Shown here one piece after another: positions 1 through 48,428 of a DNA stretch of 48,428 nucleotides. Within the stretch, counting starts at the first letter, position 1. Each line of letters begins with the position of its first letter. Location: the NCBI GenBank assembly GCA_030665785.1, contig DAOUZA010000003.1, forward strand, positions 1 through 48,428, read 5' to 3'. This stretch comes from Dehalococcoidia bacterium. GTDB taxonomy: Bacteria; Chloroflexota; Dehalococcoidia; GIF9; AB-539-J10. A program made the translations under genes and the position numbers. The notes beneath the pieces were generated by a model that was not told the origin of the DNA, did no database searches, and was given only the letters and a program-made list of their open reading frames with translations.

Positions 1-281
1 TAAAATAAAGGTCTCTTCACTAGTTTAATGTCAACATACCGATCTGCGTTTGTTTTTCTGATGACTAATTCAATATAGTTATCAGGTGGAAAAACATGAT
101 GCCCAAAATCAACGTGGTAGTTATACACATCAGCCCTTTACCATTCTTTGGTATTTCTAGTTGCATCTCTCCAGCCTATAAAATAGTCTTTGTCTATCAA
201 TAACGTATTATTATTTTCTGATAAAAGAGCCGCAGCGGCCACTCCAGTAAATCCAGCACCAATTACTACTACATCATACAT
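1..281 (-). pseudogene. 5' part of an FAD-dependent oxidoreductase (GxGxxG), interrupted by an in-frame TAA and truncated by the window edge
   Basis: Manual translation from ATG 281 (SD GGAGGAGG): MYDVVVIGAGFTGVAAAALLSENNNTLLIDKD...KEW*RADVYNYHVDFGHHVF...; stop at 140-138; the same frame stays open to position 1. Confidence 0.6.
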
Positions 282-507
282 GACGTCCTCCTCCTAAATA
301 TTGTTGTACTAAAAGTTCGTGATTGTTTCACAGTCACTATAGCAATGAAAGCAGCGAAAATCAATGATAATGCGAGTATTATTACATAAGCTATAAAGGC
401 TTAAGTACCTCCGGGTAAGTGAATAAGGATGATAAAAGTATATGCTCTTTACACACAATGATTTTGACAAGGCGGTATTGCCTGAGCTATATAGGTAAGG
501 AAAGGAA

Positions 508-1080
508 ATGTGGAGATATTTACTTTGTGCCGCTATTTGTATTGCGGTATGGGTCATTAATGGTAAATGGCTACTTGAAGGAAAACGGAAACATAACCTC
601 AGTGAACTTTACGAACACAGCGGGTTGGGTATCTTTTTCACCCTGCTAACGCTTGAATTAACCATTGGCTCGATGTTGGGGATGCAATTTGATGTCCTGT
701 GGTTACAAATTATCGGTTTTGTTCTCTACATCCCCACAGCTTTTCTAGTTGCATCTTCACTCATCACTCTCAGATATAAAGGTAAACCAGAAGGTCCTGA
801 CCCCCTTGCCACCACTACTCCAATTGATACCGGTATATTTCGAGTTGTTCGGCATCCTCTATATTTGGGCACAGCACTCTGGTCCATTGCCTTAATGTTG
901 GTTTTTCAATCAGTTATTTCGGTGGTCCTCGGAGGAATTGCAATTTTTTGCTTCCAAATGGCATCGCAGAAGGAAGATGAATTTAATATTAAGAAATTTG
1001 GAGATAGTTACGAGGAGTACATGAAAACGGTTCCCAGGTGGAATGTTTTTAAGGGGTTGAAGAATTTAGGAAACAGATGA
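508..1080 (+). CDS. Isoprenylcysteine carboxylmethyltransferase / PEMT-family membrane methyltransferase
   Basis: Several hydrophobic helices; TGIFRVVRHPLYLG and ED...KFG..YEEY...VPRW motifs. Confidence 0.8.
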   Translation: MWRYLLCAAICIAVWVINGKWLLEGKRKHNLSELYEHSGLGIFFTLLTLELTIGSMLGMQFDVLWLQIIGFVLYIPTAFLVASSLITLRYKGKPEGPDPLATTTPIDTGIFRVVRHPLYLGTALWSIALMLVFQSVISVVLGGIAIFCFQMASQKEDEFNIKKFGDSYEEYMKTVPRWNVFKGLKNLGNR

Positions 1081-1194
1081 TGCGCAGGAATCTACTGGAC
1101 AAGTATCTTCTGGCAAAGCCAACCGACCGTGCCTATTCAGCTTAGCGTTTTTGTTGACCTAGTTTTTGCTATCTTAGCACCCTGGCCCAAGCAT

Positions 1195-2661
1195 TTAAGA
1201 ACCGTGAGGGGACAAATTTCTCCGATATTTAGCATACTCAGCTAACCTAGAAAGGACAGTAGCAGCATGGTCGGGCAAGAGATAGTATGGAATTTTCTTC
1301 TGCACTGCCAGCCTACTCACCTGAGCATCTATATATCCACCATCAAACTCTGAAGCGGTGATAATTGGCTTATCATATTTAGCCACTAAAACTGCTAACT
1401 GCTCAAAAACCTCAGCCAGGGAATCCGCAAATGCCTTAAGCTGCTCACGCAAATCTGAGCTCTCATTGGATACCAATGCTATGCCTCTGGGCAGCAATGG
1501 TGATAAGTTCAGCAACATCAGACCATCGATAGTAGCACAACGGAGCATAACCTCGATAGATTTCATCACAGCTTCCCCGAAAACCCCCGCCACCAAATCT
1601 ACCGGGTTGCCCCGGCTCCACCAGGAAGGCAAGAGGCTATCCAATTCCTTTATGGTTTCCTCAGGAAGCTGAGCCACACTAAGGCCAGCATTGATACACG
1701 CATCGGCGCCAAGAACCCCCCAACCCCCACCAGCAGTGATTATTCCTACTCTTTTCCCTCGTGGCAGCGGTTGATGCAACAGGGCAGCGCCAACATTGAA
1801 TATCTCATCCATGTCTCGAACCCTTATAATCCCTGCTTGCTTGCAAACAGAGTCAAAAATAGCATCAGAGCCTGCTAAGGCAGCAGTATGTGATTTGGCT
1901 GCCCTAGCTCCAGCACTTGTACATCCCGCTTTAAGCGTCACGATGGGCTTTTTTTGAGTAACCTTTTTAGCTGTTTCAAAAAACCTTCTGCCATCTTTGA
2001 GCCCTTCAACGTAGCTCAATATGACTTTAGTCTCATCATCCTCAGCCAAATACTCAAGATAATCTTCTAAGTGCAAATCAGCCTCATTGCCATAGCTGAT
2101 AAGCTTGCTGATACCAAAACCCTTACTGTTTAATCTTTGGGCAATGGAAAAGCCGATATTGCCGCTTTGTGAGACTACAGCAAAGGGCCCCGGCTTGGGA
2201 AATAAAGGTGGCATGATGGCACATAAACTGCAAGCTGTGCTGATAATGCCAAAGCAATTGGGTCCCACTAAAATCATGCCACTTTTGCGGGCTATGTTGA
2301 CCACCTCCCGCTGCAATTTCTCTCCTTCAGCTCCTACCTCAGCAAAACCAGCGGTGATGATGACCGCGGCCTTGATTCCCTTCTCAGCACATTCTTGCAG
2401 AACTTGTGGCACGCTGAAAGGGGGGGTCACAACTACAGCAAGATCAGGAGTCTCAGGCAGAGCCTTGACATTGGAATATGCCTTCAAGCCCAGGATTTCT
2501 TTCTCCTTTGGATTTACAGGGTATACCTTGCCTTTGAAGTGCCCGGTGATAATGTGAGATAAAATAACAGACCCCCATTTATATTGATTTGCTGATGCTC
2601 CAACCAAAGTAAGCGACCTGGGATTGAAAAGGGAGTCAAATTTTTGAGCTATTTCAGACAT
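1195..2661 (-). CDS. acdA: Acyl/acetate-CoA ligase (ADP-forming) alpha subunit
   Basis: LFNPRS..VGAS, GPNCFG, SQSG, GNEAD, SHTAALAG (phospho-His), NPVDL; start taken at ATG 2661 (SD GAGAGG) rather than 2685. Confidence 0.85.
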   Translation of the reverse strand: MSEIAQKFDSLFNPRSLTLVGASANQYKWGSVILSHIITGHFKGKVYPVNPKEKEILGLKAYSNVKALPETPDLAVVVTPPFSVPQVLQECAEKGIKAAVIITAGFAEVGAEGEKLQREVVNIARKSGMILVGPNCFGIISTACSLCAIMPPLFPKPGPFAVVSQSGNIGFSIAQRLNSKGFGISKLISYGNEADLHLEDYLEYLAEDDETKVILSYVEGLKDGRRFFETAKKVTQKKPIVTLKAGCTSAGARAAKSHTAALAGSDAIFDSVCKQAGIIRVRDMDEIFNVGAALLHQPLPRGKRVGIITAGGGWGVLGADACINAGLSVAQLPEETIKELDSLLPSWWSRGNPVDLVAGVFGEAVMKSIEVMLRCATIDGLMLLNLSPLLPRGIALVSNESSDLREQLKAFADSLAEVFEQLAVLVAKYDKPIITASEFDGGYIDAQVSRLAVQKKIPYYLLPDHAATVLSRLAEYAKYRRNLSPHGS

Positions 2662-2833
2662 AACCTCTCTATTACTAACTATCATCGGCTACTAATTGCC
2701 TAAGGCTTTCGAGATACCAATTTAGCCAACCCCCTATGTTATTCCATTTGGGAAGCGGAGTCAATCGGAGCTCAGAAAACACTGTTGTTTTGCTCAACTA
2801 GCTTTGCTATGATGCAATAAGAGGTGATTAATT

Positions 2834-3871
2834 ATGAAAACAGGATTGGTTTATGACCCAATTTATCTGGAGCACGATACTGGCGCTCATGTGGAGAATT
2901 CCCAGAGGTTAGTATCCATAATGTCGCATTTGGAGGAGACCGGGATGAAAGAAAAACTTATCTCGTTTTCTCCCCGCCCTGCCTCAATAGAAGAGGTAGA
3001 AATGGTGCATGCTCCAGAATATGTTTCTCGCATTAAAGGCACGGCTGAAAGTGGTGGTGGATGGCTTGACCCTGATACTGTTATGTGCCCGAGGTCCTAT
3101 GAAGTGGCTTTATATGCTGTCGGTGGGTTGCTAACCGCGGTAGAAAAAGTAATGGCAGGTGAGGTTGATTCTGCTTTTGCTTTAGTTAGACCTCCAGGAC
3201 ACCATGCCACCTGCAATAGAGCAATGGGATTCTGCATTTTCAACAATGTAGCTATTGCAGCTAAATTCGCCCTGGCTAATTTTGATATTGAGCGCATCCT
3301 TATTGCTGATTTCGATGTTCACCATGGCAATGGTACTCAGGAGACTTTTTACGGTGACCCCAAAGTCCTCTACTTCTCTACCCATGAATATCCCTTTTAT
3401 CCCGGGACTGGCTGGATAGATGAAACTGGAACTGGTGAGGGAAAAGGATATACCGTTAATTTTCCAATGTCTGCCGGCTGGGGAGATGCGCAATACCTGA
3501 GAGCTTTCAACGAGGTTTTCGTTCCAGTAGCTAAGAAATTCCAACCACAGCTTATTCTTGTTTCCGTTGGCTTTGACCCTCACTGGGCTGACGACATAGC
3601 TATGATGCAGATGAGTGTTATTGGTTTTGCCCAGATTGTTAAGATACTAAAACAGCTCGCTGTTGAGTTATGCCAAGGACGTCTTATCCTTACCTTGGAA
3701 GGGGGCTACAACCTTCAGGTAGCTGCTTCAGGGACAAAGGCTATTTTTGATGTTCTTCTGGGCAACACGGAGATAGTAGACCCGTTGGGCAAGGCGCCGC
3801 TGACAAGAGAAACCGTTGATTTTGAACAGCATCTCAAAAGAGTAAAGGAAACACATCATATAGAAGATTGA
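2834..3871 (+). CDS. Zn-dependent histone deacetylase family protein (AcuC/AphA-like)
   Basis: RPPGHHA, GFCIFNN, DFDVHHGNGTQ, LEGGY motifs. Confidence 0.92.
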   Translation: MKTGLVYDPIYLEHDTGAHVENSQRLVSIMSHLEETGMKEKLISFSPRPASIEEVEMVHAPEYVSRIKGTAESGGGWLDPDTVMCPRSYEVALYAVGGLLTAVEKVMAGEVDSAFALVRPPGHHATCNRAMGFCIFNNVAIAAKFALANFDIERILIADFDVHHGNGTQETFYGDPKVLYFSTHEYPFYPGTGWIDETGTGEGKGYTVNFPMSAGWGDAQYLRAFNEVFVPVAKKFQPQLILVSVGFDPHWADDIAMMQMSVIGFAQIVKILKQLAVELCQGRLILTLEGGYNLQVAASGTKAIFDVLLGNTEIVDPLGKAPLTRETVDFEQHLKRVKETHHIED

Positions 3872-3897
3872 ACAGACGTCTGGATATATTATGTAAA

Positions 3898-5094
3898 CTA
3901 TCCTCTATTCTTCGGCAGAAAACGTGAGAAAACCTCGTTTCCCAAAAGTTTGCCTTTAGTGGTTAGCCTGATTCCATGTTCATTTTTAACTATCAAACCC
4001 AGCTCAACCAGCTCGTTAATTTGTTGTTGGTGATAAATAGAATAAAGCTCCACTCCAAAGCGACGAGTAAAGTTAGCGAGATTTACTCCTTCCTCTAATC
4101 TCAAGCCCAAGATCACCGATTCAGCAATTTCTAAATCCCTGTCAATGTGTTCAATGTTATCCACCAAGGGACTATTAAAATATGGCTGTTGAGACGCTTT
4201 TGTTTTCGTATTGCTGCTGTGCTTTATGTATTCTATTGGCGATAAAACATTAGCCCAGCGATAACCACCCAAATAAGAATGAGCACCAGCACCAAAACCC
4301 AAATAAGGTTCATTTTTCCAATAAGTTAAGTTGTGTTGACATTCCTTCCTGGGCAATGCCCAGTTGGATATCTCATAGTGGTTATAGCCTTCTTTAGCCA
4401 GCTCATGTTTAGCCAACAAATACATGTCAGCTGCCAGGTCAGCGTTGGGTTTTGGCAGCGAACCCGATGCTACAGCATTCGCCAATGGTGTACCAGGTTC
4501 CAGGGTGAGTGGATAAAGTGAAAGATGCTCAGGATTGAGCTTTATCACCTCAGCAAGATTATTTTGCCAATCGTTAATTGTCTGCCGTGGCAAAGCGTAT
4601 AGCAAATCGATATTGATATTCTCAAATCCTGTCTCTCTGGCTGTTAAATAAGCTTCTTTGGCTTCAACTGCTGAGTGAACTCTTCCCAGCAGCTTGAGTT
4701 CACTATCGCTGAAGCTTTGCACCCCTAAACTAAGCCGATTAACTCCGATCTGTTTCAATTGGGTCAGAAAGGATTGGTCAATGGTTCCAGGATTTGCTTC
4801 CAAAGTCACTTCCAGAGCCGGTGGCATATTGAAAAGCTCCCTGCAGGTCTTCAGGATACAGGATACTGCGTTCATGGGAAGCAAGCTAGGTGTGCCTCCA
4901 CCAAAATAAATTGTTGCTATTTCAAACTGCCAAATACCCTTGGCATAAAGCTGCATTTCCTCCTTTAAGGCCTCTACATATTGAGGAATAAGCCAGCTTA
5001 ACCCAGCATAGGAGTTAAAATCACAGTAGTAACACTTAGATAAGCAAAAAGGGATGTGAAAGTAAAGGCTCAATTTCCGTGGTTTGCCCATCAA
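3898..5094 (-). CDS. hemW: Radical SAM heme chaperone HemW (HemN-like)
   Basis: LYFHIPFCLSKCYYCDFN (CxxxCxxC), FGGGTPS, YEISNW, HNLTYW. Confidence 0.88.
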   Translation of the reverse strand: MMGKPRKLSLYFHIPFCLSKCYYCDFNSYAGLSWLIPQYVEALKEEMQLYAKGIWQFEIATIYFGGGTPSLLPMNAVSCILKTCRELFNMPPALEVTLEANPGTIDQSFLTQLKQIGVNRLSLGVQSFSDSELKLLGRVHSAVEAKEAYLTARETGFENINIDLLYALPRQTINDWQNNLAEVIKLNPEHLSLYPLTLEPGTPLANAVASGSLPKPNADLAADMYLLAKHELAKEGYNHYEISNWALPRKECQHNLTYWKNEPYLGFGAGAHSYLGGYRWANVLSPIEYIKHSSNTKTKASQQPYFNSPLVDNIEHIDRDLEIAESVILGLRLEEGVNLANFTRRFGVELYSIYHQQQINELVELGLIVKNEHGIRLTTKGKLLGNEVFSRFLPKNRG

Positions 5095-6008
5095 GCAGCT
5101 TTTTTAGGAAAGGAGAGCCAGGGAAACATTTGCCTCCATTCCCCTTTCTCCCAAACAACTAAGAGGGGGGCGGCGATGCATAGTGAGCTATAAGTACCGG
5201 CGAGTAACCCGATTAATAGTGCTAATACAAAGTAGTGAATCGTGGCTCCACCGAAGAGCAACAATGCTAAAATAACACAAAGTGTGGTTAGGGAAGTATT
5301 CATTGAGCGGGCTAGAGTCTCTGTAAGACTAGAATTCACCGTTACAGCAAAGTCAGGGCTGAGGCCTCTAGTCCTATTTTCTCTAATGCGGTCAAACACA
5401 ACTACAGTATTATTGATACTGTAGCCTACAACGGTGAGCACTGCAGTAATAAACATAGCGTTAACTTCCACATTAGCCACTTGACCAAGAATAGCGAAGA
5501 CCCCCACAACAATGAGCACATCATGAACAAGAGCGATAATGGCACCGGTACCCCAGCGGAAAGGTTTAGGCATGCGGCGGAACGCCCAGGCAATGTAAAT
5601 TAACATAGCCACAGCAGCTATTATCACGGCAATGCCAGCATTACGTGCTGTGTCTTTGGCTATGACAGGAGAAACTGTGTTATAGTCAAGAACTAAAATC
5701 TCTGTATCCAAGCCAGTTTCTAATCCACTAATTAGAGATTGCCTTTCATCAACCGATATTTCCTTGGTGCGGATGAAAAAATTGTCCTCACTCCTCTGAA
5801 TAATGGCTTCAGGATATCCCAGAGCAGTCAACTCTTGACGTAACTGATTCTGCTCTACCTGTGGAGTAAAACTAAGGGTCATGGATGTACCACCAGTGAA
5901 GTCAATCCCAGGCTGCAGCTTAAAAGCGGATAATGAGATTATCATTACGATAATCATTATGGCTGAGCCGAGGAAAAACCACTGTTTTTTTCCTATAAAG
6001 TCAATCAT
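5091..6008 (-). CDS. secF: Protein translocase subunit SecF
   Basis: GIDFTGG, HDV, GYSINNTVVVFDRIRE, GTYSS. Confidence 0.95.
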   Translation of the reverse strand: MIDFIGKKQWFFLGSAIMIIVMIISLSAFKLQPGIDFTGGTSMTLSFTPQVEQNQLRQELTALGYPEAIIQRSEDNFFIRTKEISVDERQSLISGLETGLDTEILVLDYNTVSPVIAKDTARNAGIAVIIAAVAMLIYIAWAFRRMPKPFRWGTGAIIALVHDVLIVVGVFAILGQVANVEVNAMFITAVLTVVGYSINNTVVVFDRIRENRTRGLSPDFAVTVNSSLTETLARSMNTSLTTLCVILALLLFGGATIHYFVLALLIGLLAGTYSSLCIAAPLLVVWEKGEWRQMFPWLSFPKKAA

Positions 6009-7339
6009 ACCCTAACCCCATAAGCTGCTGGATTAGTAACTAGGCGGCCGCCAACGACAAAACGAAGGAAAGTCCGAGTGATAATAATGGCGGTAAACAT
6101 GCTTAATGCCACACCAATAAACAAAGTCAGGGCAAAACCTCTAACCATAAAGGCACCAAATGTACCACCAAGCCAGAAAAGGACGGCACAAGCAATAAAG
6201 GTGGTGATGTTACTGTCACGAATAGCTGTCCAGGCACGGTTAAACCCAGTCTCTACAACGGCACCCAAGGTGCGTCCAGAACGCAGTTCCTCCTTCATTC
6301 GCTCAAAAATAAGAACATTGGCATCAACAGCCATACCTAAAGATAAGATGAGTGCCGCAATGCCAGGCAAAGTTAAGGTCATCGGGAAAAAGCTAAAGAT
6401 AGCTAAAAGCAAAACACCGTAAATCCCCAGGCTGAAACAAGCTACTAACCCGAGTAAGCGATAATAGGCAATCATAAATAGCAATAACAATACCAGCCCA
6501 ATTCCACCAGCAATCATGCTTTTCCTTATAGAATCAGCTCCTAAAGAAGCATCTACGTCTCGCTGGTCAATAAGCGTCAATGGAACATCTAAAGAACCAG
6601 AGTTAAGCTGTATTGCTAAGTTCCCAGCTTCATCTATGGTGAAACGACCTTTTATGTACCCCCGCTCGGTAGCAGTAATAGTCGCTTGAACCACCGGGTC
6701 TGATATCATTTCATTATCTAAAAAGATGGCTAATCTTTTGCCTACATTTCTCTTCGTTATTTGCTCAAAGAGATATGCTCCCTCGCTGTCCCATTCTAGA
6801 AAAACTACTGGACCTTCATAGGGGTCTATGTCGCGGTAAGCACGGTTGAGGTATTTGCCAGTGAGCTCCCTCACTTGACCATCTTTGCCACTAGCCTTGG
6901 CAGGTTCGTCCTGGTAAATCGGGTTCCCCATTTCATCAAGCATTGGGGTTCCATTTGCATTGAACTTCTGCTCTCTAAAGTCGAGCAGAGCAGTCTTACC
7001 AATGAGCTTGATTGCCTCGGTAATGTTTTCCACACCGGGGAGTTGAACTAATATTCGGTCAGTTCCCTGCTTTTGAACTGTAGGCTCGGTAACCCCATAT
7101 TCATTAACCCTTCGCTGAATTTTCTCTATTACTGATGCCATAGCAGTCTGCTCACTCATAGAGGGGTCTTTCTGAGACAGATTGGCTTCATAAAGCAATT
7201 GGCTGCCACCTTTAAGGTCAAGCCCTAACGTTAGTCCATTAGGACCGAGTAACTTCGTATTTACTGGTAGTATTGACCATAAGGCAAGACCAAAAAGCAC
7301 AATAATGAAAATTAATAAGTAAATATTTTTGCTGCTCAA
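6005..7339 (-). CDS. secD: Protein translocase subunit SecD
   Basis: LGLDLKGG, GVTEP, GMAVDANVLIFER, DSNITT. Confidence 0.95.
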   Translation of the reverse strand: MSSKNIYLLIFIIVLFGLALWSILPVNTKLLGPNGLTLGLDLKGGSQLLYEANLSQKDPSMSEQTAMASVIEKIQRRVNEYGVTEPTVQKQGTDRILVQLPGVENITEAIKLIGKTALLDFREQKFNANGTPMLDEMGNPIYQDEPAKASGKDGQVRELTGKYLNRAYRDIDPYEGPVVFLEWDSEGAYLFEQITKRNVGKRLAIFLDNEMISDPVVQATITATERGYIKGRFTIDEAGNLAIQLNSGSLDVPLTLIDQRDVDASLGADSIRKSMIAGGIGLVLLLLFMIAYYRLLGLVACFSLGIYGVLLLAIFSFFPMTLTLPGIAALILSLGMAVDANVLIFERMKEELRSGRTLGAVVETGFNRAWTAIRDSNITTFIACAVLFWLGGTFGAFMVRGFALTLFIGVALSMFTAIIITRTFLRFVVGGRLVTNPAAYGVRV

Positions 7340-8863
7340 TTAACCAACCTTATCCTTCAACGTACGCTTATCCAATTCTACTTGAACTAGAGCTAGCGCC
7401 TCTTTCTTGCTGGTTAGTTCACCACTGGCTTGAGCTTCCTGCACTGAGTCCAGAAGCTCGCCAATCAACGGTCCCGAAGCTAAACCAAAGGTATTAATTA
7501 AATCATGCCCATCAACCAGCTTTGGTGGCAGAACCTTAGCGTGCTGTTTATCATGCTCGGTTAGTATGTAGTTTAGCAACCTGCAATGTTTTTCCCATTC
7601 CGCCATCTCTAACAGAGGTCCACGACTAGCAAGATAGTCAGCCAGGGCTAAAATCAAAATATCAATGCCAACATCGCCGGTATCCCTGAAGTAGCGATAG
7701 ATTGCTCGCTGCGTAGGCATCTCTTTATCCGACATTTGCATTGGGCGGAGATGGTGGTAAACGAGGCTTTCCACCAAATTTATTTCTCGGTTGCTAAATC
7801 GTAGCCTTCCCAAGATAGCCGCCGTCATATCGGCTCCCTGTTTAGTATGACCATAAAAGTGCGTTCTATCGGTATTATCAACAAATTTTGTCCTTGGCTT
7901 GGCAATATCATGGAACAATCCACCCAGTTTAAGCAAGGTTTTGTGAGTGCTACCACTGGATACCTCTTGAGCTAAATGTTCCTTTATACCTTGTGACCAA
8001 GGAGTATCGGTTAATATCTCTTCACTGCCATACTCCCAATCATGCTCCCTGATTAGAAATTCTATCGCTGCTACAGTTTGCAAAGAATGGTCAAATACAT
8101 CCCAAACATGTAATCTAGGTTGTTCTACACCCTTGCCTTCCGCCAATTCCGGGACTAAAGCCAAAAGCAAGCCAAGCTCATCAAGATAACGCAGGTAGTG
8201 GGCGCTGTTAGGCAAATTAACCACCTTAAGCAATTCTTCCCTGATTCTTTCCCCCGGGATTTTGGTGATTAACTCAGAATAATGGCAAATTAGAGCCTCT
8301 GTCTCCGGTTCAATAACGAAATTGAGTTCAGCAGCGAGACGCACTGCTCGCAATAGCCTGGCAGCATCAACCTCGAATATCTTCTTGCTGACACCTCGTA
8401 TAATCTTGTTCCTTAAATCCTTCTCCCCGGAAAAGGGGTCAATAAGTCTCACTCCGGATTGCTTTAGAATCTGTTCATTTTGCTTGGGGCTTCGGCTCAC
8501 CACAGTGATAAATTGTCTAAGCTCAGCAGCCATGGCGTTTATGGTAAAATCACGTCGGGCAAGGTCAGATTCAATGTTATCTGCAAAGGAAGACAAATCA
8601 AGATACCATACTTGTTCACCTTCACTTACCACTACTCTGGCTATCCCATTCACACCGTCTAGCAGCACAAATTTGCCCTCTACGGTCTTGGCTACTTCCT
8701 GGGCTATATTTATTGCGTTACCATTTACAGCAATATCGACGTCATTGGTTTTCCTGCCCAAAAACCAATCACGCACAAAACCTCCCACCGCGTAGCTTTG
8801 ATATTCCTGGCGGTCCAATAGTGAGGATACCTTTTTCAGGATGATAGCCATATCAGTCTGCAT
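7340..8863 (-). CDS. cca: CCA tRNA nucleotidyltransferase / poly(A) polymerase family with HD domain
   Basis: VGGFVRD, DVDIA, DLARRDFTINAMA, HDIAKP; start moved to ATG 8863 because the TTG at 8881 overlaps a predicted -10 box. Confidence 0.85.
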   Translation of the reverse strand: MQTDMAIILKKVSSLLDRQEYQSYAVGGFVRDWFLGRKTNDVDIAVNGNAINIAQEVAKTVEGKFVLLDGVNGIARVVVSEGEQVWYLDLSSFADNIESDLARRDFTINAMAAELRQFITVVSRSPKQNEQILKQSGVRLIDPFSGEKDLRNKIIRGVSKKIFEVDAARLLRAVRLAAELNFVIEPETEALICHYSELITKIPGERIREELLKVVNLPNSAHYLRYLDELGLLLALVPELAEGKGVEQPRLHVWDVFDHSLQTVAAIEFLIREHDWEYGSEEILTDTPWSQGIKEHLAQEVSSGSTHKTLLKLGGLFHDIAKPRTKFVDNTDRTHFYGHTKQGADMTAAILGRLRFSNREINLVESLVYHHLRPMQMSDKEMPTQRAIYRYFRDTGDVGIDILILALADYLASRGPLLEMAEWEKHCRLLNYILTEHDKQHAKVLPPKLVDGHDLINTFGLASGPLIGELLDSVQEAQASGELTSKKEALALVQVELDKRTLKDKVG

Positions 8864-8880
8864 AACAAGATATGCAGGCA

Positions 8881-8909
8881 ATTATAGTTTGAGAAAACAA
8901 CGCTGTAAA
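8881..8909 (-). promoter_or_regulatory. sigma70-type promoter for cca-secD-secF-hemW
   Basis: TTTACA-17 bp-TATAAT on the minus strand. Confidence 0.65.
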
Positions 8910-9039
8910 GGAGTGAGTTATAAAACTTAGAAGAGACACGAAATTTGAAATGATTTTAGCTATAAAGGTCTATCTTTCATAATATAGTTATGTTAAAATC
9001 ACCGAGTTACCTTTGTATTAGTTTTATCATTAATAGGGA

Positions 9040-10299
9040 GTGGAGAAGATGAGAATTTGCCTGCTTACTTATAGGGGAAATCCATATAGTGGCGGCCAGG
9101 GTATTTATATTTATTATCTGGCTCGTGAACTACAGCGCATGGGGCATGAAGTAGATGTAATCAGCGGTCCGCCTTTCCCTGAACTAAGCGAAGGAATCAC
9201 TCTACATCGCCTTAAAAGTTCAAGCATATACTATCGAGAAGCTTCATTTAAGGGAAATCTTCGCAAAGTTCGAAACCCTACCGATTTTTACGAACTAGTC
9301 ACTACCCAGTATGGAATATTCAGTGATCCATTGGCATTCAGCATGCGAGCTTATGCTAAGGTCAAAGAGCTTCACAAGTCACGAAAGTTTGACATTATAC
9401 ATGATAATCAAGGGCTCGGTTATGGACTCCTTCTAATGAAGAAACTAGGAATACCAATTGTTGCCACTATTCATCATCCCCTTACTATAGATAAACAGGC
9501 TGATTTGAAACAAGCTGATAGCTTACGGGGTAAATGGGGAGTCCACATGTTCTATCTTCTCACTCACATGCAGGCTTTCGTTGCCCGACGCTTGGACAGA
9601 GTAATTACGGTATCCCAAAGTTCAGCTAAGGAAATTGAGAGGGCGTTTAAGGTAAATCCAGATAAACTAAGAGTTGTCTACAACGGTACAGATACCGATA
9701 TCTTTAAACCAATTAAAGAGGAAAGTAGCAATAGAAGCGGTTTAATTATGGTTGGGAATACCGATGATAGAAAAAAAGGAGTTATCTACCTCTTGAAAGC
9801 GCTATACCTACTGCATGATGACGGAATAAGGTTAACCATTGTAGATGACCCATGGCAGCGTTTCCCACACGGCAATCAAGCAGAGCCACCACCACCTTCC
9901 TATGCCTTGCGATTGTTACAGAAATTCGGGGTGGATGGGTTGGTTAACTTCACCGGGCGATTAACTAAAGAAGCACTAGCTAAACAATACTCCAGGGCTG
10001 AAGTAGCGGTAGTGCCCTCTCTTTATGAGGGCTTTGGTCTTCCTGCGTCTGAAGCAATGGCTTGTGGCGTTCCGGTAATAGCCAGCTCTGCTGGAGCTCT
10101 CCCTGAAGTAGTAGGTAATGCTGGCATACTTGTCCCGCCGGGAGAACCTGAGCCCCTGGCTGAGGCAATCAAGCGTTTATCCGAAGATAAACAATTACAA
10201 CGAAAACTAGGAGAGGCAGGAAGGAAGAGGGTACAACAAGAATTTAGCTGGGAAAAAGCAGCTAAGAAAACTGTGGAAGTATATCAAGGATTAATGTAG
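9040..10299 (+). CDS. Glycosyltransferase family 4 (GT-B)
   Basis: GGQGIY, HDNQGLGYG, RKKG, PSLYEGFGLPASEAMACG; ATG 9049 is an alternative start. Confidence 0.9.
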   Translation: MEKMRICLLTYRGNPYSGGQGIYIYYLARELQRMGHEVDVISGPPFPELSEGITLHRLKSSSIYYREASFKGNLRKVRNPTDFYELVTTQYGIFSDPLAFSMRAYAKVKELHKSRKFDIIHDNQGLGYGLLLMKKLGIPIVATIHHPLTIDKQADLKQADSLRGKWGVHMFYLLTHMQAFVARRLDRVITVSQSSAKEIERAFKVNPDKLRVVYNGTDTDIFKPIKEESSNRSGLIMVGNTDDRKKGVIYLLKALYLLHDDGIRLTIVDDPWQRFPHGNQAEPPPPSYALRLLQKFGVDGLVNFTGRLTKEALAKQYSRAEVAVVPSLYEGFGLPASEAMACGVPVIASSAGALPEVVGNAGILVPPGEPEPLAEAIKRLSEDKQLQRKLGEAGRKRVQQEFSWEKAAKKTVEVYQGLM

Positions 10300-10303
10300 C
10301 GCA

Positions 10304-11029
10304 ATGGTCACGGTACAATTTAACTTGTTGGGGTTGAGAGATGGTGAGTTGGTATTGGATGCTGGCTGTGGTGAGGGAAGACACTCCTGGGAAGCATGCA
10401 AACAAAATCACTCCACTGTTATTGCTTTCGACATTGATTGGGAGAGCCTTGAAAAAAATAAATACACTCTAGCTCTATTAAAGCAAAAAGGTGAGGTCAA
10501 TAGTAATAGCCATCTACTCCAGGCTGATATAAACAGACTTCCCTTTAAGGATGGTACTTTCAATAGGATTATTTGCTCTGAAGTTTTAGAGCACATACCC
10601 CAAGACCAACAAGCACTCGGGGAACTGATTAGAGTATTAAATAATGATGGTGCAATGGCAGTCAGTGTACCTCATTATTTTGCCGAGTCTATCTGCTGGA
10701 TGCTTTCTAAGGATTACTATGGTTTTCCAGGAGGACACATACGGAGGTATAAGACTCAACAAATTATTGCTCTTCTGCGCTCCAATAGACTCAATATCTA
10801 TGCTATCCGCCGCAACCACGCTCTGCATTCCTTTTACTGGATACTTCGTTGCATGTTCGGAATCAAAAGGAAAAACGCCTTGATTCCTTCGTTATACTAC
10901 AAGTTCCTAACGCTTGATATAGACAACAATCACAGGGCTCGCCGCTGGCTAGAGGATTTCTTTAACCTGATTATTCCTAAAAGCATTGTCATTTACACTC
11001 GGAAAAGGGAACACCCTTCACTACAATAA
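10304..11029 (+). CDS. Class I SAM-dependent methyltransferase
   Basis: VLDAGCGEGRH, LPF..F..IICSEVLEH. Confidence 0.88.
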   Translation: MVTVQFNLLGLRDGELVLDAGCGEGRHSWEACKQNHSTVIAFDIDWESLEKNKYTLALLKQKGEVNSNSHLLQADINRLPFKDGTFNRIICSEVLEHIPQDQQALGELIRVLNNDGAMAVSVPHYFAESICWMLSKDYYGFPGGHIRRYKTQQIIALLRSNRLNIYAIRRNHALHSFYWILRCMFGIKRKNALIPSLYYKFLTLDIDNNHRARRWLEDFFNLIIPKSIVIYTRKREHPSLQ

Positions 11030-11771
11030 TATCTGCTAACGTAGGAAATAAGCGAGCTACCTTGTCTAAAGCTCTCAGAATGCCACTGCGGATTGGCCTG
11101 GGAAGTTTGGAAAGAATGCTGCCCCACCAGGGCATACCCCATAACAAAGATACTCCTTTGATGCTCTTTATTTGAAAGTTGGCCTTCACCAAATCACGGA
11201 GTGATTGATAATCGAACTTATATGTATGGTCAACAGGTAAAACCCAGGGAGTTATTTGTTCTTCAGCTTTCGCCCCAAAAACCACTTTTAACCTGGTAAC
11301 CTTTTTCCCTATACGAAAACCAAGGCTTTCAAAATTGGCTATGGCAATTATCATCTCTCCCCCGGGCTTAAGCACTCTGGAAATTTCCTCCATGGTTTTA
11401 CCTGGTGACATGAAGTGGTCCAGTGCCCCTTTGCACATAACCTTATCGAAGAAGCATGACTTGAATGGCAGAGTCTCTCCCATACCCTGGAATAAAGCTA
11501 CTGTTGTATTAGCTTCGGCAAGCTGCTCCTTAGCGCGGCATAGCATTACCCCAGAAGGCTCAAGACCAATAGTTATAGCTCCATTCTTCGATAGCTCAAC
11601 GGCATCAATAGCTCTACCACACCCTACATCCAATACATATTCACCTTGTTTAGCATTTACTTCCTGAAAGACCAAGTGCGGTGTCTGTCGAAACAAGAAT
11701 TCTAAGTCGGGATATATTGTTGGCGGTACTACACTATCGTCATTCCAGTTTAAATCTAATTTTTCTTCCAT
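10989..11771 (-). CDS. Class I SAM-dependent methyltransferase
   Basis: VLDVGCGRA, GETLPF...FD, RVLKPGG. Confidence 0.85.
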   Translation of the reverse strand: MEEKLDLNWNDDSVVPPTIYPDLEFLFRQTPHLVFQEVNAKQGEYVLDVGCGRAIDAVELSKNGAITIGLEPSGVMLCRAKEQLAEANTTVALFQGMGETLPFKSCFFDKVMCKGALDHFMSPGKTMEEISRVLKPGGEMIIAIANFESLGFRIGKKVTRLKVVFGAKAEEQITPWVLPVDHTYKFDYQSLRDLVKANFQIKSIKGVSLLWGMPWWGSILSKLPRPIRSGILRALDKVARLFPTLADIIVVKGVPFSECK

Positions 11772-11871
11772 ATTTTCCTCGTATTAATATTACCTTATTC
11801 TATCCCTAATATTCTACATGTGGTTTTTGTTATTGCGTTGCGGGATGTTTTAATGTCATAATATTAACGAA

Positions 11872-12876
11872 ATGTCGACGGAGAGAGAAAGGACTGTAGA
11901 CTTAGCCATCGAGCAAATTGAAAGACAATTTGGCAAGGGCTCAATTATGAAATTAGGCGAAGCTTCAGCTAGAGTGCCCGTAGAAGCTATCTCAACTGGT
12001 TCGATAGCCCTTGATTTAGCTCTAGGTGTGGGGGGGATACCTAGAGGGCGAGTTATTGAAATCTTTGGTTCTGAAGGCTCAGGCAAAACTACTCTTGCCC
12101 AACATATAATTGCCGAAGCTCAAAAAGCTGGCGGCACTGCGGCATATATAGATGCTGAACACGCCTTTGACCCTGCATACGCTAATAACTGTGGTGTGCA
12201 GCTTGATGACTTACTTATCTCCCAACCTGATACTGGGGAAGAAGCCTTGGAAATTACTGAGACTCTGGTAAGAAGCGGTGCTATAGATGTAATAGCCATC
12301 GATAGCGTAGCGGCATTAGTGCCTAGAGCAGAGATAGAAGGCGAGATGGGGGATGCCCATGTTGGCCTGCAAGCTAGACTAATGTCTCAAGCATTAAGGA
12401 AATTAGTGGCTGCTATTGGCAAGTCCAAAACAGCAGTGGTATTTATCAATCAATTACGGGAAAAAGTGGGCATTATTTTTGGCAATCCAGAGGTAACGCC
12501 AGGGGGAAGAGCACTGAAATTCTATAGTTCGGTAAGGATAGATTTAAGGAGGGGCGAGGCTATTAAGCAAGGCTCGGAGATAATCGGGACACGTGTTAAG
12601 GCCAGGGTGGTTAAGAACAAGGTAGCTGCCCCATTTCGTCATACTGAATTCGATATAATGTTTAACCATGGGATAAGCAAAGAAGGAGATTTACTTGACC
12701 TTGGAGTGGCAGCAGGTCTAGTAAAGAAACTTGGTGCGTTCTTCAGTTATGGAGAGACAAAACTGGGACAAGGAAGGGAGAATGCCAAGGATTACCTGGA
12801 ACAACATCCTGAAGTTGCTTTGCAGTTGGAACGTGAAATCAGAGCTGCAAATGCTCCTTTAAATATTTCCACTTAA
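11872..12876 (+). CDS. recA: Recombinase RecA
   Basis: [12 protein letters not shown], Walker [43 protein letters not shown]. Confidence 0.99.
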
Positions 12877-12926
12877 TAAAGCTCAGAAATATTTGATGAA
12901 GACTTTGCCTAGCTGGAAGGGTCTAT

Positions 12927-13403
12927 ATGGTAGGCAATAAGGATCCTCTTCAGCATTGCATCGATTTAGCTTATCGGTATCTTAGTTACCGTCCTCGCAG
13001 TGAAGCTGAGATAAGGCAGCGCCTCAGACTACGCAGTTTTAATGGCCGTATAGTGGAAAAAGCAATCGCAAAACTTAAACAGCAAAATTTAATCGATGAT
13101 GTTGCCTTTGCACAGTTTTGGAGGGACAATCGTTTATCTTTTAAGCCCAAGAGTAAAAGGTTAATAATGAAGGAATTAAGGGACAAAAAGATAGCTCCGG
13201 AAGTCATCGAACAGGTAACTCAGGACATAGACGACGAGGCCAATGCTTATAAGCTAGGTTTCAGTCGAATGCATGCCCTTTCCCATTTAGATTACTCAGA
13301 CTTCCAGCAACGTCTATCCCGCTATCTTAGTTATCGTGGCTTTAGCTATGAGGTTGTTAAGCACGCAATAACTCTTCTATGGCAAGAAAGAGAACATCGT
13401 TGA
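12927..13403 (+). CDS. recX: RecA regulator RecX
   Basis: YLSYRPRSEAEI, IDDVAFA, YLSYRGF; directly after recA. Confidence 0.92.
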   Translation: MVGNKDPLQHCIDLAYRYLSYRPRSEAEIRQRLRLRSFNGRIVEKAIAKLKQQNLIDDVAFAQFWRDNRLSFKPKSKRLIMKELRDKKIAPEVIEQVTQDIDDEANAYKLGFSRMHALSHLDYSDFQQRLSRYLSYRGFSYEVVKHAITLLWQEREHR

Positions 13404-13416
13404 CCTCAGTATCGAG

Positions 13417-13566
13417 ATGATAGACTGGAGTTTAGTGGCAAAAATTGCTGGTGGTGGTTTTGGAGTAACCATCTTAATTTTGACAATCTTGTGCCTGATA
13501 ATATGGTTAATGGGACTCTTGATACAAAGAAGAACCACTAAGAATAATGACAAGCGGCCCTCATAA
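13417..13566 (+). CDS. Small single-TM OadG-like (gamma/delta) subunit of a Na+-translocating decarboxylase; not in ORF track
   Basis: Manual translation MIDWSLVAKIAGGGFGVTILILTILCLIIWLMGLLIQRRTTKNNDKRPS (49 aa); immediately upstream of oadB. Confidence 0.7.
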   Translation: MIDWSLVAKIAGGGFGVTILILTILCLIIWLMGLLIQRRTTKNNDKRPS

Positions 13567-13600
13567 ATCAAGCTATTTTAAGTTAGGATATTTGACTTAA

Positions 13601-14776
13601 ATGTTTGGCTTATATCAAACAGCTTTCGGTATGCTCACCTGGGGCAACATCATAATGATTTTTATTGGAGGTGGGCTTATTTATCTCGGCATTGCCAGGA
13701 AAATGGAGCCTGTTTTGTTAGTGCCCATAGGCATAGGCATTATGATGGTTAACATTCCTATGAGCGGGTTGATGGTTTATGCTCCGGCAGAGCCTGGCGC
13801 TGTCCCTTTGCCAGCATCAGGTGGATTAAATGAAATAGCTGAGGGGAAAATAGGACTTTTAAATTTACTCTACCATTATGGGATAGGAAGTGAGGTAATT
13901 CCTTTGCTTATCTTTCTTGGTATTGGCGCTATGTCAGATTTTTCGTCAGCCATAGCTCGTCCCATATCCTTCCTATTTGGTGCTACAGCGCAACTGGGAG
14001 TTTTTGTCGTTTTTCTTATCGCTTATTTCACTGGGCTGTTTACTATGAGTGAAGCTGCTTGTGTAGGTATTATTGGAGGTTCTGACGGTCCACCCACTGT
14101 TTACCTTACTGTAGCCAAAGCTCCCCAACTACTGGGGCCCATCACGCTGGTAGCCTACTCCTATATGGCTTTAGTTCCTATACTTCAACCGCCGGTAATA
14201 AGGTTGCTCACTTCAAAGAGGGAGCGAGAGATATATATGAAGCCTCAAGTTCGGGAGGTTTCCAGGCTAGAAAGGATTATTTTCCCTATAACCGTCTTTA
14301 TAATTGCTGCCCTGCTTGTTCCTAAGTCGACACCTCTTATAGGCATGCTCATGTTTGGCAATTTGCTTTTGGTTAGCGGTGTGACTGATAGGTTGGCAGC
14401 ATCAGCAGGTGGTGTGTTTGTAGACGTGTTGACATTTCTCCTAGGTCTAACCATTGGAGCCTTGATGCCAGCCGCGGTATTTCTTAATGTTAAAACCTTG
14501 GCTATTATTGGCTTAGCTGTGGTTGCTTTTGCACTAGGTACTGCCGGGGGAATTTGGGGAGCGAAAATAGCCAATTTATTCTTGAAGGAGAAAATTAACC
14601 CGCTTATCGGTGCTGCTGGCGTTTCAGCAGTTCCTATGGCCGCCAGGGTGGCTCAGGTAGAAGGGCAAAAGGCAAACCCCAGAAACTTTTTACTAATGCA
14701 TGCCATGGGTCCTAATATGGCAGGTGCTATCGCTACCTCAGTAGTTGCTGGCATATTTATGTCTATGGTTCCTTGA
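13601..14776 (+). CDS. oadB: Sodium ion-translocating decarboxylase beta subunit (OadB/GcdB/MmdB)
   Basis: EPVLLVPIGIG, IIGGSDGP, AYSYMALVP, GVSAVPMAARV, HAMGPN. Confidence 0.93.
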   Translation: MFGLYQTAFGMLTWGNIIMIFIGGGLIYLGIARKMEPVLLVPIGIGIMMVNIPMSGLMVYAPAEPGAVPLPASGGLNEIAEGKIGLLNLLYHYGIGSEVIPLLIFLGIGAMSDFSSAIARPISFLFGATAQLGVFVVFLIAYFTGLFTMSEAACVGIIGGSDGPPTVYLTVAKAPQLLGPITLVAYSYMALVPILQPPVIRLLTSKREREIYMKPQVREVSRLERIIFPITVFIIAALLVPKSTPLIGMLMFGNLLLVSGVTDRLAASAGGVFVDVLTFLLGLTIGALMPAAVFLNVKTLAIIGLAVVAFALGTAGGIWGAKIANLFLKEKINPLIGAAGVSAVPMAARVAQVEGQKANPRNFLLMHAMGPNMAGAIATSVVAGIFMSMVP

Positions 14777-14816
14777 ATGGGCTTCTTAGCTTCAGTTTAA
14801 CTAGCTAGCTTATGGT

Positions 14817-14846
14817 TTGACACTTTCTCCCTGCAAAGGTTATATT
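14817..14846 (+). promoter_or_regulatory. sigma70-type promoter upstream of tRNA-Ile
   Basis: TTGACA 14817-14822, 18-bp spacer, TATATT 14841-14846. Confidence 0.6.
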
Positions 14847-14866
14847 AATTAATAAGTATGAGCAAA

Positions 14867-14943
14867 GGGCCATTAGCTCAGTTGGTTAGAGCACGGTCCT
14901 GATAAGACCGGGGTCTGTGGTTCGAGTCCACAATGGCCCACCA
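14867..14943 (+). tRNA. tRNA-Ile(GAT), CCA encoded
   Basis: Acceptor GGGCCAT/ATGGCCC, D-arm TAGCTCAGTTGGTTAGAGC, anticodon arm CGGTC-CTGATAA-GACCG, T-loop GGTTCGAGTCC. Confidence 0.97.
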
Positions 14944-15053
14944 CTTAGTGTAGTTTTTAGTAAAATAGAGGAGGATATAAGGGAGAGTGGAGAATGGAAA
15001 TGTTAAATTTTGCGAGGCGTGATGCTAAACGGGACATTCTCTAGTTCAGACCT

Positions 15054-17240
15054 ATGAAGAGCAATATTGATGTATTTGAACAAGCAGTAATTCGGGCTGA
15101 GAAGCTAAGTCAAGTAGCAAGGAAAGCTGCTGAAGAATCAGCTAAGGTATCTCAAGATGCTGTAACCCGAGCTGAGGAAATTAGCCAAGCGGCTATAGAG
15201 ACCGTTGAGGAAGCAAAGAGAGCATCCCAAGATGCTATAACCCGAGCTGAGGAAATTAGCCAAGCGGCTATGAAAGCCGCCCAAGCATCAATAAAAGCAT
15301 CTCAGGAAGCAATAAGTAAGACTGAAGCATCAGCAGGGGCATTTGAAGAAATAGTAAGCAAGGTTGAAGCATCAGCCAAACTAGTCAAAGATGCCACTGA
15401 AGCATCAGTAAAAGCATCTCAGGAAAGAATAAGCAAGGCTGAGGAAATAAGCCGTGCCACCATGAAAGCCTCTAAGCAAGCAGAAAAAGCATCCCTGGAA
15501 GCCGTGAATAAGATTGAAGAAGTAAGTGGTACAGCTATAGAAGTCGCCGAGGAGGCACGGAGAACATCACAGGAAGCGGTAACTAAAGCCGAAAAAGTAA
15601 GTCAAGAAGCTATAGAGACTGTTGGAGAATCAATAAAAGCATCACAAGAAGCAATAAGCAAGAGTGAAGCATCGATTAAGCTAGCTACGGAAGCTGCAAA
15701 GGCGTCGCAAAGGACATTTGAGGAAGCAATAAACAGAGCTGACGAAGTAAGTAAAACGGCTATGGAGGCTACAGAAGCAGCATCGAGGGTGTTTCAAGAG
15801 GCCATAGGCAGAGCTGATAAGGTAAGCAAAACAGCCATGGAGACTACCACGGCGACAGCAAGAGCATCACAAAAAGCAATAAGCAAAGCTGAAGAAATAA
15901 GCCAGGTAGCTTGGGGAGCGGCTGAAGAGGCAAAAAGGGTGTCTCACGAAACGATGAATAGAGCCGAGAAGGTAAGCCAAGCAGCCAAGGAAACCGCTGA
16001 GGAAGCAAAGAAACTGTCTCAAGAAGCAACAAGCAAAGCTGAAGAAATAAGCCAGGTAGCTTGGGGAGCGGCTGAAGAGGCAAAAAGGGTGTCTCACGAA
16101 ACGATGAGTAGAGCCGAGAAGATGAGCCAAGCAGCTAAGGAAACGTCTGAGGAGGCAAAGAAACTGTCTCAAGAGGCAATAAGCAAAGCTGAGAAGATAA
16201 GCCAAACAGCCACAGAGGCACAGAAAGTATCTCAGGAGACACTAAGCAAGGTTGAACAAATAGGACAAACAGCTACAGAAGCTGCTGGAGAGGCAAGGAG
16301 AGTATCCCAAGAGGCAGAGAACAAAACTGAAGAATTGATTAAATCAGCAAGTAAAGCTGAAGAAGTAAGTAAAACAGCACAGGAAACTGTTGAAACATCT
16401 GCAAAAGCATCTCGGGAAGCGGTGAGTAAAGCTACGAAGGTAAGCAAAGCAGCTATGGAGACTGCTGAAGCATCAGCAAGGGTATTTGAAGAAGCAATGA
16501 GTATGGCTGACAGAGTAAGCAAAGAAGCCAAGGAGATTTCTGAAGCATCAGCAAGAGCAGCTCAGGAGGCAACAGGAAGAGCCGAGGAAATAAGTCAATC
16601 AGCCAAAGAATCTGCCGAAGAGGCAAAGCGAGCATCCTTAGAATCAGCAAACAAAGTTAAGCAAATAAGTCAAGCTATCATAAAGAGCAATGATGAGGCG
16701 AAGAAAGCATCTCAAGAAGCAGTAAGCGAAGCAGAGGAAATAGGCAAGATAGCTAGAGAAAAAGCTGATGAAGCGAAAAAAGCCTCTCAGGAAGCTATAA
16801 ATAAGGCTGGAAAAATAAGCGAAACGGCTAAAGAAGCTGTTGGAAAATCTACACAAGCAGCCAGGGAAGCTGTAATCGCCTCGGTAAAGGCATTCGAGGA
16901 GACAATCAACAGAGCGGAGGAAATAAGCAAATCAGCCAAGAGAGCTGCGATGGCATCAATGCAAATATTTGAGGAGGCAATAAGTAAAGTCGCTGAAGAA
17001 AGCGAGCGAGCTGAAGGGATTGCCGAGTTGCCATCAAAGATGTTTGAGGAAGCGATAAGCGAGGTTGAAATCAGCGAGGAAGAAGAGGAGAAGAAGCCAG
17101 TGAAGCCTAGCAAGGAAATCGAAACGCGTTTGAACCTCCTGGCTAAAATGTATGCTTCAAATAAAGATAAGTATGTTGAGGAAGTTGAAGAAACCGAGGA
17201 GGAAACCCTCGAAGCAAATGATGGGATAGAGGAGGATTAG
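15054..17240 (+). CDS. Uncharacterised 728-aa A/E/K/S-rich repetitive helical (coiled-coil-like) protein with 25-aa repeats and an acidic tail
   Basis: Recurring unit SQEAISKAEEISQAAxExAEEAKKA; no Cys; no Pro until about residue 660; no TM or signal peptide. Confidence 0.8.
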   Translation: MKSNIDVFEQAVIRAEKLSQVARKAAEESAKVSQDAVTRAEEISQAAIETVEEAKRASQDAITRAEEISQAAMKAAQASIKASQEAISKTEASAGAFEEIVSKVEASAKLVKDATEASVKASQERISKAEEISRATMKASKQAEKASLEAVNKIEEVSGTAIEVAEEARRTSQEAVTKAEKVSQEAIETVGESIKASQEAISKSEASIKLATEAAKASQRTFEEAINRADEVSKTAMEATEAASRVFQEAIGRADKVSKTAMETTTATARASQKAISKAEEISQVAWGAAEEAKRVSHETMNRAEKVSQAAKETAEEAKKLSQEATSKAEEISQVAWGAAEEAKRVSHETMSRAEKMSQAAKETSEEAKKLSQEAISKAEKISQTATEAQKVSQETLSKVEQIGQTATEAAGEARRVSQEAENKTEELIKSASKAEEVSKTAQETVETSAKASREAVSKATKVSKAAMETAEASARVFEEAMSMADRVSKEAKEISEASARAAQEATGRAEEISQSAKESAEEAKRASLESANKVKQISQAIIKSNDEAKKASQEAVSEAEEIGKIAREKADEAKKASQEAINKAGKISETAKEAVGKSTQAAREAVIASVKAFEETINRAEEISKSAKRAAMASMQIFEEAISKVAEESERAEGIAELPSKMFEEAISEVEISEEEEEKKPVKPSKEIETRLNLLAKMYASNKDKYVEEVEETEEETLEANDGIEED
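15881..16190 (+). repeat. 150-bp near-perfect tandem duplication inside the 728-aa gene
   Basis: AAGCAAAGCTGAAGAAATAAGCCAGGTAGCTTGGGGAGCG... starts at 15881 and 16031; AAGCAAAGCTGA recurs at 16181. Confidence 0.92.
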
Positions 17241-17351
17241 GGAAAAACAAGGTTACATGGGCAATAAAAGTGGAATTATTTCGGTGTTGGCAGCTAGATA
17301 GACAAAAATTAATAAAATAATATAAGGTATAGAAGATAAAGGAGGAATATT

Positions 17352-17849
17352 ATGGTAGACCCAGAAAAGCGAGTTTCCCCTAATGAGGCAGATGAGGAGG
17401 AAACTGGGCAGAAAACGAAGAAAGTTTCCCAAAAACCCAAACAGGCTATAGAATCCCTTGCTGAAATTCAACAGCGTGCCATGGCAGCTTACGCTGCTTA
17501 TGCTGAGGCGGAACGTCAAGTACAACAAGCCTATAAGGAGCAAGAACAACAAATAGAGAGAGTTTATGAAGACACTAAGCAACAAGCTGCAAAGGTTTGC
17601 GAAGAAAGCATAGTGCAGTCATTGAAAATACGTGATGAAGCTAAACAGCAAGCTGCAAAGGCTTGCGAAGAAAGCATGGCTCAAGCACTAAAAGTTCGCC
17701 AAGAAGCTGAACAACAAGCTAGCAAGGTTTGTGAAGAAAGTATAGCTCAGACATTAAAAATCCGTGAGGAAACTGAACAACAAGCCTGGGAAACCCACAG
17801 TGAAGCTATAGAAAGAACATGGCAGGTCTTTACCAAGAGCACAAAATAA
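17352..17849 (+). CDS. Uncharacterised 165-aa helical protein with three 22-aa repeats, each with one Cys
   Basis: SD AAGGAGG; QQAAKVCEESIVQSLKIRDEAK / QQAAKACEESMAQALKVRQEAE / QQASKVCEESIAQTLKIREETE. Confidence 0.8.
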   Translation: MVDPEKRVSPNEADEEETGQKTKKVSQKPKQAIESLAEIQQRAMAAYAAYAEAERQVQQAYKEQEQQIERVYEDTKQQAAKVCEESIVQSLKIRDEAKQQAAKACEESMAQALKVRQEAEQQASKVCEESIAQTLKIREETEQQAWETHSEAIERTWQVFTKSTK

Positions 17850-17911
17850 GAAAAAACAGGCGCGTTTCTCTGGTTAGTGTGATAAAGCTAATATATTAAG
17901 CCTTTTGTGAA

Positions 17912-19084
17912 TTATAGTAACACAGGGATGTCATTAAAGATTTCTTCGAGTTCTCTGCCACCATATTGTAATCCCTGTCTTGCCTTTATAGCGGAGATTA
18001 AGTCAATCGCTTTGGTGAAGTAATTCGTCACTTTCCCTAGAGCGCCAAAATCAGACAGAATTACAGCAACGTCTACCGATTTTTTTTGCCTAGGATAATC
18101 CCCGCTTCGTATTAAAGCATTCGGGGCTACAGCCTTTAAATTGTCTCCAAGATCCTTGATTATGTCCATATTCATCTCACCAGGCGGGGCAGAAATAAGG
18201 TAGAGAGCTCTTCTCGCACCTTTAGGATCGCATGTGAGTGATAACTCAGTTAAGGCTTTATCCATGGCATGGGCTCCCTTATTGGTCTCAGTTACCTTGT
18301 CCCTGAAATGATTTTTCTTTCCAAGGGGGAGTTTCCTCTGCCGAATTAACGATTTACCTGTGCCAATCGCTGTCCATCCTGCCAAGGTCTGTATTATATC
18401 TCCGGCATCAAGCACCCTTGACCCGATATACTTTGGCTTTGTCTCCTCACCGGCGCAAAGTAGATTGTAAAAAGGTTCAACCAGGCGAGCATTGATCCTC
18501 GCCAGATTTTCTGCAATGGAAGAATCTTTCTTGATATACCTCTGGTTATCAACAAGAATTATAGCGTCGGCTACTAAGTATACCGATTTAAGGCAAATAG
18601 CAGTGTTGTAAATAGTTCTGCTTTCAGTTGTTTCTTCCTGGCGAAAAGGGAGAGCGATGAGGTTATAAACCGGCTTACCAACATAGCGCTCTTTTAACAG
18701 TCGGGTTAATACCCCTATTGAGCCTGACCCTGTACCACCAGCAGCACCAGCAATCAATAAGAAACCATCTGCCTCAGGGAATTGCTCTGCTGTTCTTATG
18801 GCATCTATAATCTTGTCGCCATCTTCCCTTGCTATTTCAGCACCGAGTTCACTTATCTTACCTACTCCGTGTCCTTCGGTCTTCCGCCCCCCAACAACAA
18901 TCCTGTGTCTATAATCAGGTTTGATGTTGGATAGTCCGCTCAAATCAGCAATATCAGTATTGACAGCGAAGGCACCGGCAATCACATTAAGCCCTCGCAC
19001 AACCTGCGCTCTCTTATTAAGCCAGGCAAACCTATCTACAATTCTCCCACCACATTGACCTAAACCTATAACTATTAACTTCAT
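17912..19084 (-). CDS. Tubulin/FtsZ superfamily GTPase, CetZ-like
   Basis: GLGQCGGRI, AVNTD..DL.GL, GHGVG...ELGAEIA, GAAGGTGSG signature, VDN, AGE...VLDAGDIIQTLAG, RSGDYP. Confidence 0.88.
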   Translation of the reverse strand: MKLIVIGLGQCGGRIVDRFAWLNKRAQVVRGLNVIAGAFAVNTDIADLSGLSNIKPDYRHRIVVGGRKTEGHGVGKISELGAEIAREDGDKIIDAIRTAEQFPEADGFLLIAGAAGGTGSGSIGVLTRLLKERYVGKPVYNLIALPFRQEETTESRTIYNTAICLKSVYLVADAIILVDNQRYIKKDSSIAENLARINARLVEPFYNLLCAGEETKPKYIGSRVLDAGDIIQTLAGWTAIGTGKSLIRQRKLPLGKKNHFRDKVTETNKGAHAMDKALTELSLTCDPKGARRALYLISAPPGEMNMDIIKDLGDNLKAVAPNALIRSGDYPRQKKSVDVAVILSDFGALGKVTNYFTKAIDLISAIKARQGLQYGGRELEEIFNDIPVLL

Positions 19085-19092
19085 TTGATTTT

Positions 19093-19121
19093 ATTTTAGC
19101 TAAATCTATATGATGTGTCAA
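19093..19121 (-). promoter_or_regulatory. sigma70-type promoter of the CetZ-like gene (probably leaderless)
   Basis: TTGACA-17 bp-TAAAAT, then 8 nt to the ATG, no SD. Confidence 0.7.
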
Positions 19122-19164
19122 TATAGTGTACACGTTCATATGATTAGTGGCACATTAGCCTCCT

Positions 19165-19326
19165 CTTTATGTCATTGCGAGGAGCGGTAGCGACGAAGCA
19201 ATCTCATGCCCCCCGGGATTGCCACGTCTTTGGCTCGCAATGACACCCTTTATGTCATTGCGAGGAGCAGTAGCGACGAAGCAATCTCATGCCCCCGGGA
19301 TTGCCACGTCTTTGGCTCGCAATGAC
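19165..19326. repeat. Two tandem copies (83-bp period) of a palindromic REP/RPE-like element
   Basis: GTCATTGCGAG...GCAATC...GATTGC...CTCGCAATGAC at 19171-19244 and 19254-19326. Confidence 0.9.
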
Positions 19327-19351
19327 GTATGGGAGTTTAAATTACCCAAGG

Positions 19352-19747
19352 TCATCGCTTGGTGTATTGTGGTGCCTTGCGGGCCCGTTTAAGCCCATAT
19401 TTCTTGCGCTCTTTAATCCTGGCATCCCGTGTAAGCAGGCCTTCCTGTCTCAATAGAGGTTTAAATAACTCGTTCTGTTTGACCAGAGCACGAGCAATGC
19501 TATGGCGAATAGCCGCAGCTTGACCACTCAAACCACCACCTTTTGTCTTTACTATAGCATCATATTTACCCATAGTTTCAGTAACCTGATAGGGAGCCTC
19601 TATCAATTGACGATATAAAAGACGAGTAAAAACCTCCTGGTAAGGTTTGCCATTGACGGTAATCTTACCATCACCCGAGAAAAGTTTAACTTGTGCAATA
19701 GCGCATTTACGCTTTCCTGTACCCCAAACATATGCTTGCTCAACCAT
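19352..19747 (-). CDS. rpsI: 30S ribosomal protein S9
   Basis: GTGKRK, GGGLSGQA, ERKKYGLKRARKAPQYTKR. Confidence 0.98.
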   Translation of the reverse strand: MVEQAYVWGTGKRKCAIAQVKLFSGDGKITVNGKPYQEVFTRLLYRQLIEAPYQVTETMGKYDAIVKTKGGGLSGQAAAIRHSIARALVKQNELFKPLLRQEGLLTRDARIKERKKYGLKRARKAPQYTKR

Positions 19748-19753
19748 TAAATT

Positions 19754-20176
19754 TCATCTCCTTGATGCAACCTGAGCATGATGAGGATGCTCACTCCCGG
19801 CATAAACCCTGAGCTTTTTAAACATGGCTCTACCCAAGCGACTTTTAGGTAGCATTCCCTTAACAGCTGCTTCCACCACCTGCGTGGGATCCCTGGAGAA
19901 CAATTCCTGGAAGGTAACCTCTTTGAGCCCACCCGGATACCCAGAATGGTGATAGTAAATTTTTTGGTTAACCTTCTTGCCGGAAACTTTCACTTTGGCA
20001 GCATTGAGCACCATAACATAGTCTCCAGTATCCAGGTGAGGCGTATAAATCGATTTATGCTTTCCCATCAATAGTTTGGCTACCTGAGATGCTAATCTAC
20101 CCAAGACTTGCCCGCTAGCATCAACTACCCGCCACTCTCTTTTAATCTCTGTGGCGCTGGGACTATAAGTCTTCAT
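19754..20176 (-). CDS. rplM: 50S ribosomal protein L13
   Basis: LGRLAS, DTGDYV, HSGYPGG, VKGMLPK. Confidence 0.98.
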
Positions 20177-20937
20177 TGTTGAACTCCCAAAGATTTAGAA
20201 TAATTAACTCTGTTCAAGCATAATCCACGAGCAGGAGCCCTGGGACCGGCCAAATTGGGGATCCTTGCTTCCATAATATCCTTGAAAGCGTCGAGCCCTA
20301 TTTTGCCTAACCCCAGCCTAATTAAAAGCCCGACAGTATTACGCACTTGATGAGGAAGAAATGAATCGGCTATCATCCGAAAAATAACTAAATTATCTTT
20401 CCTCCTAACTTCTGTCTTATAGACGTTACGCACTGTGTTCTTTGAATTATTCGGAAAAGTGGTAAACGATTTAAAATCATGACTGCCAAGAATAAGCTGA
20501 CATGCTTTATTCATCGGCTTCATGTCTAACGTTCTCGAGACGTGTAAAGCAAATCCTTCGCTTAATGGAGCCCGAGATTCACTATTCAGGATATAATAGT
20601 AATATTCCCTATTCAAAGCATCCTGCCTGACATTAAAATCATCACTAGCTCGGTAGGCTGCCTTGACTGCTATATCTCTAGGAAGATAATAATTTAACGC
20701 CTTTGCCATCGTTATGTTGGATAATCCTTCTTTTGCCCAAAAGCTTACTACTTGCCCTTTAGCATGCACTCCAGTATCAGTCCTGCTAGCAGCTACAGCT
20801 CGACTGCACTGACCACAAAATTTCTTGATAGCCTTCTCCAGCTCGTCTTGAATAGTGGGCAATCCAGGTTGCCATTGAAAACCACAATACTTTGCACCAT
20901 CATATTCTACAACTAAAACATATTTTGTAAGAGCCAC
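20173..20937 (-). CDS. truA: tRNA pseudouridine(38-40) synthase
   Basis: [30 protein letters not shown]. Confidence 0.95.
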
Positions 20938-21290
20938 TACTTAATTAATTGGATCTGTACTAAGGGAGCGTTATCCCCGGCACGGCGTCTCAATTTAATC
21001 AACCGTGTATAGCCTCCCGCTTGGCCAGAATACATGGGAGCAATTTCATTAAAGAGCTTTTCCACCACCTTTTTATCGGTAACAAATGCTAAGGCACGAC
21101 GCCTTGAAGCAAGACTACCATCTCTCCCTAAGGTAATCATTTTCTCAGCCAAACTACGAATCTCCTTAGCTTTAGCCTCAGTAGTGGTAATCTTTTCATG
21201 AGTTAACAAGTCGGCTACTTGATTTCGATACAGTGCCCATCGATGCCCTGTTGGTCTACTTAACCTGCGTCCCGCTATTTTATGCCTCAT
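20937..21290 (-). CDS. rplQ: 50S ribosomal protein L17
   Basis: [23 protein letters not shown]. Confidence 0.98.
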
Positions 21291-22234
21291 CCTCTTCTTT
21301 TCCTCTTCTTTTCCCTTTCCTTTTCCTCTACAGGAAATCCTAAACTTGCTAGCAGGGTACTCACCTCTTTTTGAGATTTCGCCCCTAACCCAGGTAGTGG
21401 TGGTAAGCCCTCTCTATTCTTCTCTATAAGTTGCCCTAGAGTCAAAATTCCAGCCCTGGCTAAACTATTGCAACTACGGGTAGACAACCCTAGTTTCCCT
21501 ATCGAGACATCAAACTCAACGCTAGGTGGCAAACCAGCAACCGGTTCGGCTTCTCTTTCCTCTAGGGGAATGAGCTCCTTGAACGGAGAAAACTGGTCGA
21601 TTAAGATAGCCCCAGCCTGGCTCACTGCCTCGCTTGGAGATATAGTACCGTCAGTCCAAACCTCTAAAATAAGCCTTTCAGGACTTCCCTCTCTACCAGG
21701 GTTAATAGTCTCATCTGAAAAATTGACCTTGTACACTGGTGTGAATATAGAATCTACAGACAATGCTCCTACAGGTAAGTTCTTGGCGGATCCCGCTGGT
21801 GAATACCCTCGGCCTAACTCTATATTAAATTCTACGCGAAGCTTAGCTTCAGGGGAATCTAGAGTAGCCAAATAGAGCTCAGGATTAGCAATCTGAAAAT
21901 CTGCTGACGGTTCAATATTACCAGCATAAACTTTCCCTTCTCCTGCTGCATCTAAAAGCAGCTCACCTAGTTGGTGGGATAGAGGACGAAATCTTATTTG
22001 TTTGACGTTTAACAGAAATTCAACGACATCCTCCTTGATATGAGGGAGTGGTGAAAATTCATGCTGAACCCCGTCAATCTTAACCCAGGTTATTGCAGCC
22101 CCAGGCAAGGAGCTGAGGAGCACACGACGAAGGGCATTGCCTAAAGTGATGCCATATCCCGGCTCTAACGGCTCAGCAAGAAATTTGCCATAATTGTTTA
22201 CCGCCTCAATACATTTAGCGCTGGGAATAGGCAA
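21287..22234 (-). CDS. rpoA: RNA polymerase alpha subunit
   Basis: [34 protein letters not shown], alpha-CTD; start placed at TTG 22234 just after the rpsD stop (track start 22300 overlaps rpsD). Confidence 0.95.
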
Positions 22235-22244
22235 CTTAATTGAA

Positions 22245-22877
22245 TTATCTTGAGTAGTATTCAACGACAACTTTTCCATCAAATTTAGCATCAAGATCAT
22301 CCTTAGTAGGTAATGTTAAAACTTTGCCTACCACATTTTCTTCATCTAAGCTTAGCCAACCAGGAATAGTCTTCCCCTTGATCTCCCCGGATAGCTGTTT
22401 ATAATATCCAGTTTTAGTGCTGCTTTCTCGCCATGCAATGACATCGTCTGGCCGCACTAGATAGGTTGGTATATCCAGCTTACGCCCATTAACAAGTATG
22501 TGACCATGCCGAACTATTTGCCTGGCTTGGGCACGTGAACTAGCAAAACCTAAGCGATAAACCACATTATCTAACCGCCTTTCCAGCAATATTAGCAGAT
22601 TTTCTCCGGTAATGCCTCGAGCTCTCTGAGCTTCTTGGAAAAACTTGCGAAATTGCCGCTCAAAGATTCCATAACTAAAGCGAACTTTCTGTTTCTCACG
22701 CAGTTGAAGCCCACGTTCTGTAACTCTACGGCGTCGCCTGCTCAAGGAATGTTCCCCTGGAGAGCTGTTCTTTTTCTCCAAAGGGCACTTTGGAGTAAAA
22801 CATTTCTCCCCTTTAAGCATTAATTTCTCACCAAGATAACGGCACAAACGACATGTAGGTCCTGTATAACGTGCCAT
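22245..22877 (-). CDS. rpsD: 30S ribosomal protein S4
   Basis: [39 protein letters not shown]. Confidence 0.98.
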
Positions 22878-22878
22878 T

Positions 22879-23271
22879 CTATACCTTTCTCTTTTTAGGT
22901 GGACGACAACCATTGTGTGGAATCGGGGTTACATCCCTAATGCTAGTAACGCTAAGCCCCGAAGCCTGTAATGTGCGAATAGCTGCCTCTCGTCCACTAC
23001 CAGGTCCTTTAATGTAAACCTCAACCTGTCGCAAACCATCACTTATTGCTTGCCGCGCTGCTTTCTGTGCAGCTAACTGAGCAGCATAAGGAGTGCCCTT
23101 TCTGGAACCCTTAAATCCAGCACTACCCGCGCTTCCCCAAGCAATAACATCACCTTTCAAATCAGTCACAGTGACTATAGTGTTATTGAAGGTAGACTGA
23201 ATATAAACTCTTCCCTCACTGATTCCACGATGTGTTCTTCTTCTTGCTTTGGTCTTTTTTCTCTTTGGCAT
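22879..23271 (-). CDS. rpsK: 30S ribosomal protein S11
   Basis: [31 protein letters not shown]. Confidence 0.98.
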
Positions 23272-23272
23272 T

Positions 23273-23662
23273 TTATTTCTTGCTTAAACCGCGCTTTTGC
23301 CCTCTACCGGCCACCGTCTTTCGTGAACCCCTCTTAGTGCGGGCATTAGTGCGTGTCCTTTGTCCACGAACTGGCAAATTCATACGATGTCTAATACCGC
23401 GCAAAGAGCCAATTTCAATTAATTGCTTTATGTTAGACTGTGTTTCCCTTCGGAGTTCACCTTCCACCTTGCATTTCTTATCCACGATGTCTCGAATTTG
23501 AACAACCTGCTCTTCGGTAAGATCTTTGACTTTAATACCGGGGTTAATCTCAGCAACAGCCAAGATATGCTGGCTTAATGTGGGCCCAATACCATAAATA
23601 TATCGTAGCCCTATACTAACCGGTTTTTCTTTAGGAAGATCCACACCAGCAACGCGCGCCAT
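23273..23662 (-). CDS. rpsM: 30S ribosomal protein S13
   Basis: [28 protein letters not shown]. Confidence 0.98.
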
Positions 23663-23672
23663 TAGTTATCCA

Positions 23673-23786
23673 CTAACCTTGCCTTTGGTTATGCCTTGGG
23701 TTCACACAAATAACCCTAACTCTGCCCTTACGCCGAACAATTTTACATTTGCTACAACGAGGCTTAACTGAAGAACTTACTTTCAT
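23673..23786 (-). CDS. rpmJ: 50S ribosomal protein L36 (Zn-ribbon type); not in ORF track
   Basis: Manual translation [37 protein letters not shown]. Confidence 0.97.
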
Positions 23787-23813
23787 CTCAAATTCATATC
23801 AAAACAAAACTTT

Positions 23814-23842
23814 ATTATAAGAGAACATTGAATGCTTGTCAA
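23814..23842 (-). promoter_or_regulatory. Perfect-consensus sigma70 promoter for the rpmJ-alpha operon
   Basis: TTGACA-17 bp-TATAAT on the minus strand between infA and rpmJ. Confidence 0.85.
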
Positions 23843-23857
23843 AAACACACGAAAATC

Positions 23858-24076
23858 TCATCCAAGTCGATAAGTAACTCTACCCCTGGTTAAATCATAA
23901 GGAGAAAGTTCTACTAGTACCCTGTCCCCGGGTAATATCTTAATATAATGCTTTCTCATCCTGCCTGAAATATGAGCTAAAACCATATGACTATTAGCTA
24001 GTTCGACACGAAACATGGTATTAGGCAAGCATGCAATTACCTTGCCTTCGACCTCTATTCTTTCCTTTTTAGCCAT
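23858..24076 (-). CDS. infA: Translation initiation factor IF-1
   Basis: [11 protein letters not shown]...[10 protein letters not shown]...[19 protein letters not shown]. Confidence 0.98.
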
Positions 24077-24815
24077 ACTTAGTGAGTATTTCACCCCCGC
24101 TATTACTGATAGCAACAGTATGTTCGAAATGCGCCGAGAGACTCCCATCAGCAGTTAGCACCGTCCATCGATTGGGTGCCAGCTTAGTATGCCAATCCCC
24201 TGCATTGACCATGGGTTCAATAGCCAAAGTCATGCCTTTGCGAAGTAAAGTACCTTTTCCGAAAGCAAAATTAGGTATTTGAGGTTCTTCGTGTAATTTT
24301 CGACCTACCCCGTGTCCGGTATACTCCCTAACTACAGAGAACCCCTTGGACTCAACATAATTCTGTATAGCAGCTGAAATATCGCCAATATGTGCACCAG
24401 GCTTAGCTTGGGCAATGCCTAGTTCCAAACTTTTCTTGGTAACCATTATGAGCTCCTTAGCTTGCGGGGTTATTTCCCCTACACCAACGGTTATAGCTGA
24501 ATCAGAATGAAAGCCTTCAAAAATGAGCCCTGCATCTAGTGAAACAATATCTCCCTCCTTTAATACTCGTTTATCAGGAATACCATGAACTACTTCATTG
24601 TTCACTGAAACACATAAATTAGCCGGGAAATTTTGATAACCCTTGAAGGAAGATTTAACTTTCCTTACCTTCAACTCTTCAGCCATAATCTCATCCAAGT
24701 AGCACGTTTTGATTCCTGACCTTATTTCCTTTTCTAACCTGCTCAAAATAGCTGCTAAGATTTTACCACTTTGACGCATAATAGCTATTTCTTCAGGGGA
24801 TTTTATAATTATCAC
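24069..24815 (-). CDS. map: Type I methionine aminopeptidase
   Basis: [36 protein letters not shown]. Confidence 0.97.
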
Positions 24816-24827
24816 TTGAAAATCACT

Positions 24828-25475
24828 TTACTTTGCTTTCAATAACAGCATTATTTCCTTAGCCACCTCTTGTATTCCCTGGTTACCATTCACCTCAATA
24901 AGCTTGCTTTGACCCCTATAATAATCGACTATCGGGATAGTCTGTGCAAGGAAGACTCTTAATCGTTCTTTCACCGTCTCCTCTTTGTCATCCTCTCTCT
25001 GATATAGCTCACCACCACACTTATCACATTTTCCAGGTACTTTTGGTGGCGCGGTTATTAAATGATATGGAGTCTGACAATTTCGGCAAAGCCATCGCCC
25101 CCCGAGACGTTTCAAAAGCTCCTCATCAGAAACCTTAATGTATATCACCTTATCAATACTCTTACCTTTATCAGCGAGACCCTTATCTAGTGCTTCGGCT
25201 TGTGCCAATGTTCGTGGAAAACCATCAAAAAGACAGCCAGAAGCGCAATCGGGCATCTCAATCCTGTGCAAAATCATTTTAATAGTTACCTCATCAGGCA
25301 CTAATTCCCCTCGCTCCATATAAGATTTAGCTAATAAGCCCAATTCAGTTTCCTTCCTCAATGCCTCTCGAAACAAATCGCCTGAAGCTATATGCGGTAA
25401 ATTTAATTCACTGGATAGGTTATCTGCTTGTGTTCCCTTGCCAGCACCTGGAGCACCCAGGAGAATAATATACAT
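24828..25475 (-). CDS. adk: Adenylate kinase (Zn-lid type)
   Basis: GAPGAGKGTQ, DGFPRT, CRNC...CDKC, QREDD. Confidence 0.97.
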   Translation of the reverse strand: MYIILLGAPGAGKGTQADNLSSELNLPHIASGDLFREALRKETELGLLAKSYMERGELVPDEVTIKMILHRIEMPDCASGCLFDGFPRTLAQAEALDKGLADKGKSIDKVIYIKVSDEELLKRLGGRWLCRNCQTPYHLITAPPKVPGKCDKCGGELYQREDDKEETVKERLRVFLAQTIPIVDYYRGQSKLIEVNGNQGIQEVAKEIMLLLKAK

Positions 25476-25488
25476 ACTTAATCCCTCA

Positions 25489-26802
25489 CTATTTCAAAAA
25501 GCCTTCATATCGCCGCATAGTTAATTGAGCTTCTACCTGCTTCATAGTATCTAAAGCAACGCCAACAACTATGAGCAGTGCCATGCTGGAAACTGTTATC
25601 GTTGCAACGTTAGTAATTTCTTTGCCAATGAAAGGCATAATTGCTACTAAAGCCAGAGAGAGGGCACCGCCAAATGTAATAAGACGGATAATACGGTCTA
25701 AATAATCAGCAGTTGCCTTTCCGGGACGAATTCCAGGGATGAAACCTCCCTGTTCTTGCAATCTCTTAGCTAAGCCCATTTGCTCGAATATTATCATGGT
25801 GTAAAAGAAAGTAAAGCCCATTACTAATAGAAAGTATGCTCCCCAGTAAATTAATCCCAAAGGGAGGGCGGCGCCAGGGTCAAAAGCATGCATCATTGTG
25901 TTCGCAAAATTCGGGGATGACGGGTTAGCAAAATAGCTAGCAATTGTTGCTGGAAGTGTCACTACAGCAATAGCAAAAATAAGAGGAATCATCCCAGCGG
26001 TATTTACCCGAAGTGGGATATAAGTTGAACCTGATTGTCGATACATGCGCCCACTGCGAAAAGTGGTGCGGGCATACTGTACAGGGATACGACGATGCGC
26101 CTCAATAAATGCGACTATAAACACTAAAGTGGCTAAAGCAAGGATAATAAAAGCAGCCACCCCCATAGGGTTATCAGAAGCAGCTAGGATGCTTTGTCCC
26201 AGCATCTCTGGCAATCCAGCTATGATACCAGCAAAGATTATTAGTGATATCCCATTTCCAATGCCTCTTTCAGTAATCAATTCACCTAACCAGACAAGAA
26301 ACATAGTGCCAGCAGTCATTGATATTATTACAGTCACAAGGGTTAGCGGGTCAAGCTCTATCACAATACCTTGTCCCCGCAGCATGGCCAGCATGCCATA
26401 ACCTTGCAAAGCCGCCAGAGGTATTGTCAGGAGGTGGGTAATGCGGTTAATTTTGTGTTGCCCAATTTCACCTTGCCGAGATAGAGCCTGAAGGTTAGGA
26501 ATGACCGGGACTAATAACTGCATAATTATCGAGGCGGTGATGTAGGGATAGACTCCCATAGCAACAATGCTGAACCTCCTCATAGCACCACCGCTAAAGA
26601 GGTCCAGCATACCAAAAAGTTGGTTTTGCTCGAAAAGTTGACTCAGGGCTGCAAGGTCTATGCCAGGCAAGGGGACATGAGCTATAAATCGAAAAGCTAC
26701 TAAAATGCCCAGGGTAAAAAGGAGCTTTTGTCTCAAGTCCGGCAACATAAACATGTCCTTCATTGCCTGGATGAGACGTGATTGAGTTTCCCTACGCTGC
26801 AT
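25489..26802 (-). CDS. secY: Preprotein translocase SecY
   Basis: FSGGA, PYITASII, GIGNGISL, IPGIRPG, YEGF. Confidence 0.98.
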   Translation of the reverse strand: MQRRETQSRLIQAMKDMFMLPDLRQKLLFTLGILVAFRFIAHVPLPGIDLAALSQLFEQNQLFGMLDLFSGGAMRRFSIVAMGVYPYITASIIMQLLVPVIPNLQALSRQGEIGQHKINRITHLLTIPLAALQGYGMLAMLRGQGIVIELDPLTLVTVIISMTAGTMFLVWLGELITERGIGNGISLIIFAGIIAGLPEMLGQSILAASDNPMGVAAFIILALATLVFIVAFIEAHRRIPVQYARTTFRSGRMYRQSGSTYIPLRVNTAGMIPLIFAIAVVTLPATIASYFANPSSPNFANTMMHAFDPGAALPLGLIYWGAYFLLVMGFTFFYTMIIFEQMGLAKRLQEQGGFIPGIRPGKATADYLDRIIRLITFGGALSLALVAIMPFIGKEITNVATITVSSMALLIVVGVALDTMKQVEAQLTMRRYEGFLK

Positions 26803-27246
26803 TTAAATCTCTTCTACCTTGCCACCGGCAGATAATATCTTCTTTCGCGCAGCAGTAGACAGTTTGTCAGTTTTCACAGACAACGAGTAATGGACGTCAC
26901 CAGTACCCAAAATCTTGACAGGATTCTTTAATGACTCAATTAACCCTGCTTCGAAGAGCTTCTCTCTGGTTACCTCGGTATTAGGAGGAAATATGCTAAG
27001 CTTGCCTACATTCACAATACTATATTTCTTTTTAAAGGCATTAGTAAAACCTCTTTTCCCAGGTAATCGCTTTATAAGAGGCAATTGCCCACCTTCAAAG
27101 CCAAGACGTACCTTACCTCCAGAGCGCGATTTTTGTCCCTTGCACCCCCTTCCCGAATAGGTGCCATGCCCACTACTGTTCCCTCTCCCAACACGCTTCT
27201 TCTTGTGCCTAGCACCTACAGGGGGTCTTAATTCATCCTGTCTCAT
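26803..27246 (-). CDS. rplO: 50S ribosomal protein L15
   Basis: RVGRG, KGQKSRSG, GFEGGQLPL, KILGTG. Confidence 0.97.
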   Translation of the reverse strand: MRQDELRPPVGARHKKKRVGRGNSSGHGTYSGRGCKGQKSRSGGKVRLGFEGGQLPLIKRLPGKRGFTNAFKKKYSIVNVGKLSIFPPNTEVTREKLFEAGLIESLKNPVKILGTGDVHYSLSVKTDKLSTAARKKILSAGGKVEEI

Positions 27247-27751
27247 CTTGCTTGTCCTTCATAGCCATTTCTGGCTTCCTCAAGTTTGCTAAGGCAAGTA
27301 TTGTTGCCTTAGCTATATTAACTCGATTAGAACTACCCAGGGATTTGCTAAGGATGTCCTTTATCCCTGCCAATTCAAGTACTGCCTTAACCGTGTTGCT
27401 AGCAATCAAGCCTGCCCCAGGTGCTGCTGGCTTGAGTAAAATCTTAGAGGCACCGAACTTGGCTAAAACTTCGTGGGGAATGGTATTATCCGCGAGTGGA
27501 ACTTCAATCAATTCCTTTTGTGCTGTTGTGCTAGCTTTGCGAATCGCTTCGGGAACACCAGTGGCTTTACTTAACCCTACTCCAACATGCCCGTTGTTAT
27601 CACCAACTACCATTAGAGCTCTGAAACGAAGACGCCGACCACCTTTAACTACCTTGCTTATACGGTCAATAGCTAGGAGCTTCTCATTAATCTCTAACCC
27701 TGAAGGGTCAATTTTAGCTTTTAGACCAATTACTTTAGTAACTGCTTTCAT
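27233..27751 (-). CDS. rpsE: 30S ribosomal protein S5
   Basis: KVVKGGR, VVGD..GHVG, AGIKDIL.KSLGS. Confidence 0.97.
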   Translation of the reverse strand: MKAVTKVIGLKAKIDPSGLEINEKLLAIDRISKVVKGGRRLRFRALMVVGDNNGHVGVGLSKATGVPEAIRKASTTAQKELIEVPLADNTIPHEVLAKFGASKILLKPAAPGAGLIASNTVKAVLELAGIKDILSKSLGSSNRVNIAKATILALANLRKPEMAMKDKQDETG

Positions 27752-27762
27752 TCTTAGTAACC

Positions 27763-28128
27763 TTAAATTTTCAATCCTGCTTGCCTGGCAGCTTCACCTA
27801 AAGCTTTCACTCGCCCATGATATTTGTATCCACCTCTATCGAAAACTACCTGCCTAATATCTTTGTCTATTGCTTTTTGAGCAACCAATGAACCTACAAA
27901 CTCAGCTCTCCTTATTTTTGCCTCCTGTCCAAGTTTCTCCCTTGCAATAGGTTCAAGAGTACTTGCCGAAGCCAATGTCTTTCCTGAAGAATCATCTATG
28001 ATTTGCGCATATATATGATTCAAACTTCGGAAAACGGATAATCTAGGGCAAGATGCTGTACCTGATATTTTCCTCCTTACTCGCTTATGCCGTTCTCGCC
28101 GAAGCGCTCTTGAATTTGTTTTAAGCAT
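27763..28128 (-). CDS. rplR: 50S ribosomal protein L18
   Basis: [22 protein letters not shown]. Confidence 0.98.
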
Positions 28129-28136
28129 TATATTTA

Positions 28137-28688
28137 CTATCCTCCGGCTACTGCCTTACCAGCTTTGCCGGGCTTGAGCCGAATTTGCTCCCCACCATAT
28201 CTAATCCCCTTTCCTTTATAGCAATCTGCAGGGCGTATAGCTCTGATTTCAGCAGCTACTCTCCCCACAACTTGCTTATCAATACCCTTAATGTAAATAC
28301 GGTTTGTTCCCTCAATGGAAATGGAAACATTGGAGGGAATTTGGTACTCTACAGGATGACTATACCCGATTTGAAATGATAATTTATCACCTTTTTCCTG
28401 CACCCTGTAACCCACTCCCTTTATCTCTAGAACTTTCTCAAAACCTTTACTAACTCCTTCAACCATATTAGCAAGTAAACTACGAGTAAGCCCATGTAAA
28501 GAGCGGTGCATTTTATCGTCCCTCCTCCGGGACACTACTATATTCCCTTCCTCTAATTTAATAGACATGTCTGGGTGAAAACAACGATAAATTTCTCCCT
28601 TGCTCCCTTTTACCGTCACCTTATTCCCTTCAATATTCACCTGTGCATCTTCAGGCACCGGGATAGGAAATAATCCAATGCGAGACAT
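28137..28688 (-). CDS. rplF: 50S ribosomal protein L6
   Basis: [23 protein letters not shown]. Confidence 0.97.
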
Positions 28689-28705
28689 ATTACTTAACCT
28701 CCAGA

Positions 28706-29104
28706 CTACCACACATAAAGTAAAAGCTCACCCCCGAGACCAAGCTGCCATGCTTTCTGACCGGTCATAATGCCTTTAGAGGTAGACAAAATAGCAATAC
28801 CCAGTCCTCCGTAAACACGAGGAATTTCCCCCTTACCAACGTAGACTCTCAAGCCAGGTTTGCTAACCTTTTCCAATCCCAGCAGTGCTGGTTGTTCCTC
28901 TATATACTTGAGATATACTTTTATCGTTGACTGTGGCTTACCTTTAATTACTTCATAATCCTGAATAAACCCCTCGTTTTTAAAAATTTTAGCTATGGAT
29001 AATTTTATTTTAGAGGAGGGTATGAGGGCATTATCATGCCTCACCATGATGGCGTTACGGATTCGAGTCAACATATCAGCGATTGGGTCAGTGCCTACCA
29101 TCAT
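28706..29104 (-). CDS. rpsH: 30S ribosomal protein S8
   Basis: [26 protein letters not shown]. Confidence 0.98.
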
Positions 29105-29114
29105 AATATAATCC

Positions 29115-29300
29115 TCACCAACTCGACTTTCTCACTCCAGGAATCTGCCCAGTTGCGGCAAGCTCCCGAAAACAGATGCGGCACAAGCCAAATTTGCGCA
29201 TATAAGCACGCGGGCGTCCACATAATTTGCAACGATTACGTTGCTGAACCCTGTATTTCGGGGAGCGCTTTGACTTTACGATCTTAGCTACCTTAGCCAT
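29115..29300 (-). CDS. rpsZ: 30S ribosomal protein S14, Zn-binding short type
   Basis: 61 aa, RCKLCGRPR...LCRICFR...KSSW. Confidence 0.97.
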
Positions 29301-29844
29301 TGCTTTTACCCTTAAAAGGCATGCCCAAGAATTCTAATAGGCTCATTGATTCTTCGCTAGTCTTGGCAGTAGTCACTATAGTTACCTGGAGTCCACGAAT
29401 CTTATCTACCTTATCATATTCAATCTCGGGAAAAACTATTTGCTCCCGCATACCTAAATTATAATTGCCATGACTATCAAAAGAGGTTCTCAATACCCCT
29501 TGAAAATCACGAAAACGTGGCAAGGTTATATTAATTAATTTATCCAGAAAATCGTACATTCGTATGCCACGCAGTGTGACCATCATCCCAATAGGCATGC
29601 CGGTTCTCAACTTAAATGAGGCGATAGATTTCTTTGCCTGTGTAAGTACAGGCTTTTGCCCCGCGATTGTTGTTAAATCCTTTTCAGCCGATTCAAGTGC
29701 CTTGGGATTTTGTATCGCTTCTCCCAAACCGATGCTCAAAACAATTTTCTCTAACCTAGGCACTTGCATTATGTTGTCGTAACTAAATTTCTCTTTAAGC
29801 CGAGGAACCACTTCTTTTAGGTATTTCTCCTTTAGTCGAGCCAT
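29293..29844 (-). CDS. rplE: 50S ribosomal protein L5
   Basis: GQKP, VTLRG..MY.FL, PRFRDF.G, FPEI. Confidence 0.98.
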
Positions 29845-29851
29845 GCTAGTA

Positions 29852-30163
29852 TTAATCAATCACCTCGTTACAAGAACGGCAAATTCGCACTTTTCTACCA
29901 TCATCTAGAAAACGAAACCCAACTCGTGCCGGTTTACCACATTTATCACAAAGTAGCATTACATTAGAACAATGGAGCGGAGCTTCAAGCTCAATAATGC
30001 CAGCCTGTCGGGCTGCTCCTCGAGTCCTAGAGTGACGTTTAATCAGATTAACTCCTTCCGCTATAACTTTATTCTCTTTAGGAAGAACTTTACGAACTTT
30101 CCCCTTCTTGCCCTTCTCTTTGCCAGCAATAACAACAATAGTATCGTTTTTCCTTATCTTCAT
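29852..30163 (-). CDS. rplX: 50S ribosomal protein L24
   Basis: [23 protein letters not shown]. Confidence 0.98.
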
Positions 30164-30164
30164 C

Positions 30165-30533
30165 TTATACGACCTCCGGAGCCAACGAAATTATTTTAGT
30201 AAAATTCTTACCTCGAAGCTCTCTAGCCACAGGACCGAAGATACGGCTTCCTTTAGGATTATTCTTATCGCCAAGAATTACTGCAGCATTCTCATCAAAT
30301 TTAATATAAGAGCCATCTGTGCGGCGGTAAGGTTTGGCCACACGGACAACCACAGCTCGTACTATCTCACCTTGTTTCACCATACTATGCGGTATAGACC
30401 GTTTTACCGAGGCTACAATAATATCGCCAACATGAGCGTACCTTCTTTTAGTGCCACCAGGCACGTTGATACACATGATTTGCTTAGCTCCTGTATTATC
30501 AGCTACTTTAACTCTGGTGTAGGATTGAATCAT
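30165..30533 (-). CDS. rplN: 50S ribosomal protein L14
   Basis: [30 protein letters not shown]. Confidence 0.98.
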
Positions 30534-30804
30534 TCTCCTGTGCTCCTGTTGGTCTCGATGTGAGTTCCACTACTCGCCATCTTTTTTCCTTAGATAGAGG
30601 GCGCATCTCCACAATCTTTACCTTGTCACCAACCTTACAAGCATTATTTTCGTCATGAGCTTTATATTTTTTGATATGCCTCATCAATTTTTTATACAAT
30701 GGATGTGTTCTTACCGTCTCTACAGCTACCACAACAGTTTTATCCATTTTGTCACTCACCACTACCCCAGTTCTAACCTTTCTTTTTCTTAAATGACTCA
30801 TCAT
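30508..30804 (-). CDS. rpsQ: 30S ribosomal protein S17
   Basis: [31 protein letters not shown]. Confidence 0.98.
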
Positions 30805-30995
30805 ATGCCAAGTTCTCTTTCTCGAAGAACAGTCTTAAGTCTGCTAATCTCCTTCTTAACTCGCGGTAACTCACGGTGATTGCCAAGTTGCCGAGTAGCT
30901 AAACGAAAACGAAGATTAAAGAGCTCTTCATGAGCCTCTTCCAATTGCTTTAACAGCTCTTCATCGCTAAAAGCACGAATTTCACTGACCTTCAA
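30801..30995 (-). CDS. rpmC: 50S ribosomal protein L29
   Basis: ELFNLRF..AT.QL, position in the S10 operon. Confidence 0.96.
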
Positions 30996-31410
30996 TCTTC
31001 ATTTCTCCTTTTGTAATAAAGCTAGTAGCAATGGGAAGCTTGTAAGAAGCAAAATGCATTGCTTCACGAGCTAAGCTTTCACTTATGCCACCCATTTCAA
31101 AAATAACTCTGCCTCTTTTAACCACAGCTACCCAATGATCGGGAGCACCTTTGCCTCCCCCCATTCTTGTCTCTGCCGGCTTCTTGGTTACCACCTTATC
31201 CGGAAAAACGCGTAGCCATAGTTTGCCACCACGCCGTACATAGCGTACCAAAACACGTCGGGCAGCCTCAATCTGCCTTGCTGTTAGCCAAACAGATTCT
31301 TCAGCCATCAATCCAAAATCACCGAAGACCACAGTATTACCACTAGTGGCTTCCCCTTTTAAGTGACCTCTATGGACTTTACGATATTTCACCCGTTTCG
31401 GTTGTAGCAC
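30982..31410 (-). CDS. rplP: 50S ribosomal protein L16
   Basis: [25 protein letters not shown]. Confidence 0.98.
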
Positions 31411-32050
31411 TTTCCTTCATTACCTCCTTAGGAATATCGCCTCTATAGATCCACACCTTAACCCCGATACGTCCCATTGCCGTATGAGCTTCGACAAAAC
31501 CATAATCTATATCAGCAGATAACTTATGCAATGGCATTTGCCCTTGATGCAAAGTCTGAAAACGAGCGATCTCAGCTCCACCAAGCCTGCCACTACACTT
31601 TATCTTTATCCCCTTTGCACCTGCTTCTAAAGTTCTAAAAGCTGCCTGGCTCATTACTCGGCGAAATGGAATTCTGTTTTCGATTCGTTCAGCTATGTTT
31701 TGAGCTACTGGGTGAGCTTCAAGCTCTGGACGCTCAACCTCTCGAATAGTTAACCTGATTTTCCCATCGCTAATTTTCTCCAACTCCTTTTTTAATATTT
31801 CTATATTTTGCCCCCCTCTCCCAATAAGAATGCCAGGATGAACGGAATAAATGGTTAAACCTATCTCGTCTCCAAGCCGCTCGGTTTCCACGCGAGAAAC
31901 ACCACTAACACGGCATCTTTGTGCTATAGCCTTGCGTAATTTTAGGTCCTCCAGAAGGAAGCGGCTATAGTCCTTTTCAGCATACCATTTAGCATCCCAG
32001 TCCTGACTAATACCCAACCTAAAACCGCGTGGGTGAACTTTATGCCCCAA
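31379..32050 (-). CDS. rpsC: 30S ribosomal protein S3
   Basis: [30 protein letters not shown]. Confidence 0.98.
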
Positions 32051-32052
32051 GG

Positions 32053-32391
32053 TTAACTTCCCTCCTCCATAACAAACACTGTAATATGGCTAGCCCGTTT
32101 TAAAATGGGGCTTACTCGCCCTCTTGCCTGTGGGCGAAACCTCTTCAAAGTATGCCCTTGATCACAAAGGATTTCACTAATCCTAAGGTCAGCAGGAGAC
32201 ACTTGCAAATTATTTTCAGCATTAGCTGCTGCTGATTTAATCACTTTGGCCACAGCCTTAGCTGCCGGAGTAGGTAGAAAACTAAGGATTGTTAATGCCT
32301 CATCAATTTTTCTACCCCTAACTATATCAGCCACTAAACGAACTTTTTTAGGTGAGATACCAACGTCTTTAGCTACAGCTTTTACCTTCAT
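32053..32391 (-). CDS. rplV: 50S ribosomal protein L22
   Basis: SPKKVRLVAD, SAAANAENN, ARGR, SHIT. Confidence 0.98.
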   Translation of the reverse strand: MKVKAVAKDVGISPKKVRLVADIVRGRKIDEALTILSFLPTPAAKAVAKVIKSAAANAENNLQVSPADLRISEILCDQGHTLKRFRPQARGRVSPILKRASHITVFVMEEGS

Positions 32392-32398
32392 TCACTCA

Positions 32399-32683
32399 TT
32401 ACCTCGCCTGTACAGTGACCTTAGCCTTGCTAATATGCCCTCTAAATGTTTTGGTAGGAGCAAATTCTGCCAACTTACGCCCAACCATGCCTTCAGTGAT
32501 AAAAATAGGTACGTGTCTCCTCCCGTTATGAACAGCAATAGTGTGCCCTATCATTTGGGGAAGGATAGTAGAAGCACGGGACCAGGTCTTTATTACCGTC
32601 TTCTCCCCCGAATTATTGAGCAACTCTATTTTCTTAAGTAATTTAGCATCGCAATAGGGACCTTTTTTACGTGACCTCGACAT
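32399..32683 (-). CDS. rpsS: 30S ribosomal protein S19
   Basis: KKGP, KTWSR.STI.P, VHNGR, EFAPT. Confidence 0.98.
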
Positions 32684-32684
32684 T

Positions 32685-33506
32685 TCACTTCCTTCGCTTA
32701 ATAATCATTTTATCTGATTTCTTATTACGGCGTGTCTTTCGCCCCAGTGCCGGCTTCCCCCAAGGTGTTTTAGGAGGCATCCCTCGAGGACTTCTACCCT
32801 CACCTCCTCCATGAGGATGATCTCTCGGGGTCATAGCAGAACCACGAACTGTAGGACGGAACCCCAACCACCTTCGACATCCTGCCTTACCCAGCACCAA
32901 ATTCTCATGTTCAACGTTACCTAGTTGTCCAATAGTAGCCCAACAGTTATGGTGAAACTTCCGTAATTCACCCGAGGGCAACTGAAGCGAGACATATTTA
33001 CCCTCCTTACTCAATATTTGAGCAGCAGTCCCAGCGCTGTGAACAAGCTGACCACCCCTGCCAGGCTCAATTTCAATATTATGGATTAACGTGCCCGTTG
33101 GAATCAAACCGATAGGTAAGGCATTTCCTATTCTTATGTCAACTTGCTCTCCCGCCTCCACAACATCCCCCACCTGAAGACCTAAAGGAGCAAGGACATA
33201 ACGCTTTTCTCCATCAGCATAATAAATTAATGCGATCCGAGTTGAACGATTAGGATCATATTCAATGGCAGCCACTTTGCCAGGAACGCCAATTTTATCC
33301 CTCTTAAAATCGATGATTCTAAGCTTGCGTTTGGCCCCACCACCACGGTGACGTACTGTTATTACACCGCGACTATTGCGTCCCCCTTTCTTCCGCAATG
33401 GCAGGAGCAATGATTTTTCAGGAACTGCCTTAGTTATTTCCTCAAAACTAGCTTTAACCATCCCTCTCCTACTAGGAGAAGTTGGCTTGTAACTCTTTAA
33501 TGCCAC
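32685..33506 (-). CDS. rplB: 50S ribosomal protein L2
   Basis: [26 protein letters not shown]. Confidence 0.99.
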
Positions 33507-33526
33507 AAATTACCTCCAATTTATAT

Positions 33527-33622
33527 CTATGGATGTTTCCTCTGCCACCGAGTTTTCTTCATAAGCTTCCGATGATGATGCTTGGACATCTTCTTTTTTC
33601 TCCACTTTATTACTGACCCCAT
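33527..33622 (-). CDS. 31-aa basic protein of the bS22 / mS38 (AURKAIP1/COX24-domain) family; not in ORF track
   Basis: Manual translation MGSVIKWRKKKMSKHHHRKLMKKTRWQRKHP; matches the actinobacterial bS22 pattern as recalled ([23 protein letters not shown].QR); AAGG upstream; fills the rplW-rplB gap. Confidence 0.85.
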   Translation of the reverse strand: MGSVIKWRKKKMSKHHHRKLMKKTRWQRKHP

Positions 33623-33634
33623 GGTTAACCTTTT

Positions 33635-33919
33635 TTAAACACCTTCAAAGAAGCTGATCTTATCACCTGGTTCCAGAGTAACCACTGCCTTTTTCCATGG
33701 TGAACTTGTTACTTCTCTCCTACCCATTCTCTTCGTCTTTCCAGGAGTGGTTATCACGTTTACTTTAGATACCTTTACTTTAAATGCCAGCTCAATTGCC
33801 TGCTTAATTTGAGCCTTATTAGTTTCTCTAGCTACCTCAAAGACATACTTACTTCCCTCTTGAAGCAATGTAGCTTTCTCCGAAATTATGGGACGTCGTA
33901 AAACTTCATAGGGATGCAT
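33635..33919 (-). CDS. rplW: 50S ribosomal protein L23
   Basis: PIISEKA, NK.QIK.AIE..F.VKV, WKKAVVTL. Confidence 0.98.
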   Translation of the reverse strand: MHPYEVLRRPIISEKATLLQEGSKYVFEVARETNKAQIKQAIELAFKVKVSKVNVITTPGKTKRMGRREVTSSPWKKAVVTLEPGDKISFFEGV

Positions 33920-34553
33920 GCTTAATCGCCTTTCTTCCCCAAGTTTGCTCTATTTTACGTATTGCATCAATAGTGATCATCAGTTTTTGATGAGAAAGTA
34001 AATCAGCCACATTGATCAAAGCCGAAGGTAAAACATCCACGGTAATTAAATTGTTAGCTGACTTAACTACATTTGGAGTAGCATCAGGAGTAACAATTAA
34101 TACTGAAGATTCGATGCCAAGTGCTGATAAGATGTTAATCATCTCCTTTGTTCCTGGCTTATCAAAAGTACACTCCTCAACCACTTTTATATTACCCTCT
34201 CTAACTTTAGCAGAAAGAACGCACTTTAAAGCTAGACGCCTCATTTTCTTAGGCATAGCCTGGTGATACGTACGAGGGTGGGGACCAAAAGCTACTCCCC
34301 CCCCTCTAAGAACCGGTGACCCTACAGCTCCCCTCCTTGCTCGTCCGGTATGTTTTTGCAAATAAACTTTCCTCGTGCTCCCACGGACTTCTCCCCTTGT
34401 TTTCGTGGACGCAGTACCTTGACGTTTATTAGCTAATTGCCTCACTAATGCTTGATGAACCACAGCATCATTAAAAGGAAGACCGAAGATATCATCGCTA
34501 ATCTCTAGTTGTGTAACAACTTCACCGGATAGATTATGAACTGGGACTTGCAT
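33906..34553 (-). CDS. rplD: 50S ribosomal protein L4
   Basis: RQGTASTKTRGEV, QK.TGRAR, GGGVAFGP.PR. Confidence 0.98.
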   Translation of the reverse strand: MQVPVHNLSGEVVTQLEISDDIFGLPFNDAVVHQALVRQLANKRQGTASTKTRGEVRGSTRKVYLQKHTGRARRGAVGSPVLRGGGVAFGPHPRTYHQAMPKKMRRLALKCVLSAKVREGNIKVVEECTFDKPGTKEMINILSALGIESSVLIVTPDATPNVVKSANNLITVDVLPSALINVADLLSHQKLMITIDAIRKIEQTWGRKAIKHASL

Positions 34554-35174
34554 TTATACTTCCTCCACTTTCTCAATAAACAATAATCCCTTATTAGCTC
34601 CGGGTACGGCACCCTTTAATAAAAGCAGGCTGCGATTCGAATCAGCTTCGATGACCTCTACATTATGCACGGTTACTTTCCTCGCCCCCATATGTCCAGC
34701 CATACGCTTTCCTTTAAACACCCTGCCTGGATAGGTGGTAGCACCGATTGACCCTGGAGCACGATGACGGTCAGATTGCCCATGCGTTTTTGGTCCTCCG
34801 GCAAAATGATGGCGTTTTACTACACCAGCAAAGCCCTTTCCCTTAGAGAAACCACTTACATTTACTAAGTCACCTTTTCCCAAAAATCCGACATCCATTT
34901 GCTGACCACGCTGATATGAGCTAACATCGTCGGTCTTAAACTCATGAAGATAACGAACTTCCTCCATATCTTTGAGGTGTCCAGATTGAGGCGAGTTAAG
35001 ATGGCTTACCTTCCCAAAACCAAGCTGGATAGCATTATATCCATCCTTGCTTTCACTCTTCACCTGGGTGACAAAACAAGGACCAGCTTCAATAGCAGTT
35101 ACTGCTGCCGCTTCGCCATTTTCCAGGAAAACTTGTGTCATACCTATCTTCTTGCCAATAATGCCTTGAACCAT
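34554..35174 (-). CDS. rplC: 50S ribosomal protein L3
   Basis: GKKIGMTQ, KGKGFAG, HRAPGSIG, GKRMAGHMG. Confidence 0.98.
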   Translation of the reverse strand: MVQGIIGKKIGMTQVFLENGEAAAVTAIEAGPCFVTQVKSESKDGYNAIQLGFGKVSHLNSPQSGHLKDMEEVRYLHEFKTDDVSSYQRGQQMDVGFLGKGDLVNVSGFSKGKGFAGVVKRHHFAGGPKTHGQSDRHRAPGSIGATTYPGRVFKGKRMAGHMGARKVTVHNVEVIEADSNRSLLLLKGAVPGANKGLLFIEKVEEV

Positions 35175-35181
35175 CGCTTTA

Positions 35182-35490
35182 TCACAATTTGATATCTACT
35201 TGCACTCCAGAAGGTAAGTTAAGTTGACTTAGAGCATCTATGGTTTTAGCGCTAGGTTGCAAGATGTCTATTAACCGCTTATGTGTGCGAATTTCAAACT
35301 GTTCTCTAGAATCCTTATCAATATTCGGGGAACGGATAACGCAAAACTTCTCTATTTTTGTAGGCAAGGGTATAGGACCAACAACTATAGCTCCAGTGCG
35401 TTCCACAGTATCCACTATCTGTCTTACTGACTGATCAACCAGTCTATGATCAAAACCTTTTATTTTAACCCGGATTTTTTGATTGCTCAT
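35182..35490 (-). CDS. rpsJ: 30S ribosomal protein S10
   Basis: [25 protein letters not shown]. Confidence 0.98.
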
Positions 35491-37572
35491 CTATCTCACC
35501 ACCATCTCAGCCATGTACTGCTTGGCTAAATCATCAGGTAATTCCTGATAACGACAAAATTCCATAGTGCAATTTGCCCTTCCCTGGCTGAGGGATCTCA
35601 AATCTCCAGCGAAACCAAAGATTTCCGATAGAGGAACGGAACAACGAATAATAGAAAAGGTCTCGTGGGTTTCAATGTTTTCAATATGGGCTCTTCTCGA
35701 ATTTAAATCACCTAAAATTTCCCCTAGAAATTGCTCCGGAGTGACTATTCCTACCTTCATAATTGGTTCGAGCAGGATGGGCTTAGCCTTAGGCATACCG
35801 TTCTTCACCGCAATGGACGCTGCTATGTTAAACGCTAAATCAGAAGAATCGACTTCATGGAAACTACCATCGTATAGAGTTACTTTAATGTCCACCGTAG
35901 GATATCCAGATACTCCGCTTTGCAAAGCTGCTCGAACACCTGCTTCTATAGCAGAAATGAATTCCTTAGGTATGACTCCACTGCGGATTTGATTAAAAAA
36001 GGCAAAACCACTGCCTCTCTCACCAGGCTCCAGCCTAAGCCAAACATGTCCATACTGTCCTTTACCTCCAGACTGACGAATAAATTTCCCTTCAGATTCT
36101 ACTGGGATGGTTATTGTTTCCTTATAAGCGACTTGCGGCTTACCAACATTTACCTTTATCCCAAATTCACGCGAAGCACGCTCTGTAAGAACCTCAAGAT
36201 GAAGCTCACCCATGCCTGAAATAATAGTTTGACCAGTCTCTGAATTCTGGTAACACTTGAAAGTTGGGTCTTCATCCACAAGTTTATTTAAAACATTATG
36301 TAATTTATCCTGGTCAGCCTTACTCTTAGGTTCAATTGCCATGGAAAGTACTGGCTCAGGAAAACGTATAGACTCAAGGAGCAAAGGAGAGGCAACATTG
36401 CAAATCGTGTCACCGGTAAATGTCTTTCTAAGCCCAACAACAGCTACAATGGCGCCTGTGTCAGCGTCATCTACTTCCTCCCGGCGATTAGCATGCATAA
36501 GATATAGCTTTCCCATCCGTTCCCTTTCATTCCTCGTGGAGTTAAGAATCTGGGCCCCGGCTTTTACTTTTCCTGAATACACACGGAGATAACTCAATCT
36601 GCCCATAAATGGGTCAGAAACTGTTTTAAAAACCAACGCTGCAAGAGCATCTTCATCATTGGGCCGACAAATAATTTCCTTCTCGCCATTAAGTCCCATT
36701 GCAGAGATAGGAGGAATATCCAGAGGCGAAGGAAGATAATCAACAACGGCATCGAGCAGAGGACGTATCCCTTTACCCCTCAGAGCGCTACCACAAAGAA
36801 CGGGAACTGCTTGATTGGCTATGGTTAACTTTCTTATAGCAACTTTTAGTAATGAGACTGGAATATCTTGACCTTCGAGATACATTTGCATAATCTGATC
36901 ATCACTTTCAGCTAACCTCTCAATTAATTTTTGACGGTACTCAGTCGCCATAGCCCTGTCATTCTCAGGAATAGGTTCCTTTACAGGCATTAAATCAGGA
37001 TCATCAGGGAAAGTAATAGCTTTATTCTCCACAAGGTCAATAACTCCTCGGAAAAGATTTTCAACCCCTAGAGGGAGCTGTATAGGTAACGGTTTAGCTT
37101 GAAGCCGCTCTTCCACCATTCTTATAGCGTGATAAAAGTCAGCACCGACTCTGTCCATCTTGTTAAGAAAACAGAGCCTAGCTACATTATATTTATCTGC
37201 CTGGCGCCACACCGTCTCCGATTGAGCTTCGACGCCCGCTAAAGCATCGAGTATTACGATGCCACCATCTAACACACGGAGACTGCGTTCTACTTCAGCG
37301 GTGAAATCTACATGCCCAGGAGTATCAATGATGTTGATGCGGTGCTCACGCCAGTAGCAGGTAGTAGCCGCGGAAGTAATAGTAATGCCACGCTCACGTT
37401 CCTGCTGCATCCAATCCATGGTCGCAGTGCCTTCATCTACCTCGCCAATCTTGTAGGTGTACCCTGTATGGTAGAGCATCCTCTCCGTAGCAGTAGTTTT
37501 ACCAGCATCTATATGGGCAATAATGCCCATATTACGTATCTTTTCTAAAGGGAAAGTTCGTGACACGCCCAC
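35491..37572 (-). CDS. fusA: Elongation factor G
   Basis: AHIDAGKTT, ERGITI, DTPGHVDF, NKMD, GMGELHL, QSGGKGQYGH; GTG 37566 is a plausible alternative start. Confidence 0.98.
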   Translation of the reverse strand: MGVSRTFPLEKIRNMGIIAHIDAGKTTATERMLYHTGYTYKIGEVDEGTATMDWMQQERERGITITSAATTCYWREHRINIIDTPGHVDFTAEVERSLRVLDGGIVILDALAGVEAQSETVWRQADKYNVARLCFLNKMDRVGADFYHAIRMVEERLQAKPLPIQLPLGVENLFRGVIDLVENKAITFPDDPDLMPVKEPIPENDRAMATEYRQKLIERLAESDDQIMQMYLEGQDIPVSLLKVAIRKLTIANQAVPVLCGSALRGKGIRPLLDAVVDYLPSPLDIPPISAMGLNGEKEIICRPNDEDALAALVFKTVSDPFMGRLSYLRVYSGKVKAGAQILNSTRNERERMGKLYLMHANRREEVDDADTGAIVAVVGLRKTFTGDTICNVASPLLLESIRFPEPVLSMAIEPKSKADQDKLHNVLNKLVDEDPTFKCYQNSETGQTIISGMGELHLEVLTERASREFGIKVNVGKPQVAYKETITIPVESEGKFIRQSGGKGQYGHVWLRLEPGERGSGFAFFNQIRSGVIPKEFISAIEAGVRAALQSGVSGYPTVDIKVTLYDGSFHEVDSSDLAFNIAASIAVKNGMPKAKPILLEPIMKVGIVTPEQFLGEILGDLNSRRAHIENIETHETFSIIRCSVPLSEIFGFAGDLRSLSQGRANCTMEFCRYQELPDDLAKQYMAEMVVR

Positions 37573-37575
37573 TCC

Positions 37576-38049
37576 TCACCAACGATAATGTACGAAGGCT
37601 CTATTAGCTTCAGCCATCCGATGAACATCGCTGCGCTTTTTAATTGCCGCTCCTTGACCATGAATAGCATCAGTCAACTCAGCAGCTAATTTTTCTGCCA
37701 TTGAATTACCATGGCGTGCTCGCGCTGCGCCAATTAACCATCTCATTGCGATAGAACGCCCCCGATTTTCTTCTACTTCCACAGGAACCTGGTATGTAGC
37801 CCCACCAATGCGTCGCGACTTAACCATAAGAGCTGGTGTAACATTCTTAACCGCCTGTTCCAGAACTTCTACAGGGCCACTATCTGCTCGTTCACTGGTA
37901 AGCATCAAAGCATCATAAACAACACGCTCAGCAGTGGCTTTCTGCCCACGCAACATGAGTTTATTAATAAATTTAGACATAATAACGCTTCCATACTTAG
38001 CGTCCGGAGGAATTTCTCTCTTTACTACCTTGTTACCTTTTCTCGGCAT
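37576..38049 (-). CDS. rpsG: 30S ribosomal protein S7
   Basis: SRRIGGATYQVP, HRMAEANRAF.HYRW. Confidence 0.98.
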   Translation of the reverse strand: MPRKGNKVVKREIPPDAKYGSVIMSKFINKLMLRGQKATAERVVYDALMLTSERADSGPVEVLEQAVKNVTPALMVKSRRIGGATYQVPVEVEENRGRSIAMRWLIGAARARHGNSMAEKLAAELTDAIHGQGAAIKKRSDVHRMAEANRAFVHYRW

Positions 38050-38057
38050 GTGCTACC

Positions 38058-38477
38058 TCACTCGCCTGCAGTCCGTTTAGTACCATATCGACTACGACTC
38101 TGTTTCCGATTAGCCACCCCTTCGGTATCTAGGGTACCACGAACAATGTGGTAGCCAATTCCGGGAACATCTTTGACTCTACCACCACGAATTAAAACCA
38201 CCGAATGTTCTTGTAAATTATGCCCTTCGCCAGGAATATAAGCGGTCACTTCCATCCCGTTAGTTAGCCTTACGCGAGCAACCTTACGTAATGCCGAATT
38301 CGGTTTCTTAGGAGTAACAGCCTTAACCTGGATACAAACGCCTCGCTTCTGAGGTGAACCTTCAGTCCAGCGAGTTCTGCCTTTTATGGCATTATAACTT
38401 AAATGCAACGCTGGAACCTTGGTTCGCTTATTAGGTTTCTTGCGTCCCTTGCGAACAAGCTGATTAATCGTTGGCAC
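38058..38477 (-). CDS. rpsL: 30S ribosomal protein S12
   Basis: [36 protein letters not shown]. Confidence 0.99.
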
Positions 38478-38622
38478 TTCTATAACCTTCTCATATCTTA
38501 GACTATTTTAAAACCGCCTAGTTGTACATCAACCATTCTTGCTATAACTATAGCACAGATTCAACCAGACAGCCTTTACTACCTGCTTAATTTACTCCTC
38601 AACTAGAGCACAACAAAACTAC

Positions 38623-38651
38623 AATTTAGCAAACCAAGGTAAATATGTCAA
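38623..38651 (-). promoter_or_regulatory. sigma70-type promoter for the str/S10 supercluster
   Basis: TTGACA-17 bp-TAAATT with an extended TG, ~145 nt upstream of rpsL. Confidence 0.7.
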
Positions 38652-38711
38652 CTTATATAACTAGCTATTTTGAAGTTTACCAGAGCAAGAAGCTATAATG
38701 CCTGAGATAAA

Positions 38712-40547
38712 ATGCACGAATTCAACACCATCCTTACACGAGTTTCAAAACCTGCTCGCTATACCGGAGGTGAGTGGAATAGCATAGTCAAGGATTGGGA
38801 GGCGACGCCGATTCGAACTGCTGTATGCTACCCCGAAATTTATGAAATTGGCATGTCCAACTTAGCAATAGCTATCTTGTACAAGATACTCAATGAACAA
38901 CCAGATGTCTTGGCGGAAAGGGTTTTCGCTCCATGGATAGATATGGAAATAGTGCTGCGAGAACGCCATATCCCCCTTTTCAGCTTGGAATCAAAACATA
39001 GGCTAGACGAATTCGACATTATCGGCTTCTCACTAGGCTACGAGCTTACTTATACTAATGTGTTAAACATCCTAAACTTAGCTCAAATTCCCTTATTCAA
39101 TTATCACAGGGATAACTCCCATCCTTTGATAATAGCCGGTGGTAGCTGTGCTCTCAATCCCGAGCCTATGGCTGATTTCATTGATTTGTTTGTCGTTGGT
39201 GAAGGTGAAGAAATAATTGTCGAGTTGCTAGAGCTCTTCCGAGCATATAGAGAGGACAAAGAAGAATTGCTTCGACAAGCTGCTAAATTACCTGGGATTT
39301 ATGTGCCTCGTTTTTACCAAGCTTACTACAACAAGAATGGCACTATAAACAGCATTGCCCCTACGCTACCTGAAGTCAAGCCAAAAATCGAACGTAGAGT
39401 AGTAGCCAAATTACCTCCTCCAGTTACAAGGCCAGTGGTTCCTTACATTGAGGTAATACATGGGCATGGATCTGTAGAAATCCAGCGAGGTTGCACTGGA
39501 GGTTGTCGATTCTGCCAAGCTGGAATGATCTACCGCCCTGTCCGAGAGCGCCCACAACAAGAAGTAATAAAAGCTACAGCCGAATTGCTAAAATATTGCG
39601 GATATAATGAAATATCGCTACTTTCCTTGGACACCGCAAAATATACTGACATTGAGGGACTCATTGATAAATTAGCGAATCAGTATTATACAAGACAGTT
39701 TACCTTATCCTTACCAAGCTTACGTCTAGATTCAGTCACGGCAGAGTTAACTGAATTGCTAATGAGAACACGGCACAAAATAACTCTGACCTTTGCTCCC
39801 GAAGCAGGAAGTGAAAGATTGCGCCGTGTAATCAACAAAAATATTCCCGAACAAGCTATGTTGGAGACATTAGCTGCTCTAAATAAAGATTGGGTAAATC
39901 TGAAATTATACTTTATCATCGGATTGCCTAGCGAGACCCTTGATGATATAAAAAGCATTGTTGAGCTTGTTACCAAAATAAGTCGTCTATGCCGAAAAAG
40001 CAGGCTACGCGTTAGCACGTCTATTCTCGTTCCTAAGCCACATACTCCCTGCCAATGGATGGGACAGGAAACAGAGGAAAAATTATTACCTAAATATGAA
40101 ATATTAAAGCGAGGATTGAACCAAGCAAGGATAGGATTTTCCTGGCCTAATCTCAAAGCTAGCCAACTAGAAGCAGCTTTATCCAGGGGTGACCGCCGTC
40201 TGAGCAAAGTTATCCATCGTGCTTGGCAACTAGGGTGCAAATTTGATGCCTGGAGCGAATGTTTCAATCACCGAAAATGGATTACCGCTTTTGAAGAGCA
40301 AGGACTTGATATTTCCTTCTACGCCAATCGGGAGCGAGCACTTGATGAAGTGTTACCCTGGGAGCATATTGACACTGGAGTAACTAGGAAATTCCTGGAA
40401 AGGGAATACTACAACCTTTGGCAAATGAAGGAAACACCAGATTGTAGCCACGGAAAATGTAATGCTTGTGGATTACAACGTTGGTCAATTGCCTGTCGTG
40501 AAAAATACAAGACAGCCCGTGCAAACTCCACCTTACCAGCAGATTAA
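38712..40547 (+). CDS. B12-binding-domain radical SAM protein (TIGR03960-like)
   Basis: KPARYTGGEWN, YEIGMSNL, RGCTGGCRFCQAG, TFAPEAGSERLR, FDAWSE, LPWEHI. Confidence 0.88.
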   Translation: MHEFNTILTRVSKPARYTGGEWNSIVKDWEATPIRTAVCYPEIYEIGMSNLAIAILYKILNEQPDVLAERVFAPWIDMEIVLRERHIPLFSLESKHRLDEFDIIGFSLGYELTYTNVLNILNLAQIPLFNYHRDNSHPLIIAGGSCALNPEPMADFIDLFVVGEGEEIIVELLELFRAYREDKEELLRQAAKLPGIYVPRFYQAYYNKNGTINSIAPTLPEVKPKIERRVVAKLPPPVTRPVVPYIEVIHGHGSVEIQRGCTGGCRFCQAGMIYRPVRERPQQEVIKATAELLKYCGYNEISLLSLDTAKYTDIEGLIDKLANQYYTRQFTLSLPSLRLDSVTAELTELLMRTRHKITLTFAPEAGSERLRRVINKNIPEQAMLETLAALNKDWVNLKLYFIIGLPSETLDDIKSIVELVTKISRLCRKSRLRVSTSILVPKPHTPCQWMGQETEEKLLPKYEILKRGLNQARIGFSWPNLKASQLEAALSRGDRRLSKVIHRAWQLGCKFDAWSECFNHRKWITAFEEQGLDISFYANRERALDEVLPWEHIDTGVTRKFLEREYYNLWQMKETPDCSHGKCNACGLQRWSIACREKYKTARANSTLPAD

Positions 40548-40592
40548 TTTGTTAATTTGGAAATACCACTTAAAACCCCGCTCACAAGTACT

Positions 40593-43019
40593 TCAATCTG
40601 CCATACGGTTCAGGGTAGCCAGGGAGACTACGCTATCATCCTCATCCAGTGTCATCAAATGCACTCCTCGGGTATTCCTGCTTTGAATTGAGATTTGCAC
40701 CATAGGTATACGCACTACATTACCTCTGCTTGACAACATTACTAAGTAACCATCTGTTGAAACTAGCTTACACCCTGCTAATTTACCGGTCTTCTCCCCC
40801 ACTCTGTGCGCTCGGATTCCCTTACCACCTCGCTTGTGCATTAAATAATTCGGGACTTTAGTCAACTTGCCAAAACCACGCTGTGTTACGGTAAGCAAAC
40901 ACGCCCCGGGAAATACGACTCCCATACCTACAGCACTGTCGTCATCCAGGCGGATACCACGAACACCACCGCTAATTCTGGACGCAGCTCTCAAATCACT
41001 AACCCTACACTTAATAGCCCGCCCCCTTTCGCTTACTATAATAACCTCATCTGAATTAGTAGCTACTCCAGCTGATATTAGCTCATCTCCCTTATTAAGT
41101 CTCATACCCACAATACCTTTCTTCCTAATCTTGGCAAACTTATCTAGGGAGGTTTTTTTAATCATGCCAGCTTTGGTAGCCATCACCAAGAACTTGTCTG
41201 ACGGGAAATCTGTTGAAGCTACCATTGCGGTTATTTTATCCTTTAGAGCAATAAGCAATAAATTGACTAGTGCGGTTCCCTTAGTACCTCGAGACAAACC
41301 TTCAGGAATTTCGTAGCACTTGAGCGAATAAACTTTTCCAGAAGCAGTAAAGAAAAGCAAGTTATCATGGGTATCAGCTATTAAGATGTGTTTTATAGAA
41401 TCAGCTTCGCGAGTCGCCATTCCCATGACCCCTTTTCCACCACGATGCTGCAACCGATACATGCTAACCGAAACTCTCTTGATAAATCCTTGATTAGTCA
41501 AGATAACCATCACTTTTTGGTGAGGAATAAGCTCTTCCTTACGAAATTCAACCGCCTCCTCTTCACTAATTATGGTCCGCCGCTGGTCACCATGCTTGGA
41601 TTTCAATTCAACAATCTCTTGCTGAATAAGGAACAATACCTTCCTGGGATTAGCCAACAAATCCTCTAAATAGGAAATATTGCTTATTACATCCCTATAT
41701 TCCTCATCAATTTTCTCTCGCTCTAAGTGAGCCAATCGTCGAAGTGGCATGTCAAGAATAGCTTGCGCTTGAATTTGGGACAAGCTAAAAAACGAGGCTA
41801 ATTCGCTGCGAGCGGACTCAACTGTTTCGCATTTTCGAATTATGTTGATCACCTGCTCTAGATTATCCAAGGCAATTTTAAGTCCCTCAAGTATATGTGC
41901 TCTCTCTTTAGCTTTGTTTAGCTCAAATTGAGAGCGTCTGGTGATAATCTCTTGACGAAAATCAATGTAACAAATCAGAGCTTCCTTGAGATTAATAAGC
42001 TTAGGTTGTCCATTAACTAAAGCTACCGTATTAATGAAAAAGGCAGTTTGCATTGTAGTGTTCAGGTAAAGGTTGTTAATTATTTGTTGGATAGGTGCCT
42101 CTTTCTTAACTTCGATAACAATTCGCATACCTTCTCTATCTGACTCATCACGTACTTCGCTGATACCATCAATCTTTCTTTGCTTAACTAGCTCGGCTAT
42201 CCTCCCTACCAAAGCTGATTTGTTTACCTGATAAGGGAGCTCAGTGATGATTATCTGCCTTCTACCCCCCTTGGTAGTCACTTCATTAACTTTAGCCCGA
42301 ACCACAATTTTCCCCTGTCCAGTGGCATAAGCATTCTTTATTCCTTCAGTGCCTAAGATAATGCCCCCGGTAGGAAAATCAGGTCCTCTAACAAACTCCA
42401 GAAGTTCCTCCACAACAGCATCAGGATTGTCAATCAAATAAGTGATGGCATCACATACTTCAGCAAGATTATGTGGCGGTATATTAGTTGCTATACCTAC
42501 AGCTATACCTGAAGAACCATTAACCAACAGATTAGGTAATCTTGCTGGCAAGACGGAGGGTTCCTTAAGAGAAGCATCAAAGTTAGGCACAAAATTAACA
42601 GTATCTTTGTCAATATCAGCTAGCATCTCCTGTGAAATCTCAGCGAGCCTGGCTTCGGTATATCGCATTGCTGCTGGTGGGTCATTATCGATACTGCCAA
42701 AGTTACCCTGTCCGTCGATTAAAACGTATCTCAGGGAAAAATTCTGTGCCATCCGCACCATAGCTTCATAAACAGGAGCATCACCATGAGGGTGATATTT
42801 CCCCATAACCTCCCCGACAATTCGAGCACTTTTCTTATGTTGACTATTATGACGTAACCCCAGTTCATTCATAGCGTAGAGAATACGTCGTTGTACCGGC
42901 TTCAAGCCATCTCGTGCATCAGGCAATGCTCGGGAGACAATAACACTCATAGCATAGTCAAGGTAGGAGCTTTTCATTTCCTCTTCGATATTAACAGGCT
43001 TTACTATTCCTACTGCCAT
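40593..43019 (-). CDS. gyrA: DNA gyrase subunit A
   Basis: [28 protein letters not shown], GyrA-box QHRGGKG. Confidence 0.98.
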
Positions 43020-43030
43020 TGCGTCTCACC

Positions 43031-43834
43031 TCACTCGATATCCTCGACTACTGAAAAGCCATCTGGCAACATTTCTTCAGAAGAGTCCTCGACCTCCTCC
43101 TCAAAATGCTCGGCTTTTCCTTCCTTGTCACCGATACCCCACCTGAGCAATTTCCCCCCGGCATAAGGATGGGAAGAATCAGCGATCTTACCTAGAAAGG
43201 AAGGAATACCACTCTGACCAGGATGTTGATATACCTCTTTAATTATTACCTGAATCTTGGTTGCTTCCATACCAAAAATGGCAGCTACATACTTATTGTC
43301 GCCTTTTATAAGCTTCACGAGGCGCGAGCTATGTTTAGGCTCTACTTCGCCGAGATATATCCCATCTCCACTTGTAATGACCAACCGCTGTTCTTCCAGA
43401 TTCAACTGTACTTGGTCACCTTGATTTACTCTAGCTAATACCTCGCTCGGGGCTAAATTATGAAGGGTTACTATTCCAGACTTGGTTGATTCAGCAACAA
43501 AAAGCTCAGGGATAATTCTACCTACTTTATTATTAGAACCTACCTTAGATTCTGGTAAGCTATCCAAACGAGTAATATTTTTCTTGGCAATAGCATTAGC
43601 TGGTGCGAGTTCCAGCGCTGTGAGATAAGCTTCTCGTGCTTGGGCAATTTCCCCCAATTCTGTCAAAGCTCTGCCAAGACGATTATAAGCCTTAATATCA
43701 TTAGGAAATCTTTCAATTATCTCCCTGTTTAACTTCGCAGCTTCTTCCCAGCGTCCCTGGACAGCCAAATTTGTCGCTTCCCTACTTAATCGCTGCCTTT
43801 GTAAAGACTCATCTTCCTCCAACTGATAAGGCAT
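43031..43834 (-). CDS. TPR-repeat protein with a C-terminal HIRAN-like domain and acidic tail
   Basis: WEEA..LN, AYNRLGRAL, ALELAP.N.IA TPR pattern; C-terminal domain assignment is inference. Confidence 0.7.
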   Translation of the reverse strand: MPYQLEEDESLQRQRLSREATNLAVQGRWEEAAKLNREIIERFPNDIKAYNRLGRALTELGEIAQAREAYLTALELAPANAIAKKNITRLDSLPESKVGSNNKVGRIIPELFVAESTKSGIVTLHNLAPSEVLARVNQGDQVQLNLEEQRLVITSGDGIYLGEVEPKHSSRLVKLIKGDNKYVAAIFGMEATKIQVIIKEVYQHPGQSGIPSFLGKIADSSHPYAGGKLLRWGIGDKEGKAEHFEEEVEDSSEEMLPDGFSVVEDIE

Positions 43835-43887
43835 CTTCAGTCACCTCACACAATACTAGTATAAGCAAATTGCTGTAGCAAGTAAAG

Positions 43888-44484
43888 TCAGCCACCCTGT
43901 AAACTCACTGTAAATAGCCGGGAATAAACAGGTCCCTCAGGCCTTAGCTGACTCTTCATTAAGTTAATAGAATTTACAGTAATATGGCATCTGCTTTCAA
44001 ATTTGGTAGAGCTCAATAACCGCCCGAGGTCTTTTCTATCACCTAATGAGGCACTATCTCTAACACGGGCCAGCGTCAAGTGTGGCACAAATGATTGATT
44101 TTCTCTAGCAAAGCCCAGGGGAACAAGTTTGGAATCCACCCTTCGCTGTAAATCTAAAAGCTTGCCTGTTTCTCCGCTGATACCAACCCAGATAACACGT
44201 GGCTGCGCCATCTTCGGAAAGGCTCCTAAACCTGAAATCTCCAATCGAAACGGAGAAATTCCATGCACAGCTTCCTTTATAGCTTCAGTTATCTCGATTA
44301 CCTGATTACCAGGGACGTTACCTAAGAATTTTAAGGTCAAGTGAACATTCTCAATGTCCACCCACCTAACGAATGGATGCCTAGCATCCATAAGTTTACT
44401 GCCCAATTGCGCTAACTCATACTTAACTTCACGGGGTAATTCGATAGCGATAAAAGAACGAATCCTTTCACGTTCAAATGTCAA
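43888..44484 (-). CDS. thpR: RNA 2',3'-cyclic phosphodiesterase (2H family)
   Basis: RSFIAI, HLTLKFLG, PRVIW, PHLTLAR, GPVY. Confidence 0.93.
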   Translation of the reverse strand: MTFERERIRSFIAIELPREVKYELAQLGSKLMDARHPFVRWVDIENVHLTLKFLGNVPGNQVIEITEAIKEAVHGISPFRLEISGLGAFPKMAQPRVIWVGISGETGKLLDLQRRVDSKLVPLGFARENQSFVPHLTLARVRDSASLGDRKDLGRLLSSTKFESRCHITVNSINLMKSQLRPEGPVYSRLFTVSLQGG

Positions 44485-44649
44485 TCTTCTCCTCCATTAG
44501 CACAGAGTAATTCGAGCACCACTGAATCTCTAATCTCAATTTTATATTCAACCACAAATTTTTGGAAAATATTTCACTTATCATATAGACATTATAAGTC
44601 ATCTTTATTTACAATAGTTAGATTAACGATATTTAGTGCCACTGAGCAA

Positions 44650-45516
44650 ATGTCAAATAACATCAAAGTAGCTTCTCAAGATACCAGGGGTACTAATGTC
44701 TTCGACTTCTCTGTGCCTGAGCTTACGGAGATGACAAAAAAGCTACGACGCCATATAATCACTATGATATCTACAGCAGGCAGTGGACATCCTGGAGGCT
44801 CTTTATCAGCCGTAGATATCATCACTGCACTTTATTTCAAAATTATGCACCATGACCCACATAACCCCAGATGGAAAGACCGTGACAGATTTATATTAAG
44901 CAAAGGGCATGCTGCTCCAGCCTTATATGCTGTTTTAGCTGAAAGTGGCTATTTCCCTGTAGAAGAATTGACCACGTTGAGAAAACTAGATAGCCGCCTT
45001 CAAGGACACACTGATAGAAACCTTACTCCCGGGGTGGAAATGTCAGCAGGCTCTTTAGGTCAAGGTTTATCCTTCGGCATCGGTATTGCACTGGCTGCTA
45101 AGCTTGATCACCATGATTATCAAACCTACGTTCTCCTCAGCGATGGTGAATGTGAAGAAGGCCAAACTTGGGAGGCAGCTTTATCAGCCGCGCACTTTAA
45201 ATTGGATAACTTGAATGCAATTATTGACCGCAATCAACTGCAACTTAGTGGCTGGACTCAAAATATTATGGACATTGAGCCGTTAAATAAAAAATGGCAA
45301 GCTTTCGGTTGGCACACCATTGAGATAGATGGCCATAACTTCGACCAAATTTTAACTGCTTTCGAGGAAGCTAAAGCAACTAAAGGTAGGCCAACTGTTA
45401 TTATTGCACATACCACTAAAGGTAAGGGAGTTAGCTTCATGGAGAATAATGTTGAATTTCACGGCAAGGCGCCTACATTAGAGGAAGCTAAAAGAGCATT
45501 AAAGGAACTGGAATAA
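44650..45516 (+). CDS. Transketolase N-terminal (TPP-binding) subunit
   Basis: GSGHPGGSLS, DRFILSKGHA, GSLGQGLS, SDGECEEG..WEA, HGKAP. Confidence 0.93.
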   Translation: MSNNIKVASQDTRGTNVFDFSVPELTEMTKKLRRHIITMISTAGSGHPGGSLSAVDIITALYFKIMHHDPHNPRWKDRDRFILSKGHAAPALYAVLAESGYFPVEELTTLRKLDSRLQGHTDRNLTPGVEMSAGSLGQGLSFGIGIALAAKLDHHDYQTYVLLSDGECEEGQTWEAALSAAHFKLDNLNAIIDRNQLQLSGWTQNIMDIEPLNKKWQAFGWHTIEIDGHNFDQILTAFEEAKATKGRPTVIIAHTTKGKGVSFMENNVEFHGKAPTLEEAKRALKELE

Positions 45517-45518
45517 TA

Positions 45519-46457
45519 ATGACTGTGGAAGCATCTACCCGCGAAGCCTATGGCAGAACGTTAATTGAACTAGGCAAACAAAACAAAGACATTATTGTTT
45601 TGGATGCTGATTTATCATTGTCAACGATGACTCACTTTTTTGCACAAGAGTTTCCCGAGCGCTTCTTCGACTGTGGTTTAGAGGAACAAAACATGATAGG
45701 CATAGCCGCTGGTTTGGCTGCCTCAGGGAAAACCGTTTTTGCCACTTCTTTTGCTGTTTTTGCTTCATGCCGATGTTTTGACCAGTTGAGGATGTGTATC
45801 TCCCAACCAAAGTTAAATGTCAAGATGGTAGCCACCCATGGTGGCATTAGTGTTGGTGAAGATGGCACTTCTCATCATGCCATTGAGGATTTATCCTTAT
45901 ATTGCTCCCTCCCCAGCTTTACCGTTATTGTCCCCGCTGATGCCATAGAAACCACTGAGGCAGTAAAAGCAGCTGCAGCCACCTACGGACCTTTTTACAT
46001 TAGATTAAGCCGTCCTAAAACACCGCTCATCTACCGCAAAGGCCACCATTTCACGGTGGGTAAGTCAATAACCATGAAACAGGGTAAAGACATCACCATT
46101 ATAGCCATGGGCATTATGGTAGCTAAAGCTTTAGAGGCAGCAAAGATGTTGGCAGACCAGGGAATAGGCTGTCGCGTAATTAATATGCACACTCTCAACC
46201 CCCTGGATGAGGAAGCTATAATTAAAGCAGCCTCAGAGACAAAGGCCATCGTCGTTGCTGAAGAACATTTGGCTCATGGCGGCTTAGGTAGCCGAGTTGC
46301 CCAAATAGTAGCTAGAGAAAAACCAGTGCCTATGTCCTTCGTCAATCTTAAAGACCGCTATTCTTTATCGGGGAAACCCGGGGAGCTACTTCAAAGAGCG
46401 GGGCTGACCGCGGAAGGTATCGAAGAAGCAGTAAAGCAAGTTATTCAAAAGAAATAA
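45519..46457 (+). CDS. Transketolase C-terminal subunit
   Basis: DADL, EQNMIGIAAGLA, GEDGTSHHAIED, EEH...GGLGS. Confidence 0.93.
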   Translation: MTVEASTREAYGRTLIELGKQNKDIIVLDADLSLSTMTHFFAQEFPERFFDCGLEEQNMIGIAAGLAASGKTVFATSFAVFASCRCFDQLRMCISQPKLNVKMVATHGGISVGEDGTSHHAIEDLSLYCSLPSFTVIVPADAIETTEAVKAAAATYGPFYIRLSRPKTPLIYRKGHHFTVGKSITMKQGKDITIIAMGIMVAKALEAAKMLADQGIGCRVINMHTLNPLDEEAIIKAASETKAIVVAEEHLAHGGLGSRVAQIVAREKPVPMSFVNLKDRYSLSGKPGELLQRAGLTAEGIEEAVKQVIQKK

Positions 46458-46515
46458 GCTTTCTTTTTTGGAGATGCCTAGCTAGGTTTGGCATCAAGAG
46501 CGCGGCACGAAACAG

Positions 46516-47214
46516 CTAATCTTCCAGGATAACCCTGGCATCCAAAGCTATAACCTTATCCTTATAGGCGAATATGGGGTTAAGGTCAAGCTCTTTAATT
46601 TCAGGGGTTTGTTCTACAAACTGTGATACTCTGACTATTAAGTCTTCAAGAGCAGCGATGTTAGCTGGTTCTTGTCCCCGGTAACCTTCCAATAAGGGGT
46701 ATCTCTTTATCTCCCTAATCATCTCCGCAGCATCTTCCCGAGTAATCGGAACTATTCTGAAGGAAACATCCTTTAGTAACTCTACCAGAATGCCACCGAG
46801 CCCAAACATAATCACTGGCCCAAATTGAGGGTCCTTGCTCATGCCGACAATTACCTCGGTGCCCGGACGAGCCATTTTCTGCACGGTTAAACCATGAATG
46901 ATAGCACCGGGATATTTATGCTTTATGGATGACATGATTTCAGCATATGCCCTGCCTGCTTGGGTAGCGCTAGCAATGTCCAATTTAACACCACCGGAGT
47001 CACTCTTATGCACAATATCCGGCGACGCAATTTTAAGCACTACCGGGAACCCCAACTCTTTGCTTACAGAAATAGTTTCTTTCCTGGTTTTAACCAATCT
47101 CGTTTCAATAACCGGTATGCCAGCTTGCTTGAGCAATTCTTTAGATTCAAATTCCGTTAATACTGTCCTTCTCTCCGTCCTCGCCTTATCCAAAATTGTG
47201 GTTCCCGCTGTCAT
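46516..47214 (-). CDS. acdB: Acyl/acetate-CoA ligase (ADP-forming) beta subunit (ATP-grasp)
   Basis: GFPVVLKI.SPDI.HKSD.GGV, DPQFGPVIMFGLGG, ELDLNP, DARV. Confidence 0.9.
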   Translation of the reverse strand: MTAGTTILDKARTERRTVLTEFESKELLKQAGIPVIETRLVKTRKETISVSKELGFPVVLKIASPDIVHKSDSGGVKLDIASATQAGRAYAEIMSSIKHKYPGAIIHGLTVQKMARPGTEVIVGMSKDPQFGPVIMFGLGGILVELLKDVSFRIVPITREDAAEMIREIKRYPLLEGYRGQEPANIAALEDLIVRVSQFVEQTPEIKELDLNPIFAYKDKVIALDARVILED

Positions 47215-47262
47215 ATTTCCCTATTCCTCCTTTTATTTAGAATAAATGCTTGGCTGACTCAC

Positions 47263-47329
47263 TGCCGAGGGAGGGACTCGAACCCACACTCCCCTTCGGG
47301 AAACGGATTTTAAGTCCGCCGCGTCTGCC
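47263..47329 (-). repeat. 67-bp exact duplicate of the 3' part of tRNA-Leu(TAA) (att-like)
   Basis: Identical to 48290-48356; lacks the 5' acceptor strand and start of the D-arm. Confidence 0.93.
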
Positions 47330-47358
47330 TCTCCCTTACTCTATTATGGAAAGTTGCT

Positions 47359-47691
47359 TTATGGTCGAAGGAAACCTACTATCTCTTTAATTACTTCATT
47401 CATCTTCTCAGGTTTGAGATGACCAGCTCTATACAGGATGATGTGGCGGTCTGCCGTAAATATGCGGTTTGGTCGCAAATTGCTCCTTTGCCTGAGTGTC
47501 CCAGTTTCAAAATCATTCTCATCAATTGGAACCGCGTATCTGTCTCTAACTGAGTGGCTAGTTATCTGGCAGAGAATTAAATCATCCCCTTCCAATTCTG
47601 CAATTACTAAAGCTGGTCGTCGTTTAGCTCGAGTTAAATCTGAGAAGGGGAAAGGAACAACCACTACATCCCCTTTTACAAATCTCTCCAT
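47359..47691 (-). CDS. PemK/MazF-family type II toxin
   Basis: KGDVVVVPFPFSD...KRRPALVI...ITS. Confidence 0.9.
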   Translation of the reverse strand: MERFVKGDVVVVPFPFSDLTRAKRRPALVIAELEGDDLILCQITSHSVRDRYAVPIDENDFETGTLRQRSNLRPNRIFTADRHIILYRAGHLKPEKMNEVIKEIVGFLRP

Positions 47692-47870
47692 GCTTCATTT
47701 TCCTCAGGTTTCAGCCAATCTTTTTTAAGAGATGTTTCGCTTGCGATTGCTAGCCCCATCTTTTGTTCCGAAGTTTTAGCCTCTAAAAAGCGTATAAAAT
47801 CCAATATCTCTATGAGATAAGGCTCAGGAAGTTTTTCTATCTCCTTAAAAATTAATTCTCGCGCTTTCAT
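47676..47870 (-). CDS. DUF2281-like putative antitoxin
   Basis: IEKLPE..L.EILDFI.FL ... SETSL.KDW..PEENEAW.DL; SD AAGGAGGT before ATG 47870; overlaps the toxin start by 16 nt. Confidence 0.75.
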   Translation of the reverse strand: MKARELIFKEIEKLPEPYLIEILDFIRFLEAKTSEQKMGLAIASETSLKKDWLKPEENEAWRDL

Positions 47871-47963
47871 TTTTTCTACCTCCTTAACCTTATTTTCAGG
47901 CTGTTTAATTTTGATTCCCCGTTCAATTTCAGCCATCTTGGAGGTGTTTCACCCCCAAATTTT

Positions 47964-48015
47964 TGTAGTTGCCTGATTTATCAGGCACAGTCGCCCAATA
48001 AATTGGGCAACTACA
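47964..48015. repeat. Inverted pair of GTAG-type REP-like palindromes
   Basis: TGTAGTT-GCCTGATTTATCAGGC-acagtc-GCCCAATAAATTGGGC-AACTACA. Confidence 0.75.
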
Positions 48016-48289
48016 TTTTTAAACAGCCCCCGTATTTACAATTCCAGTGCCAAACAAATTCGATAATTAGCTATACAGGTGAGCTCAAAATTCGCCCCAT
48101 CTGGTCTACCCTGTCAAATTCTAATATGTGCTGTAGTATTTGTCCAAATTCATCATGTTAGGCTTCAGATTAAATGAAGCAACAAGAATAAAAACACCTG
48201 AGGTTACCATTTCTCTGAGCACTGCAAGAAGTGCGTTTCGCATAATGTTCCAAGCTTTGTAAAAGAGGCATTTTGGACTAGTAGTTCAG

Positions 48290-48372
48290 TGCCGAGGGAG
48301 GGACTCGAACCCACACTCCCCTTCGGGAAACGGATTTTAAGTCCGCCGCGTCTGCCATTCCGCCACCTCGGC
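48290..48372 (-). tRNA. tRNA-Leu(TAA), CCA not encoded
   Basis: GCCGAGG/CCTCGGC acceptor, GCGGA-CTTAAAA-TCCGT anticodon arm, long variable arm, GGTTCGAGTCC. Confidence 0.96.
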
Positions 48373-48381
48373 AAAGCAAAA

Positions 48382-48428
48382 AGGCGGCGAGCGGATTCGA
48401 ACCGCTGTATCGGGGTTTTGCAGACCCC
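48382..48428 (-). tRNA. tRNA-Cys(GCA), 5' part beyond the window
   Basis: GGGGT-CTGCAAA-ACCCC anticodon arm, GGTTCGAATCC T-arm, U discriminator. Confidence 0.9.

Follow-up and report, generated by a model that had tools for sequence, protein, structure and literature searches.

Organization of the locus

The window is the whole 48,428-nucleotide stretch of DNA from a Dehalococcoidia bacterium (GCA_030665785.1 DAOUZA010000003.1:1-48428), numbered from its first nucleotide. Three open reading frames, here called genes A, B and C, lie within it between a tRNA-Ile gene and a ribosomal cluster.

14867-14943, tRNA-Ile, preceding gene A
15054-17240, + strand, gene A, ORF of 728 aa
17352-17849, + strand, gene B, ORF of 165 aa, with the ribosome-binding sequence AGGAGG upstream
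17850-17911, no strand, gap of 62 bp separating the stop codon of B from that of the convergent C
17912-19084, - strand, gene C, ORF of 390 aa, CetZ-like tubulin-superfamily GTPase
19093-19121, - strand, sigma-70-like site TTGACA-17-TAAAAT just upstream of C, 11/12 consensus matches

Our ORF calls agree with the coordinates given in the initial annotation, and their strands bear out the convergent arrangement of C with respect to A and B that it described. Because of this arrangement A and B cannot share a transcript with C. In a simple scan of the gap between B and C, no hairpin resembling a terminator was detected. The region as first delimited ends at 19121 and so covers the candidate sigma-70-like site of C, which is a consensus match only. 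Beyond C the genes rpsI, rplM, truA, rplQ and rpoA run on the minus strand from 19352 onward.

The host genome is a 1.03-Mb Dehalococcoidales MAG that is 94.8% complete, and it carries a separate ftsA-ftsZ pair on contig C11, apart from the C locus. Within this 94.8%-complete assembly we found no SEDS protein, no PBP transpeptidase, no SepF and no true MreB, the only matches to the last being a DnaK-like ORF and FtsA; nor is there a match to DivIVA (PF05103) in A, in B or anywhere in the genome. This Dehalococcoidia host is apparently without peptidoglycan, as had been supposed.

C is a CetZ-type tubulin

The principal elements of C are as follows.

18536-19078, - strand, GTPase domain, residues 3-183, Pfam Tubulin
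18722-18739, - strand, T4 signature G116-GTGSG-G121, invariant in 23/23 Dehalococcoidia CetZ-like sequences
18005-18523, - strand, CetZ_C domain, residues 188-360, with T7-loop residues D226 and D229 and a long M-loop-like insertion
17915-17932, - strand, extreme C-terminal peptide D-I-P-V-L-L, consensus (D/E)(I/L)PxLL

C matches both Pfam Tubulin (PF00091; 1.7e-30, 107.1 bits against a cut-off of 33, residues 3-183) and CetZ_C (PF21011; 7.7e-18, 65 bits against a cut-off of 21.6, residues 188-360), the latter a model that matches only Haloferax volcanii among 14 control genomes. Its best matches among PDB sequences are 4b46_A (1.4e-41), 4b45_A (3.8e-23) and 3zid_A (3.5e-14), compared with 6.7e-10 for the best FtsZ chain (2r6r), near 1e-6 for most others and near 1e-6 or weaker for tubulin chains. 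Judged by its sequence, C is a CetZ-type tubulin that is closer to solved CetZ than to FtsZ or tubulin; the nearest solved structures are those of archaeal CetZ1 and CetZ2, and the CetZ-like identity first assigned to it is upheld. Assignment of C as FtsZ was rejected, since it scores 56 bits against a cut-off of 295.2 for the NCBIfam ftsZ equivalog and the genuine ftsA-ftsZ pair lies elsewhere.

Residue D229 (nucleotides 18398-18400) is invariant in 23/23 sequences and aligns to E218 of 4b46_A, which we take to be the residue changed in GTPase-dead CetZ1 mutants. Given its intact nucleotide-binding and T7 residues, and its family membership, C is expected to polymerise with GTP. In the C-terminal peptide P387 and L389 are likewise invariant in 23/23 sequences, drawn from all paralogue clades. 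Since (D/E)(I/L)PxLL is common to all of these, even those lacking A and B, it is not the A/B-specific interface.

A and B are helical repeat proteins

The elements of the two repeat proteins are the following.

15081-17012, + strand, rod of A, approximately residues 10-653, about 25 copies of a 25-residue repeat
17013-17111, + strand, linker of A, residues 654-686, Glu/Pro/Lys-rich, predicted non-helical, pLDDT <50
17127-17153, + strand, motif R692-L-x-x-L-x-x-M-Y700 of A, within predicted helix 687-714, candidate docking peptide
17487-17567, + strand, 'tyrosine ladder' of B, AYxAYxEA...AY...Y, A46-Y72, tyrosines 11 residues apart
17820-17837, + strand, C-terminal motif of B, W157-x-V-F-T-K, W157 invariant in 11 aligned B sequences

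From N to C terminus A comprises a long helical rod, a linker, a conserved C-terminal helix and an acidic tail. The protein is acidic (112 K+R versus 146 D+E in 728 aa) and rich in Ala, Glu, Ser and Lys, with just 14 Gly and 3 Pro in its 728 residues. Tandem Repeats Finder returns units of 75 and 150 nt in the DNA, and the self-identity of the protein is 0.367 at a lag of 25, 0.32 at 50 and 0.25 at 75; the 25-residue repeats reported for A are thus real. The hydrophobic periodicity is 3.56 residues, equal to 25/7, so that each repeat corresponds to seven helical turns. An AF2 model is almost wholly helical at low confidence (pLDDT 53.8), with helices predicted at 2-88, 93-243, 251-429, 445-532, 540-574, 580-653 and 687-714. 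Periodic, helical in this low-confidence model and poor in Gly and Pro, A has the character of a long coiled-coil rod, whose length would be about 95 nm if it formed one continuous helix.

The number of repeats varies strongly among A orthologues in a 14-sequence alignment, while R692, L693, L696 and M699 of the C-terminal motif are invariant, and Y700 nearly so, in the same 14/14 sequences. The family consensus, which follows the flexible linker, is R[LM]xx[LIM]xxM[YF]. Among all ORFs of the loci L043-L089 this pattern is confined to A-type proteins (16/16 hits). The distant A-like proteins of genomes G093, G053 and G184 also carry the motif, and the copy in G134 is matched by a looser pattern only.

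For B the AF2 model (pLDDT 85.1) has a disordered segment, residues 1-35, followed by a single helix of 129 residues (36-164). Tandem Repeats Finder identifies a 66-nt unit in 3.3 copies, and self-identity is 0.308 at a lag of 22 and 0.24 at a lag of 11. The 22-residue repeats originally described are therefore genuine, and there is an 11-residue period as well, in keeping with a hydrophobic periodicity of 3.68 residues, or 11/3. A46, Y47, A49, Y50, A53, A60, Y61 and Y72 are invariant in 11/11 sequences, and each B-type ORF identified has Wx[VI][FY] among its final 15 residues. A profile of the B family matches 342 representative proteins at E<=1e-3; ten of these were looked up, and all were unnamed or hypothetical metagenome proteins save two evident chance matches.

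Neither A nor B matches a family above cut-off in Pfam or NCBIfam, and A has no PDB homologue, its sole PDB matches being designed helical bundles. Together with the helical AF2 models this agrees with their description as unrecognised helical repeat proteins. All three proteins had been said to lack a transmembrane segment. By crude hydropathy this holds for A and B, which have no transmembrane-like segment (top 19-residue Kyte-Doolittle means of 0.52 and 0.28, respectively); C peaks at 1.67 over residues 161-179, inside its Pfam Tubulin match.

An 11-residue periodicity is typical of LEA group 3 proteins and of lipid-binding amphipathic helices. Since B has such a period, and both proteins share an Ala/Glu/Lys/Ser/Gln-rich composition and are encoded convergently to C with no common transcript, A and B might be hydrophilin-, LEA- or apolipoprotein-like proteins serving in stress protection or as a lipid or membrane coat, functionally unrelated to C. 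We think this improbable. In Pfam neither protein matches an LEA, apolipoprotein or phasin family, even at E<=0.1, and the A motif has a low hydrophobic moment (0.25, rank 664 of 718 windows). Specific protein contacts are indicated by the invariant terminal motifs; short invariant motifs at the ends of fast-evolving repeat proteins look as expected of docking sites. Moreover, adjacency to one CetZ clade is kept while the flanking genes change, as described below.

A and B are linked to one clade of CetZ-like genes

How general is this arrangement? A full-length orthologue of C (at least 63% identity) is present in 16/24 relatives of family f1. In 16/16 of these B adjoins C on the opposite strand, and in 15/16 A comes after B, the contig ending at that point in the remaining one (G010). 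In the eight f1 genomes without that C orthologue there is no clear A or B beside a CetZ gene; among them G016 carries, at another site, a B-like gene of 30% identity, and the A matches of G012 and G020 are all weak. In the host's own genus and in G024 the locus is flanked by the ribosomal cluster and OAD-beta/RecX, and elsewhere the flanks include a CCA-adding enzyme (L047), RmuC (L075), GAPDH (L053) and YjeF/NnrD (G022).

In a quick IQ-TREE phylogeny of 72 Dehalococcoidia CetZ-like proteins, with loci chosen by us, SH-aLRT support only, long branches in family f4 (L081, L082, L083) and no archaeal sequences among its rows, one clade of 27 rows (SH-aLRT 100) holds every copy that has a convergent A- or B-type neighbour. 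It spans at least seven families (f1, f4, f18, f50, f65, f71 and f75) and includes G093 and G134, each of them a genome on a single contig. In 25 of the 27 rows an A- and/or B-type gene lies convergently within two ORFs 3' of the CetZ-like gene; in the other two (L082 and L083) the contig ends, each with a C-terminal fragment of B. Outside the clade such a neighbour is found for 0/45 CetZ-like copies. The initial annotation held that homologues of the repeat proteins failing to cluster with the CetZ-like gene in related genomes would count against the proposal; A and/or B accompany the one clade in 27/27 and the others in 0/45, an outcome that favours the proposal. It also conceded that the case rested on adjacency alone. 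This no longer applies, since the linkage extends over a 27-row clade with differing flanks and so is more than the adjacency of genes in one genome. Related genomes are not independent cases, and neighbouring genes can stay together through common descent.

The supposed three-gene unit fares less uniformly. The pairing of C and A is the conserved core; B is accessory, being absent from some C-A pairs, restricted to some members of the clade, and found also where there is no CetZ gene. Among 12 other genomes with B hits, three (G016, G270 and G250) have a B-like gene with no CetZ gene within 1.5 kb. Those of G016 and G270 are paired with a DivIVA-like coiled-coil protein, the DivIVA matches of these partners being sub-threshold (15.9 and 24.5 bits, respectively, against a cut-off of 28). 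To judge from these pairs, B may partner primarily with a coiled-coil protein instead of the tubulin.

Other clades of CetZ-like genes have neighbours of their own. At L064 a TM-anchored DivIVA-like repeat protein comes after a CetZ-like gene of another clade, and sister clades adjoin either dnaX-ybaB-recR or endonuclease III together with a protein having a histone-H1-like Lys/Ala/Pro tail.

Two further explanations should be weighed against these neighbourhoods. A, with or without B, might be an independent IF-like or DivIVA-like scaffold that acts in the same process as C without binding it, the linkage reflecting shared regulation or chromosomal history. The long rod of A and its non-heptad periodicity, in which it is like bacterial coiled-coil-rich proteins, would fit such a scaffold, as would the pairs without CetZ in G016 and G270 and the anchored protein at L064. 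We nevertheless consider it unlikely, because a linkage as strict as that of the clade is difficult to account for unless this tubulin paralogue and A are specifically related in some way. Alternatively, the module might act on the nucleoid, in chromosome positioning or segregation, with A as a tether, and not in cell shape. TubZ has such a segregation role for plasmids, and the dnaX-ybaB-recR and histone-H1-like neighbours of the sister clades are suggestive. In A and B, however, no DNA-binding domain is recognisable and acidic residues outnumber basic ones, and CetZ proteins, the closest characterised relatives, act in shape and motility according to the available text of PMC9856176, so that a nucleoid role seems to us a poor prospect.

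A putative cytoskeletal module

We incline, a little beyond an even judgement, to the view that C and A, with B in some lineages, constitute a cytoskeletal module specific to a lineage of wall-less Dehalococcoidia; binding, polymer formation and a role in shape are each putative. In such a module A would be a homo-oligomeric coiled-coil rod of about 95 nm, whose linker presents the short C-terminal helix R-L-x-x-L-x-x-M-Y as a putative peptide for docking to the C polymer or to a shared partner. B, a predicted helix of about 19 nm with an 11-residue period, could be an accessory adaptor or bundler added by some lineages. A filament of C with A and B as scaffold or cross-linker might assemble under the membrane and, alongside the separate FtsA-FtsZ pair, serve cell shape, envelope organisation or positioning.

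A bolder form of this proposal is possible, and we advance it tentatively: this one orthologous subfamily of CetZ-like tubulins may have co-evolved with the giant A protein, docked through RLxxLxxMY, as a two-component cytoskeleton of tubulin and MAP-like protein that shapes disc-like peptidoglycan-free cells. If so, the remaining CetZ-like paralogues, with their links to a TIG-domain surface protein, dnaX or an AAA+ protein, would be parallel specialisations within an expanded bacterial tubulin toolkit. The available text of PMC8163811 reports that in D. mccartyi BTF08 an 'FtsZ/Tubulin GTPase' and a nearby hypothetical protein are abundant in disc-shaped cells of pure culture, and that the same two proteins are lower or undetected in barrel-shaped cells of co-culture.

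Comparison with known systems

The best solved relatives of C are CetZ1 and CetZ2 of Haloferax volcanii (4b46, 4b45), which share its GTPase and CetZ_C domains. CetZ1 has the T7 acidic residue at the matching position (E218, against D229 in C), and both proteins have a long insertion resembling an M-loop and a short hydrophobic stretch at the very C-terminus; rod formation by CetZ1 is reported to need both of the latter (bioRxiv 10.1101/2024.04.08.588506). In contrast to the archaeal proteins C belongs to a bacterial host, and its T1 loop is GQCGG. The accessible text of PMC9856176 describes CetZ as archaea-specific and places archaeal cetZ genes near those of nucleotide and cofactor (F420) biosynthesis, a sugar epimerase and type IV pili. 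These neighbours differ from A and B, and that text has 0 occurrences of the word 'coiled'. The presence of CetZ-like genes in Dehalococcoidia has been reported before: Santana-Molina et al. 2023 (PMC9871819) list Chloroflexota-Dehalococcoidia sequences among 'CetZ-like', 'paraphyletic' groups, and note that neighbours of archaeal 'tubulin-like' genes that are themselves of unknown function mostly have coiled-coil regions. For the Dehalococcoidia sequences its available text does not name a conserved family of partners, a motif or a linkage confined to one clade, and we found no description of a conserved partnership of A and B with CetZ in the portions of the literature accessible to us. That partnership suggests a hitherto undescribed bacterial cytoskeletal module.

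Crescentin, FilP and Scy resemble A in being long rods of non-heptad periodicity with no enzymatic domain and a proposed role as shape scaffolds. No homology of A to any of them was detected in Pfam, NCBIfam or PDB sequences, and the 51-residue unit of Scy and FilP differs from the 25-residue repeat of A, with its period of 3.56. None of these families is known to be strictly linked, at the genetic level, to a tubulin paralogue.

FtsZ polymers are bundled or tethered by helical or coiled-coil proteins such as ZapA/ZapB, EzrA and SepF. The components themselves differ, in that A and B match none of these regulators in Pfam or NCBIfam, C fails the ftsZ model, and A is far longer than ZapB and is without the TM anchor of EzrA. 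Yet the proposed module resembles these systems in its general plan, a tubulin-superfamily polymer with helical accessories and recognition through short conserved peptides.

Architecture of the locus and its host genome

The genes of two helical repeat proteins, A and B, lie head to tail and are met by the convergent gene of a CetZ-like tubulin, C. The ORF listing agrees with the three-gene locus as it was initially annotated.

Features of the locus (A, B and C from the ORF listing)
14867-14943, tRNA-Ile, upstream of A
15054-17240, + strand, gene A, 728 aa
17352-17849, + strand, gene B, 165 aa
17912-19084, - strand, gene C, 390 aa
Downstream of the module, - strand, rpsI, rplM, truA, rplQ and rpoA

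The stop codons of B and C are 62 bp apart, and an OAD-beta-type decarboxylase subunit (identified by Pfam) is also encoded upstream of the module. A plasmid segregation system of the TubZ type can be rejected, since the locus is set amid chromosomal housekeeping genes and is without a DNA-binding partner. In a 94.8%-complete assembly of 1.03 Mb and 64 contigs, the window corresponds to contig C5, and the nearest public relatives of this genome are MAGs labelled Dehalococcoidia or Dehalococcoidales.

Between C and rpsI (19166-19330) there are two tandem copies of an element of ~83 nt, composed of two half-modules each of ~35-40 nt. Across the 1.03-Mb genome there are 49 matches to the element or to its halves, often close to contig ends, and the element is present at very high depth in four metagenome runs. 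A search of Rfam gave no match, and it looks like a dispersed repeat of the REP or MITE kind.

The tubulin and the division genes of the host

The assignment of C as a CetZ-like tubulin is borne out. Its scores are 107 bits with Pfam Tubulin and 65 bits with CetZ_C, each far over cut-off, and it falls under the cut-off of the NCBIfam ftsZ equivalog (56 versus 295 bits). Among solved structures its closest sequence matches are to 4b46_A (1.4e-41), 4b45_A and 3zid_A; FtsZ chains come no closer than 6.7e-10, and most FtsZ and gamma-tubulin chains are at ~1e-6. GGTGSG and D229, the latter aligned to E218 of 4b46_A, are invariant in an alignment of 23 Dehalococcoidia CetZ-like proteins, in which an extreme C-terminal (D/E)(I/L)PxLL sequence is conserved in every CetZ-like paralogue clade. 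PF21011 is found in 60 of 301 sampled Dehalococcoidia genomes, and among 14 control genomes it matched Haloferax volcanii alone.

The host carries ftsA and ftsZ as a distinct pair on contig C11, with an FtsZ that ends in the canonical LDVPSFLRR peptide. In the 94.8%-complete assembly we found no SEDS protein (FtsW/RodA), PBP transpeptidase, SepF or DivIVA, nor a true MreB, for which the sole matches were a DnaK-like ORF and FtsA. Just one protein matches Mur_ligase_M. At that level of completeness this inventory fits a cell free of peptidoglycan, and the host class appears to lack both peptidoglycan and MreB.

Proteins A and B are predicted repeat rods with conserved ends

The 25-residue repeats of A and 22-residue repeats of B that had been read from the sequence are seen both by Tandem Repeats Finder (units of 75 and 150 nt in A, and 66 nt in B) and in protein self-identity, which is maximal at a lag of 25 (0.367) and its multiples in A, and at lags of 22 (0.308) and 11 (0.24) in B. 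The hydrophobic power spectra have their maxima at 3.56 residues (25/7) for A and 3.68 (11/3) for B. Since these periodicities differ, the two rods are unlikely to pair lengthwise with each other, and more probably each would self-associate. A is composed of 20% Ala, 18% Glu, 11.5% Ser and 11% Lys, with just 3 Pro and 14 Gly. Its model is almost wholly helical at low confidence (pLDDT 53.8), with helices to residue 653, a non-helical linker (654-686), a further helix (687-714) and then a disordered acidic tail. B is modelled with good confidence (pLDDT 85) as a single helix from 36 to 164, a lone helix that would match any coiled coil. The proposal that A and B are without a transmembrane segment stands by a hydropathy window, a crude measure, which reveals none in either protein.

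For neither protein does any Pfam or NCBIfam family reach its cut-off, and comparison with PDB sequences gave designed helical bundles and chance matches only, with no natural solved structure. A cluster look-up of 10 B-profile matches returned unnamed or 'hypothetical' metagenome proteins, and two that evidently matched by chance, an insect homologue of BRCA2 (2164 aa) and a protein whose name assigns it a PAS domain. A and B might be amphipathic or stress proteins unrelated to the tubulin, which is one of the main rival explanations.

A has a conserved motif near its C-terminus. The number of repeats differs greatly among the orthologues; in all 14 sequences R692, L693, L696 and M699 are unchanged, and Y700 is nearly invariant. 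The pattern R[LM]xx[LIM]xxM[YF] was matched 16 times among all ORFs of loci L043-L089, each time in an A-type protein. B conserves a ladder of tyrosines (Y47, Y50, Y61 and Y72), and W157 close to its C-terminus. Where a repeat protein is otherwise free to change, short invariant motifs at its ends have the appearance expected of docking sites, and we regard those of A and B as candidates for that role. Membrane targeting by an amphipathic C-terminal helix of A is rejected; at 0.25 its hydrophobic moment is low, ranking 664th among 718 windows, and the residues are invariant rather than merely amphipathic, so that a protein-docking motif is preferred.

Linkage of A, B and C in related genomes

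How general is the association? We searched 40 close relatives, among them the 24 genomes of family f1. A full-length C orthologue, at least 63% identical, is present in 16 of the 24, and in all 16 B lies beside it on the opposite strand. A adjoins B in 15; in the other, G010, the contig ends there. The eight f1 genomes that lack this C orthologue have no clear A or B genes, apart from a B-like gene of 30% identity at another place in G016 and weak matches to A in G012 and G020. The flanks of the module vary by lineage. They are the ribosomal cluster and OAD-beta/RecX in the genus of our own genome and in G024, and otherwise include the CCA-adding enzyme (L047), RmuC (L075), GAPDH (L053) and YjeF/NnrD (G022).

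With a profile of B we recovered the family from 13 of the 301 genomes sampled in the class. In eight of the 12 other than our own a convergent CetZ-like gene lies beside B, in three (G016, G270 and G250) B-like genes have no such neighbour, and G078 has weak matches without the C-terminal motif. The B-like genes with no CetZ gene nearby are at L086/L101 (G016:C19), L100 (G270:C114) and L098 (G250:C6). They are followed in G016 and G270 by a DivIVA-like protein of ~350 aa, below threshold (15.9 and 24.5 bits, respectively), and in G250 by a protein of 331 aa whose C-terminus has a zinc ribbon.

The pairing of A with C extends further. We inspected the surroundings of CetZ-like genes in 19 regions picked by hand. 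In four of them, all from distant genomes, an A-like protein (441-900 aa) is encoded convergently and shares the period of A, the hydrophobic period being 3.57-3.59 in the two that were measured. The A motif is present in those of G093 (f50), G053 (f18) and G184 (f65), and G134 (f50) has a looser variant, accepted only by a wider pattern. B is absent beside all four. The f50 genomes G093 and G134 are complete single contigs, and the A-C pair is present in both. The distant A-like genes of f18, f50 and f65 had escaped the protein-based genome search and were revealed only by inspection of the CetZ neighbours; thus the A counts of 0/10 in f2 and 0/3 in f3 are no evidence of absence.

The genes of A and B adjoin a single CetZ-like clade

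A tree was calculated for the 72 distinct CetZ-like proteins of all fetched loci (quick IQ-TREE, SH-aLRT support only, midpoint root), in which the long branches of family f4 were flagged. It contains one clade of 27 members with support of 100. For 25 of these an A- and/or B-type gene, recognized by composition and terminal motif, lies no more than two ORFs away on the 3′ side and in the opposite orientation, and at the remaining two (L082 and L083) the contig ends with a C-terminal fragment of B. By the same rule there is no such neighbour for any of the 45 proteins outside the clade. An earlier tree of 47 proteins gave the same picture. The adjacency from which a tubulin and scaffold system had been proposed is therefore found throughout one clade of CetZ-like genes in this survey, and chance proximity does not account for the A/B/C locus.

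The sister clades each have their own conserved neighbours. A second paralogue, ~50-55% identical to C, lies directly downstream of and co-directional with an IPT/TIG-domain protein at L078 (G002:C11, 7803-10636), L079 (G004:C24, 2696-5504), L087, L088, L114 and L121. That protein is mostly of ~520-560 aa, with forms of 272 aa in L114 and 864 aa in L121, and this clade may couple a tubulin to a surface protein; neither partner was found in our own genome. At L121 (G049:C24, 2702-9003) three tandem CetZ-like genes lie beside the 864-aa TIG-like protein, two of them just 31-32% identical to C.

Another clade is found beside dnaX at L053 (5992-9940), L105 (G093, 3153-8648) and L118 (G053). ORFs of the size of ybaB and recR follow dnaX in L053 and L105, with Pfam confirmation in L053 only. 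At L049, L053, L055 and L069 the paralogue of this clade lies across A, which is thereby placed between two CetZ-like genes. At L110-L116 (f2 and f3; for example L112, 5837-8330) a divergent paralogue, 38-43% identical to C, is in an apparent operon, with a protein of 167-171 aa upstream in six of the seven loci, and downstream, also in six of seven, a 436-470-aa protein with weak likeness to DnaX-type AAA+ ATPases.

In the clade of L061-L067 and L070-L074 endonuclease III is directly upstream, preceded by a superoxide dismutase gene. One or two genes downstream of the tubulin, L061, L063, L065-L067, L070 and L072-L074 have a conserved protein of 240-300 aa with a C-terminal Lys/Ala/Pro-rich tail like that of histone H1. 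In L064 (6001-8613) the CetZ-like gene is followed after 19 bp by a co-directional gene for a 472-aa protein. This protein has an N-terminal hydrophobic segment and long coiled-coil repeats, judged by eye to be of ~110-120 residues, and it scores 33 bits with Pfam DivIVA, for which the cut-off is 28.

Occurrence in public sequencing runs

A 5416-nt contig from the metatranscriptome run X22 is ~92% identical to the window, spanning 16249-19114 and rpsI at a word depth of 2195. It covers the 3′ half of A, then B and C, and continues to rpsI. Short contigs within the A repeats have depths of 962-1494. These data are contigs alone, from which strand, transcript ends and expression level cannot be read, and the library may contain DNA, so that they show only that the locus of a relative is present in an RNA library. 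DNA nearly identical to 15054-19121 occurs in metagenome runs labelled as marine sediment, cold seep and tar pit, with word shares of 0.98 down to 0.32; habitat labels were disregarded for runs with small shares.

Discussion

We have moderate confidence in a functional link between A, B and C, which is the best-supported reading; the gene linkage is observed, and binding, polymerization and function are what we infer. A polymer of C would work with A as its dedicated long coiled-coil partner, B would be a short helical accessory protein in some lineages, and the module would operate alongside FtsA-FtsZ in a cell that has no wall. The other two main rivals differ from this on contact and on place. 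The A/B scaffold might co-function with C without binding it, or the module might act at the nucleoid.

A strictly linked partner family with a candidate docking motif provides concrete protein pairs that can be tested, and if G093 and G134 are cultured organohalide-respiring strains the pair is open to experiment there. The module is also relevant to the way in which bacteria without a wall determine their shape, and to the way in which filaments of the tubulin family gain accessory proteins.

In the literature on CetZ, on tubulins of Dehalococcoidia and Chloroflexi and on coiled-coil cytoskeletons we found no description of this module, and the parts of the CetZ literature consulted name no direct structural partner. 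In disc-shaped D. mccartyi an 'FtsZ/Tubulin GTPase' and a nearby hypothetical protein are abundant, according to the parts consulted of Kruse et al. 2021 (PMC8163811), and both are reduced in barrel-shaped cells of co-cultures. For CetZ1, rod formation needs the tip of the M-loop and a hydrophobic C-terminal tail, as stated in the consulted part of a preprint (10.1101/2024.04.08.588506). Brown and Duggin 2023 (PMC9856176), in the sections consulted, treat CetZ as specific to archaea and describe neighbourhoods of other kinds. In Santana-Molina et al. 2023 (PMC9871819) 'Chloroflexota-Dehalococcoidia' is already among the groups listed with CetZ-like sequences, which their CetZ_C HMM matches, and the authors observe that unknown genes near archaeal tubulin-like genes often encode coiled coils; the text consulted, figures and supplements aside, names no partner family for the bacterial sequences. 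C is a new member of this published CetZ-like group, and its strict clade-specific pairing with the A family and the A motif appears to be undescribed. CetZ has been treated as an archaeal cytoskeletal family, and this bacterial class contains several clades of CetZ-like paralogues.

Follow-up and report, generated by a model that had tools for sequence, protein, structure and literature searches.

CetZ proteins are still termed archaea-specific in the papers on the family that we drew on (up to 2026), and a tubulin-type gene of this kind in the chromosome of a bacterium raises the question of whether it belongs there and what it might do. The window analyzed here, a stretch of 48,428 nt from a Dehalococcoidia bacterium, had been given a preliminary description in which the region 17912-19084 was taken for an archaeal-type CetZ gene. 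On the minus strand, this region is an open reading frame (ORF) of 390 codons and a stop (the cetZ-like gene); the plus-strand frame is riddled with stops. The features considered below are the following.

17912..19084, minus strand: cetZ-like gene, type A orthologue, 390 aa plus stop (Pfam, PDB, tree, and alignments)
19093..19121, minus strand: promoter-like site, TTGACA at 19121-19116, 17-nt spacer, TAAAAT at 19098-19093 (11/12 matches)
17352..17849, plus strand: CC-small, coiled-coil gene of 165 aa, convergent with the cetZ-like gene across a 62-nt gap
15054..17240, plus strand: CC-large, coiled-coil gene of 728 aa, on the same strand as CC-small and upstream of it

Family, phylogenetic position, and host genome

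Pfam recognizes the Tubulin (PF00091) GTPase domain at residues 3 to 183 of the protein (1.7e-30, 107.1 bits against a cut-off of 33) and CetZ_C (PF21011) at residues 188 to 360 (7.7e-18, 65 bits against a cut-off of 21.6), the latter match spanning profile positions 2 to 179 of 180. The NCBIfam FtsZ equivalog TIGR00065 was failed, with 56 bits against the 295.2 needed and only the N-terminal half matching, while neither FtsZ_C nor Tubulin_C gave a Pfam match at an E value of ≤1 and Tubulin_2 stayed below its cut-off (11.9 bits against 27). The best solved relative is Haloferax volcanii CetZ1 (PDB 4B46; PMC9856176), matched over residues 1 to 353 with an E value of 1.4e-41, and next come CetZ2 (3.8e-23) and 3ZID (3.5e-14); FtsZ structures in the PDB match at 6.7e-10 or weaker and tubulins at 1e-6 or weaker. 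Pairwise, the protein has 34% identity to a Haloferax CetZ (E value of 2e-42), against an E value of 0.066 for Escherichia coli FtsZ, and a profile-profile comparison (hhalign) with canonical CetZ representatives covered 372 columns with a probability of 100% and an E value of 2.3e-75. The search with CetZ versus FtsZ models that had been proposed as a check therefore came out on the side of CetZ, as did the closest PDB structures (CetZ1, CetZ2, and 3ZID), and the product of 17912-19084 is a genuine member of the CetZ-like branch of the tubulin/FtsZ superfamily.

Species-representative genomes encode relatives in 557 stretches; among the 75 best related loci, 71 bear a Chloroflexota title (Dehalococcoid- or Chloroflex-). 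In a rooted IQ-TREE phylogeny of 56 rows, mostly unnamed representatives with E. coli FtsZ as the single outgroup and no labelled Thermococcales CetZ, the protein fell outside the canonical CetZ clade with a support of 100/100 and a stem length of 0.72. That clade comprises 25 rows and was recognized by the four named haloarchaeal CetZ proteins within it; the published boundary of the family is the Thermococcales CetZ (PMC9856176). Given this position, the window protein is CetZ-like rather than CetZ, and the idea of an archaeal gene inside a bacterium did not hold. Neither did the tree place it within the canonical FtsZ, TubZ, or FtsZl clades, an outcome that the preliminary description had considered. 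Monophyly of the 30 “QCGG-side” rows was unsupported in the free tree and yet not rejected (AU P value of 0.355, delta lnL of 1.61), so that we claim no single bacterial clade. The cetZ-like gene belongs to a large, old, and vertically kept bacterial family. One deeper QCGG-side group consists of proteins of 418 to 437 aa, encoded on contigs of up to 3.1 Mb.

The genes flanking it are bacterial, as had been described: recA, recX, rpoA with its alpha-CTD, and the str, S10, spc, and alpha operons. In the window and in the related loci L001-L003, the order runs rpoA...rpsI, cetZ-like gene, CC-small, CC-large, oadB, recX, recA. An artefact of assembly, by chimerism or contamination, or the recent import of an archaeal gene that has not acquired a settled role might be suspected from the label of archaea-specific that recent papers give to CetZ (PMC9856176 and others) and from a few MAG titles outside the Chloroflexota (L057, L070, and L074). 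However, three other, independent Dehalococcoidales MAGs have the same gene order on both sides, and the GC content, GC3, and codon usage of the gene agree with those of its neighbors, so that the chimeric contig that had been feared was not found. The dN/dS of 0.05 to 0.15 indicates purifying selection, and the number of relatives and the position outside the canonical archaeal clade argue in the same direction. The oddly titled loci are themselves nearly identical to Dehalococcoidales ones (L070 versus L048 and L050, with branches of 0.012), which suggests mis-binning. Artefact or recent import is already contradicted, and we consider its probability negligible.

A phage, plasmid, or defense origin was rejected after phage, plasmid, and PHROG searches. 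No match to the protein was found in 50,697 phage records, and its sole PHROG match was weak (5.9e-05) and of unknown function. The plasmid matches came from 33 records, all at <60% identity, and the organism names shown (15 rows listed, 10 genera) were haloarchaeal; wherever the organism is given, these are haloarchaeal megaplasmid CetZ paralogues. No bacterial TubZ plasmid was present among the matches listed, for three of which the organism name is not given.

Conserved motifs, promoter, and coiled-coil neighbors

The sequence motifs quoted in the preliminary description (GQCGG, GAAGGTGSG, VLDAGD, the basic segment, and the tail) were all found, far beyond chance. T1, GLGQCGG, occupies residues 7 to 13 (GQCGG 9 to 13; nt 19066-19046), and T7, VLDAGD, residues 224 to 229 (nt 18415-18398). 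T4, GAAGGTGSG, lies at residues 113 to 121 (AGGTGSG 115 to 121; nt 18748-18722) and fits the superfamily signature [SAG]GGTG[SA]G. Across 94 diverse relatives, residues G7, G9, G12, G116, G119, N160, N180, and N198 do not vary, nor do D226, G228, and D229 across 27 orthologues. D229 aligns with E218 of CetZ1, and the E218A mutant of the latter is reported to form hyperstable polymers (bioRxiv 10.1101/2024.04.08.588506); the acidic catalytic residue of T7 that would complete the GTPase site of the next subunit appears to be present in the cetZ-like protein.

The basic segment IRQRKLPLGKKNHFRD (residues 247 to 262, nt 18346-18299) does sit at the position of the M-loop, although its description as an insertion has to be dropped with respect to CetZ1, whose loop exceeds that of the window protein by about 10 residues in the alignments. 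The statement that the protein has no C-terminal peptide was wrong as well. Its C terminus is ELEEIFNDIPVLL, and while residues ~360 to 380 are poorly conserved, the final DIPVLL (the last six residues, nt 17932-17915) is among the best conserved positions, with I386 invariant and P387 and L389 nearly so in the 27 orthologues; the pattern D/E-I-P-x-L-[LI] ends every one of the 60 type A copies (see below). In CetZ1, rod formation requires both the C-terminal LESLF and the hydrophobic tip of the M-loop (bioRxiv 10.1101/2024.04.08.588506).

Three paralogue types (A, B, and C) were distinguished in the related loci, for which we surveyed 100 cetZ-like copies from 75 loci plus the window. Type A, to which the window gene belongs, is defined by its coiled-coil neighbor: 60 of the 100 copies have a convergent coiled-coil gene directly downstream. 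The presence of the neighbor in type A thus follows from the definition; independent of it are the grouping of the 60 copies in a single 62-row clade (SH-like support of 99) and the fact that no copy outside this clade was classed as type A. Within the clade, CC-small accompanies 55 copies and CC-large 48, while the outer flanks vary, with 27 clusters of upstream neighbors in 56 copies and 16 clusters past the coiled-coil pair in 48 copies. In one clade member, L057, the coiled-coil genes are absent from the 5.4 kb of downstream sequence. Four tandem copies outside the clade (L029_2586, L067_1306, L033_7205, and L075_1283) have coiled-coil ORFs 1,240 to 2,110 nt downstream, separated from them by an intervening copy. 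Type B is found directly upstream of dnaX-ybaB-recR in all 25 type B copies (450-to-600-aa ORF, same strand), these neighbors having been Pfam-checked in two loci, L072 and L060.

The product of CC-small is alpha-helical, with 22-residue repeats, a hydrophobic period of 3.67, and conserved stretches in the center (QQRA..AY.AY.EAER) and at the C terminus (W-x-[IV]-[FY]-x-K). That of CC-large consists of about 26 repeats of 25 residues, with a hydrophobic period of 3.57 (equal to 25/7) and a composition of 20% A, 18% E, 11% S, and 11% K, and is conserved at the N terminus (FE.AV.RAE.LS) and the C terminus (RL.FLA.MY, followed by an acidic tail); its 48 homologues range from 464 to 800 aa. Pfam, PADLOC, and PDB searches found no relative of CC-small and, for the pair, no family match except generic helical bundles, and no kinship between the two was detectable. 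The 62-nt gap between CC-small and the cetZ-like gene showed no intrinsic terminator (fold z-score of 0.22). Judged by synteny alone, the cetZ-like type of the window appears to be tied to the two coiled-coil genes, which are convergent with it and not co-transcribed.

Upstream of the cetZ-like gene, 8 nt separate the end of the -10 element from the ATG and a Shine-Dalgarno sequence is absent, from which a leaderless mRNA is predicted. A -10 element ending 6 to 8 nt before the start was found in 27 of the 60 type A copies, which make up the subclade of the window, and in 24 more the promoter lies 25 to 31 nt upstream; it was found in none of the 25 type B copies. The site is predicted to be a conserved, near-consensus promoter, with leaderless transcripts in the subclade of the window. 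Linkage to the ribosomal operon was considered and rejected, as rpsI is upstream only in L001-L003 and the cetZ-like gene has its own promoter.

A candidate counterpart in Dehalococcoides mccartyi

In D. mccartyi BTF08, the annotated gene order is recR, a hypothetical gene, dnaX, ..., three hypothetical genes, a “tubulin/FtsZ GTPase” (btf_0551), and GAPDH (PMC8163811), a layout identical to that of 16 type A loci. On the basis of annotation and gene order, btf_0551 is a candidate counterpart of type A. In the published proteomics, pure culture, where cells are disc-shaped, was the only condition that gave values for btf_0551 and btf_0548; co-culture, where cells are barrel-shaped, gave none, and the authors read the difference between the cultures as reduced cell division (PMC8163811). 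This correlation with shape was seen in a single study, with growth rate as a confounder. In the lineage of the window, the module has moved next to rpsI.

Comparison with known systems and possible function

Canonical CetZ proteins share the Tubulin plus CetZ_C architecture, and CetZ1 (395 aa against 390) can be aligned with the window protein end to end. Both likewise have an acidic T7 residue and a long loop where the M-loop is expected, and both end in a short, conserved, hydrophobic peptide; several paralogues per genome and an S-layer host without peptidoglycan are common to the two families. The window protein differs by its bacterial host and an identity of only 30 to 36%, by GQCGG in T1 (mostly GQAGG in canonical-side representatives), by a shorter, basic M-loop without the LLSRL-type tip of CetZ1, and by a tail of DIPxLL instead of LESLF. 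Its neighbors are two coiled-coil genes, whereas cofactor, nucleotide, and pilus genes are described near archaeal cetZ (PMC9856176). The existence of bacterial CetZ-like proteins is already known: “CetZ-like” groups of Chloroflexota-Dehalococcoidia were listed, in one sentence, by Santana-Molina et al. in 2023 (PMC9871819), who term such sequences “sparse paraphyletic groups.” Those proteins (CetZ C-terminal HMM at ~1e-10, outside the canonical node) are almost certainly the same family as ours. The text of that paper on these groups gives no account of their abundance, paralogues, neighborhood, promoter, tail motif, or expression; new here are the paralogue types, the tie to the coiled-coil genes, the conserved promoter, the DIPxLL tail, and the link to the published D. 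mccartyi proteomics.

With bacterial FtsZ, the protein has in common the T1, T4, and T7 GTPase motifs and a D-I-P-x-hydrophobic-L pattern at the C terminus, but it lacks FtsZ_C, fails TIGR00065, and has a different setting, FtsZ being encoded with ftsA at the end of the dcw cluster and the cetZ-like gene beside rpsI and the coiled-coil genes. Dehalococcoidales retain a separate canonical FtsZ in the order mraZ-mraW-ftsA-ftsZ, without the peptidoglycan genes of the dcw cluster, and have an S-layer-like wall (PMC10608941). TubZ and PhuZ are plasmid or phage encoded and work with a DNA-binding adaptor, a description that the cetZ-like gene does not fit.

The most likely function, in which our confidence is about evenly balanced, is that of a GTP-driven cytoskeleton of the cell shape or envelope, acting beside FtsZ and with coiled-coil partners. 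The protein most likely binds and hydrolyzes GTP and polymerizes head to tail like CetZ1, FtsZ, and tubulin. Since Dehalococcoidales keep ftsA-ftsZ (PMC10608941), the filament would act beside the canonical FtsZ/FtsA pair and not replace it, and it would organize the shape or envelope of peptidoglycan-free, S-layer-covered cells. CC-small and CC-large would probably bundle, space, or tether the filaments, and a partner would dock on the DIPxLL peptide. Against this model stands that it would extend, by analogy and across 34% identity, a CetZ1 function known from one haloarchaeon. The tail, by its resemblance to the C-terminal peptide of FtsZ, would also fit a role in division just as well.

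In such a role, which we regard as rather unlikely, the protein would serve as a second, CetZ-like tubulin that enters the FtsZ ring or modulates it and binds FtsA (or SepF) by means of a C-terminal peptide imitating that of FtsZ. The tail D-I-P-V-L-L does resemble D-I-P-A-F-L of E. coli FtsZ, whose C-terminal peptide binds FtsA and ZipA. Moreover, Dehalococcoidales retain FtsA (PMC10608941), the levels of btf_0551 and of the FtsZ btf_0595 changed in parallel, both being grouped under cell division by the authors (PMC8163811), and many archaea are reported to divide with two FtsZ-type proteins. However, canonical archaeal CetZ tails are similarly acidic-hydrophobic (...DIDSLL, ...IDPLF, and LESLF of CetZ1), indicating that a tail of the DIPxLL type is not specific to FtsZ, and the protein has a CetZ-type C-terminal domain instead of FtsZ_C. 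Neither ftsA nor ftsZ ever adjoins the cetZ-like gene in the window and the loci examined, and as many as three paralogues, with coiled-coil partners of their own, are more suggestive of a separate system. A TubZ- or PhuZ-like tubulin that handles DNA, segregating or positioning the chromosome, is very improbable. The proximity of the module to recA-recX in the window and the invariable place of type B upstream of dnaX-ybaB-recR would favor it, but the latter may be a mere matter of position and concerns type B, not the type A of the window; furthermore, no TubR-like or centromere partner was seen, Tubulin_2 is below cut-off, no phage matched, and the plasmid matches are haloarchaeal where named.

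Returning to the shape cytoskeleton, a wider proposal, which we put forward tentatively and hold to be somewhat doubtful, is that Dehalococcoidia, having lost peptidoglycan and carrying an S-layer, build a dedicated tubulin-type cytoskeleton from as many as three CetZ-like paralogues. One paralogue would be bound to the two coiled-coil repeat proteins as filament-associated, MAP-like rods, and this system, in place of a cell wall, would set the disc shape of Dehalococcoides. If true, the CetZ lineage would not be archaea-specific, and it would either be older than the canonical archaeal family or have passed from one domain to the other at a very early stage, together with other “archaeal” envelope and shape traits of Chloroflexota. 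An abundant, strongly conserved bacterial CetZ-like branch, with candidate partners and a promoter of its own, bears on how wall-less bacteria maintain their shape, the more so as it occurs in the group of the cultivated and environmentally important Dehalococcoides, where expression was recorded for a protein encoded in the same gene order. It becomes testable whether a CetZ-type filament shapes a bacterial cell that has just a membrane and an S-layer, and which partner docks on the C-terminal peptides of tubulin-family proteins in such cells. The suspicion that genes of this kind may be auto-annotated as ftsZ proved justified, as they do carry the source label “cell division protein FtsZ,” and annotators should be warned that they are not ftsZ.

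Family assignment and phylogenetic position

The cetZ-like gene is a single minus-strand ORF of 390 codons and a stop (window 17912 to 19084), the plus strand of this region being stop-rich throughout. All motifs quoted in the preliminary description are present in it, and the GTPase motifs are intact:

Residues 9-13, GQCGG
Residues 113-121, GAAGGTGSG
Residues 224-229, VLDAGD
Residues 247-262, basic segment IRQRKLPLGKKNHFRD
C-terminus, tail ...ELEEIFNDIPVLL

The protein matched the Pfam Tubulin/FtsZ GTPase domain (1.7e-30) and the CetZ C-terminal domain PF21011 (7.7e-18; 65 bits versus a curated Pfam cut-off of 21.6), while neither FtsZ_C nor Tubulin_C gave a Pfam match at E<=1. With the NCBIfam FtsZ equivalog it scored 56 bits, below the cut-off of 295. 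The best solved structure was 4B46 (1.4e-41, residues 1-353), followed by 4B45 (3.8e-23) and 3ZID (3.5e-14), with FtsZ entries appearing from 6.7e-10 and tubulins from about 1e-6; 4B46 and 4B45 are CetZ1 and CetZ2 of H. volcanii (PMC9856176). Identity to named Haloferax CetZ was 34% over 346 residues (E 2e-42), versus an E of 0.066 for E. coli FtsZ, and a profile of 27 orthologues aligned to canonical-side representatives over 372 columns (hhalign probability 100%, E 2.3e-75). The basic segment does lie at the position of the M-loop, but it is not an insertion relative to CetZ, as had been suggested, since the CetZ1 loop is longer in both pairwise alignments. A long M-loop of 14 to 26 residues is a known trait of CetZ1-type proteins (PMC9856176).

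A word-indexed search scored 8000 proteins, 5581 of them at E<=0.001. The best 120 of these relatives have about 390 aa and 65 to 95% identity; seven of them carry an NCBI organism name, in each case Chloroflexi, Chloroflexota or Dehalococcoidia. Database labels include "cell division protein FtsZ," the automatic annotation foreseen in the preliminary description, as well as "tubulin/FtsZ family protein" and "tubulin-like protein CetZ" (JGI, two rows). From a library of 50%-identity representatives, 822 matched at E<=0.001 and 67 at E<=1e-30. We built a tree (IQ-TREE, LG+C20+F+G4 PMSF; 56 rows, 403 columns) of mostly unnamed rows, with E. coli FtsZ as its sole FtsZ outgroup and without a labelled Thermococcales sequence. 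Here, 25 rows, including four named haloarchaeal CetZ, formed one clade (support 100/100, stem 0.72), and the protein of the window fell outside it, within a Dehalococcoidia group (100/98). Because of this placement, the protein is CetZ-like and not a member of the canonical clade; the designation "archaeal-type CetZ" therefore holds for its kinship (PF21011, CetZ1 as best structure) but not for canonical membership. Our placement agrees with PMC9871819, where the existence of CetZ-like proteins in Dehalococcoidia is already in print and Chloroflexota-Dehalococcoidia "CetZ-like" groups are named that lie outside the node delimiting canonical CetZ. As late as 2026, papers on CetZ term the family archaeal, the usage noted in the preliminary description. 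Further GQCG groups adjoin the Dehalococcoidia group without a resolved mutual order, and holding all 30 GQCG-type rows together cost 1.61 log-likelihood units and was not rejected (AU p 0.355).

A native gene of the Dehalococcoidales chromosome

The gene is native to the Dehalococcoidales chromosome and is under purifying selection (dN/dS of 0.05 to 0.15 against five orthologues). Its surroundings are bacterial, as had been claimed: the window carries recA, recX, the oxaloacetate decarboxylase beta subunit gene, the str, S10, spc and alpha ribosomal operons, rpoA with a bacterial alpha-CTD, secY, secDF and gyrA. The closest relatives of the protein come from Dehalococcoidales MAGs. Scanning one genome per species gave at least 641 pattern matches, at least 557 of which encode a relative; 75 loci (L001 to L075) were kept, 71 of them titled Dehalococcoid- or Chloroflex-. 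The remaining four are probably mis-binned. The MAG titles of L057, L070, L074 and L009 are Syntrophaceae, Gemmatimonadales, Deltaproteobacteria or just "bacterium," and their cetZ-like genes sit on very short branches amid Dehalococcoidales sequences; L070, though oddly titled, is almost identical to L048 and L050 in the tree of all copies.

A chimeric contig had been considered in the preliminary description. In L001, L002 and L003 (74 to 85% identity) the gene order equals that of the window on both sides, so the junctions are not assembly artefacts and the contig is not chimeric at the gene. With this shared order and an ordinary composition (GC 0.442, GC3 0.396, codon usage r of 0.81 with the other genes), an artefact is unlikely.

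The coiled-coil neighbours, paralogue types and promoter

The gene adjoins, in a fixed arrangement, two convergently encoded genes for coiled-coil repeat proteins:

15054 to 17240, CC-large, 728 aa
17352 to 17849, CC-small, 165 aa

CC-large is built from some 26 repeats, each 25 residues long (hydrophobic period 3.57), with conserved N-terminal FE.AV.RAE.LS and C-terminal RL.FLA.MY motifs and an acidic tail at its end, its homologues ranging from 464 to 800 aa. In CC-small the repeats are 22 residues long (period 3.67); its centre is conserved, as is its W-x-[IV]-[FY]-x-K end. Neither sequence showed a signal peptide or membrane segment, no kinship was detectable between the two, and searches of Pfam, PADLOC and PDB returned no relative except designed helical bundles. 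Coiled coils are frequent in unknown genes around archaeal tubulin-like genes (PMC9871819); sections 7 and 8 of that paper do not describe the Dehalococcoidia neighbourhood.

The 75 loci and the window hold 100 cetZ-like copies, which we classed by their downstream neighbour. Type A (60 copies, including the only one in the window) has a convergent A/E/K/Q/S-rich ORF whose start is less than 400 nt from the stop. Type B (25 copies) is followed on the same strand by an ORF of 450 to 600 aa, which in the two loci checked is dnaX, then ybaB and recR. Among the 15 unclassed copies, three represent a divergent third type, C (38 to 44% identity), in tandem upstream of another copy.

Third-type copies: L059:8764, L033:7205, L075:1283
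Type B second copies: L026, L030, L035, L040-L044, L051-L056, L059, L060, L063, L065, L066, L068, L069, L071-L075

The type B gene often lies just past the two coiled-coil genes that accompany a type A copy. In the tree of all copies, a single clade (SH-like support 99) unites type A, with its 60 copies, and two unclassed copies; types B and C fall outside it. A CC-small gene (100 to 260 aa) accompanies 55 copies of this clade and a CC-large gene (at least 450 aa) is additionally found in 48; the member from L057 is without the pair. The outer flanks are not conserved, as the upstream neighbours of 56 copies fall into 27 clusters (the largest being GAPDH with 16, YjeF with 5 and rpsI with 4, window included) and the genes beyond the pair, in 48 copies, into 16. 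The three genes therefore travel together across genomic settings, and this synteny is the main argument for a functional link among them. In L010, a gene for a 391-aa bactofilin-domain protein (2687-3862; PF04519, 34 bits, cut-off 27.9) precedes the type A gene by 74 nt in the same orientation, and L021 has an equivalent; the resulting cluster combines a bactofilin, the tubulin-like protein and the coiled-coil pair.

The gene has a near-consensus promoter of its own (TTGACA, 17 nt, TAAAAT; 11/12 matches), predicted to be strong, which ends 8 nt before the ATG, and no Shine-Dalgarno sequence precedes the latter. In 27 of the 60 type A copies, which make up the subclade of the window, the -10 element likewise ends 6 to 8 nt ahead of the start codon, and a leaderless transcript is predicted for this subclade; in a further 24 the promoter lies 25 to 31 nt upstream, and nine lack it within 60 nt. 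This promoter is missing from all 25 type B copies, 23 of which carry a Shine-Dalgarno-like sequence.

The spacer between rpsI and the cetZ-like gene measures 267 nt in the window versus 86 nt in L001. At 19168-19330 it holds a palindromic element of about 75 nt, twice in tandem with period 82 (GTCATTGCGAG...CTCGCAATGAC), which as RNA folds at -73.7 kcal/mol (z-score -5.3). Its core is matched once in L027, and the other 75 loci gave no match. The element has the appearance of a REP- or MITE-like insertion, and termination of the ribosomal operon is a possible function. On the other side, a lone tRNA-Ile(GAT) gene (14867-14943, plus strand), preceded by a promoter-like site (14817-14846, 11/12), separates the oxaloacetate decarboxylase gene from CC-large and could be the first gene in the transcript of the coiled-coil pair.

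Putative role and other genes of the window

Dehalococcoidales and SAR202 lack the dcw peptidoglycan genes and keep mraZ, mraW, ftsA and ftsZ together, and the wall of D. mccartyi is S-layer-like (PMC10608941). Since ftsZ is kept, the CetZ-like protein adds to FtsZ and is no substitute for it. We propose that it would form a GTP-dependent filament which, judging from synteny, may act with the coiled-coil proteins, and that together they could organise the shape or envelope of a wall-less cell. In H. volcanii, CetZ1 drives the plate-to-rod change, for which its C-terminal LESLF and the M-loop tip are required (bioRxiv 10.1101/2024.04.08.588506), and HalB, a haloarchaeal shape-related polymer family, is among bacteria most abundant in Chloroflexota (PMC11459167).

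The preliminary description was mistaken in stating that there is no C-terminal peptide. Across 27 orthologues I386 is invariant and P387 and L389 nearly so; every one of the 60 type A copies terminates in D/E-I-P-x-L-[LI], and in type B the ending is (K)DIPSLL. FtsA is a binding partner of the FtsZ tail, and the E. coli FtsZ ending ...DIPAFL... resembles the tail found here. The main alternative to a role in shape or envelope is an accessory one in division, with the FtsZ-like tail docking on FtsA. DNA handling or a mobile-element origin is unlikely.

The proteome tables of D. mccartyi BTF08 list in order recR, a hypothetical and dnaX, then, past one missing locus tag, three hypotheticals, btf_0551, labelled "tubulin/FtsZ GTPase," and GAPDH (PMC8163811). 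This order matches 16 type A loci, and by annotation and gene order btf_0551 is a candidate orthologue. Both btf_0551 and btf_0548 were quantified above the median in pure culture only (disc cells) and not in co-culture (barrel-shaped cells), btf_0550 being quantified in all four conditions; the authors read the change as reduced cell division (PMC8163811). We found no functional or genomic-context study of Chloroflexota/Dehalococcoidia CetZ in the literature searched, to which the three paralogue types, the module with coiled-coil partners, the conserved promoter and tail motif, and the link to the D. mccartyi proteome data appear to be new.

Elsewhere in the window, the str and S10 operons meet without an intervening tuf gene, fusA (EF-G) being directly followed by rpsJ (35182-37572, minus strand). 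A putative type II toxin-antitoxin pair is encoded on the minus strand at 47359-47936, where the ORF of a MazF/PemK-like toxin (110 aa) overlaps one for a DUF2281 protein (86 aa).

Follow-up and report, generated by a model that had tools for sequence, protein, structure and literature searches.

The small ribosomal protein bS22 is treated as a mycobacterial or actinobacterial protein in the accessible text of six papers (PMC10618245, PMC7797042, PMC10081302, PMC10085706, PMC6133939, PMC12123416), which also report counterparts in Flavobacterium johnsoniae, Porphyromonas gingivalis and Borrelia. The RefSeq name '30S ribosomal protein bS22' is used in Streptomyces as well, according to the available part of a further paper (PMC13118837). 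In the excerpts available from four of the papers, bS22 is located in a pocket at h27, h44 and h45 and is assigned a bridge role (PMC10618245, PMC7797042, PMC10085706, PMC12123416). The actinobacterial proteins represented by M. smegmatis MSMEG_0945 (5O5J and 5O61) and by the Cutibacterium acnes protein (8CRX) are 33 aa in length, and their genes are named only by locus tag in the accessible sections of the papers. The bS22 proteins of Bacteroidota and Borrelia (Fjoh_1533 and bb0822) and eL41 are short basic helices that are reported, in the available text, to occupy the same 16S pocket (PMC10618245, PMC7797042, PMC12123416). Mitochondrial mS38 (AURKAIP1; Cox24 in yeast) carries a homologous basic domain at its C-terminus, but this nuclear-encoded mitoribosomal protein is 111–200 aa in length and has long N-terminal parts.

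The presence of the family in Chloroflexota is already known, being recorded in databases. With a natural 43-aa homologue (P0001) as the query, 37 candidates were obtained, of which 35 had E up to 1e-3, and each of these 35 proteins contained PF08213. NCBI names were attached to 11 of the 35, nine from MAG records labelled Chloroflexi or Dehalococcoidia, which are named 'aurora kinase A-interacting protein' or 'AURKAIP1/COX24 domain-containing protein', and two from records labelled Actinomycetota. Chloroflexota homologues of 30–31 aa have been called and named in NCBI, JGI and ENA records, and those under the two names given above (such as P0009, P0012, P0021 and P0030) share this length, PF08213 and the sequence TRWQR with the protein described below. 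A full-text search of a limited literature yielded no publication that deals with bS22 of Chloroflexota or Nitrospirota or that connects bS22 with the S10 operon, and within the literature searched the S10-operon position of bS22 appears to be unreported.

Here we describe a 31-codon ORF located between rplW and rplB in a 48,428-nucleotide stretch of DNA, the whole of which is referred to as the window. Its product shares NF047430, PF08213, the N-terminal sequence MGSVIK and the pattern of basic residues with actinobacterial bS22, and it is of about the same length (31 versus 33 aa). It differs from the latter in having His instead of the Lys found at position 16 in M. smegmatis, in its Chloroflexota-type C-terminus (TRWQRKHP) and in the position of its gene inside the S10 operon. 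The gene is a further member of the bS22 family, and what is new is its gene context. The first-pass annotation of this DNA had regarded the gene as hidden and too short for gene callers; this view goes too far, because homologues of the same size have already been called and named and an NCBI equivalog model for the family exists.

Family identity and operon position of the 31-codon ORF

Few gene orders are as well conserved among prokaryotes as that of the S10 operon. NCBIfam assignments in the window gave the order rpsL, rpsG, fusA, rpsJ, rplC, rplD, rplW, the 31-codon ORF, rplB, rpsS, rplV, rpsC, rplP, rpmC and rpsQ, and equivalog models showed that the run continues past rpsQ through the spc and alpha clusters. 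As defined by these assignments and by junction distances, the str-S10-spc run from rpsL to rplO, in which the ORF is embedded, occupies positions 26803..38477 of the minus strand. The ORF itself lies at 33527..33622 on the minus strand, with an ATG start codon and a TAG stop codon, as seen both in the ORF listing and in the sequence. Its upstream neighbour is rplW (uL23; 33635..33919, minus strand; NF004363, 113.1 bits against a cutoff of 81), and its downstream neighbour is rplB (uL2; 32685..33506, minus strand; TIGR01171, 412.8 bits against a cutoff of 174.5). The description in the first-pass annotation of a 31-aa ORF that nearly fills the 128-bp gap between these two genes was borne out, with an identical translation and with both neighbours confirmed by equivalog models.

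The ORF shares its strand with both neighbours and is separated from them by short gaps only. The 12 nt that separate its ATG from the end of rplW (33623..33634, minus strand) contain a weak Shine–Dalgarno-like AAGG, and the 20-nt spacer between its stop codon and the GTG start codon of rplB (33507..33526, minus strand), which was aligned with those of two related loci (L001 and L002, see below), contains a GGAGG Shine–Dalgarno motif. No promoter-like or terminator-like site was found within the rplW–rplB spacer (33507..33634). The ORF thus has the strand and the short junctions, free of predicted internal signals, that would be expected of a co-transcribed member of the S10 operon. Furthermore, the stretch from rpsL to secY comprises 23 genes besides the ORF, and the 22 junctions in which the ORF has no part range from -32 to +11 nt; therefore, a non-coding rplW–rplB spacer of 128 nt would be an outlier.

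The 31-aa protein matched the NCBIfam equivalog '30S ribosomal protein bS22' (NF047430) with 62.1 bits against a cutoff of 34 (E 3.8e-17), over positions 1–30 of the 31-position model, and the Pfam family COX24_C (PF08213) with 33.7 bits (cutoff 23). At E up to 10, these were the only families matched in NCBIfam and Pfam. These two scores uphold the assignment to the bS22/mS38 family made in the first-pass annotation. The predicted protein has a pI of 12.0 and contains 13 Lys and Arg residues, 4 His residues and no Asp or Glu; it is a stand-alone and extremely basic protein that falls within the size range of about 30–33 aa. Lys and Arg make up 42% of its residues, which is below the 55–65% quoted for characterised bS22 proteins in the accessible text of PMC10085706. 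When the 31-aa sequence was searched against 1.8 billion proteins, eight matches were obtained at E up to 1e-3, a number that reflects the limit set on the score by the length of the query.

Among PDB chains searched with phmmer, the bS22 chains of Mycobacterium (5O5J, 5O61, 6DZI and others) and C. acnes (8CRX) were matched at E 4e-6 to 4e-5. In the alignment, which starts from residue 1 and includes MGSVIK, 19 of the 29–30 aligned positions were counted as identical to those of actinobacterial bS22. The mS38 chains aligned only weakly to the single sequence (E 0.012 and above). With a profile of 30 homologues (alignment A3), actinobacterial bS22 chains were matched at about 1e-13 and mS38/AURKAIP1/Cox24 chains at 8e-6 to 4e-4; all of the 30 aligned homologues, including those encoded by L001 and L002, matched NF047430. 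Neither the single sequence nor the 30-member profile detected chains of Bacteroidota or Borrelia bS22 (such as Fjoh_1533 and bb0822) or of eL41 at E up to 1 in the PDB, indicating that the ORF belongs to the actinobacterial/mS38 sequence family and not to the types that are similar in structure only. Proteins of the mS38 type are longer than 100 aa, with an N-terminal extension before COX24_C, whereas the ORF in the window is bounded at 31 aa and corresponds to the bare domain. Its homology is therefore to the domain only, which argues for a bacterial bS22 and not for mS38. Judged by sequence, 33527..33622 is a bS22 gene by family membership.

Conservation of the frame at the rplW–rplB junction

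A set of bS22 loci was collected by scanning genome contigs with the peptide pattern KKM[SRA]K[HK][KH][HY] in combination with an alignment (A1). At least 600 stretches matched, of which at least 105 encode a relative, and the best 80 of at least 105 were retained as loci; part of the conservation seen at residues 10–17 of these proteins stems from the pattern used to find them. The loci were then searched by tblastn with eight S10-operon proteins of the window. In 2 of the 80 loci (the best 80 of at least 105), the bS22 ORF was located between rplW and rplB, with flanking genes confirmed by NCBIfam. One of these, L001, is from a record labelled as a Dehalococcoidia MAG, and the other, L002, is from a record labelled as a Chloroflexia MAG. 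The arrangement has thus been seen in three genomes only, namely those of the window, L001 and L002, all of which share the order rplD-rplW-bS22-rplB-rpsS.

The frames of L001 and L002 consist of 31 codons, with a TTG start codon and, as in the window, a TAG stop codon. The spacers on the two sides are 16–17 and 16–20 nt in length, respectively, and the total rplW–rplB distances are 133 and 128 nt. At the position of the AAGG of the window, L001 has GGGGA and L002 has GGGAG. Conservation of the frame in relatives, which the first-pass annotation had called for, was thus found at the very same junction. In the three pairwise comparisons among the window, L001 and L002 (Nei–Gojobori), pS in the ORF frame was 0.74–0.98, which is near saturation, and pN was 0.08–0.13. 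In the two other frames, pS was at most 0.18 and pN was 0.24–0.34. The bS22 frame is under purifying selection. Because the ribosomal proteins of the three operons are mutually only 55–86% identical, the placement of bS22 in the S10 operon is old and has been maintained.

The length of the ORF alone is not beyond chance, since closed ORFs of 31 aa or more, on either strand, occurred in 2,168 of 20,000 shuffles of the 128-nt spacer (about 11%). This frequency, together with the biased composition of the protein, is what speaks for a chance ORF, or for a false HMM match of a low-complexity Lys/Arg-rich peptide, in a spacer that is non-coding or encodes a structured RNA. However, the HMM match (E 3.8e-17) covers nearly the entire model and extends over the N-terminal MGSVIK, which is not repetitive, and the length, frame and stop codon of the ORF have been kept in two distant relatives, with pS far exceeding pN in this frame only. 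The spacer also folds no better than its shuffles (z = -0.24), and no Rfam family was detected in it at the gathering score or even at E up to 1, which disfavours an RNA element. The sole Rfam match in 33300..33850 was located inside rplW on the other strand (33701..33824; E 0.4, 14.3 bits against a gathering score of 50). The HMM match, the conservation of the frame under purifying selection in two syntenic relatives and the outlying spacer length are beyond chance, and the reading as a chance ORF or RNA element, to which we attach almost no probability, is effectively refuted.

Two other ORFs that overlap the spacer were considered. One, on the same strand in another frame (33510..33605), would encode an acidic protein of 31 aa and was rejected, as it is interrupted by stop codons in both L001 and L002. 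The other, on the plus strand (33482..33616), found no support.

Locations of bS22 genes in other genomes

The flanks available for the survey extended up to 3 kb per side; they were shorter on at least one side in 27 loci, and every locus had at least 1.2 kb on one side. Within these limits, 78 of the 80 loci (the best 80 of at least 105) contain no S10-operon gene in their flanks, in agreement with the statement in the first-pass annotation that bS22 genes normally lie elsewhere than in the S10 operon. S10 genes were absent from the vicinity of bS22 in all Actinomycetota- or Acidimicrobiia-labelled loci among the same best 80 of at least 105. For the neighbour survey, 72 ORFs from 28 loci, which are a subset of 117 ORFs from 32 loci, were compared with Pfam. 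Apart from one locus (L014), the neighbours scanned elsewhere are non-ribosomal. PAC2-family or GHMP-kinase genes lie beside bS22 in loci of the Acidimicrobiia type. In two Dehalococcoidia-labelled loci (L008 and L010), bS22 is located between a nitroreductase gene and holB, the latter confirmed by NCBIfam, and three other Chloroflexota-labelled loci (L003 to L005) have other metabolic neighbours, outside ribosomal operons. Where the context is visible, Chloroflexota bS22 genes other than those of L001 and L002 thus lie outside the S10 operon (L003 to L005, L008, L010 and L014), unlike that of the window. The exception with respect to ribosomal neighbours, L014, carries an Anaerolineae label; in this locus, bS22 is located directly behind infC-rpmI-rplT (1902..3096), which represents a second linkage to a translation operon in Chloroflexota, with the rpmI assignment at 45.5 bits being under its cutoff of 51.2.

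Among the best 80 of at least 105 loci, a start codon is present at aligned residue 1 in every case (74 ATG, 4 TTG and 2 GTG), and 75 loci read as proteins of 29–31 aa; in the other five, the extension overran the stop codon. A GGAGG-like motif is present in most of the 21 upstream regions inspected. The C-terminal sequence TRWQR was found only in Chloroflexota-labelled loci (L001–L005, L008, L010 and L014; among the best 80 of at least 105), supporting a Chloroflexota origin of the window and a relocation of the gene within the phylum. The labels of the two syntenic loci, L001 and L002, are likewise consistent with Chloroflexota, the phylum to which the first-pass annotation had pointed. The three S10-linked copies all have this Chloroflexota-type C-terminus and are 74–77% identical to the non-operon Chloroflexota copies, which fits orthology with relocation. 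The survey also indicates that the family is common in Chloroflexota- and Nitrospirota-labelled genomes, beyond the mycobacterial and actinobacterial scope of the literature.

In five loci (L006, L007, L009, L012 and L013), bS22 (near position 3001) lies just downstream of a gene for a CoA-enzyme activase of ~950 aa (BcrAD_BadFG/DUF2229). Four of these loci are labelled Nitrospirota, Nitrospiraceae or Thermodesulfovibrionales, and L012 is labelled only 'Bacterium'.

Proposed role and origin of the S10-linked gene

Judged by the layout, the polycistronic mRNA of the S10 operon most likely includes bS22. The gene would be translated from its own ATG, possibly with coupling to the termination of rplW, and, if so coupled, the protein would be made together with the core ribosomal proteins. 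By homology, the product would be a basic helix of ~4 kDa that inserts into the 16S rRNA pocket which h27, h44 and h45 form close to the decoding centre, and the same helix would also contact 23S rRNA and thereby provide an extra intersubunit bridge; the window itself contains no 16S rRNA gene. The move of the gene into the S10 operon would have taken place in the ancestor shared by a deep clade to which the organisms of the window, L001 and L002 belong; a relocation is proposed because Chloroflexota-type bS22 lies elsewhere in other Chloroflexota. Taken as a whole, this reading, namely a functional bS22 gene that is co-transcribed with the S10 operon, acts in the 16S pocket by homology and was relocated into the operon, is in our judgement very probable. 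The statement in the first-pass annotation that the ribosome of this lineage carries bS22 was worded too strongly; expression of the gene and incorporation of its product into the ribosome are what we infer for the organism of the window.

Some features of the window copy are unusual. Codon 16 (33575..33577) specifies His, within a His-His-His run, whereas L001, L002 and most homologues have Lys at this position. Lys16 of M. smegmatis bS22 contacts the h44 backbone and affects aminoglycoside binding, according to the accessible part of PMC10081302. In addition, the weak AAGG in the window and the TTG start codons of L001 and L002 suggest that the output of bS22 from these genes may be low. The same features, His16, the weak Shine–Dalgarno sequence and the TTG starts, would suit a second, specialised paralogue in the S10 operon, with condition-specific or lower output, alongside a housekeeping bS22 gene elsewhere in the genome. 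Five Chloroflexota-labelled loci (L003, L004, L005, L008 and L010) do encode bS22 outside ribosomal operons, and the visible part of the genome is 48 kb. Within this 48-kb window, no second copy of bS22 is present, and the strong selection acting on the S10-operon copy, as well as the C-terminus and the 74–77% identity that the three S10-linked copies share with the non-operon copies, argue against a specialised paralogue, which we consider unlikely. Less likely still, and in our view very improbable, is a peptide of the bS22 family that acts mainly outside the ribosome, in an antimicrobial or regulatory capacity, or an ORF that serves as a translational-coupling 'bridge' and the product of which is irrelevant. 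Synthetic bS22 of C. acnes acted as an inhibitor of both bacterial growth and cell-free translation (PMC10085706), and an M. smegmatis bS22 deletion mutant was viable with an unaffected growth rate (PMC10081302), as described in the available text of these papers, and both observations could point to roles of this kind. Nevertheless, an irrelevant product is countered by purifying selection at the amino-acid level, every characterised member with this HMM signature sits in the 30S pocket, both among the PDB chains matched above and in the accessible text of two papers (PMC10618245, PMC10085706), and the placement in the S10 operon fits a ribosomal role best. A ribosomal bS22 that was moved into the S10 operon hence remains the preferred reading.

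It is possible, though we would put it at somewhat below an even chance, that bS22 entered ribosomal operons of Chloroflexota in at least two independent events, one of which placed it in the S10 operon between the uL23 and uL2 genes (the window, L001 and L002) and the other behind infC-rpmI-rplT (L014). If this is true, bS22 would be a constitutive and stoichiometric core subunit in Chloroflexota and not an accessory one. The S10 gene order would also have been stably changed, and the insertion could be used as a rare-genomic-change marker for the clade. The S10 placement argues that bS22 would be made in step with the core ribosomal proteins in that clade. The finding of bS22 in the S10 operon opens no new mechanism, but it offers a simple synteny marker for one deep Chloroflexota clade and makes the rplW–rplB spacer worth annotating.

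The ribosomal gene run of the window has several other features. The fusA stop codon abuts the rpsJ start codon at 35490/35491 (a gap of 0 nt), with tuf absent between them, and a direct fusA–rpsJ junction without tuf is also present in L001 (about 1047–1075) and L002 (about 1046–1075). Residues 1–136 of the rpsL product (uS12; 38058..38477, minus strand) align to model positions 1–122, which suggests that about 14 residues absent from the family model have been inserted. The rpsE and rplO genes overlap by 14 nt (27233..27246), and rpmD (uL30) is absent from its usual spc-operon place between them. A 37-aa ORF in the infA/rpsM interval (23673..23786, minus strand) was judged to be rpmJ (L36) because of where it lies and because its sequence is rich in Cys and Lys. 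Outside the run, a 390-aa ORF (17912..19084, minus strand) gave a weak, sub-threshold match to FtsZ (56 bits against a cutoff of 295), and for a 728-aa ORF (15054..17240, plus strand) NCBIfam gave no match with E up to 1e-10. Near the two ends of the window, and thus ~44 kb from each other, are ORFs that resemble the alpha and beta parts of ADP-forming acetate--CoA ligase (1195..2685 and 46516..47214, both on the minus strand), and transketolase is split over two adjacent ORFs (44650..45516 and 45519..46457).
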